Shown piece by piece: positions 1 to 48,240 of a DNA stretch of 48,240 nt. The translations under genes were made by a program, and so were the position numbers. The stretch covers positions 1 through 48,240 of the forward strand of contig CAJOGB010000001.1 of assembly GCA_905233835.1 (NCBI GenBank), in the 5' to 3' direction. The stretch comes from an uncultured Lachnospiraceae bacterium (GTDB taxonomy: Bacteria > Bacillota > Clostridia > Lachnospirales > Lachnospiraceae). How positions within the stretch are numbered: the stretch's first letter is position 1; each line of letters opens with the position of its first letter. Below the pieces are notes generated by a model, which was not told where the DNA came from, searched no databases, and saw only the letters and a list, made by a program, of their open reading frames with translations.

Positions 1-90
<90 letters not shown>

Positions 91-280
91 AAGGTTTGAA
101 CTCTTCACTCTTCTGGATGAAAGCTAAGCTTTCATTACTTGAGTTAAGTTCGATTTAAAAATTAATTGACAGGAACTTTTCTTATTAAGAAAGTTCCGAT
201 TGTTTCGAATCTTTCAAGGTTGTTTCACTATTCAATTATCAAGGTTCTTATGTGTTGCTCTTTCAAGCGACAACTCTGAT

Positions 281-309
281 AGATTATCACTTCGTTGCTT
301 GCTTGTCAA
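281..309 (-). promoter_or_regulatory. Candidate sigma-A promoter (proximal) for the rRNA operon
   Basis: On the minus strand there is a perfect -35 TTGACA (309..304). GATAAT follows at 288..283, or a TG-extended TAATCT at 286..281. The spacer is 15-17 nt depending on which -10 is used. It lies just downstream of the terminator of the preceding gene and about 200 nt upstream of the 16S 5' end. Confidence 0.4.
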
Positions 310-319
310 CAACTTTTTT

Positions 320-360
320 CAAAAAAATTTCGCACACCGCGTTTCTTGCGGGTGCGAAAA
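320..360 (-). terminator. Rho-independent terminator-like hairpin downstream of the cvpA-like gene
   Basis: The minus strand reads TTTCGCACCCGC-AAGAAAC-GCGGTGTGCGAAA followed by TTTTTTT. That is a GC-rich stem with one bulge, a 7-nt loop and a 7-U tract. Confidence 0.6.
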
Positions 361-362
361 AT

Positions 363-391
363 ATAATAGCAAATGGACTATACTCTGTCAA
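363..391 (-). promoter_or_regulatory. Near-consensus sigma-A promoter (distal), function unclear
   Basis: The minus strand has TTGACA (391..386), a 17-nt spacer ending in TGC (extended -10), then TATTAT (368..363). The predicted start site falls inside the 5' arm of the hairpin at 320-360. Confidence 0.4.
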
Positions 392-444
392 CAATATTTT
401 ATGTGAAAATATTGTGTTTTTTTACGGTTGTCTAGATGTAGTTC

Positions 445-1164
445 CTATGAGAAAAACGACCTCAAAATATTGTTATTATATAAATATAGAAGAAACTCAT
501 TTTCCTCAATCTGAGATCCCACCAACTGACCCAATGCCGTGCCCGGAATCAAAGATATTATATAAAAGAAAACATAGACCACCAAAAAGCCTTCGCAAAT
601 TCCAAAAAGCATACCCAAAAATCGGCTGACATTTCCGATGACAGGCGCATGATTTAAAAACTGAATAATGGTCCAGGCCAAGGATATAATCAATAGGACA
701 ATCACGATGGAAAGAACAGTAGCCAGGGCATGAATGATATAGCCGGTAATGACAACAGCCGCTTCGCTGATCACTTCCGCCTTTTTCTCCTCAATCATTT
801 CTTCCGTTTGATGCGTAAGTTCCTGCAGCTTGTCCTCGCTTTTAATAAGCTCCTGCAGTTTCTTTACAAACTCATCGGTTTCTTCTCCTCCGGCTTCCCG
901 GGATATCTCTTCCTCTGCCTTCTCCTCGGATTTCTCTACCTTTTTGTTTAAACTCTTTTCCACATGCTCGCCGATGGTCTGCACCACTTCCGGAGAGTTT
1001 AGCAGGTTTTGTTCAATCACAGGGGTGGCTTCACCGATGAAATAGATCGCAAAAATCCATGCAACGATCCCAAAGATGATTCCGATAAGTCCACGGTTGT
1101 ATCCCTTCCATATAAAAACAATGATGCAGGCAATAACGATAAAAAACAATGCGTTATAGGTCAT
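445..1164 (-). CDS. CvpA-family (colicin V production-like) membrane protein with an inserted acidic coiled-coil segment
   Basis: 239-aa ORF. The N-terminus FFIVIACIIVFIWKGYNRGLIGIIFGIVAWIFAIY matches the CvpA pattern as I remember it. It has several TM helices at both ends and an E/K-rich middle. Confidence 0.55.
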   Translation of the reverse strand: MTYNALFFIVIACIIVFIWKGYNRGLIGIIFGIVAWIFAIYFIGEATPVIEQNLLNSPEVVQTIGEHVEKSLNKKVEKSEEKAEEEISREAGGEETDEFVKKLQELIKSEDKLQELTHQTEEMIEEKKAEVISEAAVVITGYIIHALATVLSIVIVLLIISLAWTIIQFLNHAPVIGNVSRFLGMLFGICEGFLVVYVFFYIISLIPGTALGQLVGSQIEENEFLLYLYNNNILRSFFS

Positions 1165-1165
1165 A

Positions 1166-2311
1166 TTACTTCAACCGAATCCTTTCCACGTTTCCCTTTT
1201 CGATTACGATATAGGTACGATAACTCTCCCAAGGAATCAAATCCACGATTCCGTTGGAAAAATCATATACAAACTTATTTACGCCCAGCGAAGTGTAAAT
1301 GCTGACATTTTCTCCGTCGGTTAACATAACCTCATTGGCCTTTGAAATACTTACCTTCGTAAATACTTCCTCAATCTGCTTTTCAAAGCGACGACTCATG
1401 GACATGTTATAAAGGCTTAAGGTATTTTGTCCGTTTTCATCCGCGGTGATAAATCCAAAATAATTATCATTATGGAAGATACTCTTCATTTCCTTTGAAA
1501 CAAAAAGTTCTTTTTTGATCTTCGGTTCTTTTGCGTTGGAATACACCACGATCTCCGAATCACCGAAGGCGATGGCTTCATCCTTTGCCACAAAATCCAC
1601 TTCCGGAATCACCATATTGGAATAGGAAAATTTTCCTACGATGTGATCGTCCTTTTTCTCGCCGGCCACACCGAAGTCATAGAACAACACGGTACTCTTT
1701 ACGTCCCCATCCGTAAGGTTGGTAAGGGACACCACCAGTCGGTCTCCCGACGAAGAAATGGCCACCGACATGGGATAGCCCGTGTTTTTGGTATGTAACT
1801 CTCCGGACGCTAAAGTGGCGCCTTCACTGTTATAAAGATTCAAATATCCCGTATCTTTATTTTGCATGAGCACAACTACATTTCCGTTAGAGGCCACATC
1901 CGCATCTATAATGGGAAGGTTCGTGGAAAGCTTTCCTTCGTTTCCGGCGGCGGTCTCCACAAAAACTCGGCTTCCGCTTTTGTCGTAAATCAAAAGTTTT
2001 CCCTCGCAGATTTTAATCTGGGGATTTGTCATCTCATAGGTTTCGTTCCAAATCAGATTTCCGTCGTAGTCGGTATAAAAGGCGCCGTCTCTTCCGTATG
2101 CCAAAAGGTTATCCATAAAATCCGCATAGTGGGTCTGCTCCGCATCCTTTCTTTCAAAGGAAGAGGAAACCTCAAAGGCGTCGAAGGTCACCAAGGTTCG
2201 GTACAACATATAGCCGCCCAAAAGCACCAAAAGAAAAACACCGAAGAAGATCTTTCGTGCTCTGGGAGATAGGGGCTCATTTATTTTTTCAAAGGTTTTC
2301 AGTTCATCCAT
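1166..2311 (-). CDS. Hypothetical membrane-anchored protein (single N-terminal TM, beta-rich ectodomain; resembles DUF5711-type proteins from memory)
   Basis: 381-aa ORF abutting the cvpA-like start. The TM helix is IFFGVFLLVLLGGYMLY, followed by repetitive beta-strand-like segments. No catalytic motif recognised. Confidence 0.5.
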   Translation of the reverse strand: MDELKTFEKINEPLSPRARKIFFGVFLLVLLGGYMLYRTLVTFDAFEVSSSFERKDAEQTHYADFMDNLLAYGRDGAFYTDYDGNLIWNETYEMTNPQIKICEGKLLIYDKSGSRVFVETAAGNEGKLSTNLPIIDADVASNGNVVVLMQNKDTGYLNLYNSEGATLASGELHTKNTGYPMSVAISSSGDRLVVSLTNLTDGDVKSTVLFYDFGVAGEKKDDHIVGKFSYSNMVIPEVDFVAKDEAIAFGDSEIVVYSNAKEPKIKKELFVSKEMKSIFHNDNYFGFITADENGQNTLSLYNMSMSRRFEKQIEEVFTKVSISKANEVMLTDGENVSIYTSLGVNKFVYDFSNGIVDLIPWESYRTYIVIEKGNVERIRLK

Positions 2312-2361
2312 AAATTTTCAAAAAAACAGAGGACTTAAAAGCTTTAAGCCCTCTTTTCTTT

Positions 2362-4260
2362 CTAATAAGTAAATACTGCCACACCGTATGCCGGCAAAGG
2401 ATACGCGATGGAATATGCTTTTCCGTCACACTCACGCTGCTCCGCGGTGTAGTTAACGGGACGTTTGCTTTCCGTTCCGCCGAAACGAACGTCCTCACTG
2501 TTTAAGATCAGTTTATACTTCTTATTCTCCGGCACGCCCACGCGGTAATCATCGTAAGCCATAGGAGTAAAGTTTACCACAAACAAAAGGTTTTTCTTCT
2601 CGGAAAATCCTTTTCTTACAAAACTGAAAATACTGCGATAGCTGTCATTGGCGTTAATCCACTCAAAGCCGTTCCAGTTAATATCCTGCTCATACATAGC
2701 CGGATACTTACGATACAAATGAAGAAGTTCCTTCATCCATTCGTTGATAGCCTTGTTATTCGGATTCTCCAAAAGGTACCAATCCAACTCTCGCTTTTCA
2801 CTCCACTCCTGATACTGAGCAAAGTCCTGACCCATGAAAAGTAACTTCTTTCCCGGGTGGCCCATCATAAAGGCATAGCCGGCTTTTAAGTTCTTAAACT
2901 TATCGCCTTCAAGACCCGGCATTTTATTAATCATGGAGCATTTCAAATGTACCACTTCGTCATGGGATAACACGAGAATGTATTTTTCAAACTCGTTGTA
3001 ACTCATGGCAAAGGTCATCTTATTATGATTATCTTTTCTGAAGTAAGGATCCAACTTCATGTAATCCAAGAAGTCATGCATCCATCCCATGTTCCACTTA
3101 TAGGAGAAATTTAATCCGTCGTCTTCCACGGAACCGGTCACCTTCGGCCAAGCAGTGGATTCTTCCGCGATCATTACCACACCCTTATAGCGTCCTGTAA
3201 TTAACGTATTGATATGCTTAAAGAACTCAATGGCCTCTAAGTTTTCATTTCCGCCGTACTTGTTTGCTACCCACTGACCGTCTTCTTTTCCGTAGTCAAG
3301 GTAGAGCATGGATGCCACCGCATCCACACGAAGTCCATCGATATGATAGGTCTCCACCCAATTGATGGCGGAACCGATAAGGAAGTTCTTTACTTCGTTT
3401 TTACCGTAATCAAAAATCTTGGTTCCCCAATCCGGGTGCTCGCCCTTCTTCGGATCCGCATATTCAAACAATGCCTCTCCGTCAAAATTGGCAAGTCCGT
3501 GAGCATCCTTCGGGAAGTGGGCGGGTACCCAATCCAGAATGACACCGATGCCTTTTTTATGCAAGTAATTTACTAAATACATAAAGTCTTTTGGTGAACC
3601 GTAGCGGGAAGTAGGTGCATAATAACCGGTTACCTGATAGCCCCAGGAACCGTCGAAAGGATACTCGGAGATTCCCATTAACTCTACGTGGGTATATCCC
3701 ATTTCCACCACATAATCCGCAAGAGCCTTTGCAAATTCCTTATAGGAATAGAAGCCGTCGTCCTCACGTCCCGGATGACGCTTCCAGGAACCCGGATGCA
3801 CTTCATAGATAGACATGGGCTGCTCCCAATAATTATCTACGGCAGCTCTCTTTTTCATCCAAGTGCCATCGGTCCAATTAAATCCGTCGGTAAATGCAAT
3901 ACGGGATGCAGTCTCCGGTCGAAGCTCCGCCATGTTTGCAAAGGGATCTGCTTTATACAAACGATCTCCGCTTCCTGTGTAGATTAAGAACTTATATAAG
4001 TCCCCTTCTTTTGCTTCCGGAATAAAGGTTTCATAAATTCCCATTTCATAAGGGGCCACCCGCTCCATCATATGAGACGCTTCATTCCAGTCGTTGAATT
4101 CACCTATAACTGCGACTGCCTGAGCATGAGGTGCCCAAACATCAAATACGATTCCATCCACACCGTCCACGGTCATAGGATGGGCTCCCATTTTTTTGAA
4201 GATATCGTAATGTGTCGCCTGACCAAATAAATAGCTGTCAAGTTCGGTAAAATTACTCAT
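2362..4260 (-). CDS. glgB: 1,4-alpha-glucan branching enzyme
   Basis: 632 aa. GH13 motifs are visible: DWVPAHF, GLRVDAVASMLY, MIAEESTAWP, VLSHDEVVH. Length and N-terminal CBM48-like region are typical of Firmicute GlgB. Confidence 0.9.
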   Translation of the reverse strand: MSNFTELDSYLFGQATHYDIFKKMGAHPMTVDGVDGIVFDVWAPHAQAVAVIGEFNDWNEASHMMERVAPYEMGIYETFIPEAKEGDLYKFLIYTGSGDRLYKADPFANMAELRPETASRIAFTDGFNWTDGTWMKKRAAVDNYWEQPMSIYEVHPGSWKRHPGREDDGFYSYKEFAKALADYVVEMGYTHVELMGISEYPFDGSWGYQVTGYYAPTSRYGSPKDFMYLVNYLHKKGIGVILDWVPAHFPKDAHGLANFDGEALFEYADPKKGEHPDWGTKIFDYGKNEVKNFLIGSAINWVETYHIDGLRVDAVASMLYLDYGKEDGQWVANKYGGNENLEAIEFFKHINTLITGRYKGVVMIAEESTAWPKVTGSVEDDGLNFSYKWNMGWMHDFLDYMKLDPYFRKDNHNKMTFAMSYNEFEKYILVLSHDEVVHLKCSMINKMPGLEGDKFKNLKAGYAFMMGHPGKKLLFMGQDFAQYQEWSEKRELDWYLLENPNNKAINEWMKELLHLYRKYPAMYEQDINWNGFEWINANDSYRSIFSFVRKGFSEKKNLLFVVNFTPMAYDDYRVGVPENKKYKLILNSEDVRFGGTESKRPVNYTAEQRECDGKAYSIAYPLPAYGVAVFTY

Positions 4261-4275
4261 GTGTTACTCTCCCTC

Positions 4276-6911
4276 TTATTCGTCCTGAAAATCCTTTTCC
4301 TGAAGGATTAGGTTTCCTTCGTCATCATAATGCTTAGATCCCAGTCTTCCGAAGAATCCTCCCAGACCTCCGCGTTCCGCATGGTCGATGGCCTCGTCCA
4401 CGATCTCCTTTACACCGGTGACATAAACCGGCTGATCCGGACGGAATTTGATATTGATGCGATCGTAAAGTGCAAGCACACCCATCTCATCAATGTTATA
4501 TCCAAGCTCTAAGGCATAAATCTTTCCGAAGTTTACAAGCTCATCTATGGTAAGTACCGGAATATTGATTCGTTCCGTAAACTTCTTTGCAAAAGAGGCA
4601 TTGGACTGAAGCAACTGCTGAAGATTTTCTTTGGTATCCTCAAGCACAACGATGATTCCCGTATTATCACTTTCCATAAGGATGGATAAGGTAACCGCGC
4701 TTTCGGAAGAAATCTGTCCCGCTTTTTCAATGATCAAACATCCTCCCGCAACTGCCGAAAACAATTGCTTGATGTCCTTTTCATTTAAGCGCTTTCCGTC
4801 AATCTTTCCGATATTTCCCGTTGGCTTTCCGGTCTGCTCCTGCAATACCTTAATGATATTGGTGGCAAGGGTTGTCTTTCCGCTACCCACACCACCTTGA
4901 ATGGCGATGTTTCCGTTCTTTGCGGTATTAGGCTCATTTACTTTTGCACGAAGTCCACTTAAGGCACGGCAAAGACTTTGTTCCATACCTGCAATGGGAA
5001 TAAAGTAAGAAAAGATTGCCTTTTCTTCTTCCGTAAGCTCCGTCGGTGAAGTAGTATCCTTTACCGGTTCCTCTACCTGTTCCTCTACCTGTGGTTTCTC
5101 CACCACGATATCCGGAGCCAGTTTTCCAAGATCGATGGTGCTTCCGTTATAAATCGCTTCTTCCTCGGCTTTTTGTTCCTCGGTAAGTTCGTGTTTTTCT
5201 TCTTCCTCGTCTTCCATTAATTCCGCGATGGAATCCGCAAGACGCATTTCGGAATCCAACTCTTCTTCGGAGCGCTCCGGTTCTTTTACCGGCTCCTCAG
5301 ATACCTCTTCGGGCTCCTCATCTAATACGTCGTCTATTGCAATCGGCGGAAGTTCCTCTTCCGGTTCTTCTTTTTCTTCTACAACCGGTTCCAAAACCAC
5401 TTCAGGCTCAACCTCTTTCTTCTCTTCCAATGTCGGAGGCGTCCAGGTCGGTGCCGACCTATCGTCATGGGATACGTTTGGCGTAGGAACCTCAGGTACC
5501 GGTACTCCCGTTACGGGAACCGCAGCGGCTGCTACCACAGGAATCTCAAGACCGACTCCTGCTTCCTCGCCGTCCGGCTGAATTTTTGGAATGGTAAAGG
5601 TGCGGTTTTCTTTTAAAGCTTTCTTTTCTTCGGATTTCTCTTCGGAAGCAAGCGGTGTCTCTGCAGGTTTTTCAACCGGCTTCTCCTCTACAGGGGTCTC
5701 CTTAGATAAGTATTCTTCCTTCAAAAGTTCGCGTGGAGTCATACCCGCATCCAATTTCGGGGATACTTCCTCCAAGCGATCCATAATCTCATTCACCGCA
5801 GAAAGAGCGCGAGCCTTTGTCTGCTCGAAGCGACGCTGTTCTGCTTCGTCTAATGCGGCCTTTGCGGCAGCACGGGTCTTTTCCCAATTCTCCATCACTT
5901 CTTCGATGGTCATCTGGCCCTTCATCGGAGGCTCGTGATCCACTCCCTCCGGCAAAATAAAGCTTACCTGACCATCGTGGGCTTCGGTTAAATATTCCTG
6001 GAAACTCGTCTTTAATGTCTCGTCCAACTTCTTGTCTTCTTCCTTTTTCTCTTCCGGGTCCGGAAGTTCTTCTTCCTTCATATGAAGGTAGGGAATATCC
6101 TCCACCAATCCCTTGATGGCTTCCAAATTTTCATCGATCTCGGCAGACTCGGTAGCCTGCATGATTTCTTCAATATTTCTCTGAATCTCAGCCTGAAGAT
6201 TTACGGTGTTAAACTTATCGTTTGACACTTCCACTTCCGGAATCTGAATGACCTTATGTAAGATCTCGTTATTTCCGGCTTCTTCTCCCGGGTGAATCTC
6301 GGTGATTCCGTCCTTCCTCTGTTGAATGAGGCGATACTTATCTTCCTGGTTTTTATCTAAGGGATGATAGAGCATCTTTAACTCCAAGGCACGCTCCACA
6401 TACGGGCCGTCACCGAACCAAAGAATAATCTCGTCACAAAGATCGATACATTTATCCACCAATCCCGCTTTATGATAAAGTCTGGCCAGCTCATAGGCCC
6501 ACTCTTCCGTAAAGTCGGAGGCTTTTAACTCTTCCAATACGGAAATCAAGGTGTCCGTATCCGCACCCTTCGCACGATTGATTTCATAGCGAATGATGTA
6601 TTTCATGCTGTCATGAGGTGCGATTTCCACAAACTCGTCATAGTAGTCTTTGGCGGCATCGAGGTTTCCGAGTTTGACGGCAATCATGGCAAGACGAAAG
6701 ATGATCATGCGTCCGATTGGAGAGCGCTCATGACCAAGTTCCAATAAATCTTTTGCTTCCTCAAGTTCCCCGCAGGCTTCAGAATATTTACGTTGGGAAC
6801 CTTTTTCCAGTTTTCACTGCGAAGAAGTTCCAGCGCATCTTCTTTTTTCTCCTGATTTAAAAGTTTTTTAATCTCGTCGAGTTTTGCCTTGTATTCGTTA
6901 CGATCCACCAT
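4276..6911 (-). CDS. TPR / long acidic Pro-Glu-Lys linker / AAA+ (P-loop GGVGSGKTT) protein, apparently split by a frameshift near 6745-6813
   Basis: The 822-aa ORF (4276..6744) begins at a TTG, and its frame stays open upstream to a TGA at 6814-6816. A 68-aa ATG-initiated ORF (6705..6911) in another frame looks like the true N-terminus. Its sequence MVDRNEYKAKLDEIKKLL...NWKKVPNVNIL runs into TPR-like sequence. Confidence 0.6.
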
Positions 6912-6953
6912 TTCACCTCAGCTGAATACATTTTATTTTTCAAGTGTAGCACA

Positions 6954-8297
6954 CTATTTTTCTTTTTTCTTTAAGAATTTCGGGGTCTTTGCACTTCTGC
7001 GTGCCGCTTCTTTTTCCGGATCCTTCGGAACGAGAGCGTGGGTTTCTTCATCCACATGATCGATGTCCACATATTCATCCGTACCCACGGGGAGTTGTCG
7101 CTTTAGCAAAAGATATCTGGAGATTCTTCCGCAGATATAATAAATCACCGCCATGGTAGGAACACCTAAAAGCATTCCCATAAATCCGAACAAGTATCCG
7201 CCCACTACAATGGCAAGCACCACCCAAAAGGAAGAAATACCGGTAGAGTCTCCCAAGATCTTCGGACCGATTAAGTTTCCGTCAATCTGCTGGAGAATCA
7301 ACACAAAGATTAAGAAGTAAATTCCCATCTTCGGCTCGGTTAAGAAAATAATGATTACCGTCGGCACCGCTCCGATGTAAGGACCGAATACCGGGATAAT
7401 GTTGGTAACACCGATAATTACGGAAGTTAAAATCGGATAAGGCATGTGTACGATAGACATAAACACATAGCAGATCACTCCGATGATGGCGGAGTCGATG
7501 ATCTTTCCGATGATGAATCCGTAGAAAATATCGTTGGTCTTACGAACCACTTCCATTACCACGTTGGCATATTTAACACGGAAAATTCCGTAGATTAACT
7601 TTTTAATCTGTCCCTTAAACTTTTCCTTCTCCAAAAGAACGTATACGGAAACAAAGATACCGATGATGATATTAATCACCGTGCGAACGATTCCGTAACC
7701 GAAGGAGGTAGCCACTTTAATCAACTTATCCTGATCTTCCAAATCCAGATAAGTTCTTGCATAATTAATGGCCCATTCGATTCCCGCAAAAATCTTCTCG
7801 TCGTTTTTGGCACCCATAATCTCGGTTTCCCAACGACCGCGGGTAACTTCATTTGCCCAATCCAAAACTCCGTAAATCTGCTCAATCAAATGATTGGACA
7901 AGTAGGTAACCGTAGAAATAAACTCCGGAACCACCGCGGAGAAAAATGCGATGATGATGCCCCATAAAATCACAAGTGCGATTAAGGTGGCAATCAGTCG
8001 CACATGTTTTCTGACCTTTTTCTCATCCTTTGCCTTCTTTAAAAAGAAAGGCAAAAACTTTCCTTCGAAAAACATCATCATGGGATTCATCAAAAAGGCC
8101 ATGACAAGTCCGAGGATGATTGGAACGAAGGCCATTACCACATGATCGATCCCGCTCTTTAAAAGGGCATAACGCTTCACGCCGAAATAGAAAAGAATGA
8201 TTCCGGCAGCGGCTACGATGGCCACGATGGCCAGCGGCAAAAAGCGTTTTACCATGCGATGCGTATATTCTCTGTTGTACTTTTCTTCTTTGTTCAA
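6954..8297 (-). CDS. AI-2E family (PerM-like) transporter
   Basis: 447 aa with about 8 TM helices. The characteristic segment is NIIPVFGPYIGAVPTVIIIF ... LGVPTMAVI. Confidence 0.8.
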   Translation of the reverse strand: MNKEEKYNREYTHRMVKRFLPLAIVAIVAAAGIILFYFGVKRYALLKSGIDHVVMAFVPIILGLVMAFLMNPMMMFFEGKFLPFFLKKAKDEKKVRKHVRLIATLIALVILWGIIIAFFSAVVPEFISTVTYLSNHLIEQIYGVLDWANEVTRGRWETEIMGAKNDEKIFAGIEWAINYARTYLDLEDQDKLIKVATSFGYGIVRTVINIIIGIFVSVYVLLEKEKFKGQIKKLIYGIFRVKYANVVMEVVRKTNDIFYGFIIGKIIDSAIIGVICYVFMSIVHMPYPILTSVIIGVTNIIPVFGPYIGAVPTVIIIFLTEPKMGIYFLIFVLILQQIDGNLIGPKILGDSTGISSFWVVLAIVVGGYLFGFMGMLLGVPTMAVIYYICGRISRYLLLKRQLPVGTDEYVDIDHVDEETHALVPKDPEKEAARRSAKTPKFLKKKEK

Positions 8298-8315
8298 ATC
8301 TTCTCTCCCGTGAAA

Positions 8316-10604
8316 CTACTGCGCTTTATAGTAGTTAATGAGGCAACCCTTCTCGATGATTTCTCTCTCATCGTCGGTAAGTTCCCCAAGTTTTAACTCA
8401 AATTCTTTTAATGCATCGTCCTTTACCACATATGCTTTAATCACCGATTTTTTCTCTGCAACTGCATCGTAAATATCCGGGATAAACAAGTAATCTCCGT
8501 TTGTAAAAGGAAGATCTCCTTCCTCAATTACAAAAGGAAGCATACCCCAGTTAATCAAGTTGGAACGATAACGCTTGGTGGCATACTCGTTGGCGATGTT
8601 TGCCCAACCGCCAAGTACCTTCTGGCAGGATGCCGCCTGTTCACGAGCAGAACCGTCTCCCGGTTTTACCGCAAAGATGGTGCTTCCCACTCCGATATTC
8701 TGACGGCTGACTTCCGGGAAGTCTTCCTTCACACGTTTGATTACCGCATGAAACTCCGGAGATACTTCTCCCGGACAGGTATCGGCTTCGATTAATTTCT
8801 GAATCTTTTGTACTTCTTTGGCGCGACCCACATATTCCGGATCCTTACGAGATAGGGTAAACTCCGCAAGTCCCAAAGGATTGGAACGATAAGAAGAGGT
8901 CTCACCTGACGGAATGAGTTCGTCTGTGGTGGTAACCGGATCGTGAATCTCGGAAACTACCTTTAAGAACATGTGCTTCGGCAAAGGACTCATGGCCGGC
9001 CAGTCCTTAATGTTCGGACCAAATTTGATCTCCACATTTTCGTCTGCCACGCCCTTGGAATCAAAGACACGGTTTTCATAAATGGTCTTATCGAAGAAGT
9101 ACTTCGGTTTCGTAAAGTTCACATCCGCTTCATCCGCAGCGGTTAAGAAGCCTTTGTTTGCGGCGGTAGCCGCGATGGAACGAGCATCCATAAGTGCAAC
9201 GGAAGAAATCTGGCCGTTCTGCAACTTGGAGCCTTCGCGGTTCGGGAAGTTTCTCGTAGAATGACGAATGGAAAATCCGTTATTGGAAGGAGTATCTCCC
9301 GCTCCGAAACATGGTCCGCAAAATGCGGTTTTTACAATGGCACCGGTGGCCATCAAATCAGCAACCGCACCGTTTCTGACAAGTTCCATATAAATCGGTG
9401 TACTTGCCGGATAAACGGAAAGGGTAAACTCATCCGGGCCGATGGATGCGCCGCGTAAAATGTCGGCTGCATCACAAATATTTTCAAAACCACCGCCGGC
9501 ACATCCGGCGATAATTCCCTGATCAACATATAATTTACCGTCGCGAACCTTATCCTTTAAGGTAAAGTCCACCTGGCCGTCTAAGGATACTTTGGCACGC
9601 TTTTCGCAATCGTCCAAAATATCAAATAAGTTTTTCTTTAACTCTTCAATGGTATAGGTGTTGGAAGGATGGAAAGGCATGGCAATCATGGGCTTGATCT
9701 CGGAAAGATCGATTTCAATCATACCGTCGTAGTAAGCCACATCCCCCGGATTTAATTCCTTATACTCTTCTTTTCTGCCGTGAATCTCATAGAACTCTTC
9801 CACTTTAGCATCCGTCTTCCAAATAGAAGAAAGACAAGTGGTCTCGGTGGTCATAACATCCACTCCGATTCTAAAATCTACGGAAAGGTTTGCAACACCC
9901 GGTCCCACGAATTCCATGACTTTATTCTTTACATAGCCTTTGTCAAAGACTTCTCCGATAATGGCAAGAGCAACGTCCTGAGGACCCACACCCTTTCGCG
10001 GTGAACCCGTAAAGTAAACGCCTACCACTTCCGGCATCTTAATATCATAGGTTCTGTTTAATAACTGTTTTACAAGCTCCGGTCCGCCTTCGCCCATGGC
10101 CATGGTTCCCAACGCACCGTAACGGGTATGGGAGTCGGATCCCAAAATCATTTTTCCGCCGCCGGCAAGCATTTCACGAGCGAACTGGTGAATAACTGCC
10201 TGATGAGGCGGTACATAAATTCCACCGTATTTCTTTGCGCAGGTAAGACCAAACATGTGGTCATCTTCGTTAATGGTTCCGCCTACCGCACACAAGGAGT
10301 TATGGCAGTTGGTAAGAACGTAAGGTATCGGGAATTTGGTAAGACCCGAAGCACGTGCGGTCTGAATAATACCTACATAGGTAATGTCGTGACTGGTTAA
10401 TTTGTCAAACTTAATCTGAAGCTCTTCCATATTTCCGGAAGTGTTATGTGCTTCCAAAATAGAATACGCGATTGTATTTTTCTTCGCCTCTTCCTTGGAA
10501 ACCTGCTTTCCGGTTTTGGAAGAAATCTCATCTGTCGCATTTGCTCCGTCGGCAATAAGTTCCGTGCCGTTTAGTAAATACATTCCGGTGTTTGAAAGTT
10601 TCAT
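8316..10604 (-). CDS. Aconitase-family hydratase (probable aconitate hydratase)
   Basis: 762 aa. Fe-S ligand motifs of the aconitase/IPM isomerase family are present ([24 protein letters not shown]). A C-terminal swivel-like segment reads [43 protein letters not shown]. Confidence 0.75.
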
Positions 10605-10636
10605 ATCTTACCTCGCTAATAATTGCTTATGCGTTT

Positions 10637-11392
10637 TTATGCATCTTTTTTGGAAAACAAAGAGAACCTGGATTTGTCCTTTTTCTCGGGAGCATCCCCT
10701 TCTTCTCCTTCTTTCCACTGGAAATACTCCGCATCCAAATCCGCGGACATATCTGTAGCCGCATCCTCTGCCGGCTTATCCGCACCCGGAACTTCCAGTC
10801 CCGCTTTTTCGAAGTACTCGGTGTTAATCTTTATCTCCGGTGCCGCCTGGGCATAGGTAGAAGTCTGCGGTGGGAGTTCGGAATTTTCATCCTTCTCCTT
10901 CGCACGACGATTGTTTTCATCTTCAATAAGTTTTAAGTATTTCTGGGTATCAATGAAATCCTGAAGCTGAGACTTTAACTCATACTGATTGGTCTTTACC
11001 TGCTGCCGCTGTTCCTTCATGGCCTCCATCATCTCCTGATGTAAAGAGTCCACTTTCTCCTCGGCAACCTTCATAATCTCCTGGATCTGCGAAAGGGCCT
11101 GATCGGAATACAATACGGAAGCCGCATAAATATCCTCCGCCTGCTTTCTGGCCTCAAAAGAGAGTTCATCCAACTCCTTCTGTTGCTGACGCTGAGCCTT
11201 CTCGCGACTTTGCATGGTGAGTTCATGTTCGTCCATCATATCGTACATGCACTCATTTAATTCCTTCAGCAAATTCATCATGTCCGCTTTTTCGACGATG
11301 ACTCTTCGCTTACTTCCGTTATATGGTTCTGCTTTTGAAAATAAAACGTGAATCCGTTTAAGAACATCCTCGGTACGTTCTGCCGCTCCCAT
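10637..11392 (-). CDS. Hypothetical coiled-coil protein with acidic C-terminus
   Basis: 251-aa ORF rich in E/K/Q heptad-like sequence. No enzymatic motif recognised. It is co-directional with its neighbours. Confidence 0.5.
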   Translation of the reverse strand: MGAAERTEDVLKRIHVLFSKAEPYNGSKRRVIVEKADMMNLLKELNECMYDMMDEHELTMQSREKAQRQQQKELDELSFEARKQAEDIYAASVLYSDQALSQIQEIMKVAEEKVDSLHQEMMEAMKEQRQQVKTNQYELKSQLQDFIDTQKYLKLIEDENNRRAKEKDENSELPPQTSTYAQAAPEIKINTEYFEKAGLEVPGADKPAEDAATDMSADLDAEYFQWKEGEEGDAPEKKDKSRFSLFSKKDA

Positions 11393-11467
11393 GCCTAAAA
11401 AATCTCCTAATAGTTATAATAATCCCATTGTTTAAAGAGTACCATATTCTCAAACCCGTGACAACAA

Positions 11468-12440
11468 CTACATTTCAGGTTTTAAGGCACGATTCATCAG
11501 TTCAAAAACCGCTTCTTTGGGATCTTTTTTCTCAAACAAAACTTCGTTTACACCACGGATGATGGGAAGATCCACATGATACTTTTCACCAAGTCCTAAG
11601 GCCGCCTTTGCGGAATAGGCGCCTTCCACCACCATCTGCACCTTTTTATAAGCTTCTTCGGGAGCAAAGCCCTGTCCGATATAATAGCCCGCCTTTCGGT
11701 TTCTGGAATGCTGTGACTGGCAGGTTACGATTAAATCGCCGACCCCGGTCAGACCTCCTAAGGTTTCCGGTTTTCCTCCCATGGCAAGAGCCAGTTTTTC
11801 CATCTCGCGAATGCCTCGGGTAATAAGTGCCGCCTTTGCGTTATCTCCGTATCCCAGTCCGTCGGACATGCCGGCAGCCAAAGCCATTACGTTTTTTAAA
11901 GAGGCACCGATTTCAATTCCAAGTACGTCATCACTGGTATACACACGGAAGTTTTCATTGGAAAAAATCTGTTGTGCTTCCACCGCAAAAGCTTCATCCT
12001 TTGCTCCAACCACTATGAGTGTTGGAAGTCCGATGACCACTTCCTCCGCATGGGACGGTCCGCGCATCAGGAAGTTCTTCTTCCACGATTTTTGTTTGGG
12101 TGAGATAAGATTCATCCTCGATTCCCTTGGAGACGGTAATGATTTTTTGTCCCGCCGGGATAAAGGGTTTTAACTTTTGGGCCGTTTCCCGTTCCGCCAC
12201 GGAAGGAACCGCCAAAACCAGCAAATCCTTTCCCTCGGCGGTTTCCTTTAAATCGGTACTAAACTTTAAGTCCTCCGGAAGTTTTGCGTTTGGAAGCTTA
12301 TCGTTTACCCCCGTTTTTTTCATCTCTTCCACTTGAGACGCACGGTGAGACCAAAGGGTTACATCATGTCCGTTTTTGCAAAGCAAGGAAGCTAGGGCAC
12401 TGCCCCAACTTCCCGCTCCGATCACTCCGATTTTTTTCAT
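11468..12440 (-). pseudogene. gpsA: NAD(P)H-dependent glycerol-3-phosphate dehydrogenase, reading frame broken at about 12059-12071
   Basis: The N-terminal ORF (11994..12440) reads MKKIGVIGAGSWGSALA...IVEEELPDA. The C-terminal ORF (11468..12115), in another frame, reads ...RGPSHAEEV...GDLIVTC...VVEGAY. Only 7 nt separate the EELP codons from the GPSHAEEV codons. Confidence 0.8.
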
Positions 12441-12451
12441 GTTATCCTCTC

Positions 12452-13564
12452 CTAAAAAAGTTCACTTGCCCGATCTAAAATGCCGTGAAGATAGGCGATA
12501 AATACGCCGTAGTTTGTAATGGGTACACCGCTTTTTTTTGCCGTTTCAATGCGATATGCCATCTCTCTGGCAGGAAGCATGCAGCCTCCGCAGTGAATGA
12601 TTAGTTTGTATTTTGATAAGTCCTCCGGAAACTCTCCTCCTGAAGTAAATTCGTAGACAAATTCTTTTCCGGTATGAGCTTTGATCCATCCCGGAATTTT
12701 CACCGCACCGATGTCCTTGCACTGACGCTTATGGGTGCAGCCTTCGGATATTAAAATCACATCTTTATCCTTTAAATCTTTAATGGCTTTAGCACCATCA
12801 ATCTGGGTTCTTAAATCCCCCTTGTATCTGGCCATTAAAATCGAAAAAGAAGTAAGGGGAATTTCCTTCGGAACGGTTTTATTCACCGCTTCAAAAACCT
12901 GAGAATCGCAAATCACCATCTTCGGTGAAATTTCCATGCTCTTTAAAGTCGCATCCAGTTCCGTTTCCCGACAAATCACGGGAACTCCGCCGGCGTCCAA
13001 AACATCACGGATTACCTGCTGCTGTGGGAGAATCAAACGTCCTTTTGGGGCGGATTTATCGATGGGAATTACCAGTACCACCCGATCGTTTACAGAGATG
13101 AAATCCCGAACCAAAGGTCGTTTTTCAGGAAGTTCATAGGCATTTATTATTTCATTTAAAACATCTTCCCGCACCCAATTTTCCCGCGCCGTTACGGTAA
13201 CAAAAGGCAGATGACGTTTTTTTATTTCTTCCAAAAAATCTTCTTCAAAATCATCCGGGGTTTCAGCGCTTTGTACCAAAACCGCCATGTCGATTTTTCG
13301 AAGAATTTGTTTTGCTTTTGTGATTCGTTTTTCCCCAAGTTCGCCTTCATCGTCAAGGCCCGGTGTATCGATAAAAAGTACCGGTCCTAAAGGCAGTACT
13401 TCCATGGCTTTTTTCACAGGATCCGTGGTGGTTCCCAAGGTGTCGGAAACCACGGCCAAATCCTCTCCGATTAATAGATTAAACAGAGTGGATTTTCCCG
13501 CATTTCTGCGACCGAAGATTCCGATTTGAATTCTCTCAGATGAAGGTGTTTCGTTTAACCCCAT
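12452..13564 (-). CDS. hydF: [FeFe]-hydrogenase H-cluster maturation GTPase HydF
   Basis: 370 aa. N-terminal GTPase motifs are GRRNAGKST and DTPG. The C-terminal cluster-binding motif is EGCTHKRQC ... IHCGGC (CxH...HCxxC). Confidence 0.85.
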   Translation of the reverse strand: MGLNETPSSERIQIGIFGRRNAGKSTLFNLLIGEDLAVVSDTLGTTTDPVKKAMEVLPLGPVLFIDTPGLDDEGELGEKRITKAKQILRKIDMAVLVQSAETPDDFEEDFLEEIKKRHLPFVTVTARENWVREDVLNEIINAYELPEKRPLVRDFISVNDRVVLVIPIDKSAPKGRLILPQQQVIRDVLDAGGVPVICRETELDATLKSMEISPKMVICDSQVFEAVNKTVPKEIPLTSFSILMARYKGDLRTQIDGAKAIKDLKDKDVILISEGCTHKRQCKDIGAVKIPGWIKAHTGKEFVYEFTSGGEFPEDLSKYKLIIHCGGCMLPAREMAYRIETAKKSGVPITNYGVFIAYLHGILDRASELF

Positions 13565-13573
13565 AGTTTCCTC

Positions 13574-14995
13574 CTAGAAACGGAAGTCTCTTTTTCCGTT
13601 TTCGATCTCACCCAAATACTTTGCACACTGTTCTTTTACATTTGGATTTGTAATGACATTTAACTCTTTTTGAATCAATGCTTCTCCGATTTTTTTCGTA
13701 TCCTCGGAAGCATAATCCATCAAGTATTCCTTTAAGGTCATAAGCGCATTTGGATGACAGCAGTTTACAATCTGCTTACTCTTTAAAAGTTCCATAAAGC
13801 GATCGCCGGTTCGTCCCGCGCGATAGCAAGCGGTACAGAAAGAAGGAACGTAATCTAATTCCATAAGCCAGCGCACCACTTCATCTAAGGTACGGTTATC
13901 GATGACATCAAACTGTGCGGAGTTTTCTTCCTCCGGTTCCGGCTCTGCGTATCCGCCCACAGAAGTTTTGCTTCCTCCGGAAATCTGGGAAATACCAAGT
14001 TCCAACACACGCTTTCTGGAAGCCACGCTTTCTCTGGTGGAAACAATCATGCCGGTATAAGGCACTGCGATTCGAATACAAGCGACGATCTTTGCGAACA
14101 AATCATCGGAAAGTCCGTTATCAAATACATCCGGGTCGATATCGTCCGCCGGACGTACACGAGGTACGGAAATGGTATGAGGACCCACGCCGGTGTATGC
14201 TTCCAAATGCTCGGCATGCATGATGATTCCCGTAAAGTCATAGCGATAATTGTTTAATCCAAATAAAACTCCAAGTCCCACGTCGTCGATGCCGCCGCCT
14301 AACATGGCGCGATCCATAGCCTGTGTATGCCATGCGTAATCATGCTTCGGTCCGGTTGGATGGAGCTTTTCATACTGCACCTTATCGTAGGTTTCCTGGA
14401 ATAAAATGTAGGTACCGATGCCTGCATCTTTTAACATGCGATACTCTTCTTCCGTGGTAGCCGCGATGTTTACGTTTACACGACGGATGTCTCCGTTTTT
14501 ATGATGAATGCCGTAAATGGTATGGATACTCTCAAGCACATACTCGATTGGATTGTGTACCGGATCTTCTCCGCACTCCAACGCCAAGCGTTTATGTCCC
14601 ATATCCTGTAAAGCGATGACTTCTTTTTTAATGTCTTCCTGGGAAAGTTTCACACGACGGATGTGTTTGTTCTTCGCATGGTAAGGACAATACTCGCATC
14701 CGTTGATACAATAATTGGATAAATAAAGAGGCGCAAACATAACGATTCTGTTTCCGTAGAATTCGTTTTTAATGTCTCGCGCCAACTGATAAATCTCTTC
14801 ATTTTTTTCCGGAATGTCGCAGTCCAACAAAACAAGAGCCTCTCTGTGAGACACTCCCTTCATTTTGCGGGCCTTGTTTAAGATTTCATCAATCAGGGCC
14901 GCATTGGACTTATTCTTTTCCGCAAACTCTAAGGATTCTTTGATCTCCTCATCGCTTATAAATTCTTCTGCTCTCGGTGATTTTACGTTATACAT
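13574..14995 (-). CDS. hydG: [FeFe]-hydrogenase maturase HydG (radical SAM tyrosine lyase)
   Basis: Radical SAM motif CINGCEYCPY, ThiH-like body and a C-terminal CTACYRAGRTG cluster motif. I place the start at the ATG at 14995 (MYNVKSP...), which has AAAGGAAAG upstream and lies 5 nt after the HD-gene stop. The ORF track extends it to 15049. Confidence 0.85.
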   Translation of the reverse strand: MYNVKSPRAEEFISDEEIKESLEFAEKNKSNAALIDEILNKARKMKGVSHREALVLLDCDIPEKNEEIYQLARDIKNEFYGNRIVMFAPLYLSNYCINGCEYCPYHAKNKHIRRVKLSQEDIKKEVIALQDMGHKRLALECGEDPVHNPIEYVLESIHTIYGIHHKNGDIRRVNVNIAATTEEEYRMLKDAGIGTYILFQETYDKVQYEKLHPTGPKHDYAWHTQAMDRAMLGGGIDDVGLGVLFGLNNYRYDFTGIIMHAEHLEAYTGVGPHTISVPRVRPADDIDPDVFDNGLSDDLFAKIVACIRIAVPYTGMIVSTRESVASRKRVLELGISQISGGSKTSVGGYAEPEPEEENSAQFDVIDNRTLDEVVRWLMELDYVPSFCTACYRAGRTGDRFMELLKSKQIVNCCHPNALMTLKEYLMDYASEDTKKIGEALIQKELNVITNPNVKEQCAKYLGEIENGKRDFRF

Positions 14996-15000
14996 CTTTG

Positions 15001-15459
15001 CTAGCTTTCCTTTCTGTATTTTTTTAATGTTTCCTTTGCGGAAACCCATTTATCCACAATGCAAACCACCAAGGCTTCCTTTGTCCCCGGAACACGGGTT
15101 AAATTCAGGGGCCACATGTGGCTTCTTATAATACTTTGCTCTGTCTCTCCGATTTTAAAATCTCGAAGCGCATTTCTAAGGGCCCGATCCGCATGATGAT
15201 ATCCATGAAGTTTATCTCCGTAATCATGCCAGTCATACAAGTAATAATCATGCAAAAAAGCACCAACTACCAGCGCTTTTTCATCTACCTTTAAATGCAT
15301 TTTTCGGGCAAAGTAAAAACTTTTTTTTGCAACATCCAAACAATGGTCAAATGTGGTTACGTCACTATGCTGCACATATTCTTTCATCTCTTGACAGCGG
15401 GGATCCTCCGCCAATTCGCGGATTAAATCTTCGAATTCCCCATTACCCAACATGGTCAT
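15001..15459 (-). CDS. HD-domain phosphohydrolase-like protein
   Basis: 152 aa with H...HD...H/D spacing ([26 protein letters not shown]). Confidence 0.7.
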
Positions 15460-16288
15460 CTTTTATCTCTTTTCTCAAACGTTCAAACCATTTTGACTTT
15501 CCGTTTACCTTGAAAGTCTTAATACTGCGCAAGTGATAGCGCTGGCGGTAGGACAAACCTGCAGCCTTTTCTTTGAAATATGCCGGAACTTCTCCCATCT
15601 TCTCTTTTAAAGCAGCGGGTACTTCTGATACCTTCTCTTTCAATGCAGTTGGCATTTCGGATACTTTTTCTTTTAGCATACTTGGCGTAGCTGCCACCGC
15701 TTCCACGGATGCTTCCATCTTCTCGTCGAACTTCTCCTGGACATCATCAAGGTAAGAAAGAAGCTGTGTAATGGCTGCGATGGAAAGAGCCAAGTCCATA
15801 CCAAGCAAAAAAGAAAAGGCCATACCGGTTAGCTCCGTAATATAAGGATGGGTTTCTACGACTGAAAACTTTCCCAAAAACCAAGGAAAGAAAAACTTTA
15901 CGATCACCACTCCGGCCACTCCGAATCCCGTGGTGGCGGGAACGCAAATTCGACCGTTAATATTTAAGGGCATGTCGGAATAATCCCACCACATGGCATG
16001 GAACACTTTTTCCAAAATTAGTGAGATGCTGTATTCCAAAATCGCACTACCCAATGCGCAAACCAAAAAGATTTTCCAAATGGGGGTATCCGCTCCGGTA
16101 AAGATGGGAAGCTCGTTAAATACCAGCATGGCTCCCGTTGCACCGAATCCGTAAATGGGGCAAATGGGTCCGATCAAAAACCCACGGTTATCCCAGTGTC
16201 CGGATTTTACCGCGCAGTAAAAACACTCATATACCCAGCCCATAAAGCTGAAAATCATAAATTTGATAAAAAGGTTTGCTACTAACAT
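15443..16288 (-). CDS. Polytopic membrane protein (PF06541 / 'putative ABC-transporter type IV'-like) with a C-terminal 4 x 11-aa repeat tail
   Basis: [36 protein letters not shown] matches that family from memory. I place the start at the ATG at 16288, with GGAG 7 nt upstream. The longer ORF call to 16384 runs through the SRP RNA and its terminator. Confidence 0.6.
15554..15685 (-). repeat. Four imperfect tandem 33-bp coding repeats (11-aa units P-x-x-L-KEK-VSE-x)
   Basis: The protein reads [11 protein letters not shown] / [11 protein letters not shown] / [11 protein letters not shown] / [11 protein letters not shown]. The units were mapped codon by codon onto 15554-15685. Confidence 0.85.
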
Positions 16289-16303
16289 CGTTTTCTCCAT
16301 AAA

Positions 16304-16520
16304 AAAACCAAGCACCCCACCGGGGATCGACAGGCCGGCCGTAACCGAAACAGTTAACTCGGTCCAGGCACCCTCACGGCACATGAGAGGTCCTGCTTAG
16401 TGCTGCTTCATTCCTGACCTGACACGGTTCGCAAGTTCCCATCGCGTAAGACCCGGACTTCAACGCCACTTATCTCGGGCAGCACCGACCTCATTAAATC
16501 CCCGGCAGAAATGCTCGGTC
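16304..16520 (-). ncRNA. ffs: Signal recognition particle RNA, long (Bacillus/Clostridium-type) form
   Basis: The minus strand contains the helix-8 signature GUGUCAGGUCAGGAAUGAAGCAGCACUAAGC, with a GGAA tetraloop closed by UCA/UGA. The terminal helix is ACCGAGCA...UGCUUGGU, followed by a U-tract. tadA lies upstream, as in other Firmicutes. Ends are +/-15 nt. Confidence 0.85.
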
Positions 16521-16567
16521 TTCTCATTTTATAGTTTTGCCCGAGTTATGTCAATTTACAAAACACT

Positions 16568-18370
16568 CTATTTTGTATAGTTATAACCCTGTGCTTTATC
16601 AATGGAATTATACAGTTCCAAATAAGGATCTTCCATCATTCCAACAGACTCACCAAGCTCCAAAACCGCATCCGGTTTTTCAGAGTAAGTAGGCCACTTC
16701 GGAAGGCCCAAACCGTTTGGATTTCCTGTTTTTGCAAAGTTTGTAATATAAGAAACTATGGTATCGGATAACTCATAATCATTTTTCGTATAGTTCTGGG
16801 GCTCCGTAGCCAAACATCCGTAGAAGTAAGGAAGTTCTCCTGCATGGTTTGTGGAAAGTCCCTTGTTTTCTTTTGTAAAGCAGTACTCATATACCGGTTT
16901 ATTCTGAGCCGCCATATACCTGGACCACACATGGTGGCTGTAGGCAAACCAGGCTCCGGACATTACCGCATTGTAAGAAGTCTTTGCATCTTTTCCATTT
17001 ACAGGATAAAGCTCTGCAATGGCTTTTGCCTGATCACCAAAGGATCCGCGCAACACTTCTACATAGTTTTCCGGCGTCACCTTGGTTCCAAGGATCGTAA
17101 AGACATCCGCTTCGTGAGCATTAAATCCGTTAAGCAACGCCTCTTCGTTATTCTCCCCTTTTTCATAGGTAAGATAAGGCTGCTCGGTAATCACATATCC
17201 GTCCACCGTCATGGAATTGTAGGCGCCTGCTGCCTTTGCCAATTCTTTCGCATCCAGTTTGCGCATCTCCGTGGCGGAAGAAACATTTAAAGTCTTCCAC
17301 GCATCTTCTTTCATGGCAAGCGCGTCTTTGTAATCCCGGAAGGTATGATATGGTGTACGTGCCACGATGCCACTTGACTCCGCAACCACACGTTTAAATA
17401 ATCCCTTTGCCAAAGGTGAAACACAAAGCGCATTTACGGAAGACGCTCCCGCGCTTTCACCCGCCAAGGTAATATTTGATGCATCTCCTCCGAAGGAAGC
17501 GATGTTTTTATTTACCCACTTTAAGGCTTCCAACTGATCTAGGGTTCCGTAATTTCCGGTGGTATGATTTGGAGACTCCTTTGCAAGTTCCTCGTCCGCA
17601 TAGTATCCGAAAATATTTAAGCGATACCCCATGGATACAAACACGATTCCCCGCTTTGCATATTCCTCACCGCGGTACTGATTGTAAGAAGGCTGTCCCG
17701 TCTGCAAAGAACCGCCGTGGATATACACAATAACCGGACAGTTTGAAACATCTCCCACCGGCTTCCATACATTTAAGTAAAGGGAATCCTCACTCATGGC
17801 TTCCCTGTAGTTATCGTTTACGTCAAAGAAATGCCAACTGTTATAAAAAATGCCGTTGACCAAACTGTTCCAAATGGGATGGTTTTCCGGCTGCATGGAC
17901 ATGGGAGCAAAATGATCGCACACCAATGTGCCTTCCCAAGCGTCCGCAGGCTGCGGCTCTTTAAAACGAAGGTCTCCTACCGGCGGAGCAGCATAGGGAA
18001 TACCGGTGTAGACTTCCACGGTTTTATCTTCATTGTAAACACCGGTCAAATCTCCCTGCTCGATATGAAGTACATCGGTGGCTTCCGGATTTTTAAAAGC
18101 CACCGCCGGCACCTGTTTGTAGGGCGGAAAACTTACCTTATAAATCAAAAAGCAGAGCACGAAAAATCCTGCCCAGCCCAAAAGTTTCATCCACCAAGTT
18201 TTATCTGCCAGCACGTTTTTGTGCAGCAAAAAATATCCCACAAACAGCGCGATGGCAAGCACCCAACCTGCCACCGTGTTTCGCGACAATTCCAAAACCG
18301 CCGCGAACAAAACGCCTATGATAATTAATCCAATTGTAAAACTCATATGTTTACATCCTTTATCTTTCAT
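16568..18370 (-). CDS. Type-B carboxylesterase/lipase family protein with an N-terminal multi-TM anchor
   Basis: 600 aa. The nucleophile elbow is GESAGASS and the oxyanion region is VYIHGGSLQTG. About 80 N-terminal residues form 2-3 hydrophobic helices. An alternative ATG lies at 18346. Confidence 0.8.
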   Translation of the reverse strand: MKDKGCKHMSFTIGLIIIGVLFAAVLELSRNTVAGWVLAIALFVGYFLLHKNVLADKTWWMKLLGWAGFFVLCFLIYKVSFPPYKQVPAVAFKNPEATDVLHIEQGDLTGVYNEDKTVEVYTGIPYAAPPVGDLRFKEPQPADAWEGTLVCDHFAPMSMQPENHPIWNSLVNGIFYNSWHFFDVNDNYREAMSEDSLYLNVWKPVGDVSNCPVIVYIHGGSLQTGQPSYNQYRGEEYAKRGIVFVSMGYRLNIFGYYADEELAKESPNHTTGNYGTLDQLEALKWVNKNIASFGGDASNITLAGESAGASSVNALCVSPLAKGLFKRVVAESSGIVARTPYHTFRDYKDALAMKEDAWKTLNVSSATEMRKLDAKELAKAAGAYNSMTVDGYVITEQPYLTYEKGENNEEALLNGFNAHEADVFTILGTKVTPENYVEVLRGSFGDQAKAIAELYPVNGKDAKTSYNAVMSGAWFAYSHHVWSRYMAAQNKPVYEYCFTKENKGLSTNHAGELPYFYGCLATEPQNYTKNDYELSDTIVSYITNFAKTGNPNGLGLPKWPTYSEKPDAVLELGESVGMMEDPYLELYNSIDKAQGYNYTK

Positions 18371-18390
18371 AGTACCCCTCCCCTACAGGG

Positions 18391-18942
18391 CTACTCCTCT
18401 TCAGGAAGTTTTACGCCGGCTTCCGCTTCTGCTTCAGCACGAAACTGTCTTTTCTCCTCGCGGAGATGTGAAAAGAAAGAAGAAAGCATCTCGGAGCACT
18501 CCTCTTCCAGCACACCGTTTGTAATCTCTACCTGATGATTAAACTCTGCCATCTGTAACAGGTTAATGACACTTCCGGCGCATCCTGCCTTCGGGTTCAT
18601 AGAACCGATAATAACGTGTGGGATACGTGCCTGAACAATGGCACCTGCACACATCTGGCAAGGCTCTAAGGTGATGTACATGGTACAATCTTCCAAACGC
18701 CAATCCTTTGTTTTTCTGCAGGCTTCTGCGATGCACAAAAGCTCGGCATGGGAAAGCACACACTTATCTTTATTTCTGCGGTTATGATCCTTTGCGATCA
18801 CTTTACCGTTTCGAACAATGACACATCCGATGGGTACTTCGTCTGCGGCCGCTGCCTTTTTGGCCTCGGCAAGCGCCATCTTCATGTACTTCTCGTTTGT
18901 CTTAATCTCTTTTCTCTCGGCCATGTTTTCCATAAAACCCAT
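18391..18942 (-). CDS. tadA: tRNA adenosine(34) deaminase
   Basis: CDA zinc motifs HAELLCI and PCQMCAGAI. There is a short acidic/Ala-Glu C-terminal tail. An internal start is possible (MENMAERK or MKMALAEA). Confidence 0.85.
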   Translation of the reverse strand: MGFMENMAERKEIKTNEKYMKMALAEAKKAAAADEVPIGCVIVRNGKVIAKDHNRRNKDKCVLSHAELLCIAEACRKTKDWRLEDCTMYITLEPCQMCAGAIVQARIPHVIIGSMNPKAGCAGSVINLLQMAEFNHQVEITNGVLEEECSEMLSSFFSHLREEKRQFRAEAEAEAGVKLPEEE

Positions 18943-18979
18943 ATCGAAAAATCCCCTTTCCGGTTTTTAAGAATGCTAT

Positions 18980-19008
18980 TCGACAATTTATTCTCGAAAG
19001 AATATAAT
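18980..19008 (+). promoter_or_regulatory. Candidate sigma-A promoter for the nrdG-like/GNAT pair
   Basis: TCGACA (18980-18985), a 17-nt spacer, then TATAAT (19003-19008). Confidence 0.45.
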
Positions 19009-19036
19009 CAGTTATGGGTATCTTACCATTTTTTCT

Positions 19037-19750
19037 TTGCGAAAGGAACAATTCAAGCAGATTTTTGGATTACAAAAAACCACCCTGTTGGATTATCCGG
19101 GAAAGCTTGCTTCTATCATCTTTACCGGCGGCTGCAACATGAACTGCCCCTTTTGCCATAACAGCGAACTGATTACCCTACCAAAGGAAGGAAGAATCTT
19201 TGAAGAAGAAGTGCTTTCCCACTTACAAAAACGACGTTCTACCTTAGAGGGACTGGTAATTACCGGAGGAGAATGCACCTTACAAAAGGACTTAAAGGAC
19301 TTTTGCAAAAAAGTAAAAGACCTAGGGTATTTAATAAAAATCGACACCAACGGCACAGCGCCTCAGATGATAAAAGACTTGGTGGCAGACGGACTCATTG
19401 ACTATGTGGCCATGGATATTAAAAACTCCAAGGAAAAGTATAAAGCCACCTGCGGGTTAGAAAAACTTGATTTAAATAAGATCCAAGAGACCATCGACTT
19501 TTTAATGGCTGAGAATGTGGACTATGAATTTCGCACCACAGTAATTCCTAAATTCCACAATAAAAAAGACATGGAAGAAATCGGCGTATGGCTCCGGGGC
19601 GCAAAGGCTTTGTATCTTCAGGCCTTTAAAACTTCCGATGCAGTGCGAGATAAAAGCCTTACGGAACCGAATAAAGAAGATCTGCTTTCTTATCAAAGCA
19701 TTTTATCAGAGTATTTAGATACCGTTTTAATCAGAGGAATGGATGTATGA
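19037..19750 (+). CDS. nrdG: Anaerobic ribonucleoside-triphosphate reductase activating protein-like radical SAM enzyme
   Basis: GLQKTTLLDYPGKLASIIFTGGCNMNCPFCHN is the signature N-terminus of the clostridial NrdG-like family. The called start is a TTG with no good RBS, so the true start is uncertain. Confidence 0.75.
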   Translation: MRKEQFKQIFGLQKTTLLDYPGKLASIIFTGGCNMNCPFCHNSELITLPKEGRIFEEEVLSHLQKRRSTLEGLVITGGECTLQKDLKDFCKKVKDLGYLIKIDTNGTAPQMIKDLVADGLIDYVAMDIKNSKEKYKATCGLEKLDLNKIQETIDFLMAENVDYEFRTTVIPKFHNKKDMEEIGVWLRGAKALYLQAFKTSDAVRDKSLTEPNKEDLLSYQSILSEYLDTVLIRGMDV

Positions 19751-20298
19751 ATCACACCTATGAAACCGATCGATTGTATTTAAAAGTGTTAAGTCGCTAC
19801 GATGCCCGCATGGTATTGGATTTCTACAGTGCAAACGCAAAGGAGTTTGCCCTCTACGAACCCTTAAAGGAAGAGGATGTAACGAATCTAAACTACCACG
19901 CTCTCATGTTGGATTTTGAGCTGGAAAATTACAAAAAAAACGCTCTCCTTCGACTCTACATTTTTGAAAAGGACAATCCTTTTAAAATCATCGGAACATT
20001 AAGTTTTCGAAATATTGCTCAAGGATTTTACAAAGCAGCCACCCTCGGCTATAAAATGGATAAAGACTTTCGTCGAATGGGATATATGTCGGAAGCCATT
20101 TCAAAGGGAATGGAAATCATGGACAAGGAACTGCATCTTCACCGAGTAGAAGCCATCGTCCTTCCGGATAACGATGCCTCCATCGGGCTTTTGGAAAAGT
20201 TGGATTTCCAGCGAGAAGGTTTAATTCGTGACAAAGTATTCTTAAACGGTGCGTGGCGGGACCACTACCTCTACTCTCATATTTTTGAAAATAATTAA
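19747..20298 (+). CDS. GNAT family N-acetyltransferase (RimJ/RimL-like)
   Basis: 183 aa with an ATGA overlap onto the upstream gene. The acetyl-CoA motif-A-like segment is RRMGYMSEAISKG and the tail is FQREGLIRD. Confidence 0.75.
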   Translation: MNHTYETDRLYLKVLSRYDARMVLDFYSANAKEFALYEPLKEEDVTNLNYHALMLDFELENYKKNALLRLYIFEKDNPFKIIGTLSFRNIAQGFYKAATLGYKMDKDFRRMGYMSEAISKGMEIMDKELHLHRVEAIVLPDNDASIGLLEKLDFQREGLIRDKVFLNGAWRDHYLYSHIFENN

Positions 20299-20328
20299 GG
20301 CGCTCTTTTTAAGAGCGCCTGCTTTTTT
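20299..20328. terminator. Hairpin terminator between convergent GNAT and HIT genes
   Basis: GGCGCTCTT-TTT-AAGAGCGCC followed by TGCTTTTTT, directly after the TAA at 20296-20298. The T-run overlaps the HIT stop codon. Confidence 0.8.
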
Positions 20329-20737
20329 AAAATGACAATTTATCTTTGATTTCTTTCATTTCCTCATCGGAAAGTTCCAAATGATTCCACTCTAAAATCG
20401 CATCATCGCCGGTTGTTCTCGGAATCAAATGTACATGTAAATGGAATACGGTTTGGCCTGCTGCCACTTCGTTATTCTGCAATACGTTTACGCCGTCGCA
20501 GTGAAGTTTTTCTTTCATTTGCTTTGCGATTTTTTTCGCAAGGGGAAGAATCTTTTCCGCCACCGCATCATCGGTTTCATAAAGATTATCAAAGTGTTCC
20601 TTCGGAAGGATTAGCGCGTGACCCTTTGCGGCCGGGGACGCATCCAAAATCACCTTAAAATCATCGTCTTCATAAATACTGTTAGTGGGAATTATTCCAT
20701 TCGCCAGTTTACAAAAAATGCAATCGTCCTTTTTCAT
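20327..20737 (-). CDS. HIT (histidine triad) family protein
   Basis: 136 aa with the HLHVHLIP histidine triad and an N-terminal CIFCKL zinc-like motif. Confidence 0.85.
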   Translation of the reverse strand: MKKDDCIFCKLANGIIPTNSIYEDDDFKVILDASPAAKGHALILPKEHFDNLYETDDAVAEKILPLAKKIAKQMKEKLHCDGVNVLQNNEVAAGQTVFHLHVHLIPRTTGDDAILEWNHLELSDEEMKEIKDKLSF

Positions 20738-20746
20738 ATGCCCCTC

Positions 20747-21742
20747 CTATTTCATAAACGGGAAAATCTTATCAAGTCCCTGCAATAATTTCATATCTCC
20801 GCCGGCAGTCAAATCGCCCACCGTAAAGGCGCGGTAAATGGATTTTCTGCCGGATACGATGTCGTTCATTACCTGATAAGGAACCTTTAAGTACACATCG
20901 TAGGTATCCTGGGGTCCGTAGTGGCAAAGGATATCATCGCCGTTAACTTCGACAAGAAGCGGTTTTTTCTTTCCCTCGATTTCAAAAAGAATTCGGCCCC
21001 TATACTCATCCATTGGCTGGTAGTGAGACTTAAAAGATGAGATAAATTCGGTCTCCTCATCTTCTGTCTGTTTGCCAAGCATATTTCGATATATGGAAGA
21101 AAGCTCGATAATATCTTCCTTTTGCTGTTTTACGTATTCATCATCGGAAGCGTATACAGAAAGCTGCTCGCTCTCCTGTGGGGTTAATTCCATGGAGTGA
21201 GAACGAAGAACGGAACGGGTTACCGCCTGGTTAGAGGTTGGAAGACCCTTTGCCTTCTGAGAAATGGTGCGGTACAAATTCTCCGCTTTTTTCTCGATGA
21301 TGTGAGCAAATTCCTGGTTGGACTCAAACTCTGCACGATCTTCCACGTAACCGCAAAGTCCGTTACAGGGAAGTCCGCCCAAAATCTCCCATGCGTTTTC
21401 CAGCGTTAAAATGCCTTCCCGCTCACCGTAGGTCTTTGACAATACCACCGGTTGCATGTAGATGGTGGACATCTTTTCCTTATCGCCGTAGAGCCAGCAA
21501 GCATCCAAAAACTGATTCATGTATCCGCCGATGCCCAACCACTCCACTGTGGTAGCCAGAATAATACCGTCCACATCCTTTAGGGTCTGAGGCAAAGTGG
21601 AAATCTCATTTTTATATTCATAGATGTTATAGTGATGAACTTCCACACGAAGTTCAATCAACACATCTTCCATTTTTTTGATGACATAAATCGTGGGGTC
21701 ATCCAAGACTCCGCGACCGCCGTAGTAAATATTAATCTTCAT
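20747..21742 (-). CDS. Flavodoxin-like-fold (NAD(P)H oxidoreductase-like) protein fused to a C-terminal SCP2 sterol-carrier-like domain
   Basis: The N-terminus MKINIYYGGRG...DGIILATTVEW is flavodoxin-like. The C-terminus ...FTVGDLTAGGDMKLLQGLDKIF matches the SCP2 C-terminal pattern from memory. Confidence 0.55.
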   Translation of the reverse strand: MKINIYYGGRGVLDDPTIYVIKKMEDVLIELRVEVHHYNIYEYKNEISTLPQTLKDVDGIILATTVEWLGIGGYMNQFLDACWLYGDKEKMSTIYMQPVVLSKTYGEREGILTLENAWEILGGLPCNGLCGYVEDRAEFESNQEFAHIIEKKAENLYRTISQKAKGLPTSNQAVTRSVLRSHSMELTPQESEQLSVYASDDEYVKQQKEDIIELSSIYRNMLGKQTEDEETEFISSFKSHYQPMDEYRGRILFEIEGKKKPLLVEVNGDDILCHYGPQDTYDVYLKVPYQVMNDIVSGRKSIYRAFTVGDLTAGGDMKLLQGLDKIFPFMK

Positions 21743-21946
21743 AAAAACTCCCGAAAATCTAATGTTTTCACGTACTTCATAAGTATAAATTTTTTGCGTC
21801 GGAAAATCAAGAAAGTCGCCGAATTCCCTACAGATTATCCTAAAGATTTTTCAAAAATTTCCGAAAAGTAATATGTAGAATATGTGGTGAAACGGAATTC
21901 CCAATATTTTTGCACGGAGGCACGAATATACGAGGATTCTTTTTTC

Positions 21947-24934
21947 ATGCAAATTAACGAGTTAAAAAATATGATGCTTGCAAATGCAGGCACTCCCAAT
22001 TCCATAAATACCTCCGTTTCCGGAGCCACCGGGTCTGAGAATATCAAAGATCACACAAAGACCGAGGGACTTCGAAACATTTCCGTAAAAAATCCTTTTT
22101 ACAACAAAGATGAATTAGGTGAAAAAACTTCTGCCGAATCTTTATCCGAGATTGAAGGTGCGGGCTTGTCCGCAAAGGAAGTAAAAGAACAAATGGTGCT
22201 TTCTTCCGAAAACATGACGGACACCGAGTACGGCAAGTTAAAGGAAGACGGCCACGATCCCATGGATATGGATCGTAAAGATTTTGTGACCATTGCAGAT
22301 AAAATCCGTGTGCAGCTGGCAAAAGGCGGCATGGATGTTTCCATCACCGGTGGTGTCTCTGACAAAGCGGTGGAAGCTTTGGGTGGAGATGCTGTAAGTA
22401 GTGCGGCCATTGATAAAGCAGTGGACAATGCCGTGAAAAAGGCAGCAGAGTTAAATGAGTTATCCGAAGATAACATGCTTTATCTTGTAAAGAATAACTT
22501 AGAGCCAACCATTGAGGCTTTGTTTGCGGCGGAATATTCCCAGGGCGCGGAGGCAGTTCGTCTTGGACCGGGGGAAACCATTGATTTTTCCAAACCGGAA
22601 ATGGCAGCCCTTTTGGAACAGGTGACAAGTGTGATTACGGAAGCCGGATTTGAGGCGGATGATACACAGATTGCAAACGCTGTGCTTTTGTTGGAAAACG
22701 AGATTCCGGTGACAGAGGATTCCATCAGCTATTTTTATACATTACAAACAGAGTCCCTTCATCTTTCTGCAAAGGAAGTAACGGAAGCGATTCTTACTTC
22801 TTTGGAAGAGGGCAATATGCCGGAAGATGCTTATCTGATGGAAGGATTTTCCCTAAAAGATCAGGCAAAGGAAGTAAACGACTACTTTCAAAATACGCCT
22901 GCGGAGGAAATCGCATTTTTATCTACGACAGAAGATCAGGTGGTAGCACTTCGTCAGGTAAATGAGATTCGTCTTATGATGACCATGGAAGCAAATTATG
23001 CCCTTTTAAAACAGGGCATTACAATTGATACCACTGAATTGGAAGAGTTGATTGAGAATCTAAAAGCGCAGGAAGCTTCTGCGACAGTGGAAGATAAAGT
23101 TGCGGAAGTTCTTACGGTAAAAGAAGAAGTAAAGAGCTATCCTATCGATCTTTTAGGTGCATTCTCCACAATGGATGCAATTGAACATGCAACCATAACG
23201 GATTTAAAAGTTACAGGTGCAGCGTTGGCTGCAAAATATGAAGCTGCAGGCGAGCGCTATGAAATCATGGGTACCGAGGTTCGTCGGGACTTGGGTGACT
23301 CCATTAAAAAAGCTTTCCGAAACGTGGATGATATCCTTTACGATTTGGGCATGGAAGTTTCCGAAGAAAACGAAAAAGCCGTTCGCATTTTAGGTTATAA
23401 CAGCTTAGAAATTACTGTGGAATCCGTTTCTACCATGCGCTACGCCAACGAGCTTGTAACTTCTACCTTTAAGGCGCTGACCCCGAAGGTGGTTACGGAA
23501 ATGATTAAAGAAGGCTTTTCTCCTCTTGATTCTTCTTTAAAAGAATTACAGGAAAAGGCCAAAGAAATTATAGCAAATATGAAAGACTCTTCAGGAGAGT
23601 TTTCCAACCATAATAAAGAGGATAACTTCGCTGAATTTTTGTGGAAACTGGAGCGCCAAAACGGCATCACAGAAGAACAGCGTCAAAGCTTTATCGGCGT
23701 CTATCGTTTGCTTCATCAGGTGGAAGCCACAGACGGCGCAGTGATTGGACAGCTTATAAATCAGGGTGCGGATCTTACCCTTCGAAACATGATGGGTGCG
23801 GTAAAAACCAGAAAGCATGAAAACCGCGACTATACCATTGACGATGATTTCGGCGGAATGGACAATACCACTTCTTCACTTTCCATTTTACAGCAGATCG
23901 AAGCCGCATTTATGACTTCTCGTGTCAGTGATGCCCGCATGGAGATTTCCGCATCTAAGATGATGCAGTTTGAAAACGAAGATTCCTATATGAATATGAA
24001 TCCGGATCAGTTTGCATCCGCGTTGGAATCCATGGATAAAGACGAGGCATTGGAAAAAGCTTTTGCGCAGGAAGAAATTTCCCGCATGCAAACTGCCGTA
24101 AATTCCGAAGAAAAAATCTATCAGATGTTAAAACAAATGGATATTCCTCAGACCCCGGCTTATTTGGAAGCCTGGGCGCAGTATATGCAAAATCGTAACC
24201 AGACCTTTAAGAATCTGGCAAGGCACTTAGGCGGGGATCGAGACGTCTTTTCCGAAATCGGAAGTGAGCTTGATTTTTCCGATATCGACGGACTTTTACA
24301 GACCACTATGGCTGATATTATCGAGGCCATGGGAGAAGCTTCCAAAACTCCGGAAGAAATGGCGGAAGCTCAGGAAAAATTGGCGGAAACCGCAGAAAAT
24401 GTCATGCGAAATATGTTGGTGGAAAAAGATGCAACTTCTATCGATGTTCGCGGCATGCGTATTACCGTTACCCAGCTTCAGATGCTTGGAAAACAGGCGC
24501 GTAAAACCGAGCAGTATGCGGTTCCCATTATGGTGGCGGACGAATACGGAAATATGTCACTAAAAATTGTTCGCGGAAAAGAAGAAGACAAAGGACAGGT
24601 GGATATTTTATTTGATATGGAATCCACCGGTGCGGTATCCGCGAAATTTAAATTTGAAGGAAATTCCCTTGACGGAAGCATCACCACTTCCTTACAGGCA
24701 ACGAGAGAACTTTTGTCTTCTCATATGGCTAATTTTGCGGCAGCAATGCAAAAAGCAGCAGATCTTCCGGTGGCATTAAGCTTCGGTTGGGAAAATAATT
24801 TGGATACGGATGCCGCTTTCGAAAACGACAAATACGACTTTGAAACCACCACGGAAAAACGTGAAATTCAGACAAGCAAGTTGTATGGAATCGCTCGAGC
24901 ATTTATCCAAACTTTAGGTGAAATTGCATCTTAA
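21947..24934 (+). CDS. Large acidic hypothetical protein with a FliK-like (hook-length control) C-terminal region
   Basis: The ORF is open from 21884. I prefer the ATG at 21947 (MQINELKN), which has GAGGA 11 nt upstream. It has no TM segment and is highly acidic. The C-terminal segment MSLKIVRGKEEDKGQVDILFDMESTGAVSAKFKFEGNSLDGSITTSLQATRELL resembles the Flg_hook/FliK C-terminal pattern. It sits directly upstream of flagellin. Confidence 0.6.
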   Translation: MQINELKNMMLANAGTPNSINTSVSGATGSENIKDHTKTEGLRNISVKNPFYNKDELGEKTSAESLSEIEGAGLSAKEVKEQMVLSSENMTDTEYGKLKEDGHDPMDMDRKDFVTIADKIRVQLAKGGMDVSITGGVSDKAVEALGGDAVSSAAIDKAVDNAVKKAAELNELSEDNMLYLVKNNLEPTIEALFAAEYSQGAEAVRLGPGETIDFSKPEMAALLEQVTSVITEAGFEADDTQIANAVLLLENEIPVTEDSISYFYTLQTESLHLSAKEVTEAILTSLEEGNMPEDAYLMEGFSLKDQAKEVNDYFQNTPAEEIAFLSTTEDQVVALRQVNEIRLMMTMEANYALLKQGITIDTTELEELIENLKAQEASATVEDKVAEVLTVKEEVKSYPIDLLGAFSTMDAIEHATITDLKVTGAALAAKYEAAGERYEIMGTEVRRDLGDSIKKAFRNVDDILYDLGMEVSEENEKAVRILGYNSLEITVESVSTMRYANELVTSTFKALTPKVVTEMIKEGFSPLDSSLKELQEKAKEIIANMKDSSGEFSNHNKEDNFAEFLWKLERQNGITEEQRQSFIGVYRLLHQVEATDGAVIGQLINQGADLTLRNMMGAVKTRKHENRDYTIDDDFGGMDNTTSSLSILQQIEAAFMTSRVSDARMEISASKMMQFENEDSYMNMNPDQFASALESMDKDEALEKAFAQEEISRMQTAVNSEEKIYQMLKQMDIPQTPAYLEAWAQYMQNRNQTFKNLARHLGGDRDVFSEIGSELDFSDIDGLLQTTMADIIEAMGEASKTPEEMAEAQEKLAETAENVMRNMLVEKDATSIDVRGMRITVTQLQMLGKQARKTEQYAVPIMVADEYGNMSLKIVRGKEEDKGQVDILFDMESTGAVSAKFKFEGNSLDGSITTSLQATRELLSSHMANFAAAMQKAADLPVALSFGWENNLDTDAAFENDKYDFETTTEKREIQTSKLYGIARAFIQTLGEIAS

Positions 24935-24957
24935 TTTTTCGGACAAAAATCCGATAA
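24931..24957 (+). promoter_or_regulatory. Candidate sigma-28 (SigD/FliA-type) promoter of the flagellin gene
   Basis: TAAT at 24932-24935 and CCGATAA at 24951-24957, with a 14-15 nt spacer. Compare the B. subtilis SigD consensus TAAA-N15-GCCGATAT (from memory). Confidence 0.5.
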
Positions 24958-24984
24958 AAATATTGTAAGACAAGGATTGTCATT

Positions 24985-25004
24985 TGAATGCATGGAAGCA
25001 TTTG
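24985..25004 (+). promoter_or_regulatory. 5'-UTR hairpin presenting GGA in its loop (CsrA-site-like)
   Basis: The stem is GAATGC/GCATTT (plus a possible U-G) with loop AUGGAA. Further AAGGA motifs lie at 24972-24976 and at the SD (25044-25048). Confidence 0.3.
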
Positions 25005-25055
25005 TTATTTTCGTGTATTCAATTGGCAATTTTTTTATGCAGAAAGGACTAGAAA

Positions 25056-26393
25056 ATGAAGGTTAATAATAATATTTCCGCAGTCATTACAAATAATCAG
25101 CTTCTTCGTACCGAAGATTCCTTGGCCGCTTCCATGGAGCGCCTTTCCTCAGGACTTAAAATCAACCACGCAAAGGATAATCCATCCGGCATGGCCATTT
25201 CCAATAAGATGCAGGCACAGATCAATGGACTTGATCAGGCTTCCAGAAACTCATCTGACGGAACGAGCGTTTTGGAAACCGCAGACGGAGCGTTAAACGA
25301 AGTTACCGCCATGCTTCAGCGTATGAGAGAGTTAGCGGTTCAGGCTGCCAACGATACCAACTCTCAGTCAGAAAAAGAAGCCATCCAGGTGGAAATTGAT
25401 AAGTTAAAAGAAGAGGTGGATCGTATTTCTTCCACCACAGAATTTAATACAAAGTCACTTTTAGACGGATCTTTGGATAACCGTGTATATGCAGACAACG
25501 TAAGCCGCATTCAGATTTCCGAAGACGTAGTTGCCGGTGAATATCATTTTGAGGTAACCCAGGCCGCTACTCAGGCAAAACAGTCCATCACATTACCAAC
25601 ATCCATTGCAGAAAGCGGTGTTCTTACCGTTAACGGATACGGCATTTATCTTGAAAAAGGAATGACCGAAGACGAAATCAAAGAAGCGGTTCGTGCAGGT
25701 GCGGAAATCGCGGAAGCGGAATTATCCCCGGACGGAACCACTCTTTCTTCCAAGGCATACGGTGCTGACGCAAAAATGGAAGTTAGCGTTGATTCCACTC
25801 TTTCTCCTTTCGGAATCGGAACCTACGAAGCACCGAAGGATGCAGAGATTACCATTGATAGCACATCCGCATTTACCGGAACAGCCACCGTTGTAACGGA
25901 AGGAAATAAACTTACTTTTACGGATGTAAAGGGATTTGAAATGTCCATGGTTTTGGAGGCAGGAGTAACCGGTGATTTTAATCTTAACGTAACCGACATG
26001 GGACCCATGGTATTACAGATTGGTGCCAACGAAGGTCAGCAGATGAGCGTTAAAATTCCAGCCTGCGATACAAAAAGCTTATATATCGATGCGGTAGATG
26101 TTACCACAGTTTTGGGTGCACAGCGTGCCATTTCTCAGTGTGATGATGCCATCGCATCCGTAAACAAAGTTCGTTCTTCTCTCGGTGCTTACACCAACCG
26201 TTTGGAATCCGCTACCAAGAGTTTGGATGAAACTTCCGAAAACATGAACTCAGCAATCTCTCGTATCTCCGATGTGGATATGGCCATTGAAATGACAGAG
26301 TACACAAGACTTAACGTACTTACCCAGGCTGCCACATCCGCTTTGTCTCAGGCAAACGAGTTACCGCAGATGGCATTACAGTTATTAGGATAA
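25056..26393 (+). CDS. fliC: Flagellin
   Basis: The conserved N-terminal D0/D1 reads MKVNNNISAV...RLSSGLKINHAKDNPSGMAIS...LQRMRELAVQAAN. The C-terminus reads ...SRISDVDMAIEMTEYTRLNVLTQAATSALSQANELPQMALQLLG. The middle is variable. Confidence 0.95.
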   Translation: MKVNNNISAVITNNQLLRTEDSLAASMERLSSGLKINHAKDNPSGMAISNKMQAQINGLDQASRNSSDGTSVLETADGALNEVTAMLQRMRELAVQAANDTNSQSEKEAIQVEIDKLKEEVDRISSTTEFNTKSLLDGSLDNRVYADNVSRIQISEDVVAGEYHFEVTQAATQAKQSITLPTSIAESGVLTVNGYGIYLEKGMTEDEIKEAVRAGAEIAEAELSPDGTTLSSKAYGADAKMEVSVDSTLSPFGIGTYEAPKDAEITIDSTSAFTGTATVVTEGNKLTFTDVKGFEMSMVLEAGVTGDFNLNVTDMGPMVLQIGANEGQQMSVKIPACDTKSLYIDAVDVTTVLGAQRAISQCDDAIASVNKVRSSLGAYTNRLESATKSLDETSENMNSAISRISDVDMAIEMTEYTRLNVLTQAATSALSQANELPQMALQLLG

Positions 26394-26409
26394 TCTTTAA
26401 GGAGATCCC

Positions 26410-26904
26410 ATGACAAAAGATCAGATTTCTTCTTTTCAAATAAGAATCACTCAAAGTAATAAGACGGAGTTAATTGTTACTTTATATGAAATTTATTTTG
26501 CTTATATCAATGATTGCCTTAGCGTGTTGTCTAAATTAACAGAAAAAAAAGAAAAAGCGGACTTGGACGAGTACGCAAAATCTCTTCGCATGGCCTCCCA
26601 GGTGGTACGACATTTGGAAGATGATTTAAATTTTTCCTATGAAATTTCAGGAAGTCTGTTCGGACTTTATCACTTCGTGGAAGGACGACTGGCCAAAGCA
26701 AGTTACTCACTTTCAAAAGAAGATTTAGAAGATACCTTAAAGGTGATGAAGCCTTTATACGAAAGCTTTAAAGAGGTGGCCACACAGGATGACTCCAAAC
26801 CTTTGATGCAGCACACCCAAAAAATTTCCGCAGGATACACCTACGGAAGAAATGATGTAAACGAATCTGTTGGCTCAGAAAGTAACAGAGGATTTTTTGC
26901 ATAG
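26410..26904 (+). CDS. fliS: Flagellar export chaperone FliS-like protein
   Basis: 164 aa, immediately after flagellin, with GGAG upstream. ITQSNKTELIVTLYEIYFAYINDCL resembles the FliS N-terminal helix pattern (..sp.eLi.mLYeg..). Confidence 0.6.
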   Translation: MTKDQISSFQIRITQSNKTELIVTLYEIYFAYINDCLSVLSKLTEKKEKADLDEYAKSLRMASQVVRHLEDDLNFSYEISGSLFGLYHFVEGRLAKASYSLSKEDLEDTLKVMKPLYESFKEVATQDDSKPLMQHTQKISAGYTYGRNDVNESVGSESNRGFFA

Positions 26905-26921
26905 TTAACACACAAAGTATT

Positions 26922-26952
26922 ACAACGACAGTTTTGCTGTCGTTGTTTTTTT
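26922..26952 (+). terminator. Rho-independent terminator after fliS
   Basis: ACAACGACAG-TTTTG-CTGTCGTTGT followed by TTTTTT. Confidence 0.85.
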
Positions 26953-27024
26953 GTTCAATAGTTACAATTTTTAATTTCATTATTTTCACCAAAGTTACAA
27001 AAATTATTTTTTTTTAAAAAATCT

Positions 27025-27054
27025 CTTGAAAAACTTTTGTCAGCGATTTTATAA
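27025..27054 (+). promoter_or_regulatory. Candidate sigma-A promoter of the Tad operon
   Basis: TTGAAA (27025-27030), an 18-nt spacer, then TATAAT (27049-27054), about 60 nt upstream of the first Tad ORF. A direct repeat AGTTACAA occurs at about 26959 and 26991. Confidence 0.5.
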
Positions 27055-27115
27055 TTAGCGCATTCACACAAATTCTTTTTTTCCCCTCAAACAACAGAAT
27101 AACGAAGGAGGCAAT

Positions 27116-28111
27116 ATGAGAGCTATCTCGATTGTTATCTGCGATACGGATTCCGCATTCGTACAGTCTTTAAGCTGGTTCCTTTGCGGGCAAATGAAAA
27201 ATATTTCCGTAGTTGCATTTACGCAGATGAATTCCTTTTTAAACAGCAGCGGTCACTATCACCTCGGTCTGTTTGGAAAAGAATTCTTGCAGGTATACGA
27301 GGAGCAAAATCCGGATCTTTGTATAGACGACATCTATTATTTGTCTTCTACCCTTGGCGAAGGATTTGGTTCTTACAATGTTTTCTACAAGTATCAAAAC
27401 ATGAGATGCTTACTGGAAATCATTGCCCAAAAACACCTTGAGGAAAAAATGGGCTGTAACGAATCGGAAAAGCCGAAAGTCTACGGCATTTATTCTCCGA
27501 TTCAACACGATCTAAGAGTTCCGTTTAGTCTTACATTTTCACATTTACTTTCACAAAAAAAGGAAACTCTATTTCTGGATTTAGAACCATTTAGTGTTCT
27601 ACCCGGTTTAATCCCTAACGACAGATTTGATACGGATTTCATGGATATTATGTATCTGTTGAAATCACAAAAAAATGACTTTGATTTAAAAAAATACATT
27701 TTTTATTTTGAAGATATCGCCATGCTACCCGTGGCAAAAAATCCATTCGATTTTGCTGCAGCGGACGAAGATGCATGGGATTTGCTTATTGAAAAAATAT
27801 TAAAACTGCGGTTTCAACTGGTGGTGTTATTTGACCGCCTCGATTCCGTATCCAAATGCTTCTATCCCATTATGGATGAACTCATCCTTTTGGGACGACC
27901 GGAAGATTACTACCGCTACAGCCAAGAATGCTGTCGTGAATATTTAAATGAATCGGATTTGGAGTTTTCTCTCCATTCCGTTGATTTAAACATGTCGGCA
28001 ACCGGATTAAAGGAAGGGTCTTTCGGTATGAAAAAAATTATCGAAGGAAATATGGCAGGGTTTATACAAAATGAATTTAAAGGAACGTTTGCGTCTGCAG
28101 GTATTAAATAA
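27116..28111 (+). CDS. TadZ/CpaE-like protein with pseudo-receiver N-domain and degenerate P-loop
   Basis: 331 aa with AAGGAGG upstream. The N-terminus ISIVICDTDSAF is receiver-like, but I see no Asp at the expected phospho-acceptor position. Where CpaE/MinD proteins have GGVGKT, it reads VYGIYSPIQHDLRVPFSLTFSHLL. It sits first in the operon, ahead of cpaF. Confidence 0.55.
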   Translation: MRAISIVICDTDSAFVQSLSWFLCGQMKNISVVAFTQMNSFLNSSGHYHLGLFGKEFLQVYEEQNPDLCIDDIYYLSSTLGEGFGSYNVFYKYQNMRCLLEIIAQKHLEEKMGCNESEKPKVYGIYSPIQHDLRVPFSLTFSHLLSQKKETLFLDLEPFSVLPGLIPNDRFDTDFMDIMYLLKSQKNDFDLKKYIFYFEDIAMLPVAKNPFDFAAADEDAWDLLIEKILKLRFQLVVLFDRLDSVSKCFYPIMDELILLGRPEDYYRYSQECCREYLNESDLEFSLHSVDLNMSATGLKEGSFGMKKIIEGNMAGFIQNEFKGTFASAGIK

Positions 28112-29291
28112 AATCGACGTCACCCGAGAATTGGAAGACAATGAAATCCGGGATTTAATCCGAGAAGAAATCCTTCTTTTGGGTCAGGAAAAAATGATCA
28201 CATTGGAACAAAAGCTTCGCTTAGAACAGGAAGTATTTAACTCCATACGAAAGTTTGATGTACTCCAGGATTTGCTCGATGACGATTCAATTTCGGAAAT
28301 TATGATTAATGGATGGCGGGATATCTACATCGAAAAGAACGGTCATATCACAAAAAGCAATTATATGTTTTCATCGGAAGAAAAACTCTACGACGTGATA
28401 CAACAAATCGTTTCCATGAACAATCGTATGGTAAATGAGAGTTCTCCGATTGTAGATACAAAACTGCCGGACGGCTCCAGAGTAAATGTAATTCTTTCTC
28501 CCGTTTCCATCGACCACAGCACGGTAACCATTCGTAAGTTTCCAAAAGAGCGAATCACCATGAAGACATTGATTGAAAAATCTTCTTTGTCCCAAGAAGT
28601 CGCCGACTTTTTGGAAAAGTTGGTAGTAAGCGGATACAACATTTTTATTTCCGGGCCGACTTCCAGCGGAAAAACCACGTTCTTAAATGCGTTAACGGAT
28701 TATATTCCAAAAACGGAACGAGTTGTAACCATCGAAGACTCCGCAGAACTGCAGATAAGTGGAATCGACAACCTGGTACGATTGGAATCCCGAAATGCCA
28801 CATTGGAAGGGAAACTGGAAATCCGTATTCGTGACCTGGTAAAAGCTGCCCTTCGTATCCGTCCGGATCGAATTATCGTCGGGGAATGTCGTGGTGCGGA
28901 AGCTCTTGATATGCTTCAGGCACTAAATACAGGACATGACGGCACCTTATCAACGGGTCACGGCAATTCCTCCATTGATATGATTTCAAGATTGGAAACC
29001 ATGGTTTTAATGGCGGATGACGTGGATCTTCCCATTACCGCCATCGACAAACAAATTGCTTCCGGCGTAGACATTTTTATTCATCTTTCAAGAATCAATA
29101 AAAGCCAACGTAAACTCATGGAAGTAAACGAAGTCATCGGATACGAAAACGGTGAAGTGAAATTACAAAAACTGTTTCAATACGAAAACAAAGAAGGAAA
29201 GGATGTATGGAAACGAGTCGGAACATTAAAGCACACGCAAAAATTAGAAGCATATTTCACAGAGAACTATACGGATACAAAGCCGACATAA
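28071..29291 (+). CDS. cpaF: CpaF/TadA-family type IV pilus (Tad) secretion ATPase
   Basis: Walker A is GPTSSGKTTFLNAL, the Asp box is VTIEDSAEL, Walker B is RIIVGECRGAEA and the His box is GHDGTLSTGHGNS. Confidence 0.9.
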   Translation: MNLKERLRLQVLNKIDVTRELEDNEIRDLIREEILLLGQEKMITLEQKLRLEQEVFNSIRKFDVLQDLLDDDSISEIMINGWRDIYIEKNGHITKSNYMFSSEEKLYDVIQQIVSMNNRMVNESSPIVDTKLPDGSRVNVILSPVSIDHSTVTIRKFPKERITMKTLIEKSSLSQEVADFLEKLVVSGYNIFISGPTSSGKTTFLNALTDYIPKTERVVTIEDSAELQISGIDNLVRLESRNATLEGKLEIRIRDLVKAALRIRPDRIIVGECRGAEALDMLQALNTGHDGTLSTGHGNSSIDMISRLETMVLMADDVDLPITAIDKQIASGVDIFIHLSRINKSQRKLMEVNEVIGYENGEVKLQKLFQYENKEGKDVWKRVGTLKHTQKLEAYFTENYTDTKPT

Positions 29292-30004
29292 AAGATTACG
29301 GCATCATCCTTTTGGGAAGCCTCTTGCTGTCCGGTCTGCTCGCTTTTTTATTCTACAACTCCGTATACGGTATGGTTCTTTTTCTTCCTGTTTTTCTGTG
29401 CGTCTACCTTTTCTATTTTTATCAAATTCAAAAGAAGCGCTTGGAAAAAATTAAAACGGAATTTCGCGAAATCTTGATGACGGTTGCAAACGGTTTGTCT
29501 GCAGGCAGTTCAGTGGAACGATCTTTTGGCGAAGCAGAGGACAATTTAAAAACCCTTTACAAAAACGACTGTATTTTGCAAAAGAATCTTCACGTGATGA
29601 ATCAGAAGGTCCGGATGGGAACAGCCATAGAGAAAGAATTTTATGCCTTTTCTTCACGGAGTAAAGTGGAAGAAATCGAAACCTTCGGAGAGCTGTTTTT
29701 ATACGCAAAACGCATGGGCGGAGATTATATCAAAAACATTCGCAGATTGGCTGTTCGTATGGATGAAAGAATTGCCACAAAAGAAGAACTGGAAAGTTTG
29801 TTGGCGGAAAAAATGCTGGAGCTTCGGATTATGTCTGTGGTTCCCATCGGAATCATGTTGTATCTACGTTTATCTGCCGCATCGTTTTTGGTTCCACTCT
29901 ATCAAAACGTGGGCGGTGCCTTGGTCATGACCGGTTGTTTTTTGTTATATGTCGGATCGGTACTGTTGGGGGTTGTTATCATTCGAAATACCTTGGAGGT
30001 TTAG
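29207..30004 (+). CDS. tadB: TadB-like type II secretion system F-family membrane protein
   Basis: 265 aa. It has an N-terminal TM, a cytoplasmic helical domain (EFREILMTVANGLSAGSSVERSF) and C-terminal TMs. The start is uncertain because it overlaps cpaF by 85 nt. Confidence 0.7.
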   Translation: METSRNIKAHAKIRSIFHRELYGYKADIKDYGIILLGSLLLSGLLAFLFYNSVYGMVLFLPVFLCVYLFYFYQIQKKRLEKIKTEFREILMTVANGLSAGSSVERSFGEAEDNLKTLYKNDCILQKNLHVMNQKVRMGTAIEKEFYAFSSRSKVEEIETFGELFLYAKRMGGDYIKNIRRLAVRMDERIATKEELESLLAEKMLELRIMSVVPIGIMLYLRLSAASFLVPLYQNVGGALVMTGCFLLYVGSVLLGVVIIRNTLEV

Positions 30005-31204
30005 ATGACGGAAAAGAAAATCAAACTGCTTGTAATTGGAATGGTTTTATTTGGATTGATTTTACAGGGATATTATGCCTTGGAAAGTATGTCATCCGTT
30101 ACCGCCATTAAGCGCCCCGAGGTTGGTGAAGATGCAAAGGATATCACATTGATAATGAAAGGAGAAGATGTATATGAGGAGGTTACGTTTACGGTGGACG
30201 AACAGCTGCCGTCAAAAGAAGCCATAGACCGGTATCTGGATTTGGCAAAACAGGAAATCGAAGAAAGCTTTTTGGGGGAAAACCGCTCTTTTGATGAAAT
30301 CAGAAAAAACGTGGTTTTAAAAGACAGTTATGCTAACGGAATGGTAGATGCAAGATGGAGTTTTTCTCCTCGAAAAATCATTACAAGTGAGGGAAAAATA
30401 GAATTTGATGAACTGGAGGAAGACACCCCCATCGTTTGTACGGCGATTCTGAATGCATTCGACAAGGAGCTTAGTTATTCCTTTCCTGTATGTGTAAAAG
30501 TTCCAAACGCTAACGAAAAAGATGGTTTTTTGTATTACATCAAAAAGGTATTAAAAGAAAAAAATAAAGAGGGAAAAGAAGAATTCGTATTACCGACTGA
30601 TCTATACGGGAAATCCATCACTTGGAACCAAAAAATTCCTTATACGGGATTTGAAATCAGTCTCTTAGGTTTGTTTATGGGAATCCTTTTAATCTTTGGA
30701 AATAAATATGATTCAAAGAAAGAGGTGAAAAATAAATTAGATATGTTTGAACAGTTCTATCCGGAGATTATCAGTGGTCTTACCCTATATATGGAGGCAG
30801 GTTTATCTTCCAGGCAAGCTTTCGAAAAAATGGGGGAAATATATCAAAAGCAACGGAACAAAACCGGCATAAAAAAAGAACCCTATGAGAATATTCTGAT
30901 TTTAAATCGGGAACTTCATGACGGAAAAAACACACGAAACGCATATGAGGATTTTGGAAGACGATGCTTGCATCCGGCTTACAAAAAAATGATGTTGCTA
31001 TTCGAGCAAAACATGCGCAAGGGGAACGAATATCTCCTGGAGCAATTGGAAAGAGAAGAAAAAAATGTTTACGAAACCAGACTGAGAAAAATTAAAAGTG
31101 CGGGCGAAACAGCATCCACCAAACTATTAATTCCAATGGGCGGATTGCTTGGCATGGTATTGATTGTTTTGGTGGTCCCCGCCTTTTTTACCATTCAAAT
31201 ATAG
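30005..31204 (+). CDS. tadC: TadC-like T2SS-F-family membrane protein with an extra ~200-aa N-terminal extracytoplasmic domain
   Basis: 399 aa. TM1 is LLVIGMVLFGLIL, followed by a soluble domain, a TM, a T2SSF-like segment (YPEIISGLTLYMEAGLSSRQAFEKMGE) and a C-terminal TM. Confidence 0.7.
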   Translation: MTEKKIKLLVIGMVLFGLILQGYYALESMSSVTAIKRPEVGEDAKDITLIMKGEDVYEEVTFTVDEQLPSKEAIDRYLDLAKQEIEESFLGENRSFDEIRKNVVLKDSYANGMVDARWSFSPRKIITSEGKIEFDELEEDTPIVCTAILNAFDKELSYSFPVCVKVPNANEKDGFLYYIKKVLKEKNKEGKEEFVLPTDLYGKSITWNQKIPYTGFEISLLGLFMGILLIFGNKYDSKKEVKNKLDMFEQFYPEIISGLTLYMEAGLSSRQAFEKMGEIYQKQRNKTGIKKEPYENILILNRELHDGKNTRNAYEDFGRRCLHPAYKKMMLLFEQNMRKGNEYLLEQLEREEKNVYETRLRKIKSAGETASTKLLIPMGGLLGMVLIVLVVPAFFTIQI

Positions 31205-31215
31205 GAGGAAATCAA

Positions 31216-31398
31216 ATGTTAAATTTTTGGAAATTTAAATGGAGCCAATACATGTGCTATGAAGACGGCATTGGTGTTGTGGAAATGATTTTATTATTGG
31301 TTGTAATTATTTCTTTGGTTTTAATCTTTAAAGAAAATATCACGGATTTGGTAAATGATATCTTTGAAACCATTGAAAAAAACGCTGCAAAAGTATGA
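31216..31398 (+). CDS. flp: Flp-family type IVb/IVc prepilin
   Basis: 60 aa with AGGAGGA 6 nt upstream. The leader is MLNFWKFKWSQYMCYEDG, then IGVVEMILLLVVIISLVLIF. This fits G/xxxxE cleavage with Glu at +5, followed by a hydrophobic helix and a short polar tail. Confidence 0.8.
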   Translation: MLNFWKFKWSQYMCYEDGIGVVEMILLLVVIISLVLIFKENITDLVNDIFETIEKNAAKV

Positions 31399-32891
31399 AA
31401 GAAGGAAGCGTAACCGTTTTTCTGGGCTTGTGTCTTTCCATGATTATGAGTCTGTTTTTTTCCATGACGGAAGTGACGCGATACTTTGCGCTTACACAGG
31501 AAAGTAAATCCCTGTTTTACTCTGCGACTCAATCCGCCTTTGGAGAATACAACCGTCCACTATGGGAAAACTACGGAATTCTGGCTATCGACACCGACTA
31601 TTGCAAAGCTTACAAAGAAGACGGTGTCTGCGATGCAGTCCGTTACTATCTTTCAGACGGCTATCAAGCTAAAAATATAATACAGGAAGCTTCCGTAGAT
31701 TTTTTAAAACTGTATACGGAGGATGTATCAAAAGACAGCTGCATCTATTTAACCGATGAAGCAGGCGCGGCATTGATAAAAGAAGCTGCCCGTTGCATGG
31801 AAGGTGAACTGGCCTCTTCCGTTATTTCGGAAATTCAAAAAAACTGTGAAAATATTTCCGAAGACAGCAAAAACGAAGTGGATTTGTCCACCATATTGGA
31901 AAATGCCTCTGAGTCCCTGGATCAAACACAAGTTGAGCAGCCCCCGGAGGAAAATGAAGAAGCCTCATCCGATGAAGGCAAACCAAAACAAAAGACGCCG
32001 GAAGGAAATGACGATGCAAAAAATCTGATTCAGGCAACTCGAGAATTTATCGCCACCGGTGTATTGGCACAGGTTATTTCTGTAGACTCAATTTCGGAAA
32101 CGGTCTATACCACACCGTCACCGGTATCGGAGCGACCTCTAAATACCGGAGACGGAAGTCCCGGCTCCGTCAATGCCTTTGAACGTGCTTTGTTCCAGTA
32201 CTATTTAACAAAACACTTTTCAAATTACACAAACCATGCGCACGAAGGTGGCATGAGCTATGAATTAGAGTATATTCTTTGCGGGAAAAAATCCGATCGA
32301 GAAAACTTAGCCGGCACCGTGGAGCGACTTTTGGCAATCCGGGAAGTAGAGAATCTGATATCTTTGCACCAGGATCCAAATAAAGTTGCCGAAGCAAAAG
32401 CCTTGGCCGCCACGGCGACAGCCGTATGCCTGCATCCCGAACTGGAAGAAATCGTAAGCTACGGTATCATGATTGCTTGGGCTTATCTGGAGAGCGTTTT
32501 GGATGTACGACTCTTACTCTCCGGTGGGAAAGTATCCTTTATCAAAACGCCCGGAGAATGGACCTCGCAACTGGCAGCTTTGCCTACTTATTTCAACACA
32601 TCCGTAAAAGCAAACGAGTGTGCTTCCGGCATCAATTATGAGCAATATCTGCTTGGACTTTTTACCGTAGAACGTCAGGAAAAACTGACCTATCGCTCTA
32701 TGGATTTGATGGAAGAAACACTCCATCAAATTGAGCACTACGAAAATGTTTGCATGGATCATATGCTGGTAGAAACATGTTTTTACGGGGATTTAAAGGG
32801 AAACAGCCTGTTTTTAAACTTTGTTCCATTATATGAATCGGATGAATCCGGATACGACTTTTCATACGAGCGCACCGTTTCGTACTTGTAG
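31395..32891 (+). CDS. Large pseudopilin-like/Tad-associated protein (TadE-like hydrophobic N-terminus, acidic linker, globular C-domain)
   Basis: 498 aa with an ATGA overlap onto flp. The N-terminus is MKEGSVTVFLGLCLSMIMSLFF (G-S-x-T-V then a TM). An acidic low-complexity stretch reads QVEQPPEENEEASSDEGKPKQKTPEGNDD. Confidence 0.6.
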   Translation: MKEGSVTVFLGLCLSMIMSLFFSMTEVTRYFALTQESKSLFYSATQSAFGEYNRPLWENYGILAIDTDYCKAYKEDGVCDAVRYYLSDGYQAKNIIQEASVDFLKLYTEDVSKDSCIYLTDEAGAALIKEAARCMEGELASSVISEIQKNCENISEDSKNEVDLSTILENASESLDQTQVEQPPEENEEASSDEGKPKQKTPEGNDDAKNLIQATREFIATGVLAQVISVDSISETVYTTPSPVSERPLNTGDGSPGSVNAFERALFQYYLTKHFSNYTNHAHEGGMSYELEYILCGKKSDRENLAGTVERLLAIREVENLISLHQDPNKVAEAKALAATATAVCLHPELEEIVSYGIMIAWAYLESVLDVRLLLSGGKVSFIKTPGEWTSQLAALPTYFNTSVKANECASGINYEQYLLGLFTVERQEKLTYRSMDLMEETLHQIEHYENVCMDHMLVETCFYGDLKGNSLFLNFVPLYESDESGYDFSYERTVSYL

Positions 32892-32902
32892 GAGGGAGAT
32901 GT

Positions 32903-33751
32903 GTGGGGGTGTCTCTAAACAAGAATCATCTATATTCGAATTATAAAAATAAAAATGACGGTCTCTTCTTGCGGGATAGAATGAAAGCTATAAGAAAGAG
33001 ACGCCCTTACCCATTTTCTTCCTACGAGACCGGAAGTTATACCATTGAAGCTGCAGTATTGTTGCCTATGTTTTTGGTCTTTGGCATGTTGGTTTTATTC
33101 TGCATGAAAACGGTGTATACCCAATGGAAAGTCTCTACGGTTTTGGATCAAATTGTGGACACCACTGCTTTATACGGAGAAAACCCGGGGGATGCTGTAT
33201 TGTACGGAGCCTTTTATACCTTGGCGGCCAAGGAAAAAGTCCCGACGGAAGATATCCTGGGCGGAATTGCCGGTATAACGCTTTTTCAGTCATCCTCAGA
33301 TGACTTGCGCATCGCCCTGTCCGCCGACTATATCATTACCTACCCCATTTCCCTACTTGGAAAACAGGGTTTTTACGTATCCCAAACACGAACAGCGCGC
33401 ATTTGGAACGGTTACGACCCAACACAAAACACCTCGGAAGAGGGAAGCATTGCATTTGTAACAAAATACGGGACTGTCTACCACTTGAGTCTCTCCTGTC
33501 CTCACATCGATTTAAGCATTCGAAGCATTTCAAAAGAGCAGCTTTCCGATGCCAAAAACTTATCCGGAGGTAAGTATAAAAAATGCCCGATGTGCGGGAA
33601 AAAAAGTGATGTTTATTATGTAACGGCCTGGGGGGATTGTTATCATAGCAGTCTATCCTGTTCCGGATTAAAGCGAACAATTTACCGCATCCCACTTGAG
33701 GACGCAAAAGCATCGTACAATCCCTGTTCAAAATGTGCGGCAGGTCAATAA
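32903..33751 (+). CDS. TadE-like pseudopilin with C-terminal tandem YH-x4-C...C-x2-C modules
   Basis: GTG start with GGAGGGAG upstream (alternative ATG at 32981). The N-terminal YETGSYTIEAAVLLPMFLVFGMLVLF matches the TadE pattern. The C-terminus carries two about 45-aa His/Cys modules. Confidence 0.65.
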   Translation: MGVSLNKNHLYSNYKNKNDGLFLRDRMKAIRKRRPYPFSSYETGSYTIEAAVLLPMFLVFGMLVLFCMKTVYTQWKVSTVLDQIVDTTALYGENPGDAVLYGAFYTLAAKEKVPTEDILGGIAGITLFQSSSDDLRIALSADYIITYPISLLGKQGFYVSQTRTARIWNGYDPTQNTSEEGSIAFVTKYGTVYHLSLSCPHIDLSIRSISKEQLSDAKNLSGGKYKKCPMCGKKSDVYYVTAWGDCYHSSLSCSGLKRTIYRIPLEDAKASYNPCSKCAAGQ

Positions 33752-33765
33752 ACGGAGAAGAAAAA

Positions 33766-34197
33766 ATGGAAATTGGATGTTTAATGGGGGCTTTATCCCT
33801 ACTTTCACTGGAAGATTTAAGAATCAAAAAAATACCGATTGTGCCGTTGCTTTTAACCGGTATTGTCGGAATGATTCTTCACTTAATCTATGGAAATCGA
33901 GAAATAACGGATATCCTTGGGGGACTTTCCATCGGTTTTATACTGTATGCAATCTGCCTGATTACGAAAGGGAAAATTGGAAAAGGCGACTGCTATTTGT
34001 ATATGGTTACCGGCGTTTATTTGGGGTTCTGGAATAACCTTCTTCTGCTTTGGCTTTCTTCCGTTTTAGCCGGCGTAGTCGGTATTTCCGTTATGTTGCT
34101 GAAAAAAAAGAATCGCGATTACAAACTTCCTTTTGTACCGTTTACTTTTATTGCGGCACTTTTGATGCTTCTGGCGGGAGGAGGGAAGTTTGCATGA
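33766..34197 (+). CDS. A24-family prepilin peptidase (TadV/CpaA-like, no methyltransferase domain)
   Basis: Polytopic, about 143 aa. The first Asp context is LEDLRIKKIP and the second is GKGDCYLY (GxGD). I prefer the ATG at 33766, with GGAG 8 nt upstream, over the ORF-track start at 33733. Confidence 0.75.
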   Translation: MEIGCLMGALSLLSLEDLRIKKIPIVPLLLTGIVGMILHLIYGNREITDILGGLSIGFILYAICLITKGKIGKGDCYLYMVTGVYLGFWNNLLLLWLSSVLAGVVGISVMLLKKKNRDYKLPFVPFTFIAALLMLLAGGGKFA

Positions 34198-34418
34198 AAG
34201 AATCCCGATACTATCTCGACGGAAGTTACACCGTAGAAGCTACTGCGATATTCGGAATCACCATCGGTATCATCTTTCTTATGATTGCACTTGGATTTCG
34301 AGTTTATCACACATATTGCTCCGACATTTGTGCTTATGAGATCTCGGATGATAACCCAACTGATAAATTCCGCCTGATTACCTACGGAAAAGAATTATTG
34401 GAGGAGGTATTTGAATAA
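34194..34418 (+). CDS. Small TadE-like pseudopilin
   Basis: 74 aa from an internal ATG with an ATGA overlap onto the peptidase stop and GGAGGAGGGAAG upstream. It reads MKESRYYLDGSYTVEATAIFGITIGIIFLMIALGF. Confidence 0.6.
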   Translation: MKESRYYLDGSYTVEATAIFGITIGIIFLMIALGFRVYHTYCSDICAYEISDDNPTDKFRLITYGKELLEEVFE

Positions 34419-35557
34419 TGAATGTCAGTTACAAACGGACATCAAATAAAAACTATATGATTATTGAAGGAGAAGATTGTCCCTTGGGATTTGAAACCTC
34501 TATGTTTTTAGAAAACAAACCGGCTTCTCTTTTAGAATCGCATACCATGGAAATCAATGGTTATATTCAATATTGGTATGACATTACCGGGAAAAAATCT
34601 TTACGGGATTTCTTCGATCAGGAAGGTATCACAAAGGAGAATCTTAAGAGTGCATTTTTCGGTATTCAAAAATCACTTTTGTCTTTAGCGGAATACCTAA
34701 TCGGAGAAGATCATCTGTATTTAACTGTGGACACCATCTTTTTTGATCAAAAAACCCACGGAGGGATTTATCTTTGTTTTTGTCCACTTTCCCTTCCGCC
34801 TCATACCGATCAACTTCAATCGATTGCGCAGCATCTTATAACCACAGTCGACCATCATAATCCTGAGGCCACAAAGCTATGCTACGATATGTATGGAATC
34901 ACGGAACAAAACCGATTTTCATTATCGGATTTTATCGGGGTCTTGGACGAAGACTGCGCCAACATATTTGAATCCCGCGAACCTTCTTACGAACCCGGCG
35001 TTCCGAAAGAAATCACGGAAGAAGACATTCGTCAGGTTGCAGATGATATCGGAGAAGATTGCTTTACGGAAGAATCCGATACACATAACTCATTCTTTAG
35101 ACTTATCAAACACCGCTTTACAGAGTGGAAAGAAAAGTTATCTTCCAAAAGAGAAGAATTATTTCCGGAAGACGAATACTTAAAAGACATTGAATTTGAC
35201 GAAGTAATCCCCCGCGAGGAACCGGATACCCAAACGGTTTTACTCGCCGAAAATCCTTCCGCCTGTTGCGGAAAACTGATTCACGACACGGGGGATTTCC
35301 CGAATGACTTTTATATTTCCCATACTCCTTTTCGCATCGGATCAAAAAGCGGCGGAAATGACGCTGTCATAAACTCTCCTGCCGTAAGTCGTTATCACGC
35401 GAAGATTATTCGAAAAGACGGTGTTTATTATCTTATAGATTTAAACAGTACCAACGGAACCTTTTTAAACGGAAAAATATTAAACTACAACGAGTCGGTT
35501 CCGTTAAAATCCATGGATACCATATCCTTTGCGGATGTAATGTATCACATCATATAA
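34418..35557 (+). CDS. FHA-domain protein with a large uncharacterised N-terminal domain
   Basis: 379 aa with a TAATG overlap onto the upstream gene. The C-terminal FHA signature is FRIGSKSGGNDAVINSPAVSRYHAKIIRKDGVYYLIDLNSTNGTFLNGK. Confidence 0.8.
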   Translation: MNVSYKRTSNKNYMIIEGEDCPLGFETSMFLENKPASLLESHTMEINGYIQYWYDITGKKSLRDFFDQEGITKENLKSAFFGIQKSLLSLAEYLIGEDHLYLTVDTIFFDQKTHGGIYLCFCPLSLPPHTDQLQSIAQHLITTVDHHNPEATKLCYDMYGITEQNRFSLSDFIGVLDEDCANIFESREPSYEPGVPKEITEEDIRQVADDIGEDCFTEESDTHNSFFRLIKHRFTEWKEKLSSKREELFPEDEYLKDIEFDEVIPREEPDTQTVLLAENPSACCGKLIHDTGDFPNDFYISHTPFRIGSKSGGNDAVINSPAVSRYHAKIIRKDGVYYLIDLNSTNGTFLNGKILNYNESVPLKSMDTISFADVMYHII

Positions 35558-35583
35558 AAAAGAGACGGCCGTTGCCGTCCCTG
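35556..35583. terminator. Hairpin between the convergent FHA gene and recR (better terminator for recR)
   Basis: AGAGACGGC-CGTT-GCCGTCCCT (one mismatch). On the minus strand it is followed by TTTTTT. On the plus strand it is followed only by GATTTAT. Confidence 0.6.
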
Positions 35584-35585
35584 AT

Positions 35586-36182
35586 TTATAACTCCCGTCT
35601 GCCTTCTAAGGCACGAAGGAGTGTGATTTCATCCGTATTTTCCAAGTCGCCTCCCACCGGCACACCGCTGGCGATTCGAGTGACTTTGATATCGGTACCC
35701 TTTACCAACTTACTGATGTACATGGCAGTTGTTTCACCTTCCAAAGAAGAATTCGTCGCGATGATGATTTCTTTCACATCTCCCTGCAAACGGGTCATTA
35801 ACTCCTTTAAACGAATATCCTCAGGCCCGATTCCCTGCATGGGAGAAATTGTACCGTGAAGTACGTGATACACACCTTTGTACTCTTTGATATGCTCATA
35901 GGCTGCCATATCCCTAGAATCCTCAACAACCATGATGGTCTTGTGGTCTCTTGTCGAATCAGCACAAATCGGACAGACGTTCTGATCTGTCAGTGTAAAG
36001 CATTCCTTGCAAAAGCGGACATTCTCTCTTGCAGAAAGAATGGTTTCCGACAGTCTTTTTACATCATCCTTGGGCATATGCAAAATATGAAAAGCCAAGC
36101 GTTGGGCCGATTTGGCCCCAATGCTTGGTAAACTTGATAATTCTGCAATCAATTGTGAAATTTGTTTGCTGTAATATTCCAC
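35586..36182 (-). CDS. recR: Recombination protein RecR
   Basis: 198 aa. It has an HhH N-terminus ([15 protein letters not shown]), a C4 zinc finger ([16 protein letters not shown]) and a Toprim domain. Confidence 0.95.
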
Positions 36183-36192
36183 GAATTACTCC

Positions 36193-36546
36193 TTACATGA
36201 AACCGCCGAGTCCACCTAAACCGCCGGTAAGTTTTGACATCTCTGCCTGAGAAATCTCATCGATCTGACGAAGGGCTTCATTGGTCGCAGCCATGATTAA
36301 ATCCTGAAGCATTTCAATATCTTCCGGATCTACCACTTCTTCGTCCAACTCTACTTTTGTAACTTCCTTTTTACCGGATACGGTTACTTTAACGGCTCCG
36401 CCACCTGCGGTTCCTGTTACTTCTTTTGTCTCAAGCTCTTTTTGGCTTTCTTCCATCTGACGCTGCATCTTCTGTGCCTGCTTCATCAGATTATTCATGT
36501 TTCCCGGCATACCCATGCCACCCGGAAAGCCTCCTCTTTTTGCCAT
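36193..36546 (-). CDS. ybaB: YbaB/EbfC family nucleoid-associated protein
   Basis: 117 aa. [22 protein letters not shown]...[15 protein letters not shown] matches the family, and it sits in dnaX-ybaB-recR synteny. Confidence 0.9.
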
Positions 36547-36564
36547 GTTATCCTCCTTTGACTT

Positions 36565-38148
36565 TTAAAAGTCTTCTACATCTATTTTAATATCTGCCTC
36601 TTGGGCAAAGTGTGCAATGGCATCCGGATAAATCTTGGAGCTATCCACACCTGTACTATTTAAAGTAAATTTGATTGGAATGTCAACCTCCAGATACTGG
36701 GAAAACATTTCGTGAATGGATTCTTTGCGCTCTTCGCATTCCTTATAGGCCAAGTTCTGCGTTTGATCGTGTGCATCAAACACCACCACAAAGGATCCGT
36801 CCTCTTCCACCGTAGCTCTTCCTTTGGGAAGAATGGTTCGAAGATAAGGATTTTCCATACCGGAAAGGAAATTTTTCCACTCACGAACTGCTTTTTTCAC
36901 ATCATCGGCAACCGCTTTGGGAAGTTCCTTTTTCTTTATCTGCTCCGTAGGCGCTGCGCCCTGCATCTGCATGGGGGAAACCATAGGGATTCCTTCTTCC
37001 ATCTTTTGCTCTAACTGACCGATACGGTCAACCAAAGAACCAAAGTCTTTTTCCATCTGCGGAGAGCAAAGTTTTACAATGGCGATTTCCAGCATCACGC
37101 GCTTCTGGGTGGAATACTTCATCTGTGCCAAAAGCTCGGATGCGATTCGGATATAGCGCATTACCACTTCCATATCCACCATAGCCGCTTCTTCTTTTAA
37201 CCGTGCCAAATTTTCGGAAGACATCTCAAGTGCGTTTTCCATGTTGGCATCACTTGTAAGAAGCATTAAGTTTCTTAGATACCAAATAAAATCATTTACA
37301 AACTGATCTAGGGCACGACCTAAGGTTACGATTTCTTCCACCACGCCGATGGCTTCGTTTGTGTTATGAGAAATAATCGCGCGAAGAAGTTTGGAAAAAA
37401 TCTCCGTATCCACGGCGCCTAAGTTATTTAATACTTTATCGTAGGTCAGTTCTTCACCGATATAAAAGGCGATACACTGATCCATTAAAGAGATGGCATC
37501 ACGCATGGAACCGTCACCGGCTTTTGCGATATAGGTAAGAGCCTTATCCTCAATCACTACGCCTTCTGCATCTGCCAATTCCTTTAGGCGATCGTGAATG
37601 GTTTCAATCGTAATTCGATGGAAATCATAGCGTTGTACACGAGACATAATGGTAATTGGAATCTTATGCACTTCCGTGGTCGCCAAGATAAAAATGACGT
37701 AGGAAGGTGGCTCTTCCAAAGTCTTTAAAAGTGCATTAAATGCAGAACCGGATAACTCGTGAACCTCGTCGATGATATAAACCTTATAGTTTCCTTCCGT
37801 AGGCGGATAAGAAACTTCCTCGATAATCTGACGTATATCATCTACACTGGTATGCGCCGCCGCATCCAGTTCGATGACATTCATGGAGGCTCCTTTATTT
37901 GCCGCCTGACAGCAGGAGCACTGGCCGCACGGACTTCCGTCCTCCAATGGATGCTCACAGTTTACTGCCTTGGCAAAGAGTTTCGCCATGGTGGTTTTTC
38001 CGGTTCCTCTGGTTCCGGTAAACAGATAGGCATGTCCTATACGCCCGGTTTTTATTTGATTTTTCAATGTGGTCACGATATGATCCTGACCTTTTACCTC
38101 CGAAAATTCCTGTGGTCGGAACTTTCGATACAATGCCTGATAGGACAT
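36565..38148 (-). CDS. dnaX: DNA polymerase III subunit gamma/tau
   Basis: 527 aa. It reads YRKFRPQEFSEVKGQDHI, GTRGTGKTT, has the zinc module CEHPLEDGSPCGQCSCC, and Walker B YIIDEVHELS. Confidence 0.95.
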   Translation of the reverse strand: MSYQALYRKFRPQEFSEVKGQDHIVTTLKNQIKTGRIGHAYLFTGTRGTGKTTMAKLFAKAVNCEHPLEDGSPCGQCSCCQAANKGASMNVIELDAAAHTSVDDIRQIIEEVSYPPTEGNYKVYIIDEVHELSGSAFNALLKTLEEPPSYVIFILATTEVHKIPITIMSRVQRYDFHRITIETIHDRLKELADAEGVVIEDKALTYIAKAGDGSMRDAISLMDQCIAFYIGEELTYDKVLNNLGAVDTEIFSKLLRAIISHNTNEAIGVVEEIVTLGRALDQFVNDFIWYLRNLMLLTSDANMENALEMSSENLARLKEEAAMVDMEVVMRYIRIASELLAQMKYSTQKRVMLEIAIVKLCSPQMEKDFGSLVDRIGQLEQKMEEGIPMVSPMQMQGAAPTEQIKKKELPKAVADDVKKAVREWKNFLSGMENPYLRTILPKGRATVEEDGSFVVVFDAHDQTQNLAYKECEERKESIHEMFSQYLEVDIPIKFTLNSTGVDSSKIYPDAIAHFAQEADIKIDVEDF

Positions 38149-38169
38149 GTAGTTTCCTCTTTTCTGGTT

Positions 38170-39243
38170 TTATTCGTCACCGAAGCTGATTCCCATAAGC
38201 TTTGCTTCTTTAATCATCTTGCAGTTTGGATCCACGGTTTTTAATTTGCCTGCCACGTCTTCCAACGGAACAAGTTTGGTCTCACCGTTTATAAGCGCTA
38301 CCATGTTACCGTATTTTTTCTCCATAATGGCCTTTGCGGCAGCGGAACCAAGTCTGGTACATAAAGCTCTATCGTACGGGCAGGGGCTTCCGCCTCGCTG
38401 GGTATGTCCCGGTACAGTAACTCGCGCTTCCGCTCCGGTCTTTTCTTCCACTAACTTTGCGATACGATAAGCAGCGGACGGATCCTTTTCTTTTTCACGT
38501 TTCTTACGAAGATCCTTTTTGGAAAGTTCCGCTTCCTTCTTTGAAATCGCACCTTCGGCTACGGCGATAATAGTAAAGCCTTTGCCTGCGGAATGTCTGC
38601 GATCAATAGCGGAAATAATTGCTTTTTCATCATAGGGAATCTCCGGCAAAAGAATAATATCCGCACCGGATGCGATTCCGGAATACAATGTTAACCATCC
38701 AACTTTATGTCCCATAACTTCTACGATAAATACACGGTTATGAGAAGCTGCGGTAGTATGAATGCGGTCAATGGCATCGCAGGCAACGTCAATTGCGCTG
38801 TAGAAACCAAAGGTCATATCCGTTCCGTAGATATCGTTATCAATAGTCTTTGGAAGATGGATAACATTTAAGCCCTCTTCTCGAAGAAGATTTGCGGTCT
38901 TCTGTGAACCGTTTCCACCGAGAACCACAAGGCAATCCAAGTTTAACTTGTAGTAAGTGGACTTCATGGCTTCTACTTTGTCCAGTCCGTTTTCATCCGG
39001 TGTACGCATCTCTTTAAATGGGCAACGGGAAGATCCTAAGATGGTGCCGCCCTTGGTTAAGATGCCGGAAAAATCATTGCTGGTCAAGAGTCTGTAATCG
39101 CTGTAGATAAGACCTTTGTAGCCGTTGAAGAATCCGTAGACTTCCAAGTTATCAACGTTGTTTGAAAGTCCTTTTACGACGCCGCGCATAGCTGCATTCA
39201 AAGCCTGGCAGTCGCCTCCGCTGGTTAACAATCCTATTTTCAT
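38170..39243 (-). CDS. pfkA: 6-phosphofructokinase (about 360-aa clostridial-type PfkA family)
   Basis: MKIGLLTSGGDCQALNAAMRGVV, GGNGS, PKTIDNDI, MGHKVGW and HTQRGG motifs. Confidence 0.85.
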   Translation of the reverse strand: MKIGLLTSGGDCQALNAAMRGVVKGLSNNVDNLEVYGFFNGYKGLIYSDYRLLTSNDFSGILTKGGTILGSSRCPFKEMRTPDENGLDKVEAMKSTYYKLNLDCLVVLGGNGSQKTANLLREEGLNVIHLPKTIDNDIYGTDMTFGFYSAIDVACDAIDRIHTTAASHNRVFIVEVMGHKVGWLTLYSGIASGADIILLPEIPYDEKAIISAIDRRHSAGKGFTIIAVAEGAISKKEAELSKKDLRKKREKEKDPSAAYRIAKLVEEKTGAEARVTVPGHTQRGGSPCPYDRALCTRLGSAAAKAIMEKKYGNMVALINGETKLVPLEDVAGKLKTVDPNCKMIKEAKLMGISFGDE

Positions 39244-39316
39244 TATTCTCTCCTCCTTTTGCTGTGATTCTTTTAAATTACAATTTATATGACTATCCCA
39301 GATAAATTGTTATTTA

Positions 39317-40768
39317 TTATAGTTCCTCGATGATTCTGCGTACAAACTCATAAGTACGGGCAGTGGACGATATCGATAATCGTTCGTCCGGGGTGTGGAT
39401 GTCCTGCATATCCGGGCCCATGGATACGGCATCGAGTCCCGGAATTTTTCCGGATAATAAACCACATTCCAAGCCGGCGTGAATCGCACGAACTTCCAAA
39501 TCTTTTCCAAACATGTCTTTGTAGATACGCTGCAACGTATCGCGGAGCGGGGATTTCTTTTTAAACTCCCATGCCGGATACTCGCCGTGCATATCCACAG
39601 TACATCCAAGTCCCTCTGCCACAAAACGAAGCTTTTCTGTTAAAGCCGCATAGGAACTTGCCACAGAGCTTCGTACGGAAAATCCTAAAACCACGCCGGT
39701 TTTCTCTGTATAAGTAATGCCGAGGTTCAAAGAAGTCTCAACCAATCCTTCAATGTCGCGGCTCATTCTTCGAATACCATTTGGCAGAGAAGAGATTAAA
39801 AGCAGTACCTTCTTTGTGGATTCTTTTGTCATGGGAATCGCACCGGTTTTGCCGTCTTTTACGACCACCTTCAACTCTGTATCTGTCTTAGAAAACTCAG
39901 CGGAGATTTCTTTGCTTACTTCCTCCACCAAAGCTTTTACTTTTTCACCGTCGTTTCTTTTTACGGCAAGCTTTGCACTTGCTTCACGAGGAATGGCATT
40001 GTCTTTGCTTCCACCGGTGATTTCGGTAATTCGAAAATCAATACCCTTTGCATCCAAACGACGAAGCACACGGCTTAAAAGAATGGTGGCATTTCCACGT
40101 CCTTTATCGATTTCATCACCGGAATGACCGCCCTTTCCGTCAACAACCTCTACAGCGATTGGGCAGAAATCTTCCAAGCCTTCATCTGTTCGTTCTACCG
40201 GACAAGTGATGCGAGCGGTTCCACCTCCTGCACAGCTGGCAAGGACCTCACCTTCTTTTTCACTGTCTAAATTTAATAAGAGTTTTCCTTTGATTGGCGC
40301 AACATCCAAATCTCTGGCGCCGTCCATACCCACTTCTTCGGATACAGTACAAATAAACTCCAAACGCGGATGCTTTAACGTCTCATCGGATAATAGAGCC
40401 AACGCAAATGCAACAGCGATACCGTCATCGCCTCCGAGGGTGGTTTGCTCAGCGGATAACCAGTCGCCTTCCACAACCAGATCCAAGCCTTCCTTTTCCA
40501 TATCTTTGGTACAATCGGAAGTCTTTTCACAAACCATATCCATATGGCCCTGAAGGATAATTGGCTCCTTATTTTCATAGCCCGGGGTTGCTTCCTTAAT
40601 CATGATGACGTTATAAATCGCATCCTGATAGCATTCCAGGTTATGCTCTTTTGCGAAGGCTACCAAATAATCACTGATAGCCTTTTCTTTATAGGAAGGT
40701 CTCGGAATATCGGAGATCTCCTTAAAATAACGAAATACTTCCTTCGGTTCTAAATCATTAATGTTCAT
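39317..40768 (-). CDS. pepD: Aminoacyl-histidine (Xaa-His) dipeptidase, M20C family
   Basis: 483 aa. It reads IPRPSYKEKAISDYL, LQGHMDMV, GGDDGIAVA and SEEVGMDGA. Confidence 0.85.
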   Translation of the reverse strand: MNINDLEPKEVFRYFKEISDIPRPSYKEKAISDYLVAFAKEHNLECYQDAIYNVIMIKEATPGYENKEPIILQGHMDMVCEKTSDCTKDMEKEGLDLVVEGDWLSAEQTTLGGDDGIAVAFALALLSDETLKHPRLEFICTVSEEVGMDGARDLDVAPIKGKLLLNLDSEKEGEVLASCAGGGTARITCPVERTDEGLEDFCPIAVEVVDGKGGHSGDEIDKGRGNATILLSRVLRRLDAKGIDFRITEITGGSKDNAIPREASAKLAVKRNDGEKVKALVEEVSKEISAEFSKTDTELKVVVKDGKTGAIPMTKESTKKVLLLISSLPNGIRRMSRDIEGLVETSLNLGITYTEKTGVVLGFSVRSSVASSYAALTEKLRFVAEGLGCTVDMHGEYPAWEFKKKSPLRDTLQRIYKDMFGKDLEVRAIHAGLECGLLSGKIPGLDAVSMGPDMQDIHTPDERLSISSTARTYEFVRRIIEEL

Positions 40769-42107
40769 TTTCGAATCTGTCCTTTAATTCCTGGGGTGCT
40801 TCCGCTTCGATGGTACCCTTTGGATACTCGCCGTACTCACATCCCACGTTTCTTATTTCGATGTCATCCATCAATTCCCATTCCCATTTGTTTTTTATGG
40901 AAATGTTTTTCTTATAAATCTGGATGGTGCCCACACCGTTTCCGCCGTTCCAAAGATTTGTATGACGGAATCCACCATCCGGAGACTCATAGCGAATCTT
41001 TAACATATCTTTTTTGTCACAGGAAACCTCCACCTTTAACTTATGAAGGGGCGTCTCCTGCTCCACACGCCAAACCAGACGGTTTTTCTTTTCTGCAACT
41101 TTGTAGTTGGTCTTTGTTAAAGTCCAAAACTTAGAAAAGTTAAACTCTAAGGGCTGTCCTTCATACCAGAATGCGGAAAGCAGTTTTCCTTCAATGGCAA
41201 ACGGTCCAACCTTCGGACGACCGCCGCCGATATCGATAACGGAGTTTTCCAAACGCTTTCCGGTTAACTTACTTACCATGTTATTAGAGGAAAGCCAAAG
41301 CCAAGGGCTGGTAAAATCGCTTCCCCAGTTTTTATCCGCATATCCGTAGCAGGTATCCGGATCCACTTTATACTCTTCGCCGTTAAAGAAAACGGTTCCC
41401 GTAAATCCGGTCTTCATGCCCTGAGCATGCCAAAACATCTGAAAGGCATCCGTCTCACGAAGGGCCCAGCCTGCACCGTAGCCTACGTTAAAGGAAACTT
41501 TTTTATCAATCTGCAAATCCCAAATCATTTTTCCGGCATCGGTTAACCACTCAGGATGGTTCTTTGCCTCAACGTCAGAAATCTCCACACGACCCATGGT
41601 TCTGGTCTCGGAGCAGAAGCAATCTTCGGCACTGATAATAAAGGGAACTTCGTCCTTTACGGTCACATCATCCCATGCAAAGAATCGATGCAACTGGCAA
41701 GCACCCTCGCCCCAAGCTCCCGCCTTTACCATCATATAACTTGGGCGAATGCCGGCTTCTTTATTTCCCGGAAGCTGTCCAAAGACAGGCTCTTTTCCGC
41801 CCAATTCCGGATTTATTGTAAAAAACTCGATAAAGAATGCTTTTTCCTCACCGGTTTTTACGTTATGTCCGGTAAAAGAATGCCACCACCAGTCATAGCC
41901 TTCTTTTGCCAATGGTCCGTGAAGCATAAAGGCATCTCTGAATTCATCCGGATGGTTAAATCCGTTATCATTTCCCATGCCGTCTAAGGTCTCGGATACT
42001 TTCTCCGATACCGCACCTGCCGCCTCAGAAACTTTTTCCGAAACGGTTCCGGCTGCTTTATGAATCGCTTCTTTTTGTTTTTCTAAATCAATCTTCGGTA
42101 ATTCCAT
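40758..42107 (-). CDS. Hypothetical protein; N-terminal 2 x 11-aa repeat, then a beta-rich domain possibly AttH/CrtC-lipocalin-like
   Basis: I prefer the ATG at 42107 (MELPKIDL), with AAGGAG 6 nt upstream, immediately after the pgm stop. GYDWWWHSFTGH recalls the EWWY motif of AttH/CrtC-type domains. That assignment is low-confidence. Confidence 0.5.
   Translation of the reverse strand: MELPKIDLEKQKEAIHKAAGTVSEKVSEAAGAVSEKVSETLDGMGNDNGFNHPDEFRDAFMLHGPLAKEGYDWWWHSFTGHNVKTGEEKAFFIEFFTINPELGGKEPVFGQLPGNKEAGIRPSYMMVKAGAWGEGACQLHRFFAWDDVTVKDEVPFIISAEDCFCSETRTMGRVEISDVEAKNHPEWLTDAGKMIWDLQIDKKVSFNVGYGAGWALRETDAFQMFWHAQGMKTGFTGTVFFNGEEYKVDPDTCYGYADKNWGSDFTSPWLWLSSNNMVSKLTGKRLENSVIDIGGGRPKVGPFAIEGKLLSAFWYEGQPLEFNFSKFWTLTKTNYKVAEKKNRLVWRVEQETPLHKLKVEVSCDKKDMLKIRYESPDGGFRHTNLWNGGNGVGTIQIYKKNISIKNKWEWELMDDIEIRNVGCEYGEYPKGTIEAEAPQELKDRFENEH
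41991..42056 (-). repeat. Two tandem 33-bp coding repeats (AAGTVSEKVSE / AAGAVSEKVSE)
   Basis: Read directly from the translation and mapped onto plus-strand units 41991-42023 and 42024-42056. Confidence 0.8.
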
Positions 42108-42117
42108 GTCAGACTCC

Positions 42118-43842
42118 TTACTTCCCCATAAACTCAATAAGCGCTTCCTTTAACGCCTCAAGTTTTTCTTCGCTATCTTCTAATGAAGTGCCTTTTACAC
42201 CAAAGTAAAATTTAATCTTTGGCTCCGTACCCGACGGACGAATGCAGCACCAGGAGTTATTCTCCAACTCAAAATACAATACGTTGGAGTTCGGCAAACC
42301 GGTAGGTGTTACCTCTTTGGTCTTTAAATCCTTACGCTCATCTTTGGTGTAGTCACGGAGCGCTTCCACACGAAGTCCCGCCAAAGATACCGGCGGATTT
42401 TTCCGCGCTTTTTCCATCATGTCGGAAATCTGCTTTGCTCCATCCATACCCTTTAAGGTAATGGTATGAAGTCCCTCTTTGAAATAGCCGTACTTTTCGT
42501 ACATTAAAAGCATGGCATCCCAAAGGGTCTTGCCCTGACTCTTATAAAAAGCCGCCACTTCGCAAAGAAGCATTACCGCTACGCAGGCATCCTTATCTCT
42601 CGCATAGGTTCCTGCCAAGCAACCGTAGCTTTCTTCCAAACCAAAGACATAGTGATAACTCTGGTTTTCTTCAAACAGGCGAATCTGCTCGCCGATATAT
42701 TTAAATCCGGTTAACACTTCAATTAAGTTCACGCCGTATTCTTTTGCGATAACCTTTGCCATATCTGTGGTTACAATAGTTTCTACCAATGCCGCATGGG
42801 GTGGCATGGTATGTTCCAGGGTGCGCTCCCGCAAAATGTATTCGGCGATTAACATTCCGGACATATTTCCCGTAAAGGAAACGTACTCGCCGGTCTTGGT
42901 ATCTTTACAATACACACCAAGTCGGTCGGCATCCGGGTCCGTGGCCAAAATAATATCGGCATTTACTTCCTTTGCAAGTTCCAATGCCAATGTATAAGCA
43001 TTGGGATCTTCCGGATTCGGATAAGGAAGGGTCGGGAAGTTTCCGTCCGGTGCTTCCTGCTCACGAACCACATAAACCTTTTCAAATCCAAGCTCTTTTA
43101 ACACGCGACGAACCGGCTTATTTCCGGATCCGTTTAAAGGTGTATATACGATGGAAAAATCCTTTGCCATCTCACGAATGACTTCCGGATGAATGGACTG
43201 CTTTTTAAGCTCCTTCATGTAAGCATCATCGATTTTCTCACCGATGTTGATGTAAAGCTTCGCCTCTCTGGCTTCGCTTACTTTCATGGTTTTACACTGA
43301 TGAAGATCCGTTACCTTTGCGACCTCAGCCAAAATGTTTTTATCATGGGGCGGTGTAATCTGCGCACCGTCTTCCCAGTAAACCTTATATCCGTTGTACT
43401 CTCTCGGGTTATGGCTGGCGGTAATCACAATACCAGCGATGCAGTGAAGTTCGCGTACCGCAAAAGATAACTCCGGTGTAGGACGAAGGGACTCAAAACG
43501 ATAGGCTTTGATTCCGTTGGCCGCCAAGCAAAGTGCCGCCTCTTTGGAAAACTCCGGTGACATCAAACGGCTGTCATAGGCGATGGCCACGCCTTTTTCC
43601 TGACCGCCCTGGGCGATAATATAATTCGCAAGACCTTGAGTCGCTTGACGCACGGTGTAAATATTCATACGGTTTGTGCCTGCTCCGATAATTCCACGAA
43701 GTCCTCCGGTACCAAACTCTAAACTTCTGTAAAAACGATCCTCGATCTCTTTTTCATCTGTTAAAGCGCTTAGTTCCGCCCGGGTTTTCTCATCGAAATA
43801 CTCGTCGGTGCACCACTGTTTATAGATCTCTTTGTAAGACAT
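42118..43842 (-). CDS. pgm: Phosphoglucomutase (alpha-D-phosphohexomutase superfamily, PgcA-like)
   Basis: 574 aa. The active-site loop is TASHNPREYNGYK, the metal loop is DPDADR and the sugar loop is GLEESYG. Confidence 0.9.
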   Translation of the reverse strand: MSYKEIYKQWCTDEYFDEKTRAELSALTDEKEIEDRFYRSLEFGTGGLRGIIGAGTNRMNIYTVRQATQGLANYIIAQGGQEKGVAIAYDSRLMSPEFSKEAALCLAANGIKAYRFESLRPTPELSFAVRELHCIAGIVITASHNPREYNGYKVYWEDGAQITPPHDKNILAEVAKVTDLHQCKTMKVSEAREAKLYINIGEKIDDAYMKELKKQSIHPEVIREMAKDFSIVYTPLNGSGNKPVRRVLKELGFEKVYVVREQEAPDGNFPTLPYPNPEDPNAYTLALELAKEVNADIILATDPDADRLGVYCKDTKTGEYVSFTGNMSGMLIAEYILRERTLEHTMPPHAALVETIVTTDMAKVIAKEYGVNLIEVLTGFKYIGEQIRLFEENQSYHYVFGLEESYGCLAGTYARDKDACVAVMLLCEVAAFYKSQGKTLWDAMLLMYEKYGYFKEGLHTITLKGMDGAKQISDMMEKARKNPPVSLAGLRVEALRDYTKDERKDLKTKEVTPTGLPNSNVLYFELENNSWCCIRPSGTEPKIKFYFGVKGTSLEDSEEKLEALKEALIEFMGK

Positions 43843-43996
43843 AAACCCATCTCTCCTTGAAACCTTTTAAAAACAATTCCCTGAACATATATTATATAGG
43901 AAATAGGTTTATTTTTCATTAGCAAAAGAAGATTTTTCCGCAAAATCGTGGTATGATAGGGAAGTATTTTTATTCTAAAAATTTTATGGAGTAACT

Positions 43997-44497
43997 ATGA
44001 AACCACAGCTTACAAAAAACGATGTTGAAAAAATAGAAGCGGAAATCCGCGAGAGAACGTTGGTTCAAAGACCAAAACTCATTCAGGAGTTAAAAGAAGC
44101 CAGAGCCCAGGGGGACTTGTCCGAGAACTTTGAGTACTACGCAGCAAAGCGTGCCAAAGGACAAAACGACAGCCGCATCCGCTATTTAGAGAATATGATT
44201 AAAAACGCCATCATCATTGATGATACATCTTCAGAGGGAGAGGTTTCTTTAAACAATACCGTTACCTTTAAGTATGTAGATGATGACGAAGAAGAAACTG
44301 TAAAGATTGTAACTTCCATCCGCGGAAATACCGTATCCGGAAAGATTTCAAACGAATCTCCCATCGGAAAATCTTTGCTTGGACATAAGGTGGGTGACAT
44401 TTGTGAAGTGGAATTGCCAAACGGTGGAAGCTACGAGATTCAGATTACCTCTTTGGACCAGACTACCGGAGATGATGACTCCATCAGAACATACTAA
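43997..44497 (+). CDS. greA: Transcription elongation factor GreA
   Basis: 166 aa. The coiled-coil N-domain contains GDLSENFEYYAAK. The C-terminal FKBP-like domain contains SNESPIGKSLLGHKVGD. Confidence 0.9.
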   Translation: MKPQLTKNDVEKIEAEIRERTLVQRPKLIQELKEARAQGDLSENFEYYAAKRAKGQNDSRIRYLENMIKNAIIIDDTSSEGEVSLNNTVTFKYVDDDEEETVKIVTSIRGNTVSGKISNESPIGKSLLGHKVGDICEVELPNGGSYEIQITSLDQTTGDDDSIRTY

Positions 44498-44526
44498 ATA
44501 GTTTCCACCTCTCGCAAAAAGGTATA

Positions 44527-44572
44527 GAAAAAAACAGGAGATAGAGAACAATGCTCTATCTCCTGTTTTTTA
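44527..44572. terminator. Bidirectional rho-independent terminator between greA and the atp-distal small ORF
   Basis: A perfect 13-bp stem ACAGGAGATAGAG / CTCTATCTCCTGT with a 7-nt loop. It is flanked by an A-run upstream and a T-run downstream. Confidence 0.9.
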
Positions 44573-44791
44573 TTATTTCTGTTTCTTGCGCTGTTCATAC
44601 AGCAGTTGAAGCATATCTTCTTCGTATTTTTCGTCGGAGTACTTCGCTAGTTCCTCCATAATATGCTTCTCTTTTCCCGCCAAACGACTCAGCTCCGCTT
44701 CGAGCTTCGCCTTTTCGGTCTGGATGAACTGAAGCTCAATCTTTAAATCATGAATGGCTTCTTTGTTGTAGATTTGTCGTTTATTTTCCAT
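44573..44791 (-). CDS. Small hypothetical coiled-coil protein downstream of atpC
   Basis: 72-aa E/K-rich ORF, 5 nt after the atpC stop. It ends at the bidirectional terminator. No family recognised. Confidence 0.45.
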   Translation of the reverse strand: MENKRQIYNKEAIHDLKIELQFIQTEKAKLEAELSRLAGKEKHIMEELAKYSDEKYEEDMLQLLYEQRKKQK

Positions 44792-44796
44792 ATACG

Positions 44797-45204
44797 CTAC
44801 CCTACAATCGTCTGACGAACCAAAGCGCGCTTTAAGGCAAGCTCCGCGCGAAGAACATCCAAGCCTTCTTCCTTAGCGGAAAGTCTTTTCTGGGCACGTT
44901 CTTCCGCAGCTTTTGCACGAGCTACGTCGATTTCCTCCGGCCACTCCGCCACTTCCGCAAGAAGAGTCACCTTATCATTCAAAATCTCGGAAAATCCCGC
45001 GTGTACTGCTGCCTTTTTCTCTCCATCCTCTTCGTGGATGGTAACAACTCCGGGCGCTAAAACAACCGTGGTAGGCACATGGTTTTTATAAACACCGATT
45101 TCGCCTTCTGTGGTATTAAACTCAATCATAGACGCATCGCCTTTGTAGAAAACGCGATCCGGCGTGATGATTTCAACCACGAATTTGTTGCTCGCTTCTG
45201 CCAT
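44797..45204 (-). CDS. atpC: F0F1 ATP synthase subunit epsilon
   Basis: 135 aa. It has a beta-sandwich N-domain (VEIITPDRVFYKG...) plus a helical C-tail, and sits after atpD. Confidence 0.9.
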   Translation of the reverse strand: MAEASNKFVVEIITPDRVFYKGDASMIEFNTTEGEIGVYKNHVPTTVVLAPGVVTIHEEDGEKKAAVHAGFSEILNDKVTLLAEVAEWPEEIDVARAKAAEERAQKRLSAKEEGLDVLRAELALKRALVRQTIVG

Positions 45205-45215
45205 GGACTGCCTCC

Positions 45216-46616
<1,401 letters not shown>

Positions 46617-46632
46617 TCACTCCTTTTCTTTC

Positions 46633-47499
46633 TTACGAGATAGCTTCTGCTCCCGCAATAATCTCTGTTAATTCCTGAGTAATCGATCCCTGACGAGCTC
46701 TGTTGTAAGAAAGTGTCAGGTTCTCAATCATCTCCTCAGCGTTTGAGGTAGCAGAATCCATTGCCTGCATTCTGGCACCATTTTCACTGGCAACTGCCTC
46801 GATCAGTGCTCCGTATACCAAGCTGGTTACGTACTTCGGAATGATCATTCCGATGGCTTCCTCCGGATTCGGCTCAAAGTTCATTAAAACATTGGAACCC
46901 TCGCCGGACTCTGCAATCTCTTCCTCGGAAATCTCAACCGGTAACAGTTTTAACAGCTTTGGTTCATGAACCACTGTGTTTTTAAAGTGTGTATACGCCA
47001 GATAAATTTCTGTAATCTCTCCGGCAGCATATGCATCCAACAACTGTTTACAAATGCGGCTTGCGTCGTCATAGGTCGGCGCTTCCATCACATCCGACTC
47101 ATCCACTGCCACTTGGTAGCCTCTGTGGGTAAGTCCTTCCATACCTTTTCGTCCGATACAGTAAAGCTGAGAGTTTTCCGGAGTAATCTCATCAAAATCT
47201 CGAATGAGCTTTACCACGTTGGAGTTGTATCCTCCCGCAAGACCACGGTTGGAAGAAATCACGATGACTCCCTTCTTTCCGCCGTCGCGTTGCATCAGAT
47301 ACGGATGGTTGATGTTTTTTGTCTTCGCAAGCATGGAACAAATCGTATTGTACATGTAGTTAAAATACGGTGTGGTGCTCTCTGCATGCTGTTTTGCCTT
47401 TTGTAACTTAACGGTGGATACAAGCTTCATAGCCTTTGTAATCTGCTGCGTACTGGAAATACTGGTTCTACGACGCTTTATATCTCTCATTGAGGCCAT
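46633..47499 (-). CDS. atpG: F0F1 ATP synthase subunit gamma
   Basis: 288 aa. The N-terminus is MASMRDIKRRRTSISSTQQITKAMKLVS and the C-terminus is RQGSITQELTEIIAGAEAI. Confidence 0.95.
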   Translation of the reverse strand: MASMRDIKRRRTSISSTQQITKAMKLVSTVKLQKAKQHAESTTPYFNYMYNTICSMLAKTKNINHPYLMQRDGGKKGVIVISSNRGLAGGYNSNVVKLIRDFDEITPENSQLYCIGRKGMEGLTHRGYQVAVDESDVMEAPTYDDASRICKQLLDAYAAGEITEIYLAYTHFKNTVVHEPKLLKLLPVEISEEEIAESGEGSNVLMNFEPNPEEAIGMIIPKYVTSLVYGALIEAVASENGARMQAMDSATSNAEEMIENLTLSYNRARQGSITQELTEIIAGAEAIS

Positions 47500-47532
47500 G
47501 TGCTTTCACCACCTTTCTTAAACATGATTTCC

Positions 47533-48240
47533 TTAAGCCAAAACGAATGGTTTCTTTGCCTCTTCGATGGCCTGGATTAATTTCTTTTCCATATCCTCTT
47601 CCAAGACCTTCTTTTCACGGATGGACTGCGGAACTTCCGGATATTTTGTCTTTACATGTTCAAAAAGGGCAGATTCAAATTCAAGCACTTTCTCTGTCGG
47701 AATATCCAAAAGATACTTCTGAGTCGCTGCGTAGATAATCATAATCTGATCTTCTACCGGCATTGGCTTGTACTGTGGCTGTTTCAAGATTTCCTGAACT
47801 CTTTCACCCTGTGCCAATGTCTCAGCGGTATCCTTATCAAGTTCGGATCCGAACTGAGCAAATGCTGCCAATTCACGGTACTGAGCAAGCTCGGTACGAA
47901 TTGGAGCTGCAATCTTTTTCATCGCCTTAATCTACGGAAAGACCCGCATTAATCGCCGGGCTCTGGCCTGCATTGAAGGCGTCTGTCTCTAAGTAAATCT
48001 GACCGTCGGTAATGGAAATTACGTTGGTCGGAATGTACGCGGATACGTCACCTGCCTGGGTTTCGATAATCGGTAACGCGGTTAAGGAACCACCACCGAG
48101 TTCATCGGAAAGTCGAGCTGCACGCTCTAACAATCTTGAATGCAGGTAGAATACGTCACCCGGATATGCTTCACGTCCTGGTGGACGACGAAGAAGTAAG
48201 GAAAGTGTACGGTATGCAGTTGCATGCTTACTTAAATCAT
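47533..48240 (-). pseudogene. atpA: F0F1 ATP synthase subunit alpha, C-terminal about 235 codons (continues off the right edge); frame broken at about 47929-47935
   Basis: The upstream frame reads ...[42 protein letters not shown]...[12 protein letters not shown]-stop. The downstream frame reads [32 protein letters not shown]... The conserved SRVGG-x-AQ segment between them is absent. Confidence 0.85.

Follow-up and report, generated by a model that had tools for sequence, protein, structure and literature searches.

The ten open reading frames (O1 to O10) that lie between fliS and recR in an uncultured Lachnospiraceae bacterium raise the question of whether they form an intact pilus operon and, if so, what kind of machine they encode. 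They were studied in a stretch of 48,240 nucleotides, called the window here. A sequence-only reading had proposed a Tad/Flp pilus operon of the monoderm type, and all ten ORFs were confirmed at the coordinates that it gave. They are co-directional and tightly packed over 27116-35557 on the forward strand (Table 1), and they are undisrupted both in the window and in an independent contig of 99% identity. HMM, PDB-sequence and comparative evidence supports a real, intact ten-gene monoderm-type Tad/Flp operon with non-canonical accessory genes, several components of which are without known fold or function.

Table 1. Features of the tad operon and its boundaries (window positions)
Feature	Position	Strand	Evidence
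Intrinsic terminator after fliS, upstream operon boundary	26922..26946	+	11-bp stem then T-run
Sigma-70-type promoter TTGAAA-N18-TATAAT	27026..27055	+	11/12 consensus positions matched
O1, TadZ-like protein: atypical receiver domain (ARD) and ParA/MinD-like domain without P-loop	27116..28111	+	
O2, CpaF/TadA-type secretion ATPase	28071..29291	+	T2SSE 5e-55 (Pfam)
O3, TadB-like platform protein	29207..30004	+	T2SSF 1.6e-6, 28.5 bits (cut-off 25.2)
O4, TadC-like platform protein, N-terminal extracytoplasmic Ig-like (aBig_2) domain	30005..31204	+	
O5, Flp1-like prepilin, 60 aa	31216..31398	+	Flp1_like 2e-20, 72 bits
O6, DUF5702, 498-aa pilin-like protein without Glu5	31395..32891	+	DUF5702 2e-77 (Pfam)
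O7, 282-aa TadE-like pseudopilin (G/SYTIEAAV), two C-terminal His-Cys3 modules	32903..33751	+	
O8, TadV-type A24 prepilin peptidase, no methyltransferase domain	33733..34197	+	Peptidase_A24 3e-9
O9, 74-aa mini pseudopilin (LDG/SYTVEA), shortened TadE-family protein	34194..34418	+	
O10, cytoplasmic DUF6382-linker-FHA protein, 379 aa	34418..35557	+	DUF6382 3e-38, FHA 2e-18
Hairpin common to convergent tad and recR transcripts	35561..35582	.	Folding energy, U-tract

The terminator after fliS has a folding energy of -15.2 kcal/mol (z = -4.9) and its T-run is kept in relatives, and the promoter is followed by AAGGAGG-N6-ATG, which holds the ribosome-binding site (RBS) and the start of O1. Because the raw count of promoter-like matches in the region is not above that of shuffled sequence, the conservation across species is what matters: the -35 (TTGAA), the -10 (TATAAT) and the RBS are invariant in six species, in an intergenic region that is just 58% identical as a whole. 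The promoter that had been read from the sequence is thereby borne out. Of the overlaps claimed, those by ATGA (31395 and 34194) and by TAATG (34418) proved exact, and that of O1 and O2 (28071-28111) was upheld. The overlap claimed for O2 and O3 (29207-29291) is conditional on the O3 start codon, where the long start at 29207 has a strong RBS, but the gene caller on the near-identical contig picked a TTG at 29324. For O8, a start at 33766 is more probable than the one at 33733 because an RBS stands there, and O8 would therefore not overlap O7; in L081 the O8 gene is called at 143 aa. The hairpin proposed as the end of the operon is real, with -14.8 kcal/mol (z = -5.4) on the forward strand. 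However, the reverse-strand fold is stronger (-18.0 kcal/mol) and the U-tract is on the recR (reverse) strand only, so that it is primarily the recR terminator, serving both convergent transcripts and weak as a forward-strand terminator.

By homology, the core genes encode a Tad machine. O2 is a CpaF-type hexameric ATPase: its sequence has the four expected motifs (Walker A GPTSSGKT, Asp box, Walker B and His box), and its score with Caulobacter CpaF (302 bits, 4e-89) is more than twice those with archaeal GspE2 (139), FlaI (133) and VirB11 (114). O3 and O4, already read as two T2SS-F-like membrane proteins, are the TadB/TadC platform; the window copy of O4 stays below the T2SSF cut-off (1.3e-4), but 16 of 18 orthologs match the model, the best at 8e-9. 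Its aBig_2 domain is matched in 5 of 18 orthologs (best 2e-9, residues ~80-170). Three class-III signal peptide substrates sharing G/xxxxE are assigned in the same way, O5 as the major pilin and O7 and O9 as TadE-family minor pilins. The predicted Flp prepilin, O5, proved to belong to Flp1_like (PF16982) and not to classical Flp_Fap, and it has the G/XXXXEY motif without its Tyr. Its predicted cleavage (...YEDG/IGVVEM) would give a mature pilin of 42 aa; EEDG/IGVVE with the hydrophobic stretch and a mature length of 42-44 aa is conserved in about 70 loci. O8, the A24 peptidase of the earlier reading, has both catalytic Asp motifs of a TadV-type aspartyl prepilin peptidase (the Asp in LEDL and in GKGD). 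A second peptidase gene and a rhomboid gene are absent in the window's clade, and most species have two peptidase genes. As had been noted, secretin, RcpC, TadD and vWA domains were not found in any window ORF of at least 120 aa.

The first gene, left unidentified by the sequence-only reading, is TadZ-like. A profile of O1 orthologs matches TadZ of E. rectale (3fkq) at 9e-22, spanning both domains, and ParA (3ea0) at 3e-5, and 13 of 24 orthologs match TadZ-like_ARD. At the Walker A position all 24 orthologs have YSPxxHExQLPF, and the nucleotide-binding loop is gone. Since the loss is common to every ortholog examined, it is ancient and stable.

Between and behind these genes stand the accessory members. 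Three TadE-like N-termini had been claimed. O7 and O9 are of the TadE family. O6 is a DUF5702 protein in which Glu5 is lacking: across orthologs its N-terminus reads (G/A)S-x-T-V-(F/Y), with Glu never present. The AF2 model of O6 is confident (pLDDT 79.8, pTM 0.71); it has an N-terminal helix (3-49), a three-stranded sheet and a large helical insert, and looks like a giant Glu5-less pilin. Foldseek gave this model no fold match (best E-value 0.29 in PDB, 1.2 among the viral models of BFVD). Its topology and context make O6 a candidate tip or priming subunit. In O7, the TadE match of the window copy is marginal (0.016), with 3 of 6 orthologs tested matching, one at 23.4 bits and above the cut-off. 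Its two His-Cys3 modules consist of H194, C199, C228, C231 and of H248, C253, C275, C278, residues with 96-100% conservation across 78 orthologs. The module falls in no Pfam family and is probably Zn-binding. The G/SYTVEA motif is kept at the O9 position in many loci, and O9 orthologs of 150-193 aa (L082, L083) reach TadE scores of 32.6 and 33.8 bits against a cut-off of 22.9.

The last gene, O10, is the predicted FHA protein. In its AF2 model, DUF6382 (1-176) has pLDDT >90 and is followed by a disordered stretch (180-277), and the C-terminal FHA domain (286-379) matches the FHA structures of DgcB, EmbR and GarA; structure searches tied neither DUF6382 nor DUF5702 to any known structure. Homologs of only 27% identity occupy the identical operon position, and O10 is a core operon member and, from its topology and context, a candidate regulator, scaffold or adaptor. 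Phosphothreonine binding is uncertain because the canonical GR arginine is never present, Ser, Lys or Thr standing instead. No kinase or phosphatase gene is present in the window. The fixed place of an FHA protein suggests another reading, a device that kills or secretes upon contact in the manner of the Myxococcus Kil system or a T2SS-style piston, in which FHA signalling would trigger assembly on contact. FHA proteins abound in the Kil system, DUF6382-FHA otherwise occurs in antibacterial secretion systems of the types T7SSe/f, and T7SSg/h have Tad genes as neighbours. We consider such a device improbable: toxin, immunity, WXG100/LXG and EssC genes are absent from the window and the conserved flanks, the O2 ATPase has no FHA fusion, and the remaining gene content is pilus-like, with one major and several minor pilins.

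The genes after flp had been taken as departures from the textbook arrangement. They are, but they are not odd to this genome. DUF5702 matches occur in 357 species genomes, and in the best 80 of these loci, which include Roseburia, Agathobacter, Pseudobutyrivibrio, Lachnobacterium, Anaerocolumna and others, the O1-to-O10 order is conserved; operons found through the 27%-identical DUF6382-FHA homologs show it as well. The accessory gene set is a fixed Lachnospiraceae-wide module and no peculiarity of one genome, and DUF5702, DUF6382 and Flp1_like are already catalogued in Pfam. A decaying or non-functional remnant, to which the lost P-loop of O1, the shortened O9 and the missing second peptidase and rhomboid might point, is scarcely credible: the ten ORFs are intact in two independent assemblies, not one of the 24 orthologs examined has kept the P-loop, and family-wide conservation extends to motifs, promoter and gene order.

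Among 63 informative loci (those with 7 kb or more of flank on the upstream side), fliC-fliS lie directly upstream in 56, with fliS on the same strand. The recR adjacency comes from a local inversion of the whole fliK-like/fliC/fliS/tad block. The ancestral order is dnaX-ybaB-recR-(yaaL-bofA)-fliK-like-fliC-fliS-tad-(rhomboid)-SCP2-HIT. This linkage, the inversion of the block as a unit and the retention of fliC-fliS beside the operon in L023, in a different arrangement, would suit a functional coupling to the flagellum, for example through surface sensing, a motile/sessile switch or a polar site that both share and that the TadZ-like protein sets; the block would then work as a unit and be more than inherited order. 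This is unlikely, if somewhat less so than a killing device. The operon is set off from fliS by a terminator and starts from a conserved promoter of its own, a sigma-D-type promoter was looked for and not found, and Shuttleworthella L020 and the loci L014, L017, L044, L083 and L084 have the complete operon without flagellar genes; moreover, the loci all belong to a single bacterial family, in which common descent can account for the linkage. In other phyla Tad-type pili can serve DNA uptake, as reported for Tad-like pili of Micrococcus luteus and Liberibacter, and the locus adjoins recR, dnaX and ybaB. Nevertheless, a competence pilus is very unlikely here, as comEA, comEC, dprA and other competence genes were not found in the window, ComGA and ComGC model scores are far below their cut-offs, and recR is a neighbour only as a result of conserved gene order and an inversion.

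In our judgement the locus probably holds the genes of a working type IVc (Tad/Flp) pilus machine, a Lachnospiraceae-specific variant for a single-membrane envelope. The operon would be transcribed from its own conserved promoter as a single translationally coupled mRNA, and O8 would cleave the prepilins at the membrane. O6, O7 and O9 may form a priming or tip complex, the aromatic residue in place of Glu5 in O6 following a terminal-subunit logic by analogy with GspK, and the large helical domain of O6 and the His-Cys3 modules of O7 are candidate adhesins at the tip. O2 docked on O3/O4 would polymerise Flp into a thin filament through the cell wall, and O1 may serve in localisation or docking without the need for a nucleotide. 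Through its FHA domain, O10 may bring the machine under regulatory control, the signal being phosphothreonine made by a kinase whose gene lies elsewhere or else a scaffold contact that needs no phosphorylation. In gut and rumen Lachnospiraceae the pilus most likely serves in adhesion and colonisation, with mucus, plant fibre or other cells as targets. This thin pilus of the adhesive type is a conserved variant found in hundreds of species of Lachnospiraceae, among them major butyrate producers of the human gut.

Tad systems in Clostridia have been detected computationally (PMC6668835), and no published description of this Lachnospiraceae system was found in the literature. The earlier view of it as essentially uncharacterised holds nearly but not entirely, the near-exception being the structure of E. 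rectale TadZ (PDB 3fkq; Xu et al. 2012), which shares the two-domain ARD and ParA/MinD-like architecture of O1 and comes from the same bacterial family. Unlike the O1 orthologs, 3fkq keeps a Gly-rich loop (SPCGGVGTS). It belongs to a paralogous Tad locus, since its identity to O1 orthologs, those of Agathobacter loci included, is only 20-25%.

As an analogy only, O6 resembles GspK and minor-pilin tip subunits of T2SS and T4P in its Glu5-less pilin-like N-terminal helix and, in our topological reading of the model, in a large helical domain inserted in a small beta-sheet core; no sequence or Foldseek similarity to them was detected. O10 has the DUF6382 and FHA architecture otherwise known solely from TseJ/TsfJ of T7SSe/T7SSf, which are predicted cytoplasmic proteins of Bacillota with no known function (Garrett and Palmer, 2024, PMC11217815). 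Unlike these, it accompanies a machine of the Tad type, and EssC, WXG100, kinase and PPM phosphatase genes are missing from its surroundings. FHA proteins are known to go with the Tad-like Kil system (PMC8460266) of Myxococcus xanthus, itself a Tad-derived machine, where they are suspected to gate assembly; in contrast to the window operon, Kil is diderm, with a secretin, an FHA-fused ATPase, two clusters and prey killing.

With the diderm type IVc systems, Caulobacter Cpa and Aggregatibacter Tad, the operon shares a CpaF-type ATPase, a TadB/TadC pair, a TadZ/CpaE-type protein, a short Flp-like pilin cleaved at G/xxxxE, TadE/F-type minor pilins and a TadV-type peptidase without a methyltransferase domain. 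It differs in having no secretin (CpaC/RcpA), CpaB/RcpC, CpaD/TadD or vWA-type TadG, and O2 is without the ~90-residue N-terminal extension of Caulobacter CpaF, the alignment starting at CpaF residue 102. Among the closest systems is also the Tad locus of Bifidobacterium breve UCC2003 (tadZ-tadA-tadB-tadC-flp-tadE-tadF, with its peptidase encoded elsewhere), which is likewise monoderm and lacks secretin, RcpC and TadD. The resemblance claimed earlier is limited to the core order of TadZ-like protein, ATPase, two platform proteins, Flp and pseudopilins. Unlike B. breve, the window operon embeds its peptidase (one gene in the window's clade), has a 498-aa DUF5702 protein between flp and the pseudopilins, a pseudopilin with two His-Cys3 modules and a final DUF6382-FHA gene, and its TadZ-like protein has no P-loop, its TadC bears an extracellular Ig-like domain and its pilin is Flp1_like, not Flp_Fap. 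B. breve UCC2003 is a gut commensal in which the Tad pilus has a colonisation role (PMC7822027).

The ten genes of the tad operon (O1 to O10, in transcription order) represent a well-defined, family-wide variant of the Tad pilus, which is widespread in important gut bacteria. A DUF5702 profile, built on the family of the sixth gene product, found relatives in 357 species-representative genomes, and the best 80 loci from these genomes were taken into the locus comparison. Without exception, the 80 loci belonged to Lachnospiraceae or unclassified Clostridia, and their carriers include the cultured Roseburia faecis and R. hominis, together with Agathobacter, Pseudobutyrivibrio ruminis, Lachnobacterium bovis and Shuttleworthella satelles. 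The accessory genes that the sequence-only reading had called non-canonical are indeed present, but virtually all loci with sufficient flanking sequence share the gene order O1 to O10, and the operon of the window is itself an ordinary member of the family-wide system. Even DUF6382-FHA homologs of about 27% identity, from Anaerocolumna and another lineage, lead back to the same operon.

The ten ORFs are co-directional, as previously described, and are preceded by the proposed sigma-70-type promoter, which is the top match in the region (11/12 positions) and is followed by AAGGAGG 6 nt ahead of the first ATG. The raw count of promoter-like matches in this region is not above that of shuffled sequence. 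Aligned with five related species, however, the region keeps TTGAA, TATAAT, AGGAGG and ATG invariant while intergenic identity is only 58%, and the promoter is therefore credible for its conserved elements and not for the match count. The upstream fliS ends in a strong terminator. A search of the window for the sigma-D flagellar promoter TAAA-N15-CCGATA found none. Among the overlaps reported earlier, the three ATGA/TAATG junctions are exact and the O1/O2 overlap is present, whereas the O2/O3 overlap hinges on which start codon O3 uses. The terminal hairpin is real, but has its greater strength on the minus strand, where the U-tract also lies, and is mainly the terminator of the convergent recR.

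Positions of features in the window and in related loci (L numbers, loci from the DUF5702 profile search and distant relatives)
Feature	Position	Strand	Remark
DUF5711 protein, 381 aa	1166-2311	-	poorly characterised
822-aa protein	4276-6744	-	weak N-terminal TPR match alone
gpsA	11468-12440	-	two overlapping ORFs in different frames; N-terminal domain 11994-12440, C-terminal domain 11468-12115
Inverted block	21800-35585		fliK-like gene to O10 (~21.8-35.6 kb)
Flagellar trio	21884-26904		1016-aa DUF6240 protein with FliK-like Flg_hook, flagellin, FliS
fliS terminator	26922-26946
Promoter	27026-27055		TTGAAA-N18-TATAAT
tad operon, O1-O10	27116-35557	+
O1/O2 overlap	28071-28111	+
O3 start, ATG	29207	+	good RBS
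O3 start, TTG	29324	+	picked by gene caller on 99%-identical contig
ATGA/TAATG overlaps	31395, 34194, 34418	+
O8 start	33766	+	the more likely start
Terminal hairpin	35561-35582
Second Peptidase_A24 gene	L035:5096-5629; L010:5263-5691		two peptidases per operon, one in the window's clade
Rhomboid protease gene	L035:14403-15050; L033:14270-15295; L006:14315-15394		~140-aa N-terminal extension present or not
Anaerocolumna-like cassette	L082:12241-17117		between FHA and rhomboid-SCP2; Peptidase_C39_2-like, LytTR response regulator, histidine kinase, AgrB-type
DUF2508(yaaL)-bofA-tad junction	L083:1241-1830; L084:1282-1871		non-flagellated relatives; tad operon follows directly

The core machine is readily recognized. 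O2 is a CpaF-type ATPase as claimed, matching T2SSE at 5e-55 and scoring 302 bits against Caulobacter CpaF structures, compared with at most 139 bits for archaeal GspE2, FlaI, VirB11 and PilT. The two T2SSF-like membrane proteins are also borne out: O3 lies above the T2SSF cut-off and O4 belongs to a family matching T2SSF in 16/18 members, although the window's copy itself reaches 22.3 where 25.2 is required. They form the TadB/TadC pair of paralogous platform proteins, each with a single domain, and an extra extracytoplasmic region at the N-terminus of O4 matches the aBig_2 Ig-like family in 5/18 orthologs. The predicted Flp prepilin O5 has the expected 60 aa and matches Flp1_like (PF16982) but not Flp_Fap. 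Its processing site G/IGVVEM keeps the Gly and Glu5, but Met, Val or Leu stands in place of Tyr6. Across the loci Flp reads EEDG/IGVVE[MVL]ILILVVLIGLVLIFK, with a mature pilin of 42-44 aa and strikingly conserved cleavage motifs. The peptidase O8 (143-154 aa) matches Peptidase_A24 at 3e-9 with both Asp motifs, including GKGD, in agreement with the earlier assignment, and is of the TadV/CpaA type without the N-methyltransferase domain. O7 and O9 bear class-III signal peptides with the conserved motif G/SYT[VIL]EA; their proposed TadE-like character holds for orthologs above the cut-off (23.4, 32.6 and 33.8 bits), while the copies in the window remain under that threshold. At 74 aa, the O9 of the window is shortened; in distant relatives it has 150-193 aa. 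Of the loci compared, 51/64 carry a second A24 peptidase gene upstream of O1 and 40/66 a rhomboid protease gene after O10; the window and its closest relatives have neither. In the Anaerocolumna-like lineage, an agr-like quorum-sensing cassette may signal a regulatory link.

The first gene product, O1, has no Pfam match of its own. A profile of 24 O1 orthologs matches 3fkq, the PDB entry for Eubacterium rectale TadZ, at 9e-22 over both domains, and the same profile matches ParA ATPase at 3e-5; the TadZ-like atypical receiver domain was found in 13/24 orthologs. At the Walker A position, all 24 orthologs carry YSPxxHExQLPF, and the nucleotide-binding loop is absent. Loss of the loop in every ortholog, together with the TadZ match, indicates that O1 is an ancient TadZ-like protein without this loop, and it offers a natural example of TadZ working without one. 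We considered 3fkq as an O1 ortholog and rejected it, since it shares no more than 20-25% identity with O1 orthologs, those of Agathobacter included, and therefore derives from a paralogous locus. The statement that such pili are essentially uncharacterised stands for the gene set, on which no literature was found, but the structure of a Lachnospiraceae TadZ, from this paralogous locus, has been solved. Beyond that structure, our literature search found nothing on Tad pili of Roseburia or Agathobacter.

Three of the ten proteins carry domains or modules of orphan families. The predicted structure of the DUF5702 protein O6 (498 aa) is of reasonable confidence (pLDDT 79.8, pTM 0.71) and consists of a long N-terminal helix (residues 3-49), a large helical insertion, a disordered acidic loop and a three-stranded sheet from residues 106-118, 457-469 and 487-496. 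Foldseek returned nothing significant for this model in PDB or BFVD, the lowest E-values being 0.29 and 1.2 respectively, and no literature mentioning DUF5702 was found. At its N-terminus O6 has (G/A)-S-x-T-V-(F/Y), which is reminiscent of G/SYTVE in O7 and O9, but the Glu5 position is always aromatic. By analogy with GspK, O6 may be a terminal or priming subunit; the parallel is drawn from topology, with no similarity to GspK detected. The 282-aa pseudopilin O7 ends in two copies of G-x2-Y-H-x4-C...C-x2-C; across 78 orthologs, conservation of the His and the three Cys in each copy is 96-100%. An exhaustive search placed this His-Cys3 module in 2,041 representative clusters (1,222 at E <= 1e-10), mostly proteins of O7 size and a few arrays of 8 to 21 copies (P0249, P0264, P0285 and P0305, 750-1567 aa). 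Pfam holds no family for the Cys-rich tail of O7 or for the long tandem-copy proteins. That the modules are putative Zn binders is a plausible guess.

The last gene product, O10 (379 aa), contains the FHA domain claimed for it, which follows DUF6382 and a disordered linker. The N-terminal DUF6382 was confidently modelled. Foldseek with the full model gave only FHA structures among the matches listed and none for DUF6382, and a DUF6382-only profile found no match among PDB sequences; as a guess, DUF6382 is a candidate EssB-like pseudokinase. Residues S324 and H327 of the FHA domain are invariant, as is the N346-G347 pair, and 25/27 sequences keep R325. The canonical GR arginine is always replaced by Ser, Lys or Thr, and phosphothreonine binding is for that reason possible but not assured. 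No T7SS, kinase or phosphatase genes were found among the window ORFs.

The window is core chromosome, carrying ATP synthase, PGM, PFK, dnaX-ybaB-recR, HydEFG, aconitase and GlgB. Two poorly understood ORFs lie near its start, and its gpsA, for glycerol-3-phosphate dehydrogenase, is split, being either a frameshift pseudogene or a sequencing error. In other genomes the order is dnaX-ybaB-recR-(yaaL/DUF2508-bofA)-fliK-like-fliC-fliS-(A24)-tad-(rhomboid)-SCP2-HIT, whereas the window has HIT and SCP2 upstream and recR-ybaB-dnaX downstream, all on the minus strand. This reversed flank order indicates that everything from the fliK-like gene through O10 has been inverted as one block. The operon is thus wedged between fliS and recR as described, but synteny places recR upstream elsewhere. 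The inversion is not an assembly artefact, because an independent metagenome contig of 99% identity shares the O10/recR junction. GC skew is positive solely within the block, and inverted repeats at the breakpoints are chance-level matches only. A horizontally acquired island was rejected on account of the conserved core-chromosome position family-wide and a merely slight GC dip. The Bacillus arrangement is dnaX-yaaK-recR-yaaL-bofA, and the DUF2508(yaaL)-bofA-tad order of non-flagellated relatives echoes it, so that the operon occupies a very old chromosomal location.

The flagellar trio beside the operon raises the possibility that flagellum and pilus are functionally linked: of the 63 loci whose upstream flank spans 7 kb or more, 56 have fliS immediately ahead of the operon on the same strand. 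However, the complete operon also occurs without flagellar genes in at least six lineages, and we therefore hold the link as a minority hypothesis. It enters a wider joint reading, tentative and in our judgement rather unlikely, of the system as a distinct type IV filament sub-type. Under this reading, a giant Glu5-less pilin of unseen fold (DUF5702) would build a tip or priming complex, joined by a pilin showing two extracellular His-Cys3 metal-binding modules; a DUF6382-FHA adaptor would gate pilus activity, and there may be spatial or temporal coordination with the flagellum, the flagellin and FliS genes of which accompany the operon. If true, DUF6382-FHA would be a regulatory plug-in common to Tad and T7SSe/f, two unrelated envelope machines of Bacillota.

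Among the abundant butyrate producers and fibre degraders of the human gut and rumen are Roseburia, Agathobacter (Eubacterium) rectalis, Pseudobutyrivibrio and Lachnobacterium, and to our knowledge the attachment of these Lachnospiraceae to mucus, fibre and each other is poorly understood. One conserved pilus operon in hundreds of species is a concrete candidate colonisation factor, and it gives functional context to three orphan families, DUF5702, DUF6382 and the unnamed His-Cys3 module (>1,200 sequence clusters).

Compared with known systems, the window lacks the secretin RcpA/CpaC, RcpC/CpaB and TadD/CpaD of the diderm Tad form; the reported absence of secretin, RcpC, TadD and vWA was upheld, no such domains occurring in any window ORF of 120 aa or more. 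Lack of the secretin, RcpC/CpaB and TadD/CpaD is expected in monoderms, and the monoderm Tad form does not require them. For the Com (ComG) pilus, ComGA reaches 68 bits in the window against a cut-off of 300 and ComGC 14.6 against 75. For the archaeal Epd-like pilus or archaellum, FlaI reaches 215 bits against 550, with CpaF far higher, and the archaeal FlaJ-type platform is fused while that of the window is split over two genes. The only literature on the DUF6382 plus FHA architecture names it TseJ/TsfJ, a T7SSe/f component (PMC11217815), but the EssC-type FtsK ATPase, WXG100 and YukD-like proteins of T7SSe/f are absent from the window and the conserved flanks. FHA proteins also accompany the Kil Tad-like machine (PMC8460266), and Clostridia Tad systems have already been detected computationally (PMC6668835). 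The genes of the operon show the features that define a monoderm Tad/type IVc system, subject to three caveats, namely a pilin of Flp1_like and not Flp_Fap type, the absence of Tyr6, and a TadZ-like protein without P-loop. The Bifidobacterium breve Tad locus consists of tadZ-A-B-C-flp-tadE-tadF with an unlinked peptidase (PMC7822027). The resemblance proposed earlier holds for the core order but not for this set of seven genes only, since the operon adds three fixed genes to it: DUF5702, an embedded A24 peptidase and DUF6382-FHA.

Follow-up and report, generated by a model that had tools for sequence, protein, structure and literature searches.

A probable modular TadE-type pilin with two ADA_N-like, putatively zinc-binding modules in the Tad locus of a rumen Lachnospiraceae bacterium

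The open reading frame at 32903..33751 (+) of the 48,240-nucleotide stretch of DNA analysed here (the window) comes from a rumen Lachnospiraceae bacterium. Its product is a TadE-like pseudopilin of 282 aa with 223 homologues at E<=1e-3, and the ORF is very probably the gene of a modular TadE-type pilin with two ADA_N-like modules. We hold with moderate confidence, as the best explanation, that its product is a modular minor pilin of the Lachnospiraceae Tad (type IVc) pilus, whose flexible acidic linker carries two basic, putatively zinc-binding modules that would bind an anionic ligand. The length of 282 aa given in the first-pass annotation applies to the ORF as listed; the likely true start is GTG 32909 (M-S-L-N..., the same in homologues), 10 nt after a ribosome-binding site, AGGAGGGAG, at 32890-98, and the protein would then have 280 aa. 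The span 33455-33742, in which that annotation had placed two module copies, corresponds to residues F185-A280, and both of the peptides quoted from it are reproduced exactly by translation.

The N-terminal region carries a class III signal, ...RKRRPYPFSSYETG|SYTIEAAVLLPMFLVFGMLVLF, with a basic leader, Gly43 at -1, Glu at +5 and then a hydrophobic stretch. The leader peptide (residues 1-43; 32903..33031, +) has a net charge of +7 and ends in Gly43, the predicted prepilin-peptidase site, and the mature N-terminus (33032..33127, +) would form a hydrophobic alpha-1 helix as in a type IV pilin, with E49 as the Glu at +5; by its sequence, the helix at this SYTIE... end extends over about 22 residues. 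Position -1 is occupied by G in 73 and by A in 26 of the 111 motif-bearing homologues (120 scanned), and in the homologue alignment E49, A50 and P55 of the G|SxTxEAA motif are at least 90% conserved. The order of basic leader, single hydrophobic helix and remainder also places the modules outside the cell, as the first-pass annotation needed them to be.

An alternative reading is that the product is not a pilus subunit but an uncleaved bitopic membrane protein of the Tad machine, TadG-like, whose zinc modules would face outward from the membrane. Its basic leader, at about 41 residues, does seem long for a pseudopilin, about 10% of the homologues have no clean G/A at -1 in the pattern scan, and the window protein reaches only 15.8 bits (E 0.016, residues 44-66) against Pfam TadE (PF07811), under the curated cut-off of 22.9. 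On the other side, the G/A at -1, the Glu at +5 and the AA..LP motif are kept across the pilin family, Pfam TadE matches 29 of 41 homologues significantly (best E 6.5e-10), and a prepilin peptidase gene lies downstream of the pilin gene in 76 of 80 loci, all of which makes an uncleaved membrane protein highly improbable. Judged by these matches the family is TadE-like and the window protein a sub-threshold member of it, and the TadE-like identity first proposed for the protein is thus upheld by the G43|SYTIE signal, the homologues and the adjoining peptidase gene alike.

The AF2 model of the full-length protein (mean pLDDT 84.8) consists of a helix at 48-91 and a small head, and a Foldseek search of the model against the PDB gave no match. 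The head (residues 76-170; 33128..33412, +; pLDDT 88-98) is predicted to contain two helices and a beta-hairpin sheet; its residues Y143, W168 and G170 are invariant in the homologue alignment, and its net charge is about 0. It is followed by an acidic linker (residues 171-183; 33413..33451, +) with a mean net charge of -3.2 across 41 homologues, which is presumably flexible, since it is modelled with low confidence (pLDDT 58 for the block 171-180).

Of particular interest are the two modules that follow. Module 1 (residues 184-234; 33452..33604, +), assigned from conservation and hhalign, has the form Y-H-x4-C-x28-C-x2-C, with presumed ligands H194 (CAC, 33482-84), C199 (TGT, 33497-99), C228 (TGC, 33584-86) and C231 (TGC, 33593-95). 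Module 2 (residues 237-282; 33611..33748, +; hhalign Prob 98.1%) has the form Y-H-x4-C-x21-C-x2-C, with H248 (CAT, 33644-46), C253 (TGT, 33659-61), C275 (TGT, 33725-27) and C278 (TGT, 33734-36). The two copies align with each other in BLASTP at E 1e-7 and 38% identity, so that the tandem repeat of one His and three Cys described from the sequence is real, and it survives comparison with homologues: no substitution occurs at any of the eight ligand positions, nor at G190, Y193 or G244, in a set of 41 homologues with a mean column identity of about 32%, and the first ligand is His in 82/82 module copies. Exactly two modules are found in 119 of 120 homologues, with spacings of H-x4-C-x28-C-x2-C and H-x4-C-x20..22-C-x2-C. 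Each copy also has a strongly conserved signature of its own, an insert of 8 residues, R/K-N-x-S-G-G-K-Y (RNxSGGKY), in copy 1 and the motif CSGLKRTIY in copy 2. Both modules are basic, with mean net charges of +3.1 and +3.0 across the 41 homologues (+6 and +2 in the window protein). In the AF2 model of the C-terminal region (pLDDT 90.3) the order is beta-beta-(His..Cys loop)-beta-helix and then a C-terminal CxxC; the His comes where strand 2 ends, and the CxxC follows the helix.

Scans with Pfam and NCBIfam models of the whole protein, its 98-aa C-terminus and all 44 single modules assigned them to no family; what appeared was scattered zinc-finger noise below threshold. The relationship emerged from profile comparison: in hhalign the pilin modules (alignment A2) match 35 C-termini of Clostridium ComEC/Rec2-type proteins (alignment A5) with Prob 98.1% and E 7e-14, the four ligands being aligned, and alignment A7 of the pilin modules against the same C-termini gives Prob 98.1% and E 8.5e-14. 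A profile built from the ComEC/Rec2-type proteins alone has the pilin ORF as its sole match in the six-frame translated window (E 1.2e-13), and the module is present in 109 of 120 secreted ComEC/Rec2-type MBL hydrolases of Clostridium. By sequence, then, the pilin module is homologous to the C-terminal module of these hydrolases. The first-pass annotation had linked the pattern to the termini of ComEC-type and other extracytoplasmic Firmicute proteins, and was right in this.

An ADA_N-like group of domains, including ComEC and Cwp27 proteins equipped with signal peptides, was described in 2025 (PMC12353581); their function is stated there as not determined. For two members, the C. difficile ComEC/Rec2-family protein Q187P0 and Cwp27, likeness to the C-terminal domain was judged via proteins of the same annotation and architecture. 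The ComEC/Rec2-type domains and the pilin modules have in common the pattern V-Y-x-T-x-x-G-x-x-Y-H-x3-4-C...C-x2-C at the end of an extracytoplasmic protein; the pilin module differs in being tandemly duplicated and in the 8-residue insert of copy 1, and a TadE-type pilin is not among the architectures listed in that paper (PMC12353581).

The connection to Ada itself is less direct. ComEC-type modules match a 13-sequence Ada N-domain profile in hhalign with Prob 86.7% and E 4.3e-6, and in that alignment the His corresponds to Cys38, the following Cys to Cys42 and the CxxC to Cys69/72. Direct hhalign comparison of the pilin modules with E. coli Ada or with the 13-sequence profile found nothing (Prob 1-5%), so that the link from pilin module to Ada is only transitive. 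A Foldseek search of the C-terminal model against the PDB gave nothing significant (N-Ada, 1u8b, at rank 10, E 6.3), and against BFVD the top match is named 'Metal binding domain of Ada' (prob 1.00, E 0.053, rmsd 2.7 A), with Ada-type names on 8 of the top 41 matches, which are viral proteins. By the order of elements in the AF2 model the fold of the module appears Ada-like, and we place it in the ADA_N-like group. It resembles the N-terminal zinc domain of E. coli Ada (PF02805; PDB 1u8b, 1eyf) in its order of elements (strand-turn-strand, two loop ligands, strand, helix, CxxC) and in ligand spacing, C38-x3-C42-x26-C69-x2-C72 in Ada as compared with H-x4-C-x20..28-C-x2-C here.

The spacing had first been read as zinc-ribbon-like, a reading that gives way to the Ada-type order of elements in the AF2 model. 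A zinc ribbon consists of two beta-hairpin knuckles with a CxxC pair from each, whereas in the pilin modules the first pair, H-x4-C, lies in a loop after a strand and the second comes after the helix at the C-terminus; no zinc-ribbon family was significant among the Pfam matches of the protein and its modules. The only type of match in the PDB sequence-profile search was to C2H2 zinc fingers, and homology to these was rejected because the match rests on a chance likeness between SGGKYKKCPMCGK and the TGEKPYKCPECGK linker.

Zinc binding by the His/Cys3 modules is likely, if slightly less so than the modular architecture itself. Each module would hold one Zn2+ through its His and three Cys, and in an anaerobe such sites may stand in for disulfide bonds. 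An extracytoplasmic protein with three Cys in each module could instead suggest disulfide bonding and no metal, and ADA_N-like domains have been proposed as possible sensors of alkylated DNA (PMC12353581), from which one might picture an Ada-like alkyl acceptor or alkylation sensor. But pairing among three cysteines must leave one over, the invariant His makes up a classic set of four ligands, and the hosts of the pilin family are strict anaerobes of rumen and gut. A functional methyl-acceptor domain was likewise rejected. Cys38 is the methyl acceptor of Ada, and the modules have His at that position in place of the reactive Cys; they are also extracytoplasmic and C-terminal, after a signal or anchor helix, and have no HTH or methyltransferase (MGMT) domain beside them, and therefore are not a DNA-repair or transcription switch. 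A metal-free module, of either kind, thus has a nearly negligible probability.

The pilin gene sits in a Tad locus of conserved order: CpaF-TadB-TadC-Flp-DUF5702-pilin gene-prepilin peptidase-FHA, and the fusion of pilin and modules is always found in such a locus; synteny was counted over 80 species-level loci retrieved with an 8-sequence alignment. Among the carriers of related loci found in this way are Eubacterium oxidoreducens DSM 3217, Dorea amylophila H5_25, Lachnospiraceae bacterium JLR.KK009 and metagenome-assembled genomes of Roseburia and Agathobacter. In the window the genes of the CpaF/TadA ATPase and of the TadB and TadC platform proteins occupy 28071..31204 (+) (Pfam T2SSE E 5.3e-55; T2SSF E 1.6e-6 and 1.3e-4) and are syntenic in 68-71 of the 80 loci. 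They are followed by an Flp-type major pilin (YEDG|IGVVE; 31216..31398, +; Pfam Flp1_like E 2.3e-20) and by a DUF5702 protein (31395..32891, +; Pfam DUF5702 E 1.8e-77) with a pilin-like N-terminus (KEG|SVTVF) that has no Glu5. The DUF5702 gene is directly upstream of the pilin gene in all 80 loci, and its product is a candidate partner or cap subunit. Downstream lie the A24-family prepilin peptidase (33733..34197, +; likely start ATG 33767; Pfam Peptidase_A24 E 3.1e-9), a 74-aa third pilin-like protein (LDG|SYTVEAT; 34194..34418, +), recognised by its sequence and with no Pfam match, and a DUF6382 + FHA protein (34418..35557, +; Pfam DUF6382 E 3.3e-38, FHA E 2e-18; 73/80 loci) that closes the locus. 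Contigs from metatranscriptome-labelled runs cover the whole locus; expression is not claimed from them, as their depth is flat and DNA carry-over is possible.

This setting bears on what the modules do. They could have an assembly role, as knobs for protein-protein contact by which the pseudopilin attaches to the DUF5702 protein, to the 74-aa pilin or to the platform, so as to prime assembly or pass the thick Gram-positive wall, with no external ligand. The two modules keep a constant spacing in 119/120 homologues, and such strict conservation with constant copy number is as compatible with an internal function in assembly as with adhesion; the conservation of the copy-specific RNxSGGKY and CSGLKRTIY motifs suits a fixed partner better than a variable ligand of host or environment. 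The invariably adjoining DUF5702 gene is also in keeping with such docking, and among minor pilins the core ones, which form priming complexes, are better conserved than the accessory ones (PMC10191384). However, the module is also carried by unrelated secreted enzymes and is repeated in arrays of 11-15 copies that have no pilus context, and in the pilin itself the modules hang on the low-confidence acidic linker rather than being packed against the head. We give a purely internal role a real but minor chance, and lean slightly towards an externally displayed, ligand-binding role of the modules.

The pilin-module fusion is found in at least 165 species-level Lachnospiraceae genomes, in about 2,000 protein clusters, and the module profile as a whole matches about 2,800 protein clusters. 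When the 45-aa module profile was used in a word-index homology search, five gene fragments were the only matches. The first-pass annotation had not seen the module fused to a Tad pseudopilin and had raised the question of recurrence: the fusion does recur, as a standard gene form across Lachnospiraceae, and is thus not unusual in sequence data. The papers searched on DUF5702, DUF6382, Lachnospiraceae Tad pili and zinc-binding minor pilins do not describe this pilin with its twin modules. Two proteins with 3-4 modules (P0246, P0247) were not counted as new architectures; they contain duplicated segments and look like mis-assemblies.

Outside the pilins, the carriers of the module are MBL hydrolases, small secreted proteins, phage proteins and the multi-copy arrays. 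In an MBL protein of C. botulinum, in Fusobacterium phage FNU4_51 and in C. tetani proteins it follows a lipoprotein-type signal (LVVALYGC), a signal peptide or a membrane anchor, and the 11-15-copy arrays of P0248 and P0250 come after membrane segments. Because the same module appears on unrelated secreted enzymes and in such arrays, it is a portable binding unit and not a pilus-specific adaptor. A different external partner would be the cell's own envelope, the modules binding peptidoglycan or an anionic wall polymer and so holding the pseudopilin or the base of the pilus, and serving as a surface-retention tag on the hydrolases. The module is basic (+3 to +5) and typically the last domain of secreted Gram-positive proteins; it stands alongside cell-wall-binding repeats PF04122 in P0143, P0179 and P0202, and ADA_N-like domains co-occur with LGFP repeats and CW_binding_2 (PMC12353581), partners that suggest the envelope no less than DNA. 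Yet a second anchor would be needless on proteins that already have CW_binding_2, the pilin is already held by its own helix, and the Pfam/NCBIfam and PDB profile searches revealed no likeness to known wall-binding folds. Envelope binding is accordingly an unlikely function, less so than an uncleaved membrane protein and more so than docking in assembly.

Pilins of modular build, with domains grafted onto them, are widely distributed, and minor pilins assemble into tip complexes (PMC10191384, PMC6916266). As in these, a pilin part is followed here by a grafted domain that is also found outside pilus proteins. Close parallels are PilB (vWA module) and PilC (lectin module) of Streptococcus sanguinis (Raynaud et al. 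2021, cited in PMC10191384), which likewise have a functional graft at the C-terminus of a pilin and, like the Lachnospiraceae protein, are low-abundance subunits from a pilus locus expected in a tip or priming complex. They are type IVa pilins with an N-methylation-type signal, in contrast to the TadE-like pseudopilin of a Tad (type IVc) system, and their graft is an adhesin fold of known specificity rather than a pair of zinc modules of about 45 residues. Pfam, PDB profile and Foldseek searches showed no homology between the PilB/PilC grafts and the zinc modules.

With TadE/TadF of Aggregatibacter actinomycetemcomitans and TadE of Bifidobacterium breve the family has in common the G|xxxxE motif and the Pfam TadE N-terminal region, and these genes are likewise found beside those for Flp, TadB/C, TadA and a TadV-type peptidase. 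Classical TadE/TadF end after the small head; the Lachnospiraceae family is longer by about 110 residues, made up of the linker and the two zinc modules. The loci differ as well, in that DUF5702 and DUF6382-FHA proteins stand in place of TadG, TadZ and RcpABC. By analogy with TadE/TadF (PMC10191384, PMC6916266), the Lachnospiraceae protein may be a required minor pilin.

The sequence of events that we picture for this modular minor pilin begins with the prepilin peptidase from the adjoining gene, which would cleave after Gly43. The pilin helix could then enter the pilus alongside the DUF5702 protein and the 74-aa pilin, the further low-abundance pilins of this locus, its place probably being a priming or tip complex. 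There the two basic modules, with about +3 each, would be shown outside the cell as grafted binding domains. The most speculative step concerns the ligand, which may be an anionic polymer; of such polymers extracellular DNA is put first, since ComEC-type putative DNases bear this module and the Ada domain binds DNA. As the actual ligand, DNA is a tentative proposal that we think possible but well short of probable.

Neisseria ComP and Legionella FimT are DNA-receptor minor pilins of competence pili. By analogy with such pilins, which the first-pass annotation had drawn, the Lachnospiraceae pilin could likewise expose a positive surface able to bind DNA. ComP and FimT bind DNA via the pilin head or a C-terminal tail, not through grafted zinc modules, and no relation in sequence or fold between them and the Lachnospiraceae pilin was found. 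Flp/Tad pili are, according to the work cited as Angelov 2015 in PMC6916266, needed for natural transformation in Micrococcus luteus. Carried furthest, this line of thought would have the Tad pilus of Roseburia, Agathobacter, Dorea, Blautia and their relatives capture extracellular DNA, with the twin modules as its receptor, a zinc-finger counterpart of ComP/FimT, feeding either uptake or DNA-based aggregation in commensals that dominate gut and rumen; we consider that full scheme doubtful, and less probable than DNA binding by itself.

Tad pili are colonisation factors whose minor pilins are poorly understood, and most descriptions of modular pilins to date concern type IVa pili, whereas the present case is a Tad pseudopilin. 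Its carriers include abundant butyrate producers of the human gut and rumen, and the twin modules are a small, defined and expressible candidate for what Lachnospiraceae Tad pili bind. They also offer a natural system for finding the function of the ADA_N-like domains, which were recognised only in 2025, and they mark a gap in Pfam and NCBIfam, where the module clusters and the pseudopilin family lack a model at module level and bear the annotation 'hypothetical'. If the modules do prove to be DNA receptors, extracellular DNA binding would be the first function assigned to an ADA_N-like domain, and one common to the secreted ComEC-type hydrolases; Tad pili would then be linked to gene exchange or to biofilm DNA in gut commensals.

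The gene at 32903-33751 on the forward strand appears, from its sequence, to encode a TadE-type modular minor pilin that carries two ADA_N-like His/Cys3 modules and is conserved across the Lachnospiraceae. The first-pass annotation had described two tandem YH-x4-C...C-x2-C copies at the pilin C-terminus, and these are indeed present: the C-terminal part of the 282-aa translation holds both quoted peptides, and 33455-33742 corresponds to residues F185-A280. Copy 1 is Y193-H194-x4-C199-x28-C228-x2-C231 and copy 2 is Y247-H248-x4-C253-x21-C275-x2-C278, with all eight His/Cys ligand codons confirmed by direct reading of the DNA; since the copies align with each other (E 1e-7, 38% identity), they are a true tandem duplication. 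The length of 282 aa holds for the ORF as translated, but the protein probably starts at GTG 32909 and has 280 aa, since an RBS, AGGAGGGAG, lies at 32890-98, 10 nt upstream of that codon, and the homologues start M-S-L-.

The N-terminus, ...KAIRKRRPYPFSSYETG/SYTIEAAVLLPMFLVFGMLVLF (the slash marking the predicted cut), begins with a basic leader that ends in Gly at -1; beyond the cut come Glu at +5 and a hydrophobic helix. When 41 diverse homologues are aligned (identity to the query 31-75%, mean column identity 32%), E49, A50 and P55 are conserved at 90% or more. Gly or Ala is the residue after which prepilin peptidases cut (PMC10191384), and among 120 pilin homologues the -1 residue is Gly in 73 and Ala in 26. 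The window protein scores 15.8 bits against Pfam TadE, below the threshold of 22.9, and 29 of the 41 homologues match that model, the best at E 6.5e-10. An AlphaFold2 model from the 41-sequence alignment (mean pLDDT 84.8) shows a helix (48-91) that leads into a small head; residues 171-180 are of low confidence, and the two modules come after them. Because the basic leader would lie inside and is followed by a single helix, the protein beyond residue ~75 is predicted to be located outside the membrane, and the modules, whose cytoplasmic location would have told against the first-pass proposal, are placed outside with it. A rival reading makes the TadE-type protein an uncleaved membrane component. 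The protein has an acidic linker (mean charge -3.2), a near-neutral head and basic modules (+3.1 and +3.0; in the window protein +6 for copy 1 and +2 for copy 2).

A database search gave 223 pilin homologues at E<=1e-3, all of them unnamed or 'hypothetical', and the named sources among them are Lachnospiraceae or Clostridiales. The invariant columns of the 41-homologue alignment are nearly all module residues: G190, Y193, H194, C199, G222, Y225, C228 and C231 in copy 1, and Y239, T241, G244, H248, C253, C275 and C278 in copy 2. Exactly two modules are found in 119 of 120 homologues, spaced H-x4-C-x28-C-x2-C in copy 1 and H-x4-C-x20..22-C-x2-C in copy 2 (n=120), so the conservation of Cys and His on which the original proposal had been staked is evident. 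Strict copy number and conserved copy-specific motifs would also suit an internal assembly or docking role for the modules, a rival against which the portability of the module argues, as it occurs on unrelated secreted proteins and in arrays of 11-15 copies after membrane segments (P0248, P0249, P0250 and P0316).

The module has no model in Pfam or NCBIfam. Phage and plasmid collections, searched by tblastn with the pilin C-terminus, yielded weak matches, one (last ~45 residues) to an 'MBL fold metallo-hydrolase' on a C. botulinum plasmid, ...VYYTPNGECYHSSKKCYTLKRSKKIITGTVKKCGGRRPCSKCH, another to a membrane-anchored protein of C. tetani, ...VYVTATGGKYHGAGCRYLSRSCYEIDISDAKGRGYTPCSRCSP, and a third to the Fusobacterium phage protein FNU4_51, annotated 'putative Metal binding domain of Ada'. 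With the C. botulinum protein as query, the C-terminal module was found in 109 of the 120 best homologues, which are secreted ComEC/Rec2-family or MBL-fold hydrolases, some with cell-wall-binding repeats. That association speaks for another rival, in which the modules bind the cell's own wall. A 35-module ComEC/Rec2-type profile, built from proteins that share their annotation with the published examples and are not the published accessions themselves, aligned with the pilin-module profile at Prob 98.1% and E 7e-14 over 44 columns, with four of four ligands in register; copy 2 alone gave the same result. The first-pass annotation was correct in placing the module on ComEC-type and other secreted Firmicute proteins. 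In a six-frame search of the window, the ComEC/Rec2-type profile matched only the pilin ORF.

The ComEC-type profile in turn matched a profile made from 13 genuine Ada N-terminal domains (Prob 86.7%, E 4.3e-6), the His falling at Cys38, the Cys at Cys42 and the CxxC at Cys69/72; direct comparison of the pilin modules with Ada gave no match. Foldseek of the C-terminal model (pLDDT 90.3) against the PDB returned nothing significant, N-Ada 1u8b ranking 10 at E 6.3. Against predicted viral structures the top match was 'Metal binding domain of Ada' (prob 1.00, E 0.053, rmsd 2.7 A), and 8 of the top 41 matches bear Ada-type names. 'ADA_N-like' zinc fingers have been described at the ends of secreted Gram-positive proteins by Pei et al. 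2025 (PMC12353581), with a C. difficile ComEC/Rec2 protein, Cwp27, M. tuberculosis ArfC and an LGFP-repeat protein as examples; the pilin fusion is absent from the ADA_N-like proteins given there. We conclude that the module is a putative ADA_N-like zinc finger of the extracytoplasmic His/Cys3 type with a predicted metal site. The zinc-ribbon-like reading proposed at first is rejected in favor of the ADA_N-like one, given the profiles and the element order of both modules in the model, strand-strand-loop-strand-helix-CxxC. Disulfide bonding of the cysteines, or Ada-like alkyl transfer, is very unlikely: besides its three Cys each module has a His that never varies, the position of Ada Cys38 is taken by His as first ligand, and the domain is extracellular. 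A likeness to C2H2 zinc-finger linkers in the PDB profile search was spurious: the copy-1 insert and knuckle, SGGKYKKCPMCGK (33560-33600, residues ~220-233), mimics the eukaryotic C2H2 linker-knuckle TGEKPYKCPECGK and yields a misleading match (E 1.2e-7) to the designed six-finger protein 2i13, a pitfall for automated annotation.

The array proteins (P0248, 932 aa; P0249, 1129 aa; P0250, 810 aa, from a Christensenellales MAG; P0316, 864 aa) run from an acidic cytoplasmic N-terminus through predicted membrane segments to the tandem ADA_N-like His/Cys3 modules, which are joined by Ser/Thr-rich linkers. Pfam has no model for their modules and gave only a weak PAS_9 match for P0249, in which no stretch passed alone. 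Such membrane-anchored ADA_N-like arrays appear to be undescribed. Small secreted proteins that consist of little besides a signal peptide and one or two ADA_N-like modules are encoded by phages of Firmicutes and Fusobacteria, as seen in FNU4_51 and in the matches among predicted viral structures; in FNU4_51 (1435-1647 of the vB_FnuS_FNU4 record) the final CxxC has degenerated to C-K-I-G-Y.

The pilin gene stands in a Tad locus at 27116-35557, all on the forward strand. A 331-aa protein (27116-28111), with no match in Pfam or by PDB sequence search, overlaps the CpaF/TadA ATPase gene (28071-29291) from directly upstream, where TadZ/CpaE would be expected, and can be detected ahead of CpaF in 33 of 80 loci. 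TadB (29207-30004), TadC (30005-31204), a Flp pilin (31216-31398) and a 498-aa DUF5702 protein (31395-32891) precede the TadE-type gene. The DUF5702 N-terminus, MKEG/SVTVFLGLCLSMIM... (KEG/SVTVF), resembles a pilin signal but lacks Glu at +5, and in other type IV filaments minor-pilin tip complexes are capped by subunits without Glu5. By analogy, the DUF5702 family may supply this Tad system with its large tip or cap pilin, and is a better candidate for the cap than the TadE-type pilin, which keeps Glu5 and would sit beneath. The A24 prepilin peptidase (33733-34197) is followed by a 74-aa ORF (34194-34418) with a clean class III signal, MKESRYYLDG/SYTVEATAIFG..., and no match in Pfam or NCBIfam. 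In this locus it would probably serve as a third pilin of minimal size; by tblastn it was recovered from only 3 of 80 loci, which is probably due to its shortness and divergence. Last comes a DUF6382+FHA protein (34418-35557; FHA, forkhead-associated, binds phosphothreonine), which to our knowledge has no counterpart in classical Tad systems.

Directly upstream on the same strand lie flagellar genes (21884-26904: a 1016-aa DUF6240/FliK-like protein, flagellin and FliS), so that two surface-appendage gene sets adjoin. The window is otherwise ordinary chromosome (glycogen branching enzyme, aconitase, HydF/HydG, ATP synthase, recR, dnaX). The glycerol-3-phosphate dehydrogenase gene gpsA (11468-12440, reverse strand) is split into overlapping ORFs for its N-terminal (11994-12440) and C-terminal (11468-12115) domains, the frameshift near 12000-12110 marking either a pseudogene or an assembly error. 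The Tad locus is present in metagenomes of bovine, sheep and other gut. Two bovine gut runs labelled metatranscriptomic (X12 and X17) have contigs over the whole of it (27000-35700), from a strain ~98-99% identical. A single 1.9-kb contig that spans the TadE-type, peptidase and 74-aa pilin genes and reaches the first part of the FHA gene is compatible with co-transcription, but also with DNA carry-over, and is no proof of transcription.

On the model of modular pilins and of the tip complexes that minor pilins form (PMC10191384, PMC6916266), the adjacent peptidase would cleave the pilin after G43, and the mature protein would be incorporated as a low-abundance pilin displaying its two modules as grafted binding domains. 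Each module would be built on one Zn2+ as its structural core, standing in for disulfides, which would be sensible in strict anaerobes. The ligand is the weakest step of this proposal. An anionic polymer would fit the module charge; DNA is a doubtful candidate, put forward because the module occurs with ComEC-type putative nucleases and Ada and because Flp-pilus-dependent transformation in Micrococcus luteus, as cited in PMC6916266, gives a precedent.

The first-pass annotation had found the fusion to a Tad pseudopilin unfamiliar and had called for a survey of its recurrence. The literature searched held no description of a TadE-type pilin with ADA_N-like modules, but in sequence data the architecture is common. 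Counting one genome per species, a relative is encoded in 165 genomes, and the 80 loci listed are nearly all labelled Lachnospiraceae or its genera (Roseburia, Agathobacter, Dorea, Blautia, Mediterraneibacter, Eubacterium, Lachnoclostridium, Anaerocolumna, Robinsoniella and Bariatricus), a few MAG records being labelled otherwise, e.g. Muribaculaceae or Bacteroides. DUF5702 lies directly upstream of the pilin gene in all 80 and the peptidase downstream in 76, with the FHA gene in 73 and TadC, CpaF and TadB in 68-71. The module profile, run in an exhaustive HMMER search, gave 2,820 cluster representatives at E<=1e-3 (2,033 at E<=1e-10). The best 150 of these are almost all two-module proteins, mostly of ~250-340 aa, the shorter ones looking like truncated gene calls. 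Given this recurrence, the conserved loci and the HMMER matches, the fusion is the normal state of the gene in the family and no oddity of this genome; its architecture brings together modular pilins and ADA_N-like domains, each a kind already known.
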